64,000 nt of DNA. Source: Yuukianura sp. NJ FZ-2021. Lineage: Eukaryota. The stretch lies in the NCBI GenBank assembly GCA_046563655.1, contig CM102286.1, forward strand, positions 14,012,001 through 14,076,000. The letters run 5' to 3'. The notes under the pieces were generated by a model that searched no databases, had not been told where the DNA came from, and saw nothing but the letters and a program-made list of their open reading frames with translations. Numbering within the stretch: position 1 is the stretch's first letter; each line of letters begins with the position of its first letter. Below, piece by piece: positions 1-64,000 of this stretch. A program made the translations under genes and the position numbers.

Positions 1-83
1 AGCCATACCAATCTAAACCTTAAATGCAACGCTCCAATTTCAAAATTTAGAATTTCCAAAATTTAAATTTCATTTTTGAAGCC

Positions 84-364
84 ATGAAGTTCCAACGCAT
101 CTTTGTCCTCTTCGTTGCCTTCTTTTTCCTGTTCGTATCGCTCTCGAGTAGCGTCGGTAAGTAGTGATTTAGATATATTTCAATTAATGAAATATTCGAA
201 TTAATGAAAATGCTTTTAGAAATTAAATTTTAGATTGAAAATTTGAATTTGTTTTGTTAGATGGTGCTCCGGCGTTTGCTAGAGGAAGACGCGGAAGGCA
301 TCGTAAAGATCATGTTGGAGGAAAGGAGTACCGTGCGGCAGATGAGTTTGGGGACAAACGCTGA
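84..364 (+). CDS. Small secreted basic peptide (58 aa, 2 exons)
   Basis: Exon 1 (84-156) MKFQRIFVLFVAFFFLFVSLSSSV is a hydrophobic signal. Intron 157-260 is GTAAGT..TTAG. Exon 2 reads DGAPAFARGRRGRHRKDHVGGKEYRAADEFGDKR, with TGA at 362-364. Confidence 0.65.
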
Positions 365-852
365 TTGTCGTCGACGTTGAAATGATATGACGCTGCTGAA
401 AATGACGCTTGGTCACTGCTGGCAACATCGCTGCATTTGAGTGGTGGAATTCAGCATCAAGGATTCTCAAATCTTAGCTGTTAATCTTTATGTTTTTATA
501 TAAAATTATTTTTATAAAGAATTTTGTACAAACTTGCTAATTTTGAGGTTCCTTACAGCTTGTACAAAACTTTTTTATGAATTATTTTTGCAACTAGTTG
601 TTATCAATTTAATTTTGGTAATAAAATGTAAGATTCAAGTAATTTTTTTGACTTATGAAAACCTTATCAAAGCTGTTGTCATGACGGTGAAAATTTTTGC
701 TGAGTTAGAAAAGTTTTAATTCATGTGATTTTTTTAGATTACACTTCTACACTGTTATATTTGATTTATTGGTTTTGATTTGACACAAAGTTCACCGTGT
801 ATTGGAATTTTTAGTGACCTTGACCTCTAGGTCACAGTTTAACTTTTGAAAC

Positions 853-2347
853 ATGGACGTTAGTGATGCTCCTTCGGAAACTTTGGTGGCCTTGAAGGAC
901 CTTCCACTCGAAGAAAAATCTCAACTGTTGTCAAATAGAAAGTCAGTTTATTTTTAAAGTTTTTTAAAAAATTAATAAGTTGATCAAATTTTTAAGAAAA
1001 GTTTGATTCCATTTTCAGTGTTGAGGAAATTCAAATAGTGGCAGACCGCGTCCAAATTCTTGAAGAACACATGCGGCACTTGTATGACAACATGGTGGAG
1101 TTCATACACGGAAAAGCATTGTACGAATTTCGAAAAAATGACTTTCTAAAAAAAACTCTTGAGTTTTAAAACTTTTTTTTTTGACATTTTTGAGAGCTTT
1201 TTTGGAATTCCAGATTACGTGATGTTGGAGATGGACTGGCAAAAGTTTTCAACCAATTTGGTCAACTGGACCAGTTGCCAGTGCCCACTTCAACCAACTA
1301 CACAATGATCCTTCTTGGAGACGCTGTTCTGAACATTGGAGACAAAATGTAAGAAAATTTTTCGAAATTTTGAAATTCTCTTTTTTCAAAATTTTCAAAA
1401 CTTTTTCCTTCCAAACTTTTTTGAATTGAGGTTTTTGAATTGGGTTTTTAGGGATTCTGAGATCGGTCACTTCGAAACCAAAATATTTCCAATTTTTGCA
1501 TCGTTTGGCTCAGCATTTAAGTCGATGAAGAATCAAATCGCTGAAGCAAGACAAGCAGAGGATCAGCATGTTGTAAAAAGAAACGAATACATTCGATTTC
1601 TAGAACGAACGAGGAACACCGATGATGACAAATATGTAACTAATCACAAAGTTAATTAACTTTTAGCACAATTTTTATTTACTTTTGATTTTTTTCTAGG
1701 TTGAAAAAGAGGAGCACTTGAAACAAAAGTTGATTCACTGCATGAACCAGTCGTCAGCCTGCCGTCGAAAAAGTGTCAAGAAACTTGCCAAATTGGAAAA
1801 GAAAAAGTGCGAAGACCTCAAAAAACTTTTGTCAAAATGGTTTTTAGCACAAGCGTCAGTGGCTGGAAAAACGCTGGAACTGTCCGTTGAAGCTAGTCGT
1901 ACTGCCATGTCCATCGACACTTCTGGAGATATCAATGTCTGTTTTTCAAAAAATACTATTTTTTAAAATTTCGATTATAATTTGTTCAAAATTGCAGAAA
2001 CTTTTGAAGCATCTCAACCTGGTGGATTCGATTGTGGCCAAAACGGAAATGGACAGTGATGATGGTGGTGAGGATGAAGTGGATTCTGATCAGTCGCATC
2101 AGCCCAAAGATGACAAGGGCTTGAGTGACCTCTTGACCTTTTCTAAACACAAAGTAAGTGGAAATAACACTTAATTGTCGTATTTACATAGTTTTCAACA
2201 GTTTATACACATACTTACTGTACCCTTCAGAAAGACGACGGGGCTTGTGGCGATTCTGCCAAGAAATGCAATGCTAACCATCGTCCCCGTCATCAGCATC
2301 CTCATACTGAAAAACGAAAAAACACATTTGGAAAATATGACAATTAG
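853..2347 (+). CDS. FAM92/CIBAR-like BAR-domain protein (about 7 exons)
   Basis: The spliced product contains LRDVGDGLAK, FLERTR and LEKKKCEDLKKLLSKWFLAQASVAGKTLEL..SIDTSGDI. These align by eye to FAM92 motifs (LRDKAD, LERTR, FERQKMKDIK..HGKALE..IDEDEDL). Introns are GT-AG. Confidence 0.7.
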
Positions 2348-2995
2348 AAATTAGTTAACAATTATTACTCTCAAGCGCTTAACTTCAAAGTGATTTTACT
2401 CGACATTGATTTTTGATTCTGCAAAAAATATTAAAATCGTAAGGTGACAGTGACAAAAATATTTTGTAGGATTGTTAACTCGTCACAACTTAAGCAGTTT
2501 ACTTACTGTTCATTTGTTGTAAATACTAGTTAAATGTGTTTCAAATGTTAGTTAATGTTTCATTCTTACTTTAATTTCGTTAACTTGCATTGTTGCATTA
2601 CTCTCATACAGATACAACGGTATTCCAGTCACCAGTATGTATTACTTTACCCCGTACACTAAAATTGGGCGCCAATTTTAGCTCATAACTTTTTTACAAG
2701 TTAGAGAAAAGTTTATAAATATTTTTGCGAAAATCAAAAAGAAAATTGTAAAAACCAAAACGTATTATTGTTATCAATTATAATTATTGTTTTATAACAA
2801 CTAAATTATTTTTACTGTAAGTAGGGCTTTTCAGTCGTTATATATCACTATCCATTAGGCTGCGGCTGCGGGCTGGGCAGTGTCTTATATTGGTAAAGTA
2901 CCGTTTTCCAATTTAGTAATTTGTTTTGTTTGGGTTAATTGAACATTAAGTTAATTACTTACGAATGTATTAAATGTCGCTTAGGATATTCCGTC

Positions 2996-3508
2996 ATGGA
3001 GTCTGCCCTTGAATCCTACCGAAGGAAGAAGCGAGTAGAGACACTGAAAACGAACATAAAAGAACGAGTGACAGGGTTGTTCCGAACGTCGTGGGACTCT
3101 GTAACGGGATATCTTACCAATGCCGTACTTCCGGAAATCCACCAACCAACAAGTACCGACACTTTGGATACTAATGCAACCGAGGATAGAGATGAAGCAG
3201 ACCCAGGAGTTGATGAAGACGACAATCCAGAAGAGACAACAGTGACTCCAGTGCGGACGATTAGTAAAGTGGAGGTGATCCTGAAAGTGGTACTATGGAT
3301 CCTCCTGTACATCGGATTTCTCAAGATTGGATTCGGTGCAATCTTCTTCATCTTGTCAGCATTCTGGCTCATTTGGACCAATCTTAGAAGTGGTCCTAGG
3401 AAGCCTAACGAGCCCAGTGCCTATTCAGTATTCAATCCAAACTGTGAAGCACTCGATGGACAACTAACAGCTGAGAAGTTGGAAAAGCAGCTTCTGTTTC
3501 AAAACTAA
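2996..3508 (+). CDS. SAYSD1: SAYSvFN-domain protein 1
   Basis: A hydrophobic hairpin is followed by PSAYSVFNPNCEALDGQLTAEKLEKQL. Single coding exon, ATG at 2996. Confidence 0.92.
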   Translation: MESALESYRRKKRVETLKTNIKERVTGLFRTSWDSVTGYLTNAVLPEIHQPTSTDTLDTNATEDRDEADPGVDEDDNPEETTVTPVRTISKVEVILKVVLWILLYIGFLKIGFGAIFFILSAFWLIWTNLRSGPRKPNEPSAYSVFNPNCEALDGQLTAEKLEKQLLFQN

Positions 3509-3744
3509 CGTTGATCAGCTTATGTACTCTACAGGGAAAAGAGGTTAACACGAAACATTAATAATCGCGAAAAATATTTTGGTTATATTTTTCTAAATAA
3601 AGAAATATAAACTCTGAATTCAGTAAAATAAGTTTGAATTAAGGTGAAGATGAGTCGTAAAACTTATGTCAATTTAACAACGTAACCTCGATTGTCTGTT
3701 GTGACAAGATCAGATCTGTGTTTTCACCTTAAGTTCGGAGGTTG

Positions 3745-4670
3745 TCAGCGGTGCTCGGAGTTTCCCCGGATCCGCATTGCCAAGATGACATCCTTCGGCA
3801 TAATGGTCACCCTCTTGGCATGTATGGAACACAAGTTCACGTCCTCGAACATGTTGACTAAATATGCCTCACTTGCTTCCTAAAGTGATCGAATAACAAT
3901 TTTATATCGATATAGAATGGGTCCTTACTCCTTATCATAAAAACCAACATTATTTAGCTTTGATTAGTTACGAACCTGCAGACATTCCAGAGCCAACGGA
4001 TTGATCATGTAGTCAGACTTATATTTTTGCATAATTTCTCTGACTACACGAGCAAATGGCTTCTTGGGCATGAGGAGCTCGTGTGTGCTTTGGTACTTCT
4101 TAATCTCTTTTAGTACCAAAGTCCCTGGCTTATTAAACCTGAAATAACAATTTCAACTTAATGTAGCCACCGCAAGAGATATTCTTAAAATCAATACTGC
4201 TTTTGTTAGTAAGTCAAGGTCATTGCCTTACTTCCGACCAAGCCTGCGTGCTCTGGCGATTCGCTCTTCTAATGTTGATGGGGGAGTGGCCTGTTGTCTC
4301 TGGCTACTATTGCTCCTCTTTGCGGCCTCAACGGACTGCGTGGTCTCGGCTGAGGCATTGGTGGTGGAGGTGCAGGCGGCACTGGAACATCGTCCCCTTG
4401 TCTTGGTTGAGTCCTGGACTTTGGTCCAGGTCGTCGGGAAAGTGGTCTGGAGCTTGACGGTGTCGGAGGAGTGGAAACATTTCGTCTGGGTCTCGGAGGT
4501 GGAGTTACGACCGTCTCAGCTTCGGTCGAAGAGCTTTCTGAATCTTCAGACCCAGAAGTCGGTGGAATTGAAAGTGGGCGCTCTATATATGTCCGACTAT
4601 TCGTTGATTTCCTTGCAGTTTGCAGCAAGGTACTCCTTCTGAAATGTTGTTCCTTATTAATCCTGGACAT
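3745..4670 (-). CDS. Divergent histone H3 variant (CenH3/CENP-A-like) with ~145-aa tail; frame break in exon 1
   Basis: Exons are 4670-4232, 4138-3976 and 3879-3745. Histone fold: [91 protein letters not shown]. The tail contains QTARKST. The tail ORF and the fold are out of frame by one base. Confidence 0.85.
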
Positions 4671-5617
4671 CTTATCCTCGGGAGCGGGTCTTACTAGAAC
4701 GAAACGATAAAAAAGAATGACAATTAGCACTGACCCATACTGGAACTAACGTTAAATTCAAATTACAACAATTATGATGAAACCTGTAATATTTGAACTT
4801 ACGCTGTCGAATGTCGATGGCGGAGACAAAATGTTTCAGGGAAGGGATTACGTGAAGGTTACAGTTCAAACTTCACCTTCTTGTCTATTTGATGGAATCT
4901 CGTGTTTTGATTTTACAAAACAAATGCAAACAAAAAACACAAAATCGTGCGAATAAGGATTAGCTATAGGCGTTGTAGCCACAAAGTGGAGGACTTCGCT
5001 AATTTTAAGTGGCTACAATGGCTAGCTCCACCTAGGTGGCAACGTAATAACCGTTTTAACTTAAACTAAACATTATCTAAAGTGTCAACATAAATTATCA
5101 TGGAAAGCATATCTACTAAAAAGAGGAGTTTTGCGGATACAATGTGCGGCTACAATGATGTTCCTGAAACGTTAGTTCAACCTAAAAAGTAAACGAACGA
5201 GGAAAATTTATTAATTTTATTTCAAGTTCAAAATCGCCGCCAATAAGAAATCCCTCTTTATCGTCTGTTACTTTCTTATGAGTATGAAACCAAATTCTTT
5301 CTAAAATATTTACTTTTTAATCAAATTAAAATCTACATTGACCTTATTAAGTTTTACACAAGAAGGAACAAGGAAAAATTTTATGTAAATCATAGTGTCA
5401 GAACCCTGGGAAAATCTGGAGCACCTTCCACTGCATGCAGATTTTAGCATCAAAACATAATACACTGTTTAACAGTATGTCCTAAAAACCAACTTCCGAA
5501 ATCCAACCGCAAAAATTTCATAATGAAAAATGCTGTACTACTTTCCATAAAATTCTCATTTTTGAATCCACGCAGTGTTAAAATACAAAAGTTAAAATTT
5601 TTGAAACATTTCTAAAA

Positions 5618-8128
5618 ATGTTGTACAGTTGTACAATTTTAAACGCAATTTCGCCAGTAATTGTCTTTGTCTTGATCTCTACAGTAAAAGTCGTCAAAAG
5701 TCAAAGGCCTGAAAGTAAGAAATCGATAATTTGAAAAAGAATTCAGTTTTTCAGAAATTGAAATTTTTTTTTCAAATTTTCTTTTTCAAATCAGGACCAA
5801 ATGCTCCTCCTAGGATACATCGAATAACAAAAGATGTTGCTGGAAATAGAACAGAACTGTTTTGCCTCTCTACTGGACAAAACCTGCATTTCACATGGGA
5901 GAAGGTCGGAGTCACTTTGCCCAATTGGGAGGCCAGTTAAAGAAAAAGTCAAAAGGTCAATGAACCTTCGACCTTCTGAGTGTTGATCTGTCGTTTTTTG
6001 ACTTCCAGGCGCAGTTTGGTGTTTCAGTTGAAGAATCCACTGGAATCTTAACAATTCACAGCACAGATTCATCTCACTTAGGACTTTATAGATGTCATGC
6101 TGCCAATGCCTTTGGATCAGACTCCATGACCTATGACCTCATGCCACCGCCTCCACCGCCTTCACCGCCTCCACCACCTCCACCGCCTAAACAAGAAGAT
6201 ACTGCCGGTATAATTGGTGGAATTGCGGCAACTATCGTCGTTGTCACACTTTTGCTCGTTTGGATCTGCATGGAGTTCTTCCGAAAAGCTAGAGTAATTA
6301 ACACTTTTTAATGAAAGCTCAATGGGAGCAAGCCATTGTTTCGAAAACATTGTCCCGAATGCAAATTGTTTCGAAACAAATTGTTTAGGGTTTAAGGCTT
6401 AGATTAGGTTAATTTGGATTAGATTAAGGCTAGATTTAGATTTAGGTTTAGACATAAAAATAAGCCTTTCGAAACAATTCAATTCGAAACATTTCTATTC
6501 GAAACAATGGCCTAGCACCACTAAAATTAATCAACTTAATTAATTAACTTTTTGATCTAATTTGAATAGAATGGCCTGACGAAAGAAGAAATTCAATTGT
6601 TTCGGTATGGTAATCCAGATTTTTCGAGAGGAACGAACACTTATGCCCATGAAAACGTCGATGCCATGCCGTTTAATCACGACAAATTTGAAATCAAAAG
6701 AGAAAATTTGCACGTTGGTGAGATTTTCATAATTTAACAAAATTCCTATTATTGATTGGAGATTGGCAGAATCATGAAGTCGTGATTTTGAGGTCATTGA
6801 CCTGAACTTTCTTTTTTTGGGGCAATGTTAGACAAATTGCAAGTTTTGGGGGAGGGGCAATATGGGCGGGTGTTGATGGGGCATTTCAAAGGAGTGAAAG
6901 TTGCAGTGAAAACGGTGAAACCAGGCGTGGACAAAGCGTATCTCAAGGCGTTACTTGGAGAGGTCAAGGTCATGGGTCACATTGGGGAACATCCTAACGT
7001 TATCAAGTTCATGGGAGCATGCTCACAGTTTCTTAGAAATGGTAAAATTTCATGAAATTCATAAAATTTCTGAAATTTTGATTCTAGAATTCATAATTTT
7101 TAAATTTTTGTAATTTTTTGTGTAGGTGAGCTGTATGTTGTTTTGGAAATTTGCGACCTGGGCAGTCTGGAGTCAATTTTAAGAAAATGCACTTCATTTT
7201 TAAACGAATTTGATTCAGCGGGAAACTTGCTTGAGGGGTACTTCAAAAAATTCAAAATTTTGAAGATAAATTTTGAAAATGGCAAATTTTGAAAAGTTGT
7301 TGTTTTCTTTTAGAAATGGTACTTACGAGAACAAAGTGGCCGTAAGCACTGCTGTTTCAATTTCAGAACAATATTCAAATGTAGAGCCGAATCCTGCCGA
7401 AACTACGCTTTCGACTAGAATGATTTTGAACTGGGCTATTGAAGTAGCCAGGGCCATGGACTTTCTAGCATCAAAAAAAGTTTGTACTTTCAAATTTTCA
7501 AAATTTTTGAAACATTTTGAACTGAAATTTTCATTTCTTATTCAAAAGGTTATTCATGGAGACTTGGCTGCACGGAATGTGTTGATCACTAGAGATCGAA
7601 TTGCAAAAATTACGGATTTCGGACTTTCCCGAAAGCTCTATGACTATTCTAACTATGTCAAGAAAAATCAGGTTTTAGCACAAAAATTTGCACTTTAGGA
7701 GCAAAAATTTAGACAAAAATTTTTTAATGAAATTTTTCGAAAAATTTTCAGGAACCACTTCCATGGCGTTGGATGGCCATTGAATCACTACGTGAGCTGT
7801 CTTTTTCGCCACAAAGTGACATTTGGTCTTACGGTGTCACCGTGTGGGAAATGTTTTCATTTGGAGATGTTCCGTATCCAGGACTGTCTTGGGACAACGA
7901 TTTCATCAAATGGCTTGAAAACAACTTTAGACTTCAAAAACCAAAATTTGCCACAGATGAAATGTATACGTACTCTATTTTTCTGAAATTCAAAATTTGA
8001 AATTTTGATTTTGCAATTTCAGTTACTGGAACCTCCTTCTTGAGTGCTGGAGAATCAATCCCACCGAGCGACCAACTTTTCCTGCCATTATTGCTTACCT
8101 AGAGCACGTCTTGGCCAAAAAAGCTTAA
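5618..8128 (+). CDS. PVR/VEGFR-type receptor tyrosine kinase with one Ig domain and polyproline stalk
   Basis: Signal-peptide exon at 5618, Ig motifs ([15 protein letters not shown]), [36 protein letters not shown], and kinase motifs [42 protein letters not shown]. Stop TAA at 8126-8128. Confidence 0.9.
6325..6519. mobile_element. MITE-like element in RTK intron with internal TTAGG/TTAGA repeats
   Basis: Inverted termini GCCATTGTTTCGAA (6332) and TTCGAAACAATGGC (to 6511), sub-terminal TTCGAAACA repeats, and a central degenerate TTAGG/TTAGA tract. Confidence 0.6.
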
Positions 8129-8983
8129 AATTTTGGAAAAAAATCAATTTTTGTTTTGTTTTCGTTTTTGTTAAAAGTTATTGACCTGCTAAAAATCAAA
8201 ACATTTCCAAAAATGCCGTGCCACTTCCGATGTTTGAGCACTTAGGACTGATTAGATTCTGCTTAATGGAACACATGCACGTAAAAATGAAGAGGATGCA
8301 TGTGACAAAGCATAAAAGTTATACCGTGTGTCTCAAAATAAAGTTCAAAAAACATTTGGTACACTCTGTACATGTACACCATTTGAAATCCTATTTAGTC
8401 ACGCTCTGCACCAAGTCCACGCCAGTTGGCAGTTTAATCCAAGGTCCATTCCTTTTGTTGTTAAAATTTAAGCAGGTTTTTACCAGAACAATTAGCATTT
8501 CAATTCCACAAGTCAAAAAGTGGAAATGAGTCACTCGATTTTAAATTTTTTGTAAAATTTTTTGAAATTACGGCACTCATTTTTGAGAATTAACGTGAGG
8601 TTATTTATAACTGCCAAATTAACAGCATAAGCATCACACTTCCTCTGTGAAGTCGCAAAATTAATTTGCATTTTCAGTTGGTTTTGCCAAAAACAGAAAG
8701 GAGATTTTGGCTTTCTCAGCCTAAGGCGAACTTCGGATAAATTTGGTCTTAAGATGCAAATTTTCTGCTAAAAACTACTTTCTAAAGAGCCAATTTCCGA
8801 GTTTAGTGTAATTTCTTCATTCCAAGTTTTAAGAATTTGACTTTTACTTGATTTTGATTTTGAAGAATATGGTTTAAAAGTGTTTTATAAACAGTTAGAA
8901 TATGTGAAAATTATGTAACAAGACGCTTGGATTTGGATGTAGGTGAGTTTAAGCGTGCAAGGTCAGATACATCTCTTGTCACA

Positions 8984-10595
8984 ATGGTAAGTCACACAAA
9001 ATGATGTCAAATTCAACTTTGAACTTTTAGTCAAAGTCAGTCAGAAAAAAAGTTCTCACAACCTCTGCCAAAATTTCGAAATTTTCATTTCAAAAAGTAC
9101 AATTCTAAATTTGTTGCGTGACTAAATACTAATCACTACAATTACTTTTTATAGTTCAGTTGTTTTCTCATTGTTTGTTCCCAATTTGTTAAATTTCAGT
9201 GTCACTAAAAAAAAACAACATTTAAAAAAAAAGGCAAGGCTTTCTTCATTTTCAAACAAAATTTTGCACCCGGGTCACATTTGCAACATTGCAGCCCTTG
9301 TTTATTGTTTACTGACGCCATTTTAAAAAAATATTATGAACTTTTATTTTTCAAAAAATAACTGTTTTTTTTGTTTTTCTTTAACAGGTTCATACTCTCT
9401 GTACGATCATTTTCATTGCCCTATCGTTACCATTGATTCGATTCATTTACATGGAACTGACTAAAAAGCAGAATGGGCCTCAGGTTTGTGCCTTTAAAAT
9501 TTTTGTTCAACAGGAGCTTGTTGTCGTCAGTTCGTAATTTTTGTGCTCGGAAAGTAAATGCAATATTCAAATTTTAAACTGAAGTATTTTCAAAATTCAA
9601 AATTACATTTTTTTTTAAATTTAGATTGATTTTGAGGATATCGATTTACTAAACAAGGATCCAATGGCCTTATGGGAAAACTGGTTCAAAGAAGCAAAAA
9701 CAGTTCCAGAAAATAAATTGCCCATTGGCATGTCTATGGCTACTGTACAACCGTAAGCAAATCTAAAAAAAATGCCTTACCGTAACAACAAAACTTTTAA
9801 AAACAAAATTTTGAAACTCATTTTTAACACAAACCACAAAATTAAAAACTTTGAAACTGAAATTTTTAATTTTTGTCAGCGATGGACATGCAGCAGCTAG
9901 GACTTTGCTGATGCGAGGATACGATACTCGTGGATTCCAAATTTACACGGACTACACTTCACCGAAAGCACTTGAACTAGTAATTACTTTGAAATTTAAT
10001 TACAAAGTTCAGAGTAATTCAGAATTAATTCAATTTCAAAATTTGAATTTTTTTTTTAGATGCATGAAAACTCGGCAGCTTTAGTCTTTCTCTGGTGCTT
10101 TGTGCCTCCAAATGGAACAAAACCGGATGGGGTTCGTCAGGTATAAACCAAAACTTTCAAAATTTCATTTTTTTGCAAAACCTGAATGAATTTTTTTTTG
10201 TGTAGGTACGAGTTGAAGGCATCACTGAAAAGTTAAGTCGTAAAGAAAGTGAAGCCTACTTTGAACGAGAGTCGATCGATTCCAAAATCCGTGCCGTTGT
10301 TCAACAACAGTCGCAAAGAATGACTTCAAAACGCAGACAAGAAATGCTAGAACAAGCTCGGTTTTTATACAAACAGTTTGAAAATGATCCGAGTTACAGA
10401 GTGGAAATGCCAGAAAAATGGGGTGGTTATGTCATTCGACCGACAGTTTTTGAATTTTTTCAAGCCACTTCAAATGCACTTGCTACTAGAGTCCGATTTC
10501 GAAAAAGAAATGAATCTGAATTGAATCTAACAGTGTTTCCGGATGGAGTTGAAGCTGGAGCTGGAGATTGGGTGTACGAGTACCTAGAATTTTGA
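8984..10595 (+). CDS. Pyridox(am)ine-5'-phosphate oxidase-like protein, degenerate active site, N-terminal hydrophobic anchor
   Basis: The start exon is ATG|GTAAGT at 8984 (inferred). It is followed by VHTLCTIIFIALSLPLIRFIY, DPMALWENWFKEA, MSMATV, ARTLLMR, RQ|VRVEG, PEKWGGY and VFEFFQ..TRVRF, which is the PNPO fold order. Confidence 0.82.
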
Positions 10596-11339
10596 AAAAG
10601 TGTGAAATTTTGGTACTTCTATTCACATTTTTCCAAAATAGTTGATTGGATATTCTATTTAGAGAGTTCCGCTGAATTTTGTAACAATCGGACAGAATAG
10701 AGGTCTGGTGCTGCTGTATAATTTGGCATCTAATAAATCATTTATTGGTTAACAAAAATTTAATAATTAAATTCTACATTTTTCGAAGAAGTTGTTTTTC
10801 AAAAAGTGTTGTTTGTGTTTTGACTTGTAGTAACCTTTCAAGGTTTGCTTTATGGCTGCACACATTAGTCTTTTTGAAAACTTAGCATTTTTTTTGAAGA
10901 AAAAAAAATTATAGACATACGTTTCAGTAGCATTTTAGCCCCAACAGGGTGTTGTTTTTGGAGGTTTCTAAAAAAAATTTCTGTTTCAAATTATTTAAAA
11001 AAAAAATTGACGTTAAATTTTACCTTTCAGTTAAATTTTACTGGATTCTACTAGTTCATAAATTTATGGTTTTGAATTTAAATTGTATTGAAACTTTTTA
11101 GCCGCTTTTTAGCAAATGTTGATGTCAACTTACTGAAAAGAGGCAATGAACGTTAAGATTGACATGTTCAAATTACATTAGCCAGGATCTGTCACTTAAA
11201 ATGAAGAATTGATGTATTGTTTAAGGTGATAACTTAGGCAGCAGCTTTATTAATTTCCAAATTTTCACAAAACACTTTTTTTTCAAAATTACGATTCTAT
11301 TTTTCAAAAATTTTAACACGGATAGAACTGAAAGTTGAA

Positions 11340-14100
11340 ATGAAGCTCAAGGTCATGAAGGTCAAAAATGATCGTTGTCAGTTCTTAGTAGTTTTGATTT
11401 TGTGTTGTAAATATCAAATTGTTGCTGGACTTGATCCAAATGGTAACATACTTATTTCATTTAACTACTTTATTTAAATTTTTAAAGTTTTAATTTATAT
11501 TTTAATACGTTATTAAACTATTTCAATTAAGGTATAAGTGAAGCCATAGAAGACAAAGAAGAAGAGCTGACAGATTTTGGAGATTTTTTAGGCGAAATTC
11601 CACAAAATAGTGACAGTAACAATCGCCTTAAAAGTGAAAAGGGATGTGGAAAGTTACCAAAAGGTTTTGACTATTTAAAATAACATATAAATAAAAAATA
11701 TTTTGAAATTTTAAAAGTTTTACATTTCTAGAAAAACCACCTTTGACCTTGATGGAATACAAGGCCATTCGAGATAAAGCTTTGAATGTAAGGCACAAGT
11801 AAAGTGTGTTTTTTTTTCAAAATTCATTTTTTGAACTTTTTTTTTGAAATTTGGATTTCCGTTTTCATTTTTTGAACAGCAAGAAGACAAGTTCCAACTC
11901 GGCGGGTCATTGACCTTGAACGCCCGGGAACGCAAGGTCAATCGGATTTTGATGAACTACAAAAACAAAGAATTTGAGCAAGGTCTCGTCACAAGTGGAT
12001 TGCGAATTCCATTTCCAGCGGGAATGCACTTTTACCATATCAAAAAGTTTATTAATCACTCCAACGTCTACAAGATCATCAAGTTGATGCCTAAAGGTCA
12101 GTGACCTTTGCCCTTTGACGTACCACCTTACTGAACTTTGTAACGTTCCGGTCAAGGTTCCTTGACAAAGAAAAATGAATTTTCTTTAACAGGTTGAGTA
12201 CTACCTCGCTTGTTGACAAAAAAAAAAAAAGTTAAAATGACAATTTTGATATAGTACCAATCCAACAAATTGGTACCAATTCGTATCCAAAATTAAAAAA
12301 ATTCGGCTGTATTAATTATGACTACGATACCCGGAAATCAAAAGACAATTTTTCTTGTAGAAATCGGGAAAAAAAGCATGAGGTATTACTCAACCTGTTC
12401 AAGAAAATCAAAGCAAACAAACCTTGATTTAGGTGGAGTTTTGCATTTGCATGACCTCCAAAGTGGATCCATGGAGTTTGCTGTGCAGTTGACTAAAATG
12501 ATGCCGAATCTGTACATGTGCTGGGACGCCACACATGTTTTGCGGTTTGAATTTTTCACGACGCCAACAGTCGCGTCTTACTGCGTCACGGATTGGATTT
12601 TGGTGGAGCAATTTAGGCGTAATGCCTCCAGCTCAGAATTTGTCGACGACATTTTCCTAAGGAAAATGCGACTGTTCACGGACACTCCTGAAGGTACGGT
12701 AGCATGAAACTGACCAAGGTCACATGACCTTTGACCTCTCACCTTTGACCTAAAATTTTGAAATTTTGTGTTACCAGTGGACTACCCGGATAATAATGCT
12801 GCTTGGCGTATTTTTATAAACACGATCATAACGACAGGCGGACTGCTTGGTTATGAAAACGCAACGAGACTTTACTTTTACAATTTGCTCCAACAGTTTT
12901 ATGATGACAATTGCCAGTACATTGAAGTCCGAAGTCTCTTGGAATTCGTAAAACTTCGAACACTTTTTCAAAAAATTTTCCAAAATTTTATATTTTCAAA
13001 ATTTTGTTTAGTTTTATAGATTGGATGCAGAAAATCCAGCTTTGAGTGAAGCCGAAGTTTTACAACTGTTTAAAGACGTCACCGATAAATTTGTGGCTGA
13101 ACATCCAGATTTCTGGGGCGCAAGGATTATTTACTCTCCGCGCAGAGTCATTCCCGAATCAGCTATGGCCGAAAAGTAAAATTCAAAAACAGGTTTCAAA
13201 ATTTGGAAATTCTCAAAATTTTGAATTCCTTGTAGACTTGCTATTGCCGTAGAGCTGAAGAAGAAGTTTCCAGAATTCCTTGCCGGTTTTGACATGGCAT
13301 TTCATGAAGACATGGCATACCCACTGGACTACTACAAAGCTCCTCTGCTCAAGGCGTCCGCTCAGGGACTCAAATTTTTCTTCCACGCAGGAGAAACTGG
13401 TACACTGGGAGAAAATTTCATGTCGTCAAAAAGTTTTTCCAAATTTTCAAAATTTTGAAATTTCAGATTGGCACGGAACTAGAATCGACGACAACTTGCT
13501 TGACGCTGTTCTGTTGAACTCTACCAGAATTGGACACGGAACAGCCCTCAACGCTCGACCGTACCTCGTGGAGAAAATCAAAGAAAAAGGAATTGGTTTA
13601 GAAGTTAATCCAATCTCTAGTCAGGTTTGACTTAAATTTAGTAGATAGTTAAGCTAAAGTTAAAATTTAAATTTTAAATTCTACTTTGGCGCCAAATTTC
13701 CTAGGTTTTGAAGCTCAGTTCAGCTGACATGCGCACTCATCCTACAATTCCGTTCATTCGTGACGGATTTCCAATGGTAATTTCATGTGACGACGCAGGG
13801 TCACTTGGAACTAACAATTTGTCCTATGATTTGTACATGGCTTTCATGGCCATGGCGGGACAACGTGCTGACCTCCGGTTTTTGAAACAACTTGTTATAA
13901 ATTCAATCAAGTAAGTTTTAATTTATATTAATTAAAATGTAATTAACTTTTGACTATTGATATTTTAATTTATAGCGTGTTTTTTGAATTTTAGGTACAG
14001 TGCTATGTGTGACAGCGAAAAATCGAGAAACATGAGACGTTTGCGGAAAAAATGGAATATATTTTTAAAAGAAGTTTTGATACAGTTTCCCACCAGTTAG
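11340..14100 (+). CDS. ADA2: Secreted adenosine deaminase 2 / ADGF family
   Basis: Signal peptide, MPKG|GVLHLHD, GFD..HED, FFFHAGET, TRIGHG, EVNPIS, ISCDD, LKQL..NSI.YS. About 11 exons, TAG at 14098-14100. Confidence 0.93.
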
Positions 14101-14209
14101 AAAGTAAATTAAAAATATTGCATAGCTAAAGTTTAGTTGGACTTCCAGTTTTTTTTTGATGCAAAGATTTTATTTTATGAAGCTTTATTTGGAAACTTTT
14201 TTTGGGCTC

Positions 14210-17199
14210 TTAGCGCTTTACAAGTCCAATTCTTATGAACAGTTGTCTGCAACTTGATCTAAAACGTTCCAGGAGTGACGAAATGGCTGAAGTGACTGGT
14301 GCAAAAAGTTTGGCATAATTTTCTTGGTCATACGTTGGTGAAATTGGAATCCACGAAGCACATTTGTATCTATTAAAAAAGTCAAAGGTCAAAGGTCACC
14401 AAATGTCAAAAGTCATCACACATCAAAGGTCAAAAGTCACTAAAGTCAAAGTTACCAAAGTTCAAAAGTGAGGACTTACTTTTGTAGATGAAATGTGATG
14501 AATGGAAGGTCGTAGGAATCTTCTAGGTGGCCGGGATTTGGTCTTGCGTTGCCAAAATTTTCCTCCCATTCGTCCAACCCACGTTCCTTACGCGTACCTT
14601 TGATTTCAAATTTAAAAAACTTAAATTTTATGAACGAAATTTGAAAAATGTAAGTTTTTCAAATTTACCTGGAATTGTGTTGTCTAAAATGAAACCAAAA
14701 AATCCTCCAAGAAACATGCCCGTCCTGAGTAAAATTGTGAGCATTTCATTCAGCGCTTGATTGTTTACAAGCACAATGTTCCTATTCTTTTCCTGACCCA
14801 TCCACTGTGACAATGACTGTACAGTACATGATACATAAAAGTTCAGAATTTTGAAAAATTTGAAAGTTGGATTTTCGATTTTCTAAAGTTTTTTTTTTCG
14901 AAACTTACGAGTGAGAAAAACACGGAGAAGCCAATAACAAATAAGTTTCTGGCCGACGAGAGGTCAACGCCCTTCAGGTTCAAAATTCCCACGGAAGTGA
15001 TCATGGCAAATGCAATGGTCAGGAAAGCACCGACGATTGGTTCTGGAATGCTCACGAAGATGGCATTGAACTTTCCAAAAATTGACAAAACGACCATCAG
15101 AACCCCGCCAATTTGAATGACCCGCCGTGACCCCACTTGCGTGACCCCGATTGACCCCGTATTCTCACTATAAGAAGTTGTGCCACTGGCGGAACCCCAA
15201 ATTCCAGCAATGATACAGCCAAGTCCTTCTATAAAAATTCCACGGTTGATGGAATGCAGGGGTGGGGCCTTCGCACCTACATTTTTCAAAAAGTTCAAAA
15301 TTTTATTAAAAATTTTTCAAAATTTCGAATCCCTTACCGACGAGTCTTGCACAAGCAAAGTAGTCTCCAATAGACTCAATAATTCCGGCAATAACGCCTG
15401 ACAAAATTCCAAAAACTGCTCCGACTCTTACTATTGGTGAACCCCATTGACCTGGATTTTCAAAATGGTTTTTTGAAAATACTTTGAAAACGAGTTTTTC
15501 AAAATTTTAAAAAATGTTAAAGTTTTACCTGGGTATGGAACATAAAAAAATTTCGACTCGTAAAAAATTGTTAAATTGGTAAACCCAGGATTCATCGGTG
15601 AAATTGCTCCGGCATACTTCAGAATCCCACAAATGCTCCACATTATGGCCATTCCCAGCAGAATCTTTGTTCAAGCCAAACTCACTTAGCAAAATTTTGA
15701 AATTTAGAATTCAAAATGTTCAATTTTGGAACTTCCTTACAGGCAAACTTTGAAAAACTTTGTACGTCAAGTGCCCTCTGCGTTTTGGTGACTTTGTAAA
15801 AGGAATTGGGATTTTGAAATCACGGAAGTATTGACTCAGGATAATAATCAGAATCATAGTTCTAAAAAATTGATTAAAATATTTTAGTTAAATGTATTAT
15901 TTTACACATTTTATTATTTATACTATGTTCTTACGGAAATGAAATCCAGATATTGGTCATAGTAGGTCCCGCAGCGATTCCAAACAGCGATAATCCAATC
16001 ATCATAATACTTGGAGCAACCGTAAGTGGTGTAATGTAGCGCAAAATCAAACCAACAAAACCTAACCAAAATTTAGAAAATTTCAAAAATTTTCTTCAAA
16101 ATTTAGCACTCAAAAAATTTTGAAGCATGTTACCGAAAAATCCAAAAATGACTTGAAAAATCGAGGCGACTATAATTGCTCCCTGAATTACACGCATTCT
16201 GCAAGACACGGAGAGTTTCCATAAGGAATTCAAAAAAGTTGAGTTTTTTTTTAAATTTTTCAAATTTTGAAATTTTTACCGCTCTTGCCAAATTTGTTTT
16301 CTGACCTCTGGGTCAACATACTCTCCTTCCTTTGGACACGGAATGGTCCACGTATGACGCTGCAGAACAGCAAGCGTCGAAACAAGAAACGCTGCACTGC
16401 CACCTTGGACTATGGGCAGACGAGTGCCAAAACTACTTTGCAAAATTGTCACCACTCCAGACACCAGCATGAACGTCGCAACTACCTTCAATGCAAAATG
16501 TGAATTTGTTAAAAGAAGAATTCAAAATTCAAAAAAGTTCATTAAAAAGCATTTCTAAAAAGTTCAAAAACTATACTTTGGCTTTATCCGGGTCATCTTC
16601 AGCCATACACATTGCCTTTGTCAGAATAAACGGTCCAGATAGAGCAGTTCCCGCCATCATCAGATACACCTAAAATGCCATTAAAAAAATTATTTAAAAA
16701 ATATTTTTTTTCCGTTCGTTTTATATTAAAAATGGAACAAAACTTACCTGAAGTGACAAAAAGAAAGTCGCAAAAACCGAAGGAACCTGGAAATTACGAA
16801 GCAAAAGTTAACTTTTAAGTTAACTTATTTAATTATTATTTGATTAATTATATTATATTTTAATTAAATTATATTTTAGTTAGTTTTACATCGTCAATTT
16901 CGTAGTACATGGAGTACTTGTCATGTTCCTTGGGTTCAATTGGTTCCGGTTCAATAGTGGACACAATCATAGACGATTGTGTTCCGCTTGGTTCGTGTAC
17001 AAACCTGTCGTTTGGACGCGGATCTGGGCCAATGTCAACTGCAACTCCACTGGATGAGCCAAAATTATTGTCCATTTCAATTGGTTGTGGTGAATTCTAG
17101 AAATTTCAGATCAGTTTTTTCAAAATTTTTCTATTTTTCAAAAATTTAAAAATTTCTAAGTACCGAGTAGACTCTTGTATTTGGACTTTTGGTGTCCAT
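14210..17199 (-). CDS. SLC23/NAT nucleobase(-ascorbate) transporter
   Basis: [25 protein letters not shown], the NAT signature [31 protein letters not shown] and LDNTIPG. Multi-exon; the ATG at 17199 is inferred. Confidence 0.92.
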
Positions 17200-17857
17200 A
17201 ATCCACTTCGATCAGAATTGAAACTAAATTCGGAAGTGAGGAAGCTTTTTGACCCGAAAAATTTTGAACCTTGAACTGGTTTGGTTCAATTCAAATCCAA
17301 CCACATTCAATTTAAATTTCCTCATAAAAAACCGAAAAGTTTAATTTTGTACGCAAAATGATCCAGTTTATGCGTGATGTGGTTAAAATTTTGAAAATTT
17401 TCTAAGAAACTATGAAGCTAACACTCATTTTGAGACTTGTTTGGAAAATATTTCCCATCCCACAATCATGAATAATCCGGAAATGGTCTTCGGTTGTTCT
17501 CTAGTTCTACCTCATTTGATTCCGTTTTTATTAGCAAATAATCTGACTAAAATTCAAAATATACTCTGCTGGAATTTGAAATTTTGATGATCAAATTAGA
17601 ATTTGGTTTGATTCTAGGAAAATTTGTCAACATTTGGCAAAAAATCTTATGTTTTACACTTGATGGTTTGGAGGAGAGTTTTTAGTATTTAACATTATTG
17701 TCAGCCAATTGCAGCAGTCATTTGCACAATTTGTCTTGTTCCTCGCTGTTACACAAAACCATAATATACCTATAGTTGTTGCTGTTGAGAATTTCAGTTT
17801 CTGAAATTCGAAATTCAGAAATTTCGGATTGACAAGAAAATTTTTTATAGAAAAAGA

Positions 17858-18329
17858 ATGGCTAAATTCTTGGCTCAACTTTTTATCTCATTTGTCACTT
17901 TCGCCATCTTCTTACAAATCATCATCGCGAAACCGGACGGTAACACTGACCGAATTTTATTTCGATTAAAGAAAATCTTGGTGCGATTTTTTCCACCATG
18001 AGGAAATTTCGATTTATGATTTTTCAAATTTCTATGCGTGAAAGTAATTGAATTCAAAGTTCAATTTAGATTTTTTTTTGAAAGTTCCTGCGATTGCTAG
18101 CTTTGGAATTTTTGATGACATTGGGGCGAGTGCTGGCGAAGAAGTTCAACATTCAATTCATTCTTCCCGGTACGTCAACGCAGGACTCCGCAACATACGA
18201 CTTCCGACAGACAAATGTGAAGAGTCTCCGTGTGGACAAAATGTACGCCATTGTCCACATCCTTGTACATTCAACAGTTACTTTTGCTCCGGATACGACG
18301 GAGTTACGTATGACGAATGCTGTTGTTAA
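17858..18329 (+). CDS. Secreted cysteine-rich peptide (8 Cys, ends CCC)
   Basis: Signal exon MAKFLAQLFISFVTFAIFLQIIIAKPD, a phase-1 intron, then a pro-region and CEESPCGQNVRHCPHPCTFNSYFCSGYDGVTYDECCC-stop. Confidence 0.8.
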
Positions 18330-18814
18330 GTAATCACAATTCCAGGTAATGTTAAAGTAATCGCGATGTTGAAGTAATCGATTTCACTTATTGAGCAATT
18401 ACTCCGTATTTGTATTTTTATTTGAATTTTGCTCTATCTTTGGTTTTGAAGTCCTAATCGGTTGTGCGTGTTGTAAATTTTGTACATGCAGTTGACAATA
18501 AATGTTTAATTTTAATTTCAATTTTTTTAATTGTGCTAATTTAACAATTTAAATTAATTAGTCAATCGAAATTTATTCGCTATTGTTCGTAGATTTCAAA
18601 CGGGGTTTCTATTGTCTCTAGATTTGAAATGAGACGCTTATCTTAATCTCAATTTGAGACAAAAAGAAGCGCCAACAAAATGTAAACAAACTCAGATGTT
18701 AATCGCAAGTGGTTCTGTTGAATTGTTTGGATTAACAATTAATCTGACTTAATTAACAAAAGTTAGTTAGAGTGGTATACAGACTGTATAATACAGTAAA
18801 AGGACAGCGTAATC

Positions 18815-21073
18815 ATGAGTAACATTTACATTCAGGAACCACCGACTAGTGGCAAGGTAAGAACAATTATCAATTCGTTCCCGTCTAAAATGTTACCTTA
18901 GTTCTTATTAATTTAGAAAGTTAATTTTACTTTCGTCGGTAATGTATAGGTTTTGCTAGAGACAACAGCAGGAGACATTGATATCGAATTGTGGTCTAAG
19001 GAAACTCCGAAAGCATGCAGAAACTTTGTACAATTATGTAAGTCATTTTTAAACTAATTGAATGAGGTAAAAATCTCAAGGTCAGTTAAATTTTGGAATA
19101 ACGTTGACTGTCACGCTGGGGGTTATGATTAACATTGGTGTGGAATCTTTTAGGTATGGAAGGCTACTACAATAACCTAATTTTTCATCGTCTGGTGAAA
19201 GGTCAGTAGTTGGAAGGAACGAAATGTCGTAGAAGGAACGATATGAGACTACTAAATTCAGCACTGTGACTAGTAACAAATTACTGGTACGTACTTGTGG
19301 TAATTGATCATTTTGTTTTGTTATGATCTGTAGACTTCATAGTGCAAGGCGGGTGTCCTCGAGGAGATGGTACAGGAGGGAACTCCATTTGGGGGAAGCC
19401 TTTCAAGGTAAGTTGATAAGCATTGCCAGTAGCAAGAAGTCATTCAGCCGAAACGATAAATAAAGAACAATTTAAGGATGAAATCCACTCTCGACTTCGA
19501 TTTACTCGTCGTGGACTGGTGGCAATGGCTAATGCAGGAAGAGATGACAATGGATCACAGTTCTTTTTTACGCTTGGACCCACACCAGAATTACAAGGTA
19601 TAACGATGTCTTTGAATTGGACCAATCATGTCACACGTATCATTGGATAACTGATTGAACATGCTCTATTTTATGATCAGGGAAGCACACAATCTTTGGA
19701 AAAGTTGGTGGCAATACTATTTACAACATGATTAAGTTGGGCGAGGGTGAAACTGATGCGGTAAGTTGACTTTTCAGGAAACGTTTTCATTCATTTAGAG
19801 TTACGTAATTACATGAGTCATTGAAAAACTGTAGGATGAGCGACCAGCCTACCCTTACAAAATACTCGGTGCCAAAATTCTGAATAATCCTTTCGATGAC
19901 ATCGTACCGAGGGAGATTATCAAAAAAGAGAAAAAGAGCAAGGAAAAGAAAACTGCTGTTGCAACGAAGTAATTTTCAAGAATGTGTAACTTCTGGCTTT
20001 ATTTAAAACTAACATTTGTCTGCATTTAGGAATTACAAACTGCTTTCTTTTGGAGAAGAGGCTGAAGAAGATGAAGGCGAAGTTACTGAAATCGTCAAAA
20101 GTTACAGCAGTAAAGGCAAGTCCAGTCATGACTTGACCAATGACCCCAAGCTAAGTTCTCAAGCAGTCGAAATTGAACCGGGTAGTAAATCTTCCAAGAA
20201 AAAACGAAGCAACTCCGACAGCGATGTGGAACGAGACACCGAAGCAAAGTAAAGAGTGACGTTTGTTCACAGGAAACAAAATTTTGAAAAACAAGTCTAA
20301 AATTCTCATTTTTTAGGAGCAGTGAATTGTCGCTGGAGTCAGTTCGTTCCAAATTGACGAAGAAGGAACAACCTGAGAAGAAAAAGTTAAAATCCGATCC
20401 AAAACCTGCTACCGCTGGAAGTGACTCTGACGGAGAATACTATTTGGGAAAAGACGAAGAAATTGAGAAGCAGCGCAAGTTGGAAGCGATCAAGAAAGAA
20501 GTCAGAGATCTCCGTCGTGAAATGAAACAATCGAAAAAACATGCTGATCATGAAACCTCTTCCAAAACTTCAGGAGACGACCACAAATCTAAATTGGCCG
20601 AAGGAAATAGCATGGTCAAGGATTTTCTGGACACTCAGAAAGAATACAAAGAAAAGTCGGTCAAAGGAAAAGGAAGCGACCGTGAAGCAGCGACTTTGGC
20701 AATGTTGGCTAAATTCAAGGACAAACTTCAAACTGCGACGGAAACTTTTGGAGAATTGGAACCTTCAACCTCAAAAGCAGAAGAAGGAGAAGAAGTTGAC
20801 GAGGATCTTAATGACACCTCATGGTAAGTTTTCAAAAAAAACTAAACTAAATATCACAACTTTTCAATTTTGTTCAAAATGTTAAATTCTTTTCGAAATT
20901 TTAGGCTCGCAAGGAAACTCGTTTATGAGAAGACTGATCCTGTTTTGGCCAAAGACGCTTCGACCAAAGCCGACGATTGGTTTGAAATAACTGATCCGCG
21001 AAATGCTCTTGCAAAACGCCGGCGGGAAAAGAAAGATAAAGACCACAAGTCCAAAAAGCATTCAAAAAAGTGA
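18815..21073 (+). CDS. CWC27: Spliceosome-associated cyclophilin CWC27
   Basis: [69 protein letters not shown], and C-terminal [15 protein letters not shown]. Confidence 0.96.
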
Positions 21074-21890
21074 CTCTTCAGTGATGCTTCCAGTTTTGTA
21101 CAATTATAATTTATATTTATTCACTGAGTATTTGGATTCTATAAACTTAACTTTTTTTTTGAAATTCTACTTTTCTAGTCACATGCATAAATGTTTTCTT
21201 ATGCCTCGTGCTTCCATGCACACAAACAGGATTCCCGGATGCTTTATCCTTGACCTGTTGTCACATTGACTAAAATCTGAATTTCGTCTCATGGCACGCT
21301 CTCAAGATTACACAAAAATCAAGAAACTCCTAGAAAAACGTGGCCAGACGAAGAATGAATTTTTGAAATGAAAGTAGACAGGATAAGGAATCGTGACATG
21401 AAGCAGGCAGCATCCAAAGCGATTAGGTTTTTCAATTGCTCCCACTTGTGGGTGCGCAGATTAGTCTTAATTTTATGGCACTTTAAACGCCCATGAACCA
21501 TCATTTGCTTTCTGTCCAGCTTCTTTTGGCTATGCCAGATAGTAACATTAACCTCAAACGTTGCGGTTTTTGTATTCATGAACTTAACTTTTTAGACTAA
21601 AGTCACTGCAACTTAAACAGGATGGACTCATATTCCAGAAAGTACGAGTGACGACACTACGTCTTTTGTATATCTTTCTTCTTTGCGTGTCACTGCAATG
21701 TACTTTTCCGTAACAAAAACTTTTGAAAAGCTTTCAATTGGCCAGATTCTCAAAATTTTGAAGGACGCGACCGTCAAAAGTTTCAATTAAACTGGGAAAC
21801 TCCAAGGCTTTCATTTCTTAGATTTCTAAAAACTGCAACAGTGAAATTTTGTGACCTTTTCGATTTTGAAAACTTTCCTTTTTTTCGAAA

Positions 21891-24049
21891 ATGGGAAAGC
21901 AAATGACTGATCCGTTATACACAATTACACCAGCATTTCGAACGGGTTATGGTAAGGATTTTTGAGCAACAAAATTTTGAAAGAAGATTTTTGAATTTTA
22001 AATTTTTTGAAATCTAGAACCTGGTGGATTGTGCAAAGGTCCGTGCAAAGTTGCCACTTTTTGTGCGTTGAGCGTTGTACTTCCAGCAACGCTCATCTCG
22101 ATTGCCCTTCTGATGCGATTTGTGATTTGTGGAAGTTACAGCTACTTTATGGCTCCTTCGGACATGATGATTTTGGATCAAGGAATTTCAACGATTTGGT
22201 GTCAAGTGAGTCCATTTCCAAAAATTAAACTACTTTTTCAAAAATATGAAATATACGCAGTACTTTGCTCCAGTTTTTTATTGAGGTCAATGACCTTGCA
22301 TGCTTTTGTGGGAAAGAGTCAAAAGTGGCTCAACTTTTGGTTTTTCTGGTTAAATTTACGTCTTAACGTACCCTATCAAACTTTAATTTAATCGTCAATT
22401 AACTTTAATGTGGTTTTCACTACTGTTCGACCTTTGTAACTGCCAGTTGCTTTGTATTTAGTACTTACCAAGAAAAGATCCAAGTTCAAATCTACATACG
22501 TAGTTGAACTTTGACCAAAACTGAAAACACTTTTATGCTTTTTGTCACATTTTTCAAGAATTTGCTAAATTGCATTACCAATTGCTACAAAATAAAATTG
22601 CTAATATTTGTCACACGTTAAGAAAACAGTTTACGCCTGCCAGAAACAGGAGAATAAATGAAATGAAAATTAAAAATGTTCGTTTTTTTTTTAAAGTTGG
22701 AAGATGACCTTTGACCTTTACTTATTTTTTTACAGGGTGAACGTGTTAATATGAACTCCAGTTTTACGGCGTACTTGACCCAGGGCGAGCCTACACTCCG
22801 GAAGTCCCCTGATCCGCTCGTGTTCACTAAAACTCTGATAGTTCCAGACGATCACAAGGAGTACTGGGGCTTCTATTTACTCAAAGGATCTGCCTTTAGT
22901 CTCTCAACATGTGCAAAGTACGTTCAAAACACAAAACAAACAATTTTTAGAAAATAGGATTCCAAAATTTCGAAATTTTTAATTTTGTGTCGTTTTAGAT
23001 TCAAAGGTGCTACGGTGCTGGTAGTTCAAGGCCGATCTCATCTTCATCACTGTGCTTACATTGGCAACATGGATTCAGCTGGAAATTCAGATGAGCACTC
23101 AGATTCAAAGAGTTTTGAATCCGAAAGACTTTCTCCCGGCTCAATCCGAAAACTTTCGAATTCCACGGGATCCCAAGAAGAAATGACTAAAATCCTAAAC
23201 CAAATTAGATCTTACGTCAAAAGTCACCCGAGAGGTTACAATCATCTTCAAAAAAACTTATTTGGACTGTTTCAACAAAACGGGACGTCTGACGCAGTCG
23301 CCGAAGTCAAATCACGACGACGACGTCGCCGGAGTCTAGAAGCCAGGAACAACAGAGAAGTCGGCAGAATTTACAGAAGACATGCGCGGCCCATTTTCAC
23401 TCCGGAGGATAACTCAGCCCATGAAGAAGATTTGGACTTCCAAATCAATGTCAATGACCTGTCAGAGGTCAAGGTCACGGAGAAGTCAGAGGTCAAGGTC
23501 ACGGAGAAGTCAGAGGTCAAGGTCACTCAGACTTCAATTTGGAAGAACCATGAAATTGGAACTTTCAATTTATCGACTGTAGACGATGGAAGTAACTCTG
23601 AATCTGAATCGAGTTTTTCGAGTAGTGAAGAGGCTTTGGCTCGCTGTGAAGGAATTGTGGGAATTTTCAATTTGAATCGATCTGAAACTTGTGGAAATGG
23701 ACTTCATAATTTTCAGTTTAACTTTACAATTAAGGAATCCGGTTTTTATTATTTCATATTCGGTTCAGAAAATGAGAAAACGAGTAATTTGATGAATGTT
23801 AACTTGGTTGTTGAAAGAGTAGAGTATGACCTGCCAGCTCCGCTTGGAAATTGTACAAATGTGAACAATTGTGAAGTTGGACTGGAGTTCGCGTCAAATC
23901 AAAAGTTTGTAGTGTCAATCCCTCCAGCACTTTCAGAAACTTGGGAAGAAATATTTTATGTTGAGACTGACTGTGTTCCAAGGACTTCAATTTATTTAGT
24001 TTTCGTACTTATGGTCCCACTTATGATACTAATTTTTGCATTTCAGTAA
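21891..24049 (+). CDS. APD1-4 N/middle-domain (DUF4792/4793-type) membrane protein, no RING
   Basis: N-terminal TM, ISTIWCQ, EYWGFYLLKGS, GFYYFIFGSENE, C..VNNC and a C-terminal TM CVPRTSIYL..IFAFQ. Four exons. Confidence 0.7.
23461..23526 (+). repeat. Coding 24-bp tandem repeat (SEVKVTEK x2.75)
   Basis: GTCAGAGGTCAAGGTCACGGAGAA is repeated exactly, in frame. Confidence 0.9.
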
Positions 24050-26211
24050 TTAAAGTTAAGTTAAACTTAAATAAAATCTAAGAAATAAAGTAATTAACTC
24101 AGGGAATTTTAGTTAATTGTTGCATTTTTATGTAAAAGTTAAATTTTAGGGTTGTGATTTTAAGATTTATCAATAGATGAAAAAATAAATAGACAGAAAG
24201 TTACTTCCTGCAAAATAATCCTCAACGCCGTTTCATTTTTTTTTTGAAAAAGTTGTTCTGAAATCTTTTGTTTTTTTGAAAAGGGTTGACAAACATGCTG
24301 CTGATAGTCATCTATCTGTCATATGATTGACATTTTTTGAAAACATTGTCCTTGACATTGACCCTGGGTCTCAAAATTTCAAAATTTTGAACGACTGCCA
24401 CTAATTACAGTCAACATTAACAGTCAAAACATAAGTCTGGTACTTGACCTTTTGTTTTCAAAACTTTTTGTTTTAGATATAAAATTTTGACAATCATATT
24501 TTAACAACATTTTGACATAAAAAGTTTTGTATATTTTCACTTTTACTTTAGTAGCTAGAAGTTAACCCTGCTAGGTTTTTGATAGAAAAACTGAAATTTT
24601 GCTTTTCGAAAAAAAAAATCAATTTTTCGGATGAAGGAGCAATTCATTTTGAACGTGTGTCTGGTTTGGTGTGATAAGAAAAGTAGTTTTCATTGCCTAT
24701 TTTGAAAGACTTCAACTTTCTCTTCACTTTCACTCACAAAAGTTCATCTTCAAACAAAAATCTCAAAAACTCAAAGAAAAGGGCATAGAAATGAATTTCC
24801 AACTACGGTTTACATTAAGTACAAATGTTGAAATAAATTTTGAAATTACAGACGACGTGCAACTTCTTTTCTTATAAACGAAAAGCGAAATGATCCAAAT
24901 TATGAATTTTTGATGTGTTTCTAAACCCTCATCTTTTCAAAAGTCAACGATTTTTTAATCCTGTGACTTCGACCTTGCGCAGATCACACTTGTGTCGTTT
25001 TAAAAACCCTAATCTGTCATCTTTTTAAAAAAGTTGAAAAGAGAGAAACGTGGTTGCTCATAAAAATTGAATATTGAATTAATTGAATTCATATTTTGGA
25101 AGATGCAATTTCACTCCCGAGTGACCACAATTTATGGAAACGCGTGAACTTTACAGCCACTCGACCTCGTGACGACGTTCAAATCAAAGTGTCGCGTGTC
25201 CATTGTGTACAAAAGACTAATCACCCCCTTCACACTCCCTCTCTAAAATACAGTTTCACTTTCAAACATAACCTAATCTAAAAAATATCAACCTAACATT
25301 TACTATTTTTGAATTAATAGACTTACCAATTAAAATTTTAGACTACAATTTAACTTTGTTAAAATTTAATATTCGAAAAATCCATAATTCTGGGGTTTCT
25401 GGCTTCCTGAAATCCTCTAGTGTTGTATGATGTGCCAAACACCGATGTTCAGCACATCGCACTTTGTTCCACCAATCACAGAAGAGAAATTGCTCTAAAG
25501 GGGCGGAGCCTCCGAGATCACTTTGTGCTTTTTGGTGACAGACCGACGCCCTTCCTCCGAATCTCTGAAAAGTTTGAAAAAATCGGAGAAGCTGAGGAGG
25601 GGAGCTAAAAAGTTTATCCTGGGCAGCGGAAGCAGATAGTTGCCTTGCAGCAGGGTTTCGTCTTCGGTGAGTTTATAGTTGTCCTAGGTTAGTTTTTTGA
25701 TTAAGTTAGGTTATGGCTGACCTTTGACCTTGCTCTTCCTTCTGGAAGACTTGATAAGATACAAAAAACGTCATACTTTTAGTTTCAGTCTTCTGTCAAC
25801 AATAAAGTTATAAGCTGTATGTTAGTTTCTTATCACCTAACGTACAGCATCTTCCCAAAAACTTATTGTTTTCTTAACAAATGTAACAAGATTTTTACTT
25901 TATTTGTTCTAAACAAACATCATCTCCCAGTTGAACAATCTAACAAAAGTTAATAAAAAATTTGGATTTTTTCGGAAAAACCTTAACCTTTGAAATTGTA
26001 ATCACAAATTACGAATCATTTTCGAAAATTCAAGAATTGACCGGTTTAAATTTTTATGAGCTTTACCATTTGTGAGTCACAAATTTTAACTAAAGTTGGG
26101 AGACGCCAAAGACTATAAATTGGGTGCACTTTTTAGAAGTTTTGGTGTCTTTTTCAAAAGTTTTCGTGAACTTTTGTTCAAATTTTGTAAATTTTTTCGT
26201 TTTTAGTGATC

Positions 26212-26904
26212 ATGATCGATATCAAGATGAACAATAGCACAAGTGGAGGTATTGTACGCAAAGGTCGCGAGGTGAGTGACACCGACATGAATTCATCTGA
26301 CATGGATTTCTCAGAGGAAACGGACATGGACTCCTCAGATGAGGTCATTTCCTTTGACACTGAAGCTGATTCTACAAGTGACAACAAAGATAACTCAATC
26401 GGACTCAATGGAATCCACAACGTAAGATCTTTAACAACATCTCAATTCACATGACCTTTTGACCTTGACCTTGACCTTGAACTCTTCCAGGAATATGGGA
26501 TGAGCTCCAAAAGTTCTATTCATCATCACTCAACTTCTCCCTCATCATGGTCACCACCACCGCAGTATTCTAATAATACTGGCAGTAGTGCCCCTTCTCC
26601 ACCGAGGAAAGTTTTTACAAACACGCGGGAAAGATACAGACAGCAGAATGTAAGCAGTGCTTTCACGGAGCTGCGTCGATTGGTTCCCACGTATCCACCG
26701 GATCGGAAATTATCAAAAAACGAAATTTTGAGACTCGCAATTCGTTATATCAAACTTTTGATTAGTGTTAAAGAATGGCAGGAAAAGGAAATGGAAAAAA
26801 CGAATGGTACAATTGCAAATCCAACTGCAACCAGCACTTCAACTCAAAAAGAAATCATTTTGTTTCATCAAAATCCAATTCATGTTAAGCAGGAACGAAA
26901 TTGA
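26212..26904 (+). CDS. TAL1/SCL-family bHLH transcription factor (HLH3B-like)
   Basis: [52 protein letters not shown]. Two coding exons, intron about 26422-26490. Confidence 0.9.
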
Positions 26905-27286
26905 AAAATTCTGAGAAGAGTAGCAAATTTTTAGCAACTGTGGCAAAATCGTGCCAAAAAATTTCAATTTGATAGATAATCGTGAAAAAAAAAGTTCTCC
27001 CCTTGTTGAGATCTGTTGTGTTTAATTTTTTTTTTGTAGAACTTTTGATTTTTCTTTTGTTGGAAAACTATTTTTTGTACTATAGTGAAAGTTTTGTAAA
27101 TTTTGGAATGAGGTCATTCATAAGTTTTCAAATTCAAAGGCAGAAAAGACAATGGACGAAATAATTGCCGTTTTAATTAAATTTAAATTTTTTAATTACT
27201 GTTTCAGTGTTTCAATAGTTTCGCACTATCCATTGTGTTGGCTTTTCGATTGTTTAAAAATGTTTTGTTAGGTTAGTTATGTTTAG

Positions 27287-29374
27287 TTAGTCTTCAATGA
27301 CGTCATCCACCGGTGGAGTGTTAATGACTGAGTAGTGTAGCGTTTTCTTTTTGATTCGACTGTAACTGTTGTCGAAAACTAGTAAATCTACAAGTAATAA
27401 AAAATCAAATTAGAACCAATCAACATTTTCAGAACTATTGAATCTGGAAACAAAGGAAATTTGAGAAATTTCGATTTCTTGATTGAAAAATTACGAAAAA
27501 ATTGATAATTTTGAAATTACATTTTCCAAGGTTTTCGCAAACGAGACTTCCGCGTTGGTGTTCTACATGGGCGTTGCAACGCTTGTACGCTACAAGCTCT
27601 GTGGACTCGTTATAAAGCACTGAAAATCCAATGTCGTAGGATTCCGTTTTGAACACCCATCTAGATTTTTTTAAAATGTGCTTTTAAAAAAAGTTTCAAA
27701 AACTAGTTTATCAAGAAAAAGTTAGTTACTTGAAAGTTGAGTTGGGCTGAGTTATGTCAAATTCGAGTTTCAATTTGTTTCCAGGATCGATTTGGGTTGA
27801 AGTGAATTCAATTTCGGAGTCGCCATTTTCACTTGAACTAATACTAGAATATTTCTGAAATTTCATTAAATGTTAGATTAATTAATTACGGCATGTTAAT
27901 TACTTTAACTTAAGTTTTAGTTAATTACTTGAGTTAACTTACGAATGAAAATGGGTTAGTACCACCATAGGCAACTGGTAAAACTTCTGTCGATATTCTC
28001 TTGAGTAGAGCTGGTTTCCATTTCTTTTCGTTTGATCCATGAATTTCTACTTTTCCAAGCGTTCTTTTGCTTAGCAAGGGTTTGACAATGTTAAACAGCA
28101 AATTGAATATGAACGGAGCTACAATTGCATAAAAAAGGTCAAAGAGTTATCCAGGTCAAAGTTCAAACTTGTTTTTCAGTTTTAAAAGTTTACCATTTAC
28201 AATTACAGCAGATTTCAACGTCTCTGGATAGTTGTCCTCTGAAATTCAACGCAATAACGCCTGTTAAAAATGAATGAAACAAAAAAAAAGTATTTTTTTA
28301 TGAAGCAGAAAATTTACCAAATACACGAATTACTTCCAAAATAGCTTCAATTCCTGTAAAATAAAAACACAGTACAATTTTTTCAAGTTAAAAAAACAAT
28401 TTTTTTTTCAAATTTTTAAATTTCAATTTTTGAAATTTGTGATCCAACCTTGCCGGCATGTTAGTTGCCTCATAGTAAATCCTTTAAAGTCCATAATAAT
28501 TACAAATTGTGTAAGTGTTTTGCCATATTTTTTGGATGCATCGCGTATGTAGCCCATGAGTTTCACAAATAGTTTGCCAACATATTTGATCCAAATTTCT
28601 TTTTCTCCTGCTTCCATAGCCTTCCGAATATCCCAACACCCAATTGGAATAATTGCGGCTTTAAAAAAACGAAAATCAAATTTGGAAAACTTTCAAAATT
28701 TTGTTTTGTTTTTACTTGGATTTCCACCAAGGTCATCTCCAGTGTAAACATATTGGAAGTCAGTTTCGTAATTCTCCGGTGAACTCCAATTTTCGAGATC
28801 TGCAATCGCGTTTTCTTTTTTCCACTCGATTGACTTTTTAAAAAAAAATAGGATTAGTGATACCGTGAATCAAAAAAACTGATAAAATTGGTAAACAAAA
28901 CTCTTAACCTTTTGAACACAAAGTTGTATGTTTGAAGTGCAAAAAATAAAATTCAGTAAACATTTTTTTTTATTCTGAAAGTCTCTTGTGTAGAAATTTT
29001 GACTTACTGTTTTTAGCATTTCGAATGACTTTTTCATGTCCATTTCTCTTGCTATCAAAATTGAAGACTATTTTGAATCACACGTGACTTTTTTTTAGAT
29101 TTTGAGTTAAAATTAATTAAGTTTGATTTTTTTGGTACCTCGAAGCCATGCCACGAGGCTCATATCTGTTCGTTCTTCGTCTGTCAGATCCAAGTCTTTC
29201 ACTATAGATCGAAACTAATCCAAGTCGGAAAAATTCGATTAAAAGTTGGAAAATTTTCGGCATAAAATATTTTGAAAATAGCATTTTTGGAAAAATTCGG
29301 CGGGAGAAAGTTCAATTAGGTGGCATGTTTACCTCCTTGATGACTTCGAGTTCCTTTTGAGTTGGTTCTGCCAT
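27287..29374 (-). CDS. SEC14-like (CRAL-TRIO + GOLD) lipid-binding protein, paralog 1
   Basis: WLR|AREMD, IIMDFKGF, EDNYPETLK, VKPLLS..TLGK, LPVAYGG, and GOLD motifs WVFKTESYDIGF and FDNSYS. Confidence 0.9.
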
Positions 29375-29906
29375 GTTGATCGTTTAAAACAATGTTTATT
29401 AAACAGGAGTTGTTTAGAACTAAAAAGCGTTTATTGTTAAGCACTCTTGTAAAATCTAAAGTACAATGGTATCTGAACAGCGTGACTTCTCACCGCAGAC
29501 TAAATGGGTTAACTGTTTTGCAATTTGGAGTTTAACGAATTGTAAGTTCCTGGAGTCTTTTCACATTTACTGAGTCGTTAGTCACATTTCGACACTATCG
29601 TCTATACTGATTTTCATGGATAAAACCCAAATTTCTGCCAAATGATTTGTGTCTGTAATTTTTCGATTTTCATGATCGAAAGCTTAACGAAGTGCTAATT
29701 GCTTACACTCAGTGATGACAGCAACTGAATTGAGTTTTTACAGACCAACAAAAGTTTAAGAAGTTTTTTTCAGGATAAGTCCAAGAATATTAGACATATG
29801 TCTAATTTTTATTAAATAATGTGACTTACTACTGCAGGAAAAGAAAATGAAAAATGTTCGAAATTTTGAAAATGAGCGAGCTTTGAAAATTTTGAGCTAA
29901 AAAAAG

Positions 29907-32337
29907 TTAAAGTTGAATATCGTCGTCGTGTATATTGATACTGTAGTAAAGCGTTTTGGACCGAAAGCGACTGTAGGTGTTGTCAAAAATCACAGTATCT
30001 GAAATTTCAAAAAAGTGGTAGGAGGATTTCGAAATTTTTTGTTGTAAATTTTGATTACATTTTCCAGGATTTGAGCAAATAATTGAGTTTTCCTGGACAG
30101 CAAAATTGGACGATTTTCGTTGAATTGGAATTAATTCTGTGGAGCTATTTTCGTAGGCATCAAAAAATTTTATACCAAATCCAATGTCATGCTCTTCAGT
30201 TTTAAATTTCCAACTACATTTTGAAAAAACAAACATTTCAGAATAAACTTTTATAAATTTTGACATTTGAACAAAGTCATTACGTAAGTCTGGACTTGGT
30301 TTCTTCAATGTAAAAGCTCATTTTCAACTTATCACCGGCCTTGACCGTTGTCATTTCAAAATCAATTTCATCTTTGTCTTCTTTGTATTCTGAGTCAAAC
30401 TTTTGAAAACAAAAAACAATAAAATTAAGTAAATTTTGAAAATCAAAATCAAAAAGATTTTTTGTTTTACTTACAATTGAGCAGTCAATACTCCAGTTAC
30501 TATTTTTCAAAACGGATTCCCACTTGTTTGAGTTTGAACCAAACACAGCAATTTTGCCTAAAGTTTTCCCGGAGAGTAGAGGCTTGGTCAAGTTGAACAG
30601 TGTTAAAAACCAATTGTTAATGTTGATTACGTAGGCTGCCTTCAGTGTTTCAGGAAAGTTGGCTTCTAAAATTTCAATAAAAACGACTTTTTTTAAATCA
30701 AACATCTATAATACTAATGAAAAGTAGTAAATCCAAAATGGCTTAGTTCCCAATTGGTGTGTGCCAAAGCGCCCCGAGGTGTTGAGAAACAAATTCCTGT
30801 TGGATTTGAAGGTTTTTGTGTTTCTCAACTTCAAATGCTTTGGTTATTAAATTTCACATGAACGCCCCAATGAAACCCACCAAAACGTGATCCCACCATT
30901 CGTGGCAACATTTTGGTGGATGCCCGAGGCGGCAGAAGCTCTCGGGGGAAAAATTTCCAGAGTTGGATTTGAAATGTCGGAAAAAGTGAAAAATTCGTGC
31001 ATTTCAACTTCAAGTGTTTCTATTTTTGAGTTTCACATGAAAGCCCCAATAAAACCCAGCAAAACATGATCCCATTTTGGAAAATTTTCATTTCAATTCC
31101 AATTTGGTAAAAAATTTAGTTGGATTTGAAATGGCTTAGCCCAAGCAAGCATGCTCATCATGCTGGTTTCAAGTAAAAATTTTCACAACGTAAAAGCAAT
31201 GTACACACTTTCTCTCACACTCTCCTTCCATATTTCTCTTACCAAATTGCCTGACGCATTCCAAGTGTGCTTGGACCGCTAAAAGATAGAATCACAAAAG
31301 TTGATTTTCAGAGTTGTTCAAAATTTTAGAACCTGAAATTAACTTTTTCCTAAAAATAAACATACTGGCATATGAAGTCAACTGACGAAGGGCGAAGCCA
31401 CTCATGTCCAAAATGACAATAAATTGGCCAATGAATCTTCCTTTTTCTTTTTGCAATTGTCTGAATTTCTCCACTATGTCTGCCACTATGTATGCGTTGT
31501 ACTTGAGATACATGTCTCGTCCATCGGCTTCAATTGCACTGCGTAAATCCCATCTTCCGGGTCTCAAAAAAAGTACTGCAAATAACAGAGGTTAAGATAA
31601 TTATTGTTAACAAGGTTAGGTCTAGCTACAATTAAATTAAACAGTTTAGTTAAATAATTGCTTTTGATTAGAAAAAAATTACTCGGATTGTCATCTGCAT
31701 CACAACCGATATGTGTCACAGCAAACTTTTTGCAGTACTCTGCTGGAGGTTTCCAATTTTTCCAAATGTTGGCAATATCATGTTGTTTCCACCAAGCATC
31801 AGACTTTACAAAAATCAAAAACCAAATTAAACTTAAATTTTGAATTCTAAAATTTAAAATTTTTTAACTATTTTATTTTTTCAATAACCTTGCGAAACAT
31901 TTCCTCAGCCTTCTTCAAATTGTAATCTCGTCCTAAAATTCAAAAGTTAGGTTATCAATTCAAGTTAGTAACTGAAATCGATCAGTTTAGGTCGGTTTAA
32001 GATTCAAATCTAAAACCCGAAAAATATGAAATGACGTACCACGTAGCCAGGTCACAAGATGCATATCATTGCTCCTTCGCCAATCGGCGTCAATAAGATT
32101 AACATCAGCGATTCTCTCACGGAACTAGAAAAAAAACTTCTTTGACGTAAGAGAGTTCAAGTACTATACGCTCAAGCGCACTAGCGCACAACGCCGATTG
32201 GATTCATCCATTTTGTCCATTTCATCCACTGGATATCCAGCCGTGGATGAAAGGACGAAAAAGTGGATATCTAGAAACACTGATTGTTAGCTTACCTGCA
32301 CGAGTAAATTTTGCTCAAAGTCCGTTATAGCCGCCAT
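29907..32337 (-). CDS. SEC14-like (CRAL-TRIO + GOLD), paralog 2
   Basis: WLR|GRDYN, VILDMSGF, EANFPETLK, TKPLLSGKTLGK, WKFKTEEHDIGF, FDNTYSRFRSK. Confidence 0.9.
30795..31145. repeat. Degenerate ~160-180 bp intronic tandem duplication
   Basis: TTTCACATGAA.GCCCCAAT.AAACCCA.CAAAAC.TGATCCCA occurs at 30851 and 31031. GTTGGATTTGAA occurs three times. Confidence 0.6.
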
Positions 32338-33270
32338 GCTGTTTTCAAATTTGTGGTTCACAAATTCAGCACTTCAAAGTTCAAACACCAAAACGACAAG
32401 GTTCTTTTCAAGGTTTTTAGTTTTCTGATACCTACTTTTGTTTTGAAAAATAGAAGAAAAACTAATTGACTGGCTTCTTAGGCAGTCACTTTTTAACTAA
32501 CTTAAGAAAAATTCTTTCCTTCAAGTTCAAAATTTTTTAGCACCAGAAACGACTAGGGTGAAAACAGGACAAGATCAACTGCTTCTGTTTAATAATAAGT
32601 TTTACCTTGTTGTTCAAGGAAATTTCCAGGGCTAAAAAACCAGTTTTTTTTTATAGATTGAGAGAATTCAGTTAGCTTGAGTCCAGTTTTATACGTAACT
32701 CCAAGGCCATCTTCTAAACTTGCGCAAACTGCCAATTTTTTGCCAATAACCCCCAAACTCTGGTGCAAAAAATTTGCAAATTAGGTTTTTGCAGAAACTT
32801 AACTTTTTGTTTGTTATTTCGACAGTGCATTTCCAGAGGATTATTATCACTGATGGCATCGATCCGACGCAAACCATTTTTTTTTTCAAAATCCCATGTT
32901 TTTTAAACAAAAATTGGAAAATCAGTTGAGAAAAGTGGAGGAATTTGGAGATGAATAATTTCCAATGAAAATTTCGTTCTTACAAACTTTGAAACGTAAC
33001 CCAAAAAAGAAAAACGTTTGAAACATTGACTTTGCGGGCCAAAAAAAATGTTTTGTTTTGGGAAAATTTTTTTATTTAATATTCCATGATCAAAATTTCG
33101 GAAATACCAAAGCGAACTGGAAAAAGTTTTCGAAAGTTTGGCTTTCTTGAGTCACGTCATCGCATAGTGCATGAGAAGCGGAAGAGAACGAGAGGAGTTG
33201 CTCAAATGTGTGTTTGCTTTCGGTTGCTTAGCAACCAGATTTCAAAATTGAAAACAAAATAAGTGGAATC

Positions 33271-34361
33271 ATGGGATTAATGAAGAGCAAACTTAATTTC
33301 CTGTCGTTAATTAACTGGTGGCGTGGAAGCCGTCGTGGATCTAATGGACCTGCGTCAGATGAAGTTCGTGTTCAAGAAGTCATCGACGGTGGGGTCAAGA
33401 TGTACTCTTGGTAAGCCCATTTCAAGAAATATTTCAAAATTTCAAAATTTTAAAAATTTTGAAATCATAGGGATCTGAGGCCAAAACAACAAAGTCATCG
33501 GATTGAGAATGAAGTTGAGCGGGAAGTAGTGCTTGAGAGTGGTTCGATTAACGGTAATCAAGTAATCGTTGAGAACTGTCGTAACTGCCGTATTTATCTA
33601 CTCGATCACTCTGCTGCTCTCAACATTGATGACTGTACTGACTGTATCGTCATTTCTGGGCCTGTGAAAGGAAGGTAATAAAAATAACATAACTTAATTA
33701 TAATTATTTTAATTAGCAATACCTACAAAGTTTTATGGATACAAGCTGTGCGAAGATTAGTTTCTCTGATTGGCCAATTTAAAACCAGAACCAGCTCAAA
33801 ATAATAAAATTTGACCTCCGAAGCCGTGAGAACTTTCCCGCGGCGGAATTTTTACGAAACCTCACAGTTAAAATTTTTTTTTTAACTTTTTTCTAGTGTG
33901 TTTTTGCGCAACTCGTCGAATACAACGTTGTGTTCCGTATCAGGTCAACTGCGTCTGCGTGATTGCAAAAGTATTCACATCTTTGGAGGAGCCGAGTCTG
34001 AACCGATCATAGAAGCCTCTGAAGACATATCCATTGGCCCTTATGCTCTCAACTATGACGGAATTGGTGGTAAGGTCAAAGGTCACGGGTCAATGACCTT
34101 CAAAAAGGTCAATGACTTTGAGTTTTTGTGTTTTCAGAACATTTCAAGACAGCTTTCCTCTACCCGGACAAACTAGTAACGACGAGCATGTATGACTTTA
34201 CGCCACCTAACGGTGACGGACCGCTGCACTGGAAGCGTCTACCAGCGACGAGTTTTGCGCCAAAATTTTTACCGTCACCGACGATCACGACATGTCCAAG
34301 TTTCTGTACAGATGAAACCCAGTCATACGTTGCACAATATGCTGCGAGAATGAAGCAATGA
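33271..34361 (+). CDS. RP2: RP2/XRP2-like (TBCC beta-helix, Arl3-GAP type), lacking NDK-like C-terminal domain
   Basis: MG start, KMYSW|D, GSINGNQ, LDHSA..IDDC, GPVKG|SVFLR, QLRLRDC, EPIIE, YDFTP. The stop follows soon after the beta-helix. Confidence 0.85.
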
Positions 34362-34451
34362 AGATTTCGAATTTTCAGTTTTTTTTTTAAATTGAAAGAC
34401 GTTCTACAAAAAAATTTTCAAAGTTTCAAAAAGTTAAGTTCTCAATTTTTT

Positions 34452-36883
34452 TTATAATGAGTTTCTGTTTGTGTCTTCATGGGATTTTGAATCCTCCAAT
34501 GTGATTAAGTAGTGGATTGTCTTGGATCGGAAGAGACTATAAGTATTGTCAAAGTTCACGGAATCTGTATACAATAAAATAAAATTTCACAAAATTTCGA
34601 AATTTCAACCAAAATTGAAAATTTTGTTACATGTTCCAACACGGGGACAGACGTAAGAGCCCTCATGAACTGCATCCGCCGCACATCTTTTTCTAGCAAC
34701 AACTTCAGTTTTGGTTTCAGAGGAAATTGAAAATCCAATGTCATGAGAATCACTTTTAAAAATCCAACTGAAATTTCAAGAAATTATCACTATCTGGTTT
34801 CAAAATTGACTAATTGTACTATTTAAGTTAACATTATTCAAGTTAGGGTATTGGGAAAAACCATTTGTAATTTGAGGCAAACCTGATTTTCATGTGGGCA
34901 TCCTTGACTTCATAATCCAAATTCAATTTGTTCCCTGCAATTATGGTCACTGTGTTAAGAGCATCAATGGAAACACCACTCATGCCCAATCCACCATCAT
35001 CAGCAGCAATTAACTTAGCAGCATCAATTTTCTAAAAAAAAATTTCAAATTTTGGAATTTGGTTTTCAAAATTTTGGAAGCTGCAACTCACTTTTTGAAG
35101 CGTATCGGGAAGTGTACCACCATACTTGATTGGTAAGCAGGAAGGACTAATGTCGTTGAGCAAAGCTTTTTTCCACTTGTTTGAATTTCCGTCGTAGAGT
35201 TGCACTTTTCCAATCGTTTTAGCCGCAAGCATCTTTTTTACTAGTGGGAAAAGCAGGGCAAACAGCGATGGAGCTGAAATGAAACAAAAACGAAATTGGA
35301 ATTCAAAATTTTGATTTTTTTTAAACATTTTTTTTTACTTACCGTTGATAACATATGCCACAGCCAAGCTTTCTGGAAAGTTTCTTTCAAAATTCCGAAA
35401 ACTCTCCAGCAAAACTTCAGGAACTGAAAGTATTTTGGAAAAACACAAGTCAAATTAGTTTTTTTCTTAATGAATTGAAGAGTTCAATGAGCTGACCTGC
35501 AACAGACGTTAAATTTCTCATGTTGAACCCTGTGAGGTCAAATATAATGACAATTTGAGTGATGACCTTGCCTTCGGCCGATTTCGCTTTGACTTCTGCC
35601 ATCATTTTTGCAGTGACTTGAACCAGGAAGCGATGAATCATGTCTTTCCTCCCCTCAGACAACTCTCTCCGAGCGTATGGATCCCATTCACAGACAGGCA
35701 CAACCACAACTTTTTAATTTTTAGACAAAATTTTTTAAAATCAATTTTTTTTTGAAAAGTTCATATTTTAAAAAGTTGTTTTCTACCTGGACATCCCTGT
35801 TCGTCATAGCCAGTGAATTCATAAGGGAAGTACAGGTCATAATTTGGGGGTGGTTCCCACTTCAGGATGTTTTCATAGTCATAAGATTTTCGCCATTCCC
35901 ACGACTACGAAAAATTAATACCAAGATTATTTCAAAAGTATTAATTTTTTTTTACATGGGAAAATACACTTGAGTGATTTTCTTTTATCCTAATCGTAAC
36001 TTTTCCAAAAGTTCTACTGTAGAAAGTTAGAAGGTGTGATGGTGTTTTCAAAAAATAATATTTTGGAATTTTATTATTTTTCACAAATTAGGAAAATACA
36101 CTTGAGTGATTTTCTCAGCCTAATCGTGACTTTTCCAGAAGTCCTTCTGTAGAAAGTTAGAAGGTGTGATGATGTTTTCAAAAAATAATATTTTGGAATT
36201 TTATAATTTTTCATAAATTAGGAAAATACATTTGAGTGATTTTCTCAGCCTAATCGTCACTTTTCCAGAAGTCCTGCTGTAGAAAGTTAGAAGGTGTGAT
36301 GATGTTTTCAAAAAACAATATTTTGGAATTTTGTAATTTTTCATAAATTAGGAAAATACACTTTAGGGAATCTTTTTTTATCCTATCCCTGTTTTGACAA
36401 AGAGTATTTTGAAAACTTCTAATGGAAAATGCCTGACGGTAACAGTTGTATGGTTCTCGGGCGAAGCCTCAGCAAAAATGTGAAACATTCTTTGAAATTT
36501 CTAAAAGTAAATCCACTCAAAATTTTCTCTTTAAGCTTTACCCGTCTGATCATGCGTTCTGCTCTGTCCAAATCGTAGTTCCTGGCTCTGGGCCACTTGA
36601 TCATATGAATGTCCAGTTTCTCAATGTCCGCCAGTTCCATATCGCTGATTCTCGTTCGAAACTAAAAAATCAAAACAAAATACACAAAATAAAACAAAAT
36701 GTATTAACAAAAACATGGTGCAAATACAAGTCTCAAAGTTTAGTGCTACGAAACGGGCTGTAAAGCTATAAACATTTTTGTTTCAATTCAATTCAAAACT
36801 TAAAAATAAGTTTTTTTTTTTACACAAACCTCTTTCAAAATTTCTTCTTCCTCGGCAGTAACTGGCGGGTATCTGTCTTCCAT
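34452..36883 (-). CDS. SEC14-like (CRAL-TRIO + GOLD), paralog 3
   Basis: WPRARNYDL, IIFDLTGF, ERNFPESL, KTIGKV, LPIKYGG, WIFKSDSHDIGF, FDNTYSLFRSK. Confidence 0.9.
35959..36363. repeat. Intronic minisatellite, ~130 bp x3
   Basis: Near-identical units start GGAAAATACA at 35959, 36091 and 36221, with a partial unit at 36351. Confidence 0.92.
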
Positions 36884-37939
36884 TTTGAAAGCGTTCAAAT
36901 TTTTTCTGAAAAACTGCAACTTTATGAACTTAAACTAACGTCAAGTTCAGCCGCGCATTGTGCAATAACACAACAGTGGAAAGTTTAGGTTGCTAAATGG
37001 ACTAGAGATGGTGAGAATTACATTACAAAACGTCAAGAACGATGTGAAGCTTCTGTAAAACTGTTTGGTCACTGACGTTCTTCAACAAATGAAATCCTAA
37101 CACCAACAAATTCAAAACTCACACTACCATAGGCTACGCCGTGCTAAGGAAACACATTTCCTAAGGAACAATTTACTGTTCATTGGTGAATAAAGTTTCG
37201 CCATAAAAAAGAATTAAGTGGGATATGTTTCCTGATGCCTCTGGTGATGCGAAAAGGATCTTGCAATATTCACAAAACCTGTTGCAGAAAAATTGCAGCA
37301 GTCAGCATGATTGAGGTAGTACTTGAGAAAAAACTGAAGTACAAGTACAACCGCCGTGTCTTATGCCTTTAATACAACACTGAATTTTTTTTCTGAACTT
37401 GTTACATCAATGTCCAACGCTTTTTCAAATTTAATTGCTTCTTTGGTTAAATCATAAAAAAAATCAACGTAAAATGGAATGTAGGTTAAAAAAGCAGGAG
37501 ATAAATAGAATACGTTCAAATTAAAAAATTAGATTAAGTTCACACTATCTGAAAATATGTTGTAAAAAAAATTAGTTATCATAAATCACATTAATGTGTT
37601 TGAATTAGTTCCACAAGAACTACAATTAATTCTTATAAATTAAAAAAATAAAATATAACAGTTTTGTTTTTGTAGAGCGTGACGTCCAATTGTTCAGTTT
37701 AAAGTTACTCACAGCACAGCATAACATCTCATCACTGTATTAGAAAAAATTAGCAACAAACTTTTTCACCAAAATTTCAAGGAAAAAATAAAACAATTTA
37801 AAAAAAGACTAGTTACAGATAAACTTAACAAAGTAAAAACAAAGATTTCAAAAAGAAATTAAGTATACACATAAATGCTTCTAATTAGAAAAACAAAATA
37901 AAGTCTCAAATTCTTTCTTCCTTGGAGTGATTACCAAAT

Positions 37940-38377
37940 TTAAAACAAACCGCTTTGAGCCGCTTCCGTGATGCCCATGATGTCCAAGGCGATGCATCCC
38001 ACTTTATACACGTTCGTAATGGTCAAAAATCCGTCAGGTTGCTTAGATTGTCCGTCAACTTCATAAGTTTGTCGAAACGGCAAATTTTCGTTTTCAGTGG
38101 CATAGTAGCGTCCTTTTCGATTAGCAGAAGCTGAAGCTGACCTCTTGGTTAAAAAGAGTTTCGAGAGGTCATCCGGAAGTGTAAAAGTTTCATTTCCGAT
38201 GTGAATTACTCCTGAAATTGGCGGGAGAAACTGGTTCAAAATTCCCATCAAAAATTTAAGTTCCTGATTCCCTTTTCCAGAATTTTTCTTAGTCGATGGC
38301 ACTTTGGAGTCGATTGGCGGAAAAGTCACTAGCGCAAGCGCACTGCACAGAGTGGCCACCGCCGTTAACGAAACCAT
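37940..38377 (-). CDS. Orphan single-exon secreted protein (~145 aa)
   Basis: MVSLTAVATLCSALALVTF is signal-like. It is an intact ORF in AT-rich surroundings with dibasic KR/RK sites. Confidence 0.55.
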   Translation of the reverse strand: MVSLTAVATLCSALALVTFPPIDSKVPSTKKNSGKGNQELKFLMGILNQFLPPISGVIHIGNETFTLPDDLSKLFLTKRSASASANRKGRYYATENENLPFRQTYEVDGQSKQPDGFLTITNVYKVGCIALDIMGITEAAQSGLF

Positions 38378-39451
38378 TGTCAGTTTTAGTTCCAAAATAA
38401 CACTAAACTGATTTTTGGTTAAACATTTATACTAAAATGTTGTTGCGATAATTAAGTAACTTAAAACACTTGGTTATGCAACTTCAACTTAAATTTTCCC
38501 ACTTGGCCACTCTTCTAGAAACTTTTATGTAACAATGCAATCCATTTGTTTACAGGGACACATTGTACGTGAACCGCTGCGTTGCTGCTGTGTCATGCTC
38601 AAGCTTTAAAAATGCATATTTGTCACAAAAGTGAAATCTCAAGAGGTTCAGGAAGTGAGAAAAAGTCTATTCTTTTTTAAATTTAAACTTTTTTTTGAGT
38701 GAAAACTTTTTTAAATGCAAAGTGTTTAGTCGAGGGTAAAATTTTTGTCGGAGCGCCGTGAAACAATGATGGGATGATTGAGGAAATTGTCAATTTTGGA
38801 CAAATGACTCAATAGAGAATGCGGGAACTGCATGTCAATTTATGAAAAAAAAAAAAGAGCCCCGCCCTCCACGCTTCACTCACAAGTTTATTGAAAGATA
38901 AGAAAATAAGAAAATTATGAAATCATAACACAACAAAACAAAACAAAAAGTACAACCGAATACATTCGAAATTTTAGAAAAACAAACATTCTCTATGACT
39001 AAAGTTTCAAATTTTGATTTCAAAGCGAGATACAACCCTGTGCAAAACGATTTCAAAACACAAAAATAAAAATTATTAAAGAGGAATGACATTTAACAGC
39101 ATTTAAAGTTAAAACGACGAGATTGAAAACACGTTTTGGAAAACTTGGAAAAACTTTGATTTGGTGTATGATAAAATTTTGAATATGGTTTTTTTTGAAT
39201 TGTTCCCGGGGTTTGTTTCTGCTATTTAGTGACGAAACACTTTAAGATGATTGGCTACTCAACGACGGAGGGACAAGGTGCGGGAAACTTTAAAGTTTAC
39301 CCGTAAAATTGGTTTTTTTTTAAAACCCATTCTCTCAAAATTTTTGTAACAAGGAACATTTTTTGGTTAGAAATCAAATCCGAGTTTCTAACTTCGATCA
39401 CAGATTTGTTTTAAAAACACGAGGAACACGTAGACGAAGACGCCCGAGCCA

Positions 39452-42400
39452 TCAAGAGTGGCGCCCTCCGGCACCGTTTGCTTGAGAATTCATGACTCCT
39501 TGCCAGTGGCGCCGATTTTCACGAACGCCGTCTAACATTGGCTTCAATTTTGGAGATAATCTTGCAAACGCCTGCAAAAGTGAACAAACGAATTTTTTTT
39601 AAAAATATAAAACATTTGCCGCGCATTACTCAAGCTGACTTACATCATAGACTGGTTCGCAGATGGAGTCAATGAAGCCCACTTGCATTGTTGGAAGTTG
39701 ATCTTTCTTCTCTCGGTTCATCATGTCCTGGTAGCAGAGATTACATAATTACATGATTGGTAATTACATAATTACATGATTGGTAATTACATAATTACAT
39801 GATTGGTAATTACATAATTACATAACTTATTCCTACAAACTTATTCTTTTTTGAAACTTACAATTGGTGTGATATTCAATTCTGCTTTTTCGATATCCCC
39901 TTGCTCAAAAAATTCACTTGCTACAAGCTCCGCAACCTAAATATTAAAAATCACCAAACTTAAAAAAAAAATTCAACACAATTTTCAAAATCTCACACAC
40001 TCACTCGACGTTCGACTGTCCAAGGTTTTGTGATTGCCGCCAAATCACAAACGGTCATAAGCATTCCACGTAGCAATTCCCTGTGTTCCTCTTTGGTCCA
40101 ATTGTACGATTTATTTTCAACTAATTCCATAAAAGCTCCGCGGTTCCTAAAATTTATCATTCAAAAACAATTTTTAACACAAAAACCAAATTATTTCAAG
40201 AAAGTGATTGAATTTCAAGTTTTAAACCAAGTCAGATTGAAAACTTTAAAAATCCATCACAGTGCAAAAACCAAAAATCGTACAAAACCTTTGCCTTTGT
40301 GACTGGGTGCAAATGTCAAAGGTCAAATCCAAATGGCATCTCGATTGTGAAACACAACACAACTGAATGTGAAGGGTTTCAAAATGAGTCTATTCGGCTC
40401 AGAGTCATTTCACAAAGGTCAAAGGTTACACACAAAATTGGTTTTATGAATAAGCACTCCAGGATTTTCTGCGATCATCATTCACTGAACTTCTAATTTC
40501 AATATGCGACTTAGATTAGCATGTTTTTTAACTTACTTAAAATACACTGCGAGATCTGTTGCCAAAATGGCGTCTTCCAAAATTTTGACTACACGCGAAT
40601 ATTCATCTGGAGATAAATGGCTGAGAATCTGATTACCCTGAAAACCAAAACCAAAATTTCACAACTTTTCATTAAAATTTCATAATTTTTTGAAAACATA
40701 GAAATTTTCGCATCTGGTTTTGTGTACCTGTGTATTTAATATCATGAGGCTTTGGTCAAAATGATGTCGTTCCATTGTGGACGTTGAGTAGAGTTGTGCT
40801 AGAGCCGACGAAGCTCTACAAATTTCAAAAAAAAAAAAAAAACCAAATTAAATTTTTCTCATGAATGAACATTTTCATCCAAAAAAAAGATGTCAGAAAA
40901 AGTCTAATTCAATTTTCCCCAGCAAAGATGTTTACAAAACCAACTAAAAAGTTATGTACACCAAAAAAGTAAGCAAAAAGTATAACTAAAAAGTAAAAAG
41001 TACATAGAGTTGTTTACTTACTTAATTTGAAAAGAGTTGTTTGTACCCCTATGGTCCAGATCATGACAGAGACATGCAATCAAGAGACCGAGACATTCCA
41101 TGTCACCCAGGATCTGCCACCACTTTGTCTTCTATTCATTCATTAAATGACTTCATTTATTCAATTCCTACATCAACTTTTCACTTTTGCAACGAATTTG
41201 AAAAGAGCAGCGATTCAGCGTTCAGCGATTCATGTATGGGTTACCGTCAAAATGGCGAACATCATTTGAGCGACGTTGAAAGCATGACGCCAGTTGTGAT
41301 AAATCACCTTCCGATAGTTTTTCTTCACCGACAAAAGCCAGCGACAGAGCACGTCATATTCAATTTGAAACCGTTTCACCAAATCCAAGTCCAGAAACAT
41401 GCGGAGACAAGCCTGAAAGTTTCAAAAACCAAAAACTTTTCAAAATTTGAAATCTTGAAACAATTCCCTCCGAAATTGTCAAAAAAAGGTTATCCGTCAA
41501 CGTCACCTTGAATGTGTCTTCATCTGACATTTGATCATCATCAAAGTCAAAGGAATGGAGACGGAAGTGTTGAGAAGATGGAATTGTACTGGTCTAAAAA
41601 ATGGTTTCAAAAAATAAAACAAAATGAAATTCAGTATTTTTTTGAAAACTATTTTCAGAATTGTTCAAATATTAAAAAAGCAAAAGCATTACACAAAGAG
41701 ACTCGGCTTCTTCTGCTGGTGCTGTGGCGTGGTAACTCAGAACTTCTAGTGTCACCCTTTGCTTAGCCATGGCAGTGATTGCTTTCTCGTACCTAAACCA
41801 ATAGTTAATCAATTAGTTTCAATGACTTTTCAAAATTAAAATTTTCAAAAAAAAAAATTTACAAAATTTTGTATTTTCATTTCACAACTAACATTCGAGT
41901 GTTGTGGATTCCCATTCCGCAAAAAATTGTAAACGCTTCCACAAAACTTTCGTCGCTCGTAGCAAACGGAGACTTGTCCAACTTGTTAATCAACTATACA
42001 AAAATCAATTAGTTAACTCAATTAATTTTAATTCATATAAATAATTATAATTCATATATTATAATATATAAATTTTCTCCCTACCTGGATCACTCCGATG
42101 ACATGCGCATCGGCATTCTTGATCGGCATGCACAGAATGTCTTCATGCTTAAAATCCGAGTCCTGATCAACCTGTGGATCGAACCTCGAATCCTCGTATA
42201 CGTTCGTAATATTGAGCATCTACCATTCAAAATTCAAAATTTCAGCACTCTTTTTGAAAAATTTCGGGAAAATTCAAACTTTCCCGGTTTCATTTTAATT
42301 TTGATGAAAAGTTTGCTTACTTCGCCAGTGGTGGCTACGTAGCCAGTAATACCAATGTTAATAGGAAATCTGCCTTCAAAGGGACTCGACCGAGAGTCAG

Positions 42401-45400
42401 AGTCTTTTCCTTCAAGATCTTTTGCCTCCAGGTCAAACACACGAGAGAAAGTTCCACCCTTGGAAGCTTCGTGGACTAGAAGGATCTACCAAAAAACAAG
42501 GACGGAGGCACGAATCAAATTAACTTTTCAAAAAAAAATTCAATTTCAAATCCAAACAAAAATAGCTAATTCAATTTTTTTTAATTTTTAAACTCTCGTT
42601 TATGAGAAAAGCCTAGGGTAAGGTTAAAGTTATGTTATTATGTTAGGTTAAGATTATTTTTGATTAGGTTATGTTTACCTGTGCCCTTTGACATTGCATT
42701 AGAGAGAGCGTGTGAGTTAGGATTCTGCAAACCATGTGCTCAATCGTTGACTGTTCTTCGAAAATCATTCGAGCCAAATCCAGCAAAACCTAAATAAAAC
42801 ACAAAATTAAAAAAAAACGAACCAAACACAAAATTTTCCCAGAATTTTTTTTGACTTCTTTTCGGTTTTTTCCACCTTAACAGGAACTACCCGGGTAAAT
42901 TGGAGTCTCATTTGACGTCATTCCATGTCAAAAAATGATTCATGCTGGTTGAGTTCTTTTTTGACAGCAATTATGCTAATAGTCCCTGCGTAGCAACTTC
43001 CTTTTTCTCAGAACCTAACCTCAACTTTCTCCAACATGCAATTTCCCAAAGTTCTCAAGAATGATAGAATTCTAGACAATTCAATACCAGTCTTAATGTT
43101 AGGTTAACCTAACTATAACCTAAAAAAGTTAGGGTTAGCCTAACTTATTGCTTTCTCTTTAGTGAAAGTAAAAATACCTTCCGTATCAATAACCCTGCGT
43201 CTCATTTTTACAAGACAAAGCAAAAATTCAGTCAAGCGGAGAAAGTTCACACAGAAAAAACGCCATTCTAATCCACCTCTCTGCTTCATTGACTTTCTCA
43301 TCGTCCAATTTCTAAACATAAATGTACCTCTTTTCTCAAAAACCAATTTTGAAAAATCTTTTTAAAAAAAAATCAAATTTTGTACTTTTTTTGTAAAGTT
43401 ACCTGCGTTCTCTTCACTTCAAGACGACTATGTTGATAGAGATTGGCATTGCCGATACCGATTCCACAAAATTGCAAGTAGTTTGAAAAGACTCTTTCAT
43501 CTTTCGTAGTAAAAGAAGCTCCGTCACGCTTGTTGATCACCTACGGGCGCCCAAACCAAAATTTACAAAAACACCATCAAACAAGATTAAAAACAACAAA
43601 GTTTAAGGGAAAGGAGGAGCGGGAGGCTTTGAATTTCATGAAACTTTGTTCGAAATGGGAGAAAGTTCTCTCTTTTCAAAGTTAAGAAAAAAAAACACTT
43701 TCTTTCAAAGTTTTCAACTTTCTTTTCAGAGGACTCTGTCAAAAGAGTCAGGCTTAGCGAATAATATTCTCTTCTGCCACTCACTTTCACTTTGAAAAAA
43801 CTCTTTTCCAAATTTTTTTTAGAATTTTGAAATTCCTCTCAGGGATAAACCTGAGTCCTTCACCTGACAGATTCTCAAGAAAAAGTAGAAAAGTAACTCT
43901 GTTTTTGGGTAACATAGGCTAAGATATGCGCATAATTAGACCAAACAGCACATCCGAAGTACTGGCAGTACTTTTCAACTAAAGTGAATCCAGACTCCAA
44001 AGGAATTCTGGAAGCTCTTTAAGTCCTTCTGGATTCAACTGACGCTGACGCTGAAAAAGTATCGCTGAAAAGCTCAGCTGACTTAAGCTTCGTAAAAACC
44101 TTACATATTTGATGATGAAACTTTGTGCTACAATATGGAAAAATTACGCCGGCTGTGTGAGTGCCTCAAAATTTCGAAAATGTAAATTTTGAAAACATGA
44201 AATTTTGAAAATCTTACTTGAGCTACTCCAAGTACATCTCCCTCCTTCCCTTTGATGGCCATACACAAAAGTGACTTGGTTCGGTAGCCCGTTTTTGCAT
44301 CAATGTCCTGATTGAATCTCTCATCCTAGAAACAAAAACAAACAAAACGTTTTCTTCCCGCCTTTTTTCAAAAACTTTCAAAACTTTCTCATCTTCTTTC
44401 CTAAATGAAACTTTCACGTCTGTTATCACATTTTCAATTCTTCTCGTGATTTCAATCCTCGATTGCTTTTTTCTTCTTTTTAGACAAAGAAAACCACCAA
44501 AACACAATCGAAATCTCATCGCTCCAGGCGTTTTCACCGAGAAAGTGCAAAACTGTGTTTGGTTTCAACACTGTTGGATCCGGATAAACTTGGAATTGAG
44601 TTCAATATAACTCCAGTTCCAAGTCAATCATTTTTGTATAGTAACAGACAAGAAATCGAAGTTTCCTAGTAATTAAGTAATCGATTTACCTGGTAGGCAT
44701 CAGGAATGTTCACAGTCTGGCCACTTTCAGCAACGAATCCAACTATTCCTGATCCCCATGGAATCCTTATGTCTTCCTTCGTTTCCATGTCTGCCAAGGT
44801 ACTCTGAGAATTCACATCGAACAGCGTCGAGACAAGGCAGTGAGTTGGAGTTCCTTTTTTACCCTGGAGATTAATAACCATCATCTTTCACTTTTTTGGA
44901 AAAACAGAATTTTTGAAAAAACAGAATTCCAGAAATATTCATGAGGGTTATAACCCCAATCTACCATATTTCGAAAAGAAAGTTAGCCTAATTGAATTCA
45001 AACCAACCTGAACTAGAAAGAGTGAAGCTCGATCAGCGGAAGTGAGAACGCCGACATGTTGCAAAATTTTGTGTGCCAACGTCCTGATGTCCAGTTCATC
45101 ACAAATGTCTTTTGCCAATTCAAACAGAAGCTCCTTCTCGTCTAGCGACTGTTGATGACAAAAAAGAAATTGCAAAATCATAAAAGATTTTTTAAAAATT
45201 GCACAAAAATTCATAACATCACGCTGCTTGTTCTGAAGCGCTCAAACCAAACAGAGGATTTTAAAGCGTCAAATTTTAAAAAAATTTTGGAGTGAATTAC
45301 AGCCCAATTTTAAGGTTAATCTGCATCCAGCACCATTTTAAACAAAATCCAGCACATAAAAATTGGACTTTTGAAGGCACTAAATAATAAAAGTGAGAAG

Positions 45401-46550
45401 CTTCCTCTAAAAAATGAGCTTAAATCTCCCCCAGGGAGAAAACGGCTTAGGCTTTATAGGACTTTTCGGAGAACCCGCAATAAAAAAAAAAGTATTTCGC
45501 ACTTTGTACATATAAAACCTTAAGGTTAGCCTAACGTAAACCTCAAAAGCACAAAACACAAAGACGTTCCAGCTCCAGCGATTCCAGCGGGAGAGCAAAG
45601 TGAAATCGCTTCACTACGTGGGATAATGTGACCCAAAAATTACGACAAGCAGCAGCAGCATCGGTTTGACACTGGCCATAAAAAAGGCGGGAAAAACTAA
45701 AAACCAAATAAAATCAATCAGGTTTACTTGCAGTTCTTCCTTGGATTTTCTATAAGTGAGTCCAAAGCAATCTGAGGAAATGGGCGGAGTCAAAAATGTT
45801 GGCGTTCCATCAATTGTCGTCACCATCGGTCGCACGAGTCCACCACGCTCAAACTCCTGCGCAGATATTTTCCTGACCGGAGTTGTTGACCCTGAAGCCA
45901 CACTGGATTTACTTGACGAGCCCTTAAAACAGAAAAAAAAAATTAAGTAAACAAAAACAATTTTTCCAAAAACCAAAAAACAAATAAGAAAAAATCTACC
46001 AAAGTTTGGAAAGCGTTAAAAATGGAGGAGTTTGTTTTCTTTTCTCATTTGATGTTTTTGTTTGTTCAAAATGTTAGAGTTGTAAACCGAACTTATTAAA
46101 GTTAGTGACACGAACATACCGTGGGGAGTTCTGCAGAGGTCATGCGGACTACAGCAGTTGAGCCAGTGGTGCCAGTTGAGGTTACAAATACTCCTGGTCC
46201 TGCTCCATATCCCAGTGACCCCGCAACGTTTGGTGGTTGACTCACAGCATGAGCAATTAACCACGAGTCAATTAACGATCTCGAACCCTTTCTATAACAC
46301 AAATGTAGGTCACGAACAAAAGAGAAAGTCACTTTTTTAGTCTCTTCGTGCTCACAAAATACAAAAATAGAAATTGTAAAAAACAACATTTCTTTCTTTT
46401 TGAAATCAATTACCAATTACTTTCTATTGTTAAGTGTCCTTACCTAATAAAATAATCATTGGCGAAACCTTGATGCTCATCCAACCAAGCTTCAATTGCT
46501 GCTGAATGTGCATCGTAACTGGAATCTTTTCCGCTGTCTATCACGTCCAT
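39452..46550 (-). CDS. Pde11: Dual GAF-domain cyclic nucleotide phosphodiesterase (PDE11-like)
   Basis: [13 protein letters not shown], two GAF domains (INK..F...DE) and catalytic [45 protein letters not shown]. About 20 exons; non-coding 5' exon(s) probably lie near 51.9 kb. Confidence 0.9.
39740..39824. repeat. Intronic 23-bp tandem repeat x3.7
   Basis: ATTACATAATTACATGATTGGTA is repeated exactly, next to a PDE11 acceptor. Confidence 0.92.
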
Positions 46551-46634
46551 TTTCCTTAGCGGTTCCCCTGTTAAAACAACAACAAATTTCAACACAAATC
46601 GCTATTTAATTTGACCTTTCCAAAAAAAAAGAGA

Positions 46635-46910
46635 AAGTTGTCTAAAAAGTGTAAAAGTGTCTAAAAATGTGTAAAAACTGTCGAAAAAGTGACTAAGCTT
46701 CAAGTATCTAAAAACAATAAGTGTCTGAAAATGGCTAAAATACTGTAGAAAAAGAATTTAAAAGTGTCTGAAAACAAAAAGTGTCTAAAAGTATCTAAAA
46801 ATAAAATGTCTAAAAGTATTTACAAACAAAATGTGTCGAAAAGTGTTTAAGAATGAACAGTATCTAAAAGTATCTAAAAGTGTCAAAAAACAAAAAGTAT
46901 CAAAAATCTA
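46635..46910. repeat. Degenerate AAGT(G/A)TCTAAAA short-period repeat
   Basis: More than ten imperfect copies of AAGTGTCTAAAA/AAGTATCTAAAA. Confidence 0.7.
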
Positions 46911-49900
46911 AAGCTACAAGTTCAGCATCACATTTTGCTCAATTCGGCACCAAACTACCTACTTTTTATCCAAAAATTTTTTTACACCAAAAAGCGTTTA
47001 CACTTTCAACGCCGACTTGCAATCTCCCTTCCTGTTTCCTCTTCCTCAACTGATCGCTGACAACTAGCTTTTGCTTTCTCCACTTCAAACTTTCACTCCT
47101 TTAAAAAAAACGTGGGAACCTTATCCGGTGAGCTGAGAATGATGACTGACTGATTTCCGCCAACAGTCCTTCACTTTTATGATCATCATGTGTAGACCAG
47201 GTTCCAAAGTTCTCCAGAGAAAGTACAACAAAAAGAGCTCCAAACCCAAGAAACCTTGGAATCAGTAAGACGATACACCTCAACTAAGCAACAACATGAG
47301 CACTGGAGCTCCAGCGATCCTTCCAGCCTCCTTTTATACCTTCCACGAAAAATGAGTCTGCAGGTTCAGCATAACCAGCTAAAGTGTCGCCCATGGCTAC
47401 GACAAAGGTCGCTCTACGTCCAAAATTAAGTATCATCCGAAAAATGAAGTTCAACCTACGCTTCCTCTCCTCTCTTCAACAAAATTTGGTCCAACCAAGG
47501 TTTGTTCACTTTGATTTTCTTTAACAGGTTGAGTAATACCACAACTTTTCGTTGCAAAAAAGAAAAAAAAAGTGTCTTTCATTTCCGGTTATCATCCTAG
47601 TTATAGCAATACAGCCGAATTGTTTAAATTTTACATACCAATTACTCCAATGTTTTTTTTTCATTTTTTGTCAACAAGCCAGGTAGTACTCAACCTGTTA
47701 AAGAAAACTCATTTTTCGTTGCCAAGAAACCTTGGGTCCAATTTTAGCCTATACCATGTCTCCACAATCCCTTCCATTGTTAGTCCAATTCAATTTGGTT
47801 AGGTTAAGAACCTAACTTGAACAAAATGTTAGGCTAGGAACCTAATCTCAACAAAATGTTAGGCTAACCAGCCTAACTTTCATGTCTGATGTCCCATTAG
47901 CTTATTAGTGTTGCTGCAACAGTAAGTCCAAAGTCCAATTTCCAGAATCAAATTATGGGTTCAGCGGAAATGGAAAAGGAAAGTCTTGTCCAGAACTTGT
48001 AACAAGGAGCGTCTTTATCCAACTTCTTTTCAAATAATCACCCACATGCTAAGGACAAGTTCACTACAAAAGAACACGGGAACAATAAGTATTCCAGCAT
48101 CCAGTATCCAGCATCCGGAAGGATTCAGGAGAAAGTATTCCTTGGACATACCGGAATCCAATTACCGGAGATCCAGAACTGAATTTAGAGAGGATCAAGG
48201 TATTATCATATCCAGTTCCATTTCGAATTTTCCCATGCAATCACACTATAATACTTGAAAAGTAAACGGAATTACACATCTCCAATTTCATTAGTTTACA
48301 AGTTGTGTGTACTAATGAAATTGGATACCATTTGTACTTCCGTCGGTAGTTACACAAACCTATCCAAACTTTTAACTTCATGAACAAACAACTTTTCTCG
48401 ATTTCAAAAATTAAAAAAAAAACTCAATTTCCAAACACGTTCGACTTTCTCTAGCCAAACACAAGAGTGAAACAAGAATTAAAAAAAAAAGTTTGAATAT
48501 TCAGGACACAGTTGGAATTGAATAAATTACGATGAAGTGGGTTAGAATTTTTTGAAATTTTGAAAATCGCTTCTACTTTCGCTGATTCAGCGTCGAAGTT
48601 GTGACTCTCGAGATATAATTAGTACGTCCAAGGTCTAAAAGCTTGCAAAATGTTTGAACAGAGTGGCTGGAGAGTGACCAACATTTTGAGAGAAGCGTCA
48701 AGCGATGCGAAGACGCTTAAGCATCCATCACTTAAAAGCCCAAAATAGCTTCTTCGCCTCTGAGAATCTTAGAGAAGCCGTTTCTCAAATCGTATTTGCC
48801 AAGTTTTTGATGACTTTGCGAGTCGGCCGAATCGAAAAGTTGGACTTAAAAGCTAAAGCGTCCAAATGGAACTTTCTGTCAAACTTTGTATTTGTCTCCA
48901 CAGTGCGTAAATGGTCCACTTTTAGTCCAACTATCCTCATTCATTACTTTCTTATTGACAAAACCAAACAAACTTTGAAGAAAACTGTGAAAATGAAAAG
49001 AAACCGTGAAATTAGTACCGAGTGAAACCTGAGTAAGTTTTTCACAACAACTAAATTGGATTTTGTAATGGAACTAAACACCAATACACAACTTTTCTTT
49101 GGCAAAACAAGATTTTCGTTGATAAAACTAGACTCAAGACTATCACAAAACAAACTAAAATTTGACAATTGCGAATCCAAAATTGACAAATTACGACAGC
49201 ATGAATTACTCAACTTTTTGTTCATAGAGAAAACATTCAGCTTGGTTTTCCAGGGTTGCAAAAAGGCTATTTTCGTCACTTCGGAAAAACTTTGTCAATA
49301 AAATTAATATCTAGCTGCTCTTTCGTAATAACGAAAATTCTTAAGCAATCTTTCAATATCAACCCTAAAAAAGAGAAAAAGAAAAGAAAAAAAAAGTAGA
49401 AAATATTTATAAATTCGGACAATAGAGTGCCTAAAAATTCTATTCTTTTCGTAAACCTGAATTTAATAAAATAATTTAGTGAAAAGAAACGCTTCAATAA
49501 AAAAAAAAGACAATGAAAATTCCAGAACATAAAAAATATATTAAAAATTACTTAATTTTTTGTTATTGGAATACTTGACGACAACGTATTTGTCAAATTT
49601 CGTACTTCGGCGTGTTCAACACGAATCCGACAGCGAATCAATCAAGAACGAAAGTATAATCTGCTGAATTTTTTATAATTTCAGTTCGCGAAGTGTTTCT
49701 TTTTTCAAAATAGAAACTGGGGAAAGATGAGACAAGAGTCGTAGTTCAACATGAATTTTTTAAAACAAAATCTCACTTCGAAAAAAGCAAAAACTTGAAA
49801 ACTTTATTGAAATTTATTTTCAGTCTGTCGCATGATATTAGAGTGGTCCACTCTCTGATCCCTAACAAAAAATTCAAATTCAAAACTAAATTCGCACAGA

Positions 49901-50134
49901 GCGAAAATCGAAATCCAAAGTATATCGAAATGGACATTTCTAGCAAAACTTTTTTTTGGTACTTTCTCCAAAGTACATACAGGGATCTAACATTTGAAAA
50001 TTCTGAAATTTCCACAACATGGTATGAATAAAAGCAGGTCTTTTCTCTCTCCCAAATTAGATTCAGTGGCACGACACATGGTTTTCACTAGAACTTCTGT
50101 CACTGATTCCAAGGAACGAAGTTTAGGTACAGAA

Positions 50135-50484
50135 TACCGTAAAATTTCTAATATAGCCCCGACCTCCTATGTCAAAGCGATTGTAAGGTTCAGCCTTCAC
50201 ATGGGTTGAGACACAAAGAATGACAGTGTAGAAAAAATAAATAACCAAGTGAGACTCGAACCTACATCTCTTCAATCCGGGAGAGGCTCTAACCATTGAT
50301 TCATCAGGTTCTGATCAAACAGGTTGGAATCGGAAGGCTACTAACAAAAAGACACAGTTTTGGCAGTGAGACTGTTGCCAAACGCCACAGGATCGTAAAA
50401 AAGGTAGTACCCAACCCGTTAAAGAAAATTAATTTTTCGTTGTCAAGGAACCTTGCCCGGGCTGCTACTAGGAGTTTTACGGTA
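50135..50484. mobile_element. Non-autonomous Tc1/mariner-superfamily (Tc2/pogo-like) element with nested tRNA-like sequence
   Basis: Left end TACCGTAAAATTTCTAATATAGCCCCG. Right end reverse complement TACCGTAAAACTCCTAGTAGCAGCCCG. TA flanks. Confidence 0.65.
50243..50310 (-). pseudogene. tRNA-derived sequence (SINE head or pseudo-tRNA)
   Basis: The minus strand has A-box-like TCAATGGTTAGAG and B-box GGTTCGAGTC with AACC/GGTT ends, but no clean cloverleaf. Confidence 0.5.
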
Positions 50485-52319
50485 TCATCTTCGAAGTAAA
50501 GTGTTTTGAAAAAAGAAAGAAAAAAAGTAGGATTCAAAATTCCAAAACAGTGATCTTCCATTTCCTCCATTTGCTTTTACTTTACTCTCAAAAAATAAAA
50601 AGAAAATCCAGAAACTTTGTTCTTTTTGCATTGGGAAATTGGAATTTAAAGAGAAAGAAAATATAAATCAAATATTCTACATATCATCTCACTTCAGTTC
50701 AAAAAATTTCTTTCAAGTTTCAAGATCCAGTCCAATTTTCCAAAAAAAAAAAGTTCAAGGGAATGCTGATTCCGGCGAAAGAAAAAAGCGGGAACTTTTT
50801 TTTTTGAAAAAGCGTGCTGAAAGCTTTCGGAAACTTGAACTCAACGTGACTCACATTTCACAAAGGAATCATTTTACATCGTCACTGCTCCTAGACTTGC
50901 CGTTTTTCAAAATTTCAAAAAAAAAAAAAATCAAAATGAGTCCAAAAGGATAACAGGAAGTTGTCTTTGATCTTTCAAAAAAAAAATTCTTCGCTCAGCA
51001 ACAAACGGAAAATTTGACTGGTGTCAAACTTTACACTTTTGTTCAGAAAAAAAAAATTAAAAATCACTTCCACCTTTCAAAATTCGATGAAAAATGATTG
51101 TCTTTTTTTTTCAGAATTTCTTCAATTTTGCTTCCATTCTCTTGCCTTTTTTCCTCGTTTTTTTTTTTGAAAAATAAAACTTTCAATGTAAAAATTTACA
51201 AAAGGAAAACTAAACTGACTATTAAACAGAGATTGTAAAACCAATTACAACCTACACAGTATACTCCTTTTCATGTCATGCTGTTGATGTTCTTGTTAAT
51301 TTGTATTTTTTTTTTTATGTAAAAACTATTTTTAGCACAACCGTCATGCTCGTTTAGCACAACCACAAAAAACTGTAAACCGGCAGAGTAAAAACCGAAA
51401 AATAAGTTTTCTTCACGAATCCAAGCCTGTCTAAAAACTGACACGAAACTTTCATATCTTCCCTCAAAAAATCTTTTTCTAAGGAAGAACTTGAGAGATT
51501 GACTGAATATTGAATTTTTCAATAAAGTTTTTTCATATTTTTAACTTTTTTTTTACTTTCACTTTTTCCTCGTCTTTTTTTGGCAGGAGATACACAAACT
51601 TTCCACTTTCATCTTAGTACCGCCAATTTCCAAAAAAAAAAGTATAATAGAACGAAGTACAACCTTCGTAGACAAAATGGCGTCAATTTTTGAACTAAAA
51701 AATTTGTTGACAGTATCTGCCGTTATGCGGTGCCAAAAAACTAAAAGTTGAAACAACTTTAAGCCTTTCGCGCCCTAGCGGTTACACACTTTTAATCAAG
51801 AAGGTGGAGGAAGTAAACAATCGATACAAAAAGAACATTCCCGAGGAGCATCTCGACACGCACTCAAAATGATGGAATGATCTTACGTGGTGTGAATGGA
51901 ACGTGACCAAGGTGACATACTAAAAGTCTTACCGTCGTCGTCGTCATTCCCACACAAACAGGGTCGTTTTAATCAAAAACTTTCTCAACACTAACGCACG
52001 ACTTGTAGTGAGGTCGGTGAAAGGTGAACGTACAGACAGACACACTCCTGGAACTTCACCTTAGTAAACACGCCGTACAACGGAAGTTGTGAAAACAATG
52101 ATGTTGAGACAAAAATACCCTCAACAGGTTAATTAATTAAGGTGTAGCCAATTAATAATCGCCAGAAAACGTACTTTTGGAGCTTATAGCCCGATAAATA
52201 GGGTAATTTCACGCTCACACTTTGTTTACGCTTCGCAATCTCTCTATGAAACTGAAACTTCACCGACGTGAAGAGACGAAATTTGTAAGATACTGACAGA
52301 CTATGCTGACTAATGCTGA

Positions 52320-52930
52320 CTGATCATGAATGAGATCCAGAGATCAGCAGACAAGATCTCAAGTGCTCGAAACAAAAGCTCGTACTGAACGTGGAGTTTA
52401 TGGTGCCACTGAGGCAAGCAGTTTCTGGAGGAAATGTAGAATAACTTGGTTCTGTCCCGAACGTGAACCCTGACTACTACCGTGTTCCTGTTCTTGTAAC
52501 TCGTCAGTTTAACTGTAAAGATGCAAACTACAACACAAAGTGTCAAAAGAAACATTACCATCTCACATCATGAACGGGCGAATGAAAGTAATTAAAGGCA
52601 AAGCCAGAACGACTACGGTCGCAGATACTGAATTTTGATTAGTCAACTGAACTTGAGCAGCCAGCCTTGTTTAAGATGTGTGGCTTTTGTAAACATTACA
52701 ACAGACCACTTCAAAGGGAACATACACGATGATCATAGTCCTGAACAAACAGAACGTAAAAAGCCCTGTGTCTGTGTATTCTTCAACTTGACCTTGATAA
52801 CTTCTGCTCCAGCTCCTCCTGGATATAAATATTGAAGAGAATTGATGATAAATGGACCTCGGTTGCACACTTTTTCCTTGATGTGGTTTCGTATCACACG
52901 TTTTATGGACACGAACAGTGCGAATCATAG
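52320..52930 (-). mobile_element. Highly degraded non-LTR retrotransposon RT remnant
   Basis: Frameshifted TVRV..KSVQ..LSSILFNIYI resembles GVRQG..LSP.LFNIY. Downstream are LFVQD (cf. LFADD) and RTKL. Confidence 0.4.
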
Positions 52931-54659
52931 TAGATAGTTAGTAATTCAATTTGTCATGATGCATCGCTTGATCGGAAGTGTTTAAATTTTTGAACAGCAC
53001 AGAGCCTTACCAATATGTCGACGGACGGCCCATAACACGGGAGGCGTAGTGGGGTTCTGTCCAGAAGATTGATTCGGTTGAGCCAGTTTTGCTTTTTATT
53101 GAATCTGAAATAATCAAAAATTCATTCCAACCAAATTAATTTTCGGACGAGACAAGTTCCAGGATTTTTGGACTACTCTAGACTACCGGTAAATCCGGAA
53201 AGAGCATTACTGTGTCATTGTCAGACTTGTGACAAGATAATACGGAGATTTGAGATTGCTTCATCGATCGATACCAAAAGCCGTACAGATAGTCTGCACC
53301 GGCGAAACAAAAAATTTGCGTGCGTATCTCCGAATAACAAAAATGTATGTTTAGCAAACATAATTTTTTCTAACCTGAAAATATATACAGTGGCAATCCA
53401 CTATACTATTGTAATTCTGTTTGAGCTGTGTGTCTGTATGTCCCGTTTCGTCAATGTCATCATCAGTTAAATTGAGCACAACAAAACTGTCAGTGACAAC
53501 ACCAAATAACTACTGCATTTTCTTGATTTCATTAAATTCGTGTCAAGTGTCTGTCAACTGACAAAACCATGGGACAGATGACACTTTTTATGACACTGAT
53601 AAATTATTCAATGCAGTGAACCATAAATCCAGGTCTCAGCTTTCAATTAAATTAGCCTTGAAATTCAGTAATCTGCGACCAACAAAGTGTTACCACTACG
53701 CCACGGCCCTCAGTCACTGTTAAGCTTAGATTAATACGAATTTAAAAAAAAACGCTCGTAACATGCATGCCCGCCCGTGACGCAACATTACTACTGCGGG
53801 GGAGGGGTTTCACCCAAAATCATAAATAAAATCAAATGAACATTGTAAATTAACCATAGTTAGCATGATTTATAACACATGAGTGTGCAGTTGAGCTTAC
53901 CAAGGCAAAAGATCAATGAACCGAAACAAATGTAAACTGGACGGAACCGATGATACGTTTCTTGGACGAATCGACGAAGTCTGGACACTGTTGGTGGCAC
54001 CGATGGGCACAGTAATTAATGGCAAGAGGTGTTACATTTGTGAATTATTGAAACCAAACATAAGATGTAAGCGGTTTAATAGTGGGATCAATCAGTTAAT
54101 CAAATCAATCAAATCAAATGGAGTGGCAAGTTTTGTTAATAAAGTGACATAATCAACCAGGAGGAAAACCAATGACAAAATCAGCACAGTAGTGTTTAGT
54201 ACAATTTGCGTTTGCAAGTGTGATGCACTAATTGTAAAGGAGTAGTATTAGGTTAACTAACTTATATAGTACTGGACAAACCCAAATTAAATAACACTCT
54301 TAATTAGTCGAAGTGTTGCTATAAAGTCCTTATCACCGAACACTCCACCACTTAAGTGGATTCCACTTCCTTTGGCACCCTCTTTTCACATTTTTTTCCT
54401 CTTGCATCTTGTCTGGTCCGTATATTTACAAACTCAGTTTTTGAATTTTCCCACCAACAGTCTCAAACGCGCGCCAACTTTCTAATACTTGGTGACAATG
54501 AAGCAACTATGCAAATGGCGGGGGAAAAAAAAATTTTTTTGTTTAACTATTTCTGCGAATACTGTTTACTGTATAATACCTGTTGTGCAGTGTGAACGGC
54601 GGCACGTTTGAAAATGTTTAAGATAACATGTCTACACGGTAACATTTTTAAAGGCACTG

Positions 54660-54970
54660 ACGTAAACTCCTTACAATTTACGGACGTAAACTTTACGAAC
54701 GTAAACGTAAATAAAACGTAAGCGAGGTCACATGATTCTCCGACATTTTACCAACGTTGTGTAAACGTAATCACGTAAACTCCTTACAATTTACGGACTT
54801 AAACTTTACGAATGCAAACGTAAATAAAACGTAAGCGAGGTCACATGATTCTTCGACATTTTTCTTGTTTAGCAAACGTTGAGTAAAGGTAGCGAAGTAA
54901 AAGTTAAAACTTGTGGACACAAATTTTACGGAAGTAAAACGTTACTGAAACGTAAACAAACGTCACATCT
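54660..54970. repeat. 113-bp tandem duplication built from ACGTAAA motifs
   Basis: Units at 54660 and 54773 are near-identical, with a degenerate continuation. Confidence 0.85.
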
Positions 54971-55232
54971 CGCTTATTGATTCAGACATCTTTGTATTTC
55001 TTTATTTTTGTTCTATATGTCAATTAGAATATCAACCCTCTTCCACAACTCACAACCACCAACAACATACGTTATTACTACTCAGCCACCAGGATATTTT
55101 TGTTCAAACAAAGTCCAATTCTTAAGTTCAATTGATTTCAAAGACGTCTGAAAAGTATTTAGGGATGTTCCACTTCCATTATCATCATCATCAATCATGA
55201 AACTTAGATCGGATCGATTGATTCAGGTTAGT

Positions 55233-57334
55233 TTAAGCTCCGGACAGAAGCTTGTCAATGGCGGCCTTGCTGGCAACATACACTGACTCTTGATCCTTGC
55301 TGGCATCGACGTGCGTGCACTTGTCTCCGTAGTGCTTCACAACCTCGGCCGAGTGGGCGTGGTAGGCAGCAAGTCGCTTGTCAATGGTCGCCTCGTTGTC
55401 GTCAGAGTGGGCATGAGCTGCCAATAGACGTTCCTTGCGGACATTGTCGGGGCAATGGTAGTACAGGATCAGCTTAGGGTTGCCAAACTGTCAACAACAA
55501 ACACAACAAGCAAGTATAATAAGTTATTAAGTTTTTTTTTTCAAGTGTTTTGTAAAGTAGTGCCAACTTTTAGATTTGATCTTGACTGACCTTGGCCTCA
55601 AAAGCATCTGCTTGTGGAACATCACGCGGGTATCCAACGACGAGGAATCCCTTCACATTGTCGGCGTGCTTGAGCAAGTAGTCCTCGATGACAGAGAGAA
55701 CGATGTCTTGGGACACGAGTTGACTAAATAACATTAATTACTATTAATTAACATTAATTAATTGCAAAGTTAATTAACTTTTAGGATTAATTGAGTAACT
55801 AATTGATTACCCAGCAGTCATGGCATCCTGAATGGCCTTGGCCTGGGGAGCATTGGCAGCCACCGCAGCTCGGAGAAGTCCGCCAGCGTTGACATTGGTA
55901 AAGTTGTATTCTTTTTCAAGACGAAGACACACCGTGGCCTTTCCAGATCCTGGTCCGCCCAAAACCAAGATGATTGGGTGGTTGGCAATCTAAAATTAAA
56001 AGAAGAAAAGCATCAAATCAATGTCACTTTTTATCACAACGATCTGCATCGTCACTTCATTTCCGTCGAAACACATCACTCTATGTGTCTTTTCCAGCCA
56101 TTTTGTTTCATTCCAAAAAGAAAAAAAAAGTGGCAGTATGCCATGAAATTTTTAGACAATTCAGAAAAAGCGATACTTCTAACTTGACTTGTACTAAATC
56201 AGCGTTTTAGTAGAAACCAGACTCATAAAATTTCCTGTTTTTGGCTAACATCAAACATATGTGGCACATTTTTCAAAAAAACAAAACAATAATTTCAATT
56301 TGCGAAGTGACACTTAACCGTGATTGCGAGAATTTGGCCAAAGTGCCAAAAAATTGTTTCGAATTCTAAAAACAGACACTACTAGAAGGGTGTGAAAAAA
56401 AAAATTTAAAAAAAAAATCTTTTTTTTTAAACGAAGCATGGAATGCCGTGTCGAGATGAAGTTCGAATGTTGAACAGATGAACGCCATTCGGCATTTTAT
56501 TTTTAAAAAAAGTTACTTTTTTGGCATACATTTACTTCTGGCGCTTTTGTCGGGTGCTCAAAAAACCGATTTTAATCGACCGAAAATGTTTTCTTTTTCT
56601 TCAAATAAGTTTTCCGAAATTTTCTAAATTTAGAATTAGAAACGAAACTTTATCTTGCGGGAGAACAAATAACTTTGAGAGACAGGCACTTAGGCCTAGA
56701 AACAACATTTTCAATGCTAATCGAAAAACAGTGGCGTTTTACATTTCCGCTCAATTTCCGAAATCCATTTTCAGAAAAACGAATGTTTTCCAAAACAAAA
56801 AAGAAAGAACCAGGACTCGAACGGAAAGCATCAAAATCGATTTCCAAGAAAATTGAAAAGCTAAAATTCGTTTTTTTCCATCACATTTCACTGTAATTGA
56901 CATAAGAAGTTGCGTGTTCAAATAAACTTTTGTTCAAAAACAAGCAACTGCGAAAAAAAAACCAATAAGGTTAATCGATTAATCGAACCAATCAAAAACC
57001 AATTTCTTTGGTAATTTCGTAAACAAATTAATTAGGAAAACTTCAGAAACTTTAATGTACAGTGCAGTTAAACCGTACAAAAAAAATGAGAAAGTAATTG
57101 CAAAAACTAAAATTAAAGTCAAAATTAACTTCGTAAAAATTTTTTTTGCATTAAATTCCTTCCGAATTTTGCTTAATAGTGAAGCATCCTCTCAAGCGTT
57201 CCCGGCTCAAGTAGATTCTAACGCTTTCGCCACAGTTTTCAATTTCAAATGTTTTGAAAACTGAGCAATTATATGAGTTGATTGTTGAATTAATTTAAGT
57301 TGAACTAAGAATCACTTACCTTCTCGTTGACCAT
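55233..57334 (-). CDS. Adenylate kinase 1 / UMP-CMP kinase-like protein with degenerate catalytic residues
   Basis: MVNEK|IANHPIILVLGGPGSGKAT, AGGLLR, G|QLV, FLVVGYPR, ERLLAAHAHSDDNEATIDKRL. Four exons. Confidence 0.9.
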
Positions 57335-58098
57335 ATTGAATAGAGTAAGCTTTTGCTTAAGAACTGTGAGTAAGTAGTAAGTAGTTGTTGACGGAAGGAG
57401 GTGAAGGAAGGCAGTGACGAGAAAGTGGCTCAAATCCTGGACTAAAAAGCCAATCCAGCTCCTTCGGCAGTAACCAAAATAAGTTGAGCCAAAGTGCTTC
57501 CAGGGGTGACGGACGCTTGGTGTGGTGGTGGCCAGTAGCCAAAAATTTTTGTCGAGCGTGGCCTCAGCCAAAACTTTGTCGAGCATTAATAAAGTGAAGC
57601 TCAAGATCACGGATTCGGAGGTTCTAAAATTAAAAAGTTCCACTCCCCCTGCCCTGTACTTGGCAACATTTAGTGTGGCAAGAACCGGGCAACATTGTTT
57701 CCAAGGGCAAAGAGGACAATGAAACTGCTACGAGTGATATAAATTCCATGCCCCTCGAGAATCCATGCCTTTAGATGTCCTGATATGTATCTTGTTTCCA
57801 GCATTATGTTAAAAATAAAATTCAAGGATGCAGTTCACCTCTTAGCTTACATTTTCAACCGCACCGACCGCGGGGTTTGATCACGCGCCGAAGCAAAAGA
57901 CGTCAGGGTCCGGTGCAGGTCTCCAACTTATTTATTCTAACTCGTGCCTGCAACGAATCCTTTTACGTAGAAAAGAAATGACAATGAATAATTCAAGAAA
58001 AAGAAATTTTACTTTACAAGTTGCTCTTTGCAATTACAATATTTAGTAAATTGGAAATTGTAGCAAATGACATGACCTGACCGTGACGAAGATCGCAA

Positions 58099-58728
58099 TT
58101 ACAAGAAACCAGTTTTCTCAACCATCACGTGAGGTTGGACAATTGCTTCAGAGTCTAGCGGATGTCCAAGGAAGTCTTCGAATCCAATCAATTCATCTCG
58201 ACCTGTGATACATATCAAACCGACATAGTGTATCATGTTCAACTTAACGTTTTCTAAACGTTATCTTTTTTTACTAACCAGTGAGAGCTTGAAGTGAAGC
58301 CTCATGTCGACGGAGAAATGGCAAATGTCCTACTTTGGATAAACATTTCCGTTCTGCCTGAAGACGTAGGGGAAGATGGATTCCCTGAGATCGTCGTAGT
58401 AAAGCCATTTCCAATTGGTCCTGACGTTGATGAAACTTGATACAGTAAAACCAAGAAAAAAAATTAGTTGAATTAATTCATGGCTTTAGAAATTTTGTCA
58501 GATTAAGTTAAAAACGAATTCATACCGTCAATTCGGCTTTCTCAAGTGGATGTTCAGTAATACGTAGAGACGTTGGGCCACCACTGCCGGTAGCATACGT
58601 ACCAAACCTGTGCTTACCAAACGAATGTTAGTTTAGCATGTCGTAATCAATCGTAATGTAGTAATCTAAAGTTAATCTTTGGTTTTAAGCAAGGTTACTT
58701 ACGATCCCTTTGTTGCGTCTAAGGCCAT
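58099..58728 (-). CDS. POMP: Proteasome maturation protein (UMP1)
   Basis: Spliced: HPLEKAE..LRRSQGIHLPLRLQAE..HLPFL..ALTG|RDELIGFEDFL..PHVMVEKTGFL. Four exons, absent from the ORF track. Confidence 0.92.
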
Positions 58729-59582
58729 TGTCGTCGTCGACGGCAAATACTTAAAGATGTATCTGAATAATTCGAACCGATACCGAAACAAGGACCGGTA
58801 CAGAAGAAACGATGATTTTAATTGTTTTTAGACCAATTGAATTGAATTCGTCCGGAAAAAATACTTGCAAAAAAAAAGATGACTTTTTAAATTTTTGGTT
58901 GCACAAAAAGCTACTTGTGACAGTCTGTCACCCTCTTCACCATATATGGACATAAATTTAACAATTCAAAAACTAAACCAATTAACTTTAATGAATAAAT
59001 GTGACATGATTTCCGAAGCCAGGGATCAACTGCTGAGTCGCCTTATGTCACTGACCTTTCGCGCTCATGATTTTCAATGGGAAAATACAATTTAAACGGC
59101 GACATTAACGGCATTAAATTTAAATAGTTTCATTGATGGGATCGTTTCAGTGAGACGAGACTGAGACTTCTCACCGCGAATTTTTAAAGAGAGCGCTATT
59201 TTCCATTGAATTTTTTTTAAGGAATTCGAAGAATTCGGAGTGCTAAGATTTGTTTTTGTTTTGAATGTTGTGATCTCTTAGAACGAAGTAATGTTTTCGG
59301 GTTAAAAAGTCAATTGGTCTATAAAACCCTTTAACTAAACAAATCAGAAACTGAATGTATTTGTGAGTAATTTACTCACAACGGAGGTCACTTCTTCATC
59401 GCATCGTCCACCAATCAGCTGGTTAGTTAAATTTGTTGTACATAATTCCATTTTTCCATTAATTATGAACTAATGACGACTAGAATAAACAATAAACGTT
59501 TAATTATGGTTTGTTTTTATGTAAGGTCGGTTGCGTCTGGACATACGGATATTTTGATTGGAAAAACAACGTTTACACATAA

Positions 59583-61409
59583 ATGGACGACGCCAAAATC
59601 GTGCTTCAGCGTGTAGACGGGGCTTCTGAAAAGCAGAGGTCAATGGCAACTGCTATCGATAGGGCTATCGCGGAAATGGAACTATCTGAAGAAATAAAAC
59701 TCGTTCCTGTGCCGTTGTCGTCTTCAATGCCTCGAGAACCGGAAGATGAAGGAACAGACGTTATTTGTGAAGATAATCCTGCAAGTGATTCAGGAAAAGA
59801 GAAAAGTACTGGCGATGGTGCCAATCTGGACGACGATGACGAACCTCAAATAAATCCTAGTTTGTATGAAGTTATTGATCTCAGAAAGCGCGTTGATGAA
59901 ATGGAAAGCTACATTGCAAATCTTCACGGTGAAGTACGTCAACTACGGCTGAAACTGCGAACTTTGGATCCGGAAGGAGCAGGATTTCAGAAAATACTGG
60001 AAGCCAATATTGTTAAAATATTGGATAGGCAAAACTGGAAGATTTCCCGAAGCAATGATCAAATCAAGGGTAGCTTAACTTCAACATTGTTTGCTGTAAT
60101 GTTATTTTTGACGTATTCATGCGTACCTAAGTAAGGTTCATGTTTTCCTTACTAGCTCGAGTTCCAATCCTAACACCGATTGCTAAGATCGTTAAGCAAG
60201 AGCGTTCTGGTCCCCGAGCACCACAATTTAAGCGAGGTGATCCACCACCTCCACCTCGCCGTGTCCGTGTCAAAAAGCGAGGCTTCTCGGCACCGTTAAC
60301 TTCTGATGAAGACACTGGTATGGAGGACAGTCAAGACGCCGGTGATGAGCCATTGGCGGGAAAAGAAATTGACGACGACGAATACAGTGATCCGTCATAC
60401 CACCCCGGAGGAAATGATAGTAGTAACCTAGAAAACGTCAAACCAAAAATCACCAGCCGGAAGCCTGCTCCTCTCTCTAAGAAATCCGCCGGAAACGTTT
60501 CATCACCCAAAGTTATGATCGTAAAGAAGTATGATGCATATTGTGAGGCGCGTAAGTATGTCTGTCACAATGCAAGAGTACTTTTTAAATTAAAAATTGC
60601 TCAATTTCTACACGTTTCCAGCAAAGACTCCAGCTAGCGTCATTCGTTCTGGAGATGTTTCAGTCATTCTGGAGGAAGATTACGATGAACAACAAGAATC
60701 CGATACAAAACAGAAACGAACGATCAGAGCCTACCGACCACGAGGTGGTACCCGTAAACCCTACGTTCGACCCAAGGTCAAATGCAGGTGAGAAATTGTT
60801 AGTTTAATTGCATTATGCGGCAATCAATTTTGCTAATACTAATTTATATTTTTAACATTCAGCATGTGCCCGAGAGAGTGTAGGGATCAGCACGACGTAA
60901 GCCAAACTGAAAAAATAAGTTTCTACACTCAATTCTTTTTAAAACTTGTAAAACTGAAAGCTAAATTGTAATTTTGTATGATAGCTCATCAAGCACGAGA
61001 GGATACACACTGGTAAGACAGTTAAAAAGAATTTGATTGCGTTGTTACCCTATTTCAAGGCGTATAGCTCGCGTGGTATCTGATGTTTTCCAGTTCCCGG
61101 CAAAATAAAGAATAAACCAGAAAAAAGCTTCTCACTTGAGTTTACGCCCAAAATATTTTAAATTTAGTGCGGGGTATACCCGGCTGCGACTTATACGAGG
61201 TTGAGGCTTATACGTGGTTGCGGATAATACGCTGGGAAATAGGGTAGTACATTAATTTTTTTTTTACAATTCTAATTTGTTTCTGTCTTGTCCCCTTTTT
61301 AGGTGAGAAACCCTACTCCTGCTCTGTATGTGGCCCGGATACTCGATTTACTCAGAAGTACCACATGCAAAGGCATATGAGGAAGTACCATACTTTAGAT
61401 GGAAGTTGA
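59583..61409 (+). CDS. C2H2 zinc-finger protein (two C-terminal fingers, coiled coil, acidic regions)
   Basis: KC|SMCPRECRDQHD|LIKHERIHT|GEKPYSCSVCGPDTRFTQKYHMQRHMRKYH, TGA at 61407-61409. Confidence 0.8.
61046..61246. mobile_element. Intronic MITE (Tc2/pogo-like termini)
   Basis: TACCCTATTTC..GCGTAT and ATACGC..GAAATAGGGTA inverted ends with internal GCTTATACG repeats. Related solo ends terminate at 52205 and 62016. Confidence 0.7.
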
Positions 61410-61665
61410 AGCGAAGCGATTTCACAATTTGGATAGCTTCAACCCAATATTTTTAATTAGTTTCATAAAAATTTACTTTTTAAGAGTCAAACTTTAATCA
61501 ATTTATCACTTTTGTTTATATTTATTAGAGCACCGAAATAGCTTAAATCTCTATCAAGTAAACTTTTTTCTAAGAATGAATTTAGCTTATGTCACAGTTA
61601 CCAAGCACCGAATTTAAATCGACGCTTTTCTGATGAGTCGTTTGCGAATTCATCATGTCGCCATT

Positions 61666-62236
61666 TTAGTCACCACTTGAGCCTGGTGCCGGGAGTGTGA
61701 CGACGAGTTCAGGTTCTTGATCACTGAGATTGTAGGTGACAGAAGTAACACTCTGTTCTACAAATGAAGTAATTGAAAAGATGATTCTGCCGCCAATTCG
61801 CAGTCGTTTCAAAGATTCTTCCAAATCTGTATCTTTGTTTTCATCATTTACAATTTCAAGGTCACTTCCAGTGTCAGCGCTTCTCCTACGCTTTCCTGAT
61901 AAGTTAAAAATTTATATTACTTTATTTCATATAAATTCGGATTAATTTAGAGATGGGAAATGATATTTCAGTGCGTGTTATACGGGAGTGCGCGTTATAC
62001 GCCGATAAATAGGGTATGAAATAATATTTAAATTTTTTTTAAATTTAACCTGCTCTAGTTGTGCTTGGAGCAACCAGTTGTGCTTGTTCTGAAAAATCGG
62101 GGACATTCGGCTGCCTTAATCGATGATACGTGCGATGATGTAAACTGGAAATTCGTTTCCGTTTTGGTATTGGTCCATTTTCAATCAAACTCAAAACGTC
62201 AGTGTCTTCGTACTTTCTTCTTCTCGGATTACTCAT
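61666..62236 (-). CDS. Orphan ~140-aa protein with NLS-like basic clusters (2 exons)
   Basis: MSNPRRRKY..PKRKR..TTRAG|KRRRSADT..LKRLRI..SSGD-stop. A GT-AG phase-1 join keeps the frame open. Confidence 0.6.
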
Positions 62237-62890
62237 ACTGTTCAATTAATTACTAAATTTTAACTCTAATTAACAAATTTGCTAATAATTGAATTTGTAT
62301 TGAAGGAAACAGGACAAATACTATTCAATTTAAAAAAAAAATCTTTCTGAGAAATTCTGCAACACAATATTTTCTGGCCCAAATCCAATTCGACTCGGAA
62401 TTCATCGGTTTTGTTTTCAACCTTGTACTACCCGGAATACTAAAAACCGGGTATCGCAAGTTATGCTGAAGGTTTTGTTCAATGTATTGAAATTTTTACT
62501 TTTGTGTTAATTGACCATGAGCAATAACCACGAGCTGGTCAATTTAAAAGTAAAATGAGCCGCATGCTAATTCCAAAATTTCGATAATTGAGTAACAATA
62601 ATTGTTACTCAGCAATTTTCAGCAATTATTACTGAAATTGTGAACTTGAACTTAATTCTTTCAAACTCTAAATATTGCTAAAGACGCAACATTCTGACAA
62701 TTTGCACCTCAAAATTTGAAATTCCAAGTAAAATTGAAACTAAACTTAACCGGTGAGTTAACTGTTAGCAATTGGACACTTTGCAAAGAAGTTTTTTAAA
62801 AATCTGCCTGTTCCAACGTAGAAGTCAACTCGACAATAATTGTGTTTTTTTTTAAACTAAATTTTGTCAACGCGCTGACGCAGCGTCAAC

Positions 62891-64000
62891 ATGGGTGACA
62901 GTGACACTACAAAGCTTATTAAAAATTGTCAGAAGATTCCTTCAGTAGGTTTTTCAAAACCAACAAAGTTTTTGAAATAAAATATTTTTGAAATCGAAAT
63001 TTTTTGAAAAGAAAATTTTTTTTAGGAATCTGAGTCTGACTCCTCATCAGACACGTCGCCAGACGACACTTCAGTTCCCTTTCGTCCTCGGCGTACCGAT
63101 CGCATCATGTCCGTAGAAAACACGACTTTAACTGAAATCATAACAATTTATGAAAAATTGAAAAAAGGGCGGGAAAACCGTGTTCTAATGAAATCCAAAC
63201 TGGAATTTCCCGCTCACCGCAACAAATGTGACATGACCGGTACGGTTTTTGTAGACGACGGTACAACTGCAAGTGAAACGATTCCGATGGTACCGACTTT
63301 CAATGCCGGACCAGAAAAAAGTGTCATTTCGATTCTGGATTTTAACAAATTCAAAAATTTCCGGCACACCAAGTACTTGTACTACTCTCAAAAAGTTGGA
63401 CTTTTACAGTGTGACTTTATTGAAAACCTTGGACAAAGTTTTGCTGAATTGCTCAAAGGAAAAAATTATTGGCTCAACATTTACGATCCCGACGAAGAGG
63501 ATTTTTCTATTTTATTTAACAGTTATGGCGTTCATGATTTGACGATCAATGACATTCGAGAAGGCTACACTGAAGAAAAATTAGAAGTATTTGAACATTA
63601 TACTTTTGTATCTATGCGTCTAATGTCCGAAAACAAAAACAATAACGACACAGACAAAAGTGGCCAAAAAGATGACGATGACGTAGATTTTAATATCTTA
63701 TTGTTCAAACATTTTGTTATAACAATACACGAAAAACATTGGCCAAGTATCAACGATATTCTGGGCTTTTTGAATCTGATTACACATAATGCGCATGCGC
63801 CATTATCACCCGACTGGGTTTTCTTTTCAATTTTTATTGAAATGAATCAAGATGCAAAGTACATTATGAATTTAATTGAACCTAAAATTGATGAAATTAG
63901 ACTCGGTAACAAATCGGTTGAAGTCATGAAAAGGAATTTTGACCTCGAATTGGAAGTTTACGGTATTTCGAGATTTATTAAACCCAAAATGAAAATTTTG
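62891..64000 (+). CDS. CorA-superfamily Mg2+ transporter, fungal ALR1/MNR2-like (runs off window)
   Basis: Exon 1 is 62891-62944, intron 62945-63025. Exon 2 is open for 325 codons to the edge: YWLNIYDPDEEDF..YGVHDLTINDI..EEKLEVFEHYTFV..FNILLF..ITIH..SPDWVFFSI..LIEPKIDEI. Confidence 0.8.

Follow-up and report, generated by a model that had tools for sequence, protein, structure and literature searches.

Does the unusual H3-related gene at positions 3745-4670 of a 64,000-nucleotide stretch of Yuukianura sp. NJ FZ-2021 (contig CM102286.1; hereafter the window) encode a centromeric histone (CenH3) or some other variant of H3? A CenH3 is defined by function, namely by its localization to the centromere and the seeding of the kinetochore (Talbert 2012, PMC3380720). 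By sequence, it is recognized by a longer loop 1 together with the loss of Q, F, and T at positions 69, 85, and 108, Met counted (Grzan 2020, PMC7598501), and the third diagnostic position is printed as 118 in Drinnenberg 2014 (PMC4359364). The literature used for this comparison includes the Jaron 2022 preprint. The original prediction had left the choice between an atypical CenH3 and a lineage-specific H3 variant. This pair of readings is still the right one, but the combination of features is less singular than had been supposed.

Gene structure, reading frame, and genomic neighbourhood

The gene lies on the minus strand and runs from an ATG at 4670 to a TGA at 3747-3745 in three coding exons. 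Exon 1 (4232-4670) contains the ATG and a Pro/Arg/Ser-rich tail of 146 residues; exon 2 (3976-4138) encodes alpha-N, alpha-1, loop 1, and the first part of alpha-2; and exon 3 (3745-3879) encodes the remainder of alpha-2, loop 2, alpha-3, and a polar C-terminus followed by the stop codon. The two coding introns comprise 93 nt (4139-4231, phase 2, directly ahead of the histone fold) and 96 nt (3880-3975, phase 0, behind Q93), and the untranslated regions are interrupted as well: an intron of 109 nt (4694-4802) separates the start codon from a 5' untranslated exon at 4803-4900, which runs past 4900, and an intron of 199 nt (3529-3727) begins 17 nt past the stop codon. One X3 contig skips 4231-4139, 3975-3880, and 3727-3529, a second X3 contig skips 4802-4694 (joint 4693/4803, GT..AG, entered as 'not known' between), and all of these introns are bounded by GT..AG on the minus strand. 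Since X3, although catalogued as 'DNA?', contains these four spliced joints and its cover is empty within two intron bins, it behaves as RNA, and the gene is therefore transcribed and spliced. Replication-coupled H3 genes, unlike this gene, typically have no introns. The last exon in the X3 assembly (3326-3528) overlaps in antisense the 3' end of a convergent SAYSvFN-domain (SAYSD1-like) gene at 2996-3508 on the plus strand; the spliced contig extends about 180 nt into the coding end of this neighbour, which may reflect overlapping convergent transcripts or a merged contig.

In the window as written, the frame of the ATG ends at codon 134 (TAG at 4271-4269) and the histone fold lies in a different frame, a frameshift that the original prediction did not mention. 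The contigs of X1, X2, and X3 (three of four runs, all three from one sample) have one additional base between 4314 and 4315 at full depth, and with this base the frame is open over 245 amino acids. For X5, which represents another organism, the base behind 4314 is not among the indels listed, and the X5 contig has four gaps there. Most likely, the base was lost from the window by a mistake of the assembly within a short run of G. The assembly may have been made from the sample of X1-X3 itself, in which case the deletion would be a consensus error and the three runs would give no independent support. A cryptic intron or a ribosomal frameshift joining the two frames of exon 1 was dropped as an explanation, because the reads contain the missing base. 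In the sample of X1-X3, the gene is intact, spliced, and transcribed, and the false frameshift of the assembly is corrected.

Additional copies were seen in the same runs. A contig of X1 and X3 matches only 53 nt of exon 2 (3996-4048), and as the sequence to either side is unrelated, it is a copy of a fragment that lies at another place in the genome. X1-X3 also contain a second, more divergent form of the tail exon, which matches 4465-4692 with 26 differences over 143 nt, loose ends, and a skip of 61 nt. The SAYSvFN gene likewise has a second form there, in agreement with X5, and both second forms represent either a divergent haplotype or a related species that was part of the sample.

The SAYSvFN neighbour led to an orthologue. 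Among 80 loci obtained in a scan with the SAYSvFN protein, many of them short or from other taxa, an H3-type neighbour was seen only in L001, where the two genes are likewise convergent and the next gene of the window is matched too; a SAYSvFN protein search gave 27 matches, none named as springtail. The L001 protein has 213 residues, both coding introns in the same phases, A68, I84, an H3-length loop, and a Pro-rich tail whose motif, QVAVKST, agrees with H3 in 5/7 positions and has lost the arginine. Across 95 codons the two proteins are 68% identical, with a saturated pS of 0.91 and a dN of about 0.25; to judge from its codons, this comparison shows purifying selection on the gene. Within the window gene itself, the four coding variants among the 40 variants listed are all synonymous. 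L001 has one additional alpha-2 residue directly ahead of position 107 (5727-5593), which is either real or a contig error, and a short H3 fragment with a stop (2283-2366) about 2.4 kb from its SAYSvFN gene. On the other side of the window gene, 5964-8000 contains a receptor tyrosine kinase-like gene with an Ig-like end, a poly-Pro linker, a transmembrane segment, and kinase exons, and L001 has a matching gene on the same side. Far from these, 55233-55989 on the minus strand contains what we take to be an intron-split adenylate/UMP-CMP-kinase-like gene (P-loop GGPGSGKAT).

Upstream of the histone gene, a CDE/CHR-like element lies at 5227-5241 on the minus strand, 557 nt from the ATG and about 300 nt past the RNA-covered part. 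The pattern GGCGG-N4-TTTGAA has two exact matches in the window with 0.04 expected, a figure to be read with the pattern having been chosen after the site was seen; the second match (54598-54612) is adjacent to a tandem duplication at about 54650-54880, where no cell-cycle gene is obvious, and the upstream site has no counterpart in L001. As mouse Cenpa is expressed in G2/M under CDE/CHR-type regulation (PMC5393061, PMC4176359), the element gives a weak hint that the window gene might be expressed in G2/M.

Histone fold, loop 1, and N-terminal tail

Both fold exons score above the cut-off of Pfam PF00125, and 57 of 93 fold residues (61%) are identical to H3, with the H3 part of stored protein P0008 as the reference. 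The residues of the H3-H3 and H3-H4 interfaces are intact (C110, H113, R116, D123, L126, A127, and I130), and with this H3-type fold the protein belongs to the H3 family. It is not an H3.3: the identity is 61%, L-A-L-E stands at 87-90, and a K4, K27, or K36 context is absent. Positions 87-90 carry signatures in H3.1 and H3.3, and the window protein keeps neither.

The codons confirm what had been read at the equivalents of Q68, F84, and T107, as they specify A68 (4053-4051), I84 (4005-4003), and V107 (3840-3838); all three diagnostic residues are thus replaced, and T118 is retained. The differences from H3 are concentrated in alpha-N, loop 1, and the beginning of alpha-2, and exon 2 also carries P63, M75, M83, L89, and E90. 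Loop 1 has the length of that of H3, since exon 2 aligns with PDB H3 chains without gaps across query positions 3-54 (five alignments) and the span from E73 to Q93 comprises 21 residues, as in H3. The canonical loop length of the original prediction holds up, and the longer loop 1 of the CenH3 criteria is absent. The 60 best PDB matches of exon 2 are all H3, with CENP-A in none; the first atlas match is a cluster automatically named centromeric protein A (score 0.91), which we treat as a lead only, and a word-index search of exon 2 against longer proteins gave three candidates, none of them significant. The C-terminus is polar and contains no hydrophobic residue.

The tail, for which about 145 Pro/Arg/Ser-rich residues with an ARKS motif had been proposed, has 146 residues (19% P, 16% R, 15% S), among them 24 R and 3 K, and five S/T-P sites. 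Its residues 17-23 (QTARKST, 4602-4622) are identical to H3 residues 5-11 in all seven positions and form a K9/S10-like site, a match equalled by none of 2000 shuffles of the tail. No second, K27-like motif is present in the tail. With 146 Arg-rich residues that have only this seven-residue motif in common with H3, the tail is divergent in the manner of a CenH3.

Relatives in springtails and decapods and comparison with known CenH3s

The top single-domain matches, among the best 150 of 3376, were two proteins of Allacma fusca (CAG7785831.1 and CAG7660262.1), and a search with an Allacma protein added one of Folsomia candida (XP_021943707.1, annotated as 'histone H3.3A') and proteins from soil; Folsomia thus has at least one and Allacma at least two such proteins. 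It is these relatives that mark the animal of the window as a probable springtail. The three named proteins resemble the window protein in the long tail, the H3-length loop, P63, and the loss of T107, at a fold identity of 54-64%, and the Allacma pair also shares a V/T-A-R/K-K-S-T-like tail motif with it. They differ in keeping Q68 in all three cases and F84 in two. No function is recorded for them in the literature searched. When these three, the window protein, L001, and three proteins assigned by tail motifs are taken as a springtail-type set (n=8, the truncated P0113 being excluded), an H3-length loop, P63, and the loss of T107 are found in 8/8, Q68 is kept in 6/8, and an aromatic residue at 84 in 5/8. 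Because most of the set keeps these two residues, A68 and I84 may be late acquisitions and not inherited from an arthropod CenH3. The C-termini are of two kinds, either IRG with polar residues or a final Tyr behind it (window, L001, P0022, P0168), or IGG with hydrophobic residues behind it (P0020, P0170, P0046, P0171), and Allacma has one protein of each kind.

Long-tailed proteins with the same short loop were also found in mud crab and kuruma shrimp (P0100 and P0029; S68, I84, and A107); a search for crustacean CENH3 literature gave nothing relevant among the first 20 of 1575 matches. Of the 227 stored proteins, the 72 or 73 with a unique and complete fold, or an 18-row subset, were used for the trees (93-96 columns); no verified CenH3 is among the rows, the insect CenH3s having been compared by eye outside the trees. 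Neither the 73-row nor the 18-row tree resolves the place of the window protein among the groups, and of three groupings examined by AU tests none could be rejected (p 0.45, 0.15, and 0.10). Among the stored proteins, P0172, P0174, and P0074 have an H3 fold fused to a C-terminal domain, annotated as PF02902 (Ulp1-type peptidase) in P0172 and P0174, and P0025, P0035, P0037, and P0039, which are H3 fragments with a long tail, have two H3-like motifs in this tail, keep Q68 and F84, and have an intron behind Q93; they represent another H3-derived variant family.

For insects, supplement 3 of Drinnenberg 2014 (PMC4359364) provides 13 CenH3s, 11 of them complete, that were assigned by sequence and tree and not all by cytology. 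Compared by eye, loop 1 equals that of H3 in one of the 11 (Cyrtepistomus), is longer by one residue in seven, and by two, four, and six residues in one each. RKS is found within the first ten residues in 7/11. A short loop and a tail K-S motif are therefore not foreign to hexapod CenH3s. P63 is common to the window protein and all 13. Like the window protein, the insect CenH3s (Tribolium cCENH3; Acheta, Ephemera, Cyrtepistomus) have replaced Q68, F84, and T107, have a hydrophobic residue at 75, and are about 50-60% identical to H3 in the fold; Acheta has an identical ALECLQ stretch, and Ephemera has the same I84 and V107. They differ from it by a longer loop 1 in 10/11 and by shorter tails, whereas the window protein stands apart by its full seven-residue H3 tail match and its polar C-terminus. 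Human CENP-A is comparable in fold identity to H3 (62%) and has Arg for Lys in its tail; it is targeted to centromeres by the region of alpha-N, loop 1, and the start of alpha-2, and its extreme C-terminus is read by CENP-C (PMC7333888). The CenH3 of Dictyostelium (H3v1) has no extended loop 1 and yet is centromeric (Dubin 2010, PMC2995078), and a short loop is therefore compatible with CenH3 function. This protein shares with the window protein a very long unique tail, but it comes from an unrelated lineage and has 619 amino acids. The short loop is neither peculiar to the window gene nor does it exclude a CenH3. The novelty implied for it is largely lost, as it is common to L001, all three named springtail relatives, the two decapod proteins, Dictyostelium CenH3, and 1/11 insect CenH3s.

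Centromeric histone or another H3 variant

On balance, the comparisons incline us to the reading that the gene encodes a springtail-type centromeric histone of the CenH3 class, probably one of two or more paralogues. Because loop 1 is not extended, we have not filed the gene as a CenH3 member. In favour of a CenH3 are the replacement of all three diagnostic residues, a fold identity to H3 like that of CENP-A, the Arg-rich tail, P63 and the other residues in common with insect CenH3s, the absence of the H3.1 and H3.3 signatures, the introns, and the conservation in L001. The unextended loop 1, the polar C-terminus, the retention of Q68 and an aromatic residue at 84 in most springtail-type proteins, and the best PDB matches, all of which are H3, speak against it. 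The reading of the CENP-A C-terminus by CENP-C needs hydrophobic residues. Drosophila Cid, which presumably has a long loop 1, is unlike the window protein in this respect.

If the protein is a centromeric histone, the kept interface residues suggest that it would pair with H4 and enter the octamer via an unchanged four-helix bundle. Loop 1 and alpha-2, the centromere-targeting region, are changed in sequence and not in length, and could present a separate surface to a chaperone or the kinetochore. R83 and K56 are DNA-contact residues in H3, and their loss would be expected to loosen the contacts with DNA. The long Arg/Pro tail might recruit loading or kinetochore factors, under the control of phosphorylation of the ARKS site and of the five S/T-P sites.

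The alternative with a substantial, though smaller, chance of being right is a non-centromeric, lineage-specific H3 variant of the germline, sperm, or early embryo that derives from H3/H3.3 or from a duplicate of CenH3. Such a variant would form loosely wrapped nucleosomes that lack K4, K27, K36, and K56 and keep a K9/S10 switch on which HP1-type readers and Aurora kinase would act. However, the replacement of all three diagnostic residues and the match of P63 and L89/E90 to insect CenH3s argue against it, as does the decay of the QTARKST motif in L001. The intron site does not discriminate, because it is also present in P0055, a fragment with a longer loop. It is improbable that the ancestral arthropod CenH3 disappeared in springtails and a centromeric histone was built anew from H3/H3.3, with the family representing this replacement at various stages of divergence. 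The gradient of H3 identity from 74% (Allacma P0022) to 55% (P0020) and the remnants of the H3 tail would agree with such a history, as would the finding that no long-loop H3 is named as springtail among 11 matches and 30 proteins looked up; this absence means little, however, with searches that were word-limited or covered the best 150 of 3376, the decapod proteins of the same build fit plain inheritance, and the springtail set is neither established nor rejected as monophyletic (AU p 0.15). A frameshifted and decaying or unexpressed copy, raised with the original prediction and suggested by the window's frameshift and early stop, is excluded by the restored 245-aa frame and the splicing and is contradicted by the base at full depth in three runs and the purifying selection seen with L001, so that this very improbable reading is refuted for the sample of X1-X3 and would come down to a rare null allele carried by the individual that was assembled.

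A wider picture can be drawn, which we consider rather doubtful: springtails may have a family of H3 variants, old and expanded, with short loops, long tails, and a K9/S10 remnant, in which at least two subfamilies (IRG-polar and IGG-aromatic) divide the work, for example between mitotic and gametic centromeres, or which replaced the ancestral CenH3 from H3. If this were true, the paralogues would be candidates for marking which chromosomes are kept or lost in globular springtails, whose males eliminate one chromosome set. A link of the window gene to paternal genome elimination was set aside, as it derives from the two copies of Allacma and is unsupported for the window organism.

A study of springtail CenH3 was not found in the literature searched; subscription journals and preprint supplements, which lay outside the search, may hold one. 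In the telomere-to-telomere paper on Folsomia, repeats are used to predict seven centromeres per haplotype, and CENH3 is not mentioned (PMC13194869). For follow-up, the interest seems to lie in an apparent springtail paralogue family rather than in a new kind of protein. The gene and its relatives are concrete targets for antibodies and RNAi in a hexapod outgroup to the insects, in which CenH3 has been lost repeatedly, and a rule based on loop 1 would miss or misname such proteins, as exemplified by the Folsomia protein annotated as H3.3A. In Drosophila virilis, Cid1 and Cid5 are long-lived CenH3 paralogues with divided roles (Kursel 2021, PMC8200288), and if the springtail paralogues are specialized, they would represent a second arthropod case beside the Drosophila Cid paralogues.

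Follow-up and report, generated by a model that had tools for sequence, protein, structure and literature searches.

The right-hand end of the DNA analysed here, a 64-kb window, holds the beginning of a gene, ~343 codons as we read the sequence, that encodes a divalent-cation channel of the CorA family (GMN type). We regard the gene as an additional member of a known channel family that was likely acquired through an old horizontal transfer. It looks foreign, taken up and kept by a few soil arthropods, because its only close relatives are those of microsporidia, one springtail and two fungus gnats. In the reading that we consider probable, an old transfer connects the microsporidian lineage with an arthropod, parasite to host being the most likely direction, and the gene was subsequently duplicated in arthropods and retained under purifying selection. 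Such a history would have left these animals with a second, non-MRS2 Mg2+/metal channel, which we speculate to reside in the plasma membrane or in a storage compartment. Eukaryotic gene transfer from a parasite into an animal host is rarely documented. A membrane channel that was transferred, retained and duplicated would, if our reading is true, show clearly how an animal can acquire a means of transport that is foreign to its phylum.

The gene was recognised from a frame of 325 codons without a stop (63026-64000, forward strand) that extends off the window end, which agrees with the 975-nt uninterrupted exon described in the initial annotation. By length it is second among the 11 stop-to-stop frames of at least 150 aa in the 64 kb, behind a frame of 363 aa at 22958-24049, and is thus long for the window but not uniquely so. 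The motif series that had been claimed for the translation is present (YWLNIYDPDEED, GVHDLTINDI, EEKLEVFEHYTF, LLFKHFVITIHEK and SPDWVFF). In tblastn, each of five relatives aligned as a single colinear match within 63077-64000, as expected from the proposed intronless core, and no second CorA copy was found in the window. An upstream exon is nevertheless required: the frame is closed upstream by a TAG at 63023-63025, a conserved basic stretch preceding ‘S.ENT.L’ lies 5' of the first in-frame Met (63107), and four aligned relatives have no Met at that position. The sequence is compatible with a putative 5' exon that begins with an ATG and is joined to the long exon across an intron with a GTAGGT donor and an AG acceptor (Table 1).

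Table 1. Features of the CorA-family gene and its neighbour at the right-hand end of the window.
Feature	Position	Strand	Description
Neighbour gene, unknown family	61666..62236	-	Two exons, ~62236-62050 and 61896-61666; ATG at 62236, stop near 61666
Divergent intergenic region	62237..62890	.	Separates the CorA gene from its head-to-head neighbour; GC 31%; on X1 record 8 together with the CorA exon
Putative exon 1	62891..62944	+	ATG at 62891 plus 17 codons (MGDSDTTKLIKNCQKIPS); in frame with exon 2 over a GT..AG intron
Putative intron	62945..63025	+	81 nt, phase 0, GTAGGT ... TTTTTTTTAG; AG at 63024-63025
Exon 2	63026..64000	+	325 open codons; N-terminal cytosolic part of a CorA-family channel; ends at the window edge
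N-terminal motif IITIYEKLKK	63137..63166	+	Residues 38-47; predicted short helix (model helix 33-44)
CorA cytosolic domain, predicted with a confident fold	63326..64000	+	Residues ~101-325; modelled alpha/beta core and first long helices
PF01544 match	63461..63988	+	Residues 146-321, equal to profile positions 3-170 of 292

The encoded protein was assigned to its family by profile and structure searches. It matches the Pfam CorA profile PF01544 at E 8.2e-15 (55.3 bits; cut-off 27), and since the match stops at profile position 170 of 292, the N-terminal half of the domain alone lies in the window; ~115-145 residues precede it. MRS2 and LPE10 are the mitochondrial CorA relatives, the usual animal form and distant superfamily members with a GMN pore, and Mrs2 structures exist in the PDB. 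A profile search of the PDB placed the gene closer to CorA than to MRS2: Thermotoga maritima CorA was found at E 5.7e-21 over positions 118-408, and no Mrs2-named chain at E <=1. Likewise, none of the 77 hits of the profile search against proteins is named MRS2. In the structure model (pTM 0.73), residues ~101-325 mostly reach a pLDDT >90, with blocks at 80-97 except for residues 201-220 at 55-58. Foldseek with this model returned T. maritima CorA as the best match (E 9.4e-09, probability 1.00, TM 0.47-0.50 over 209-230 columns) and, among PDB chains, also CmaX and ZntB.

In T. maritima CorA, gating of the pentameric pore is controlled by the cytosolic domain, which acts as the sensor of cytosolic Mg2+. 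By analogy, the cytosolic domain of the window protein would sense Mg2+ and control gating, the transported ion is most likely Mg2+, and the complete protein may form a homopentameric Mg2+-conducting channel, as in the family. The bacterial protein (PDB 4eeb, 3jcf, 2bbj, 8tme) is alike in its cytosolic-domain fold and serves as the model of a pentameric Mg2+-gated channel; it differs in sharing only 16-18% identity with the window protein in the structural alignment and in lacking an N-terminal extension of ~100 residues. The part of our gene inside the window is predicted to encode a disordered N-terminus with the conserved short helix IITIYEKLKK, then the alpha/beta domain of the cytosolic part and the first stretch of the long stalk helices. 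Just past 64000 we expect the rest of the stalk and a GMN selectivity loop with two membrane helices, judging from the relatives: all 27 full-length clade relatives carry one GMN each, 40-95 residues before the C-terminus. A motif of the form [IVL][IVLT][TS][IVA]Y[ERQ][KR][LM]x[KR] near the N-terminus occurs in 55 of 223 collected proteins, every one of them in the microsporidia/arthropod group, and is absent from the more distant rows of that collection.

Searched exhaustively with HMMER, 1.84 billion representatives gave 343 hits at E <=1e-3, 33 at 1e-10 and 16 at 1e-30. In the profile search, 57 of the 77 hits form a tight group at E 4.4e-47 or better, whose named rows come from 13 microsporidian species together with a JGI ‘Antlo1’ entry, Folsomia candida (3 rows), Bradysia odoriphaga and Pseudolycoriella hygida; fungal hits follow at ~1e-38. 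These three are the only animal species named among the 77 hits. The gene is not unique to this genome, as F. candida has three loci and the two sciarid flies one each. From its members we judge the family to be narrow, apparently confined to microsporidia and a few arthropods, with environmental or soil eukaryotes among its carriers. A search of a protein atlas with the CorA fragment returned general plant and fungal CorA clusters only and was uninformative on distribution.

Public annotations label the arthropod relatives as ALR1, MNR2 or ‘metal ion transporter’. The clade includes ‘Magnesium transporter ALR1’ (P0316), ‘Manganese resistance protein MNR2’ (P0320) and LOC110859409 (P0010) of F. 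candida, ‘putative metal ion transporter C27B12.12c’ (P0297) of P. hygida and HA402_007190 (P0017) of B. odoriphaga. These names are automatic best-hit labels, and on the Folsomia proteins ‘ALR1’ and ‘MNR2’ conceal the microsporidian affinity. Our literature searches turned up no report of a CorA/ALR1-type gene in arthropods, nor of a tie of such a gene to microsporidia. The Folsomia genome paper (PMC5490193), as far as two of its supplementary files represent it, contains no occurrence of ALR1, MNR2, CorA, ‘magnesium transport’ or PF01544.

To place the gene among its relatives, two maximum-likelihood trees were computed from 40 or 41 rows chosen out of the 223 proteins, leaving aside short fragments and most unnamed rows; most rows of the arthropod clade are environmental proteins without a named organism. 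The arthropod clade (support 100/99) adjoins a microsporidian clade (95/85, and 90/78 in the first tree). In both trees the two are joined at 100/100, apart from fungi, Creolimax and Pigoraptor, and in the best tree the arthropods stand beside, not inside, the sampled microsporidia. Within the arthropods, the window row falls into a subclade of five with P0002-P0005 (95/86 and 99/95 in the two trees), full-length relatives to which the exon 2 protein is 52-60% identical. The Folsomia and sciarid genes fall outside this subclade, and the window protein shares 39% identity with a Folsomia protein and 35% with that of Bradysia.

The microsporidian members are CorA-like transporters, among them those of Dictyocoela roeselum (KAG0418944.1), Spraguea lophii (EPR79378.1) and a Nematocida sp. 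(KAI5189265.1), and share with the arthropod members of the joint clade (100/100) a length of ~390-540 aa, the motif ITIY(R/E)K(M/L)KK and, in full-length proteins, a GMNV(x)VP pore loop. They are 34-36% identical to the window protein among the matches listed. The motif reads Y-R-K/R-M in microsporidia and Y-E-K-L in arthropods, and the arthropod versions form a clade of their own and lie in intron-bearing animal DNA. We know of no transport tests on these microsporidian proteins.

Yeast Alr1, Alr2 and Mnr2 are non-mitochondrial CorA proteins of the GMN type that reside in the fungal plasma membrane and vacuole and whose CorA domain is preceded by a long N-terminal extension. The next-closest group to ours consists of the sampled fungal ‘CorA metal ion transporter’ proteins, a set that includes no yeast sequence; they measure 512-853 aa and lack the N-terminal motif, compared with 390-540 aa for the clade relatives. 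A branch with 100/100 support and a length of ~0.9 on each side parts the window gene from all 8 named fungal rows, and the gene does not group with these rows, which are putative representatives of the fungal Alr1/Alr2/Mnr2 subfamily. The description as a fungal/microsporidian ALR1/MNR2-type transporter therefore stands in part: the protein is a CorA of the non-MRS2 type whose closest named relatives are microsporidian, but it lies outside the sampled fungal CorA group. The proposed horizontal transfer is supported by the trees, by the AU test against vertical descent and by the animal-type DNA that surrounds the gene.

The transfer could have run in the opposite direction, with arthropods as the group in which the channel arose or was first acquired, and with an arthropod host as the source from which the ancestor of the sampled microsporidia took the gene. 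We consider this unlikely, as a separate non-animal source would be needed for the arthropod gene, given that no other animal is named among the 77 profile hits. Vertical inheritance in microsporidia also costs one transfer less, because microsporidia are allied to fungi and fungi are the next-closest CorA group. The gene further occurs in species of Nematocida, which infect nematodes, and a topology that nests the arthropods inside the microsporidia, beside the non-Nematocida group, falls short of the best tree by only 2.8 lnL and is not rejected (p-AU 0.186). The sister clades of the best tree carry no direction in themselves, and excerpts of two papers describe host-to-microsporidian gene transfers (PMC4313915, PMC3337132); to judge from such excerpts, the published microsporidian cases that we found run mostly this way.

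Vertical descent, in which a few arthropods retained an ancient opisthokont CorA that nearly all other animals lost, would require the grouping with microsporidia to be a long-branch or compositional artefact. The unicellular holozoans Creolimax and Pigoraptor retain a non-MRS2 CorA, and one may thus have been present in the stem lineage of animals. In our trees the microsporidian rows are fast-evolving, two rows deviate in composition and the Creolimax branch is long, and part of the long shared stem could thus be an artefact. However, a topology with microsporidia beside fungi and arthropods outside has a lnL 227 lower and is rejected (p-AU 4e-60, for groups that, as in all AU tests here, were defined with the first tree already known). 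The arthropod rows stay apart from Creolimax and Pigoraptor, they share the N-terminal motif with microsporidia only, and just three named animal species turn up among the 77 hits. A further obstacle is that the sciarid genes nest within the Folsomia paralogues, an arrangement at odds with the species tree; forcing them outside costs 102 lnL (p-AU 1e-62). Taken with these results, we regard vertical descent as very improbable.

The same nesting leads us to put forward, more tentatively than the transfer itself, a two-step relay as a possible history. A channel of the microsporidian lineage would have entered a springtail-like arthropod and been duplicated there, and one paralogue would then have passed to sciarid fungus gnats, giving their carriers, soil animals, a non-animal CorA route for the uptake or storage of Mg2+ or metal beside mitochondrial MRS2. 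Springtails are known for their metal handling, and a tie of the CorA route to this trait is a speculative extension. The sciarid genes inside springtail paralogues would represent a second possible arthropod-to-arthropod transfer into Sciaridae. Canonical terpene synthases of Sciaridae are described, in the part of PMC11665903 available to us, as an intraphylum gene transfer; they belong to a different family that is likewise reported as foreign, and the sciarid CorA genes parallel them.

The purifying selection and the duplication of the preferred reading find support in the contigs. Thirteen of the 15 listed sequence differences inside the exon are synonymous, and the two replacements (I38V and H229D) lead to residues found in relatives. 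In X1 and X2, loose contig ends (63143 and 63184) resemble the P0004 paralogue. That we are dealing with a decaying or truncated copy without present function is, in our view, less probable still than vertical descent. The sequence is visible only to the window end, which would leave room for such a copy, but 325 codons have stayed open although the GC content of the DNA is 36%, nearly all listed differences are silent, the fold is confidently predicted by the model and the family-invariant columns of the alignment are retained. We take it to be a real gene on these grounds, with its intactness past 64000 predicted from the relatives.

The surrounding DNA is of animal type. Neighbouring exons match SLC23, SAYSvFN, APD1-4_M and zf-C2H2; with the SLC23 exon, matches come from many animal phyla at 57-65% identity and include no close named relative, and the APD1-4 exon leads to a protein-atlas cluster that is commonest in Arthropoda, so that the host is likely an arthropod, as far as these matches go. 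Codon use of the CorA gene is host-like: the GC3 of its exon (37%) lies inside the 31-47% span of 10 other frames, and its synonymous codon use correlates with that of the pooled neighbour exons at r 0.77. The head-to-head spliced neighbour reported in the initial annotation was recovered as a two-exon gene on the minus strand (Table 1). Its identification as POMP is unconfirmed, since neither exon has a Pfam match at E up to 0.1.

We used independent short-read contigs to examine the join between the gene and its upstream DNA. Contig X1 record 8 covers 61987-64000 and 1,490 nt further, at a depth of 50 compared with 44 for the contig over 58000-62015, which links the gene to upstream DNA at matching depth. 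The contigs break at a high-copy repeat (61933-62017) inside the neighbour-gene intron and overlap by only 29 nt there; the support for joining the gene to the left flank is the equal depth together with the assembly of the window itself. Stretches lacking cover in individual runs, and the low word shares of X4 and X5, were given no weight. Run X5, from a second study, holds both flanks and the CorA gene, with a depth of 39 over the contig of the CorA exon and 3-5 on the flanks. A contaminant or chimeric assembly, with the last 2 kb derived from a parasite or other organism and joined at this repeat, would fit the exact position of the breaks and the roughly tenfold departure of X5 depth over the exon, yet it is the least probable explanation of all: X1 depths are similar on either side, X5 depth in the intergenic stretch 62054-62797 (3.5-3.6) is as low as on the left flank, the neighbour's exons flank the repeat with one on each side, codon use is that of the host, the identity to the named microsporidian proteins listed, at 36%, is too low for DNA of a known microsporidian, and the relatives in Folsomia, Bradysia and Pseudolycoriella sit on contigs of 2.4 to 193 Mb.

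Two minor observations concern repeated sequence near the gene. The repeat at 61933-62017 has no second full copy in the window, where a single 15-nt match lies at 52191; it was not listed by the repeat search at 45 nt, and 60500-64000 holds no tRNA gene. Within the putative intron, AT-rich ‘TTTTGAAA’ text at 62965-63010 resembles non-coding stretches at 29250 and 44167 (family D7, 65-74% identity).

The CorA exon at the end of the window is a fragment of a genuine gene from a known family of channels, and its unusual ancestry is well supported. With 325 codons in DNA of 36% GC, its open frame is far beyond chance, and of the window's other stop-to-stop frames only one exceeds it. The translation contains the motifs named in the initial annotation and matches Pfam CorA (PF01544) at E 8.2e-15; residues 146-321 (numbered from the 325-codon frame) align to profile positions 3-170 of 292, which places the cytosolic, N-terminal half of this domain inside the window. 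By comparison with relatives, the GMN pore motif and two membrane helices fall past the window end, and a single GMN lies near the C-terminus in 27 of 27 full-length relatives checked from the microsporidia/arthropod CorA clade. An AlphaFold2 model (pTM 0.73), for which 45 clade members were aligned, has pLDDT mostly above 90 over residues about 101-325, and its residues 1-100 are largely disordered except for a short helix at 33-44. The top Foldseek match in the PDB is Thermotoga maritima CorA (E 9.4e-09, probability 1.00), with CmaX and ZntB of the same superfamily ranking lower. Against PDB sequences, a 13-member family profile retrieved T. maritima CorA at E 5.7e-21; up to E 1 it matched no chain with the name Mrs2. 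The product is not an MRS2; judged from its sequence, it is a CorA-type channel, and it would have the GMN pore known from its relatives. T. maritima CorA is a pentamer in which Mg2+ bound to the cytosolic domain shuts the pore when Mg2+ is plentiful. By analogy, the product should form a pentamer with a pore closed by its Mg2+-bound cytosolic domain. A low-complexity insert, NKNNNDTDKSGQKDDDD (residues 201-219), lies between two CorA-domain strands at low model confidence; in the alignment, Folsomia and a further relative, P0008, carry far longer inserts at this site.

A tblastn search with five relatives gave a single colinear match for each, within 63077-64000, and found no second CorA copy in the window. 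This stretch is therefore intronless, which bears out the intronless core claimed initially. A TAG at 63023-63025 closes the frame on the upstream side, and the earliest in-frame Met is at 63107 (RIMSVENTTL). Since the basic stretch directly before 'S.ENT.L' is conserved in the aligned relatives, and four of them lack a Met at the equivalent position, the coding start must be upstream of 63107. The putative exon 1 of the initial annotation, with its candidate intron, offers a plausible source of such a start.

Coordinates of features in the window
Feature	Position	Strand	Remarks
Inverted copies	12148-12429; 47493-47734 and 50402-50460		first stretch paired with the other two
SLC23 transporter exon	14843-15316	-	best named matches animal, 57-65%
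Longer stop-to-stop frame	22958-24049		363 aa
Tandem array	35942-36378		3-4 copies of a 130-nt unit
Degenerate repeat run	46625-46916		'GTGTCTAAAA' units
Two-exon neighbour gene	61666-62236	-	ATG at 62236; head-to-head with CorA gene
High-copy repeat	61933-62017		in the neighbour gene's intron
Putative exon 1	62891-62944	+	ATG at 62891
Putative intron	62945-63025	+	81 nt, phase 0; donor GTAGGT, acceptor AG at 63024-63025
CorA exon	63026-64000	+	no stop; continues past window end
Low-complexity insert	63626-63682	+	within CorA exon

A word-indexed search returned 18 relatives of the CorA protein, among them some with identities of 52-60% for P0002-P0005, 39% for Folsomia candida, 35% for Bradysia odoriphaga and 36% for JGI 'Antlo1', which we take to be the microsporidian Antonospora locustae. 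HMMER, run exhaustively over 1.84 billion representatives, gave 343 matches at E up to 1e-3, but only 33 at 1e-10 and 16 at 1e-30. Among the 30 representatives whose names were looked up, the close tier includes the microsporidia Dictyocoela, Spraguea and Nematocida; the next tier includes early-diverging fungi (Paraphysoderma, Mortierella, Spinellus, Dispira, Calcarisporiella, Rhizophlyctis) and the unicellular holozoans Creolimax and Pigoraptor. A profile search at E up to 1e-10 retrieved 77 proteins, 57 of which reach E 4.4e-47 or better and form a tight group; fungal proteins rank after it, at about 1e-38. The named members of the tight group are 13 microsporidian species plus Antlo1, three Folsomia candida proteins ('Magnesium transporter ALR1', 'Manganese resistance protein MNR2' and LOC110859409) and the flies B. 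odoriphaga and Pseudolycoriella hygida, with no other named animal among the 77 proteins. The arthropod relatives are located on contigs of 2.4-193 Mb. An N-terminal motif, [IVL][IVLT][TS][IVA]Y[ERQ][KR][LM]x[KR], is present in 55 of the 223 proteins collected. Every one of these belongs to the microsporidia/arthropod group, and the more distant rows lack the motif; it reads Y-E-K-L in arthropods and Y-R-K/R-M in microsporidia. As a shared derived character, it backs the clade independently of trees.

We built two maximum-likelihood trees (LG+C20+F+G4) with 41 and 40 rows selected from the 223 proteins. The selection comprised the long close-family rows, every named row and part of the next tier; short fragments and most of the unnamed distant rows were excluded. 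Each tree joins the arthropod-type rows into a single clade (100/99), and a long 100/100 branch cuts off the arthropod and microsporidian clades from fungi, Creolimax and Pigoraptor. The microsporidian rows form a separate clade (90/78 in the first tree, 95/85 in the second). As caveats to the trees, these rows are fast-evolving, and two rows have deviant composition. The window's protein groups with P0002-P0005 (95/86, then 99/95). Of the fungal ALR1/MNR2-type CorA proposed initially, the CorA, non-MRS2 assignment holds, whereas the protein lies outside the sampled fungal group, in a clade common to microsporidia and a few arthropods.

A history in three steps would be the simplest: vertical inheritance of a fungal-type CorA within the microsporidian lineage, a single parasite-to-host transfer into an arthropod, and duplication there, with one paralogue later moving to sciarid flies. 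The duplication step is drawn from the three Folsomia loci and what appear to be at least two in this sample. The first transfer may instead have run from arthropod to microsporidia. In AU tests, whose groups were taxonomy-based but defined after the first tree was inspected, placing arthropods inside microsporidia, beside the non-Nematocida group, was 2.8 log-likelihood units worse and not rejected (p-AU 0.186). Vertical descent, with microsporidia joined to the named fungi and arthropods outside, was rejected (227 units worse, p-AU 4e-60). The sciarid rows (P0297 from P. hygida, P0017 from B. odoriphaga, and P0016) nest in the Folsomia paralogues, sister at 100/100 to the 'MNR2' row P0320, a 274-aa fragment; this suggests arthropod-to-arthropod transfer or very old paralogy. 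Placing sciarids outside all other arthropod rows was rejected (102 units worse, p-AU 1e-62). Public annotation already lists the Folsomia and sciarid members, named after their best hits, so the gene itself is not new and its channel type is well known. In the literature, taken without the supplements of a metazoan HGT compendium (PMC13342648), we found no discussion of the clade's microsporidian affinity or transfer, and the relevant terms are absent from two supplementary files of the Folsomia genome paper. Sciarid terpene synthases have been reported as intraphylum transfers (PMC11665903).

Independently assembled contigs of public DNA runs (X1, X2 and, from a second study on another organism, X5) were placed on window positions 58000-64000. 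One X1 contig covers 58000-62015 without differences at depth 44. A second, of depth 50, spans 61987-64000 and differs at 8 positions; it extends 1,490 nt further and carries the CorA exon together with 1 kb of upstream non-coding DNA. The agreement of these depths speaks against the chimeric join raised in the initial annotation. The two contigs overlap by 29 nt, inside the high-copy repeat, so short reads fail to bridge it. Exons of the neighbour flank the repeat on both sides. Contig depth there reaches 314 in X1, up from about 44, and about 2,100 in X2, and many contigs begin or stop at the repeat, their loose ends being unrelated. The repeat is not a tRNA, and the window contains no other full copy of it. 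X5 contains diverged versions of the CorA gene and both flanks, at depth 39 for the CorA-exon contig versus 3-5 in the flanks, and its contig over 63053-64000 has a joint leading from 64000 back to 63053 ('goes back 948'). The excess depth and the joint possibly reflect multiple or tandem copies in that organism, or a contig with repeat content.

All 8 differences of the X1 contig lie in a 340-nt stretch of the CorA exon (63370-63710), 7 of them synonymous, and none in the 1 kb upstream; the cluster could stem from another haplotype or from exchange with a paralogous gene. Of the 15 differences listed in the exon, which are the best-supported ones, 13 are synonymous; I38V and H229D, the remaining two, are replacements that yield residues found in relatives. 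Because only the best-supported differences are counted and some may stem from paralogous contigs, the 13 of 15 are an indicative sign of constraint and not a formal test. Further X1 and X2 contigs match only the conserved 63143-63184, and their loose ends on both sides read like the paralogue P0004, which points to two or more members of the family in the sample.

The DNA of the window is that of an animal, and its exons are short. The best named matches of the SLC23 exon are Branchiostoma, Allacma, Priapulus, Daphnia and decapods, and further exons match SAYSvFN, APD1-4_M and C2H2 zinc finger. The Atlas cluster closest to the APD1-4 exon is labelled 'commonest Arthropoda' (score 0.95), and the host is likely an arthropod. 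GC3 of the CorA exon (37%) is within the 31-47% span of ten other frames, and its synonymous codon use correlates with that of the pooled neighbour exons (r 0.77). The neighbour gene encodes about 139 residues rich in acidic and basic runs; its spliced, head-to-head arrangement stands as first described, but the label 'POMP' is not confirmed, since it has no match in Pfam. Elsewhere in the window, the units of the tandem array are 88-91% alike, and a separate run consists of degenerate units. The inverted copies (51-78 nt, 90-92% complementarity, 35-38 kb apart) probably all derive from a single mobile element, as dispersed copies.
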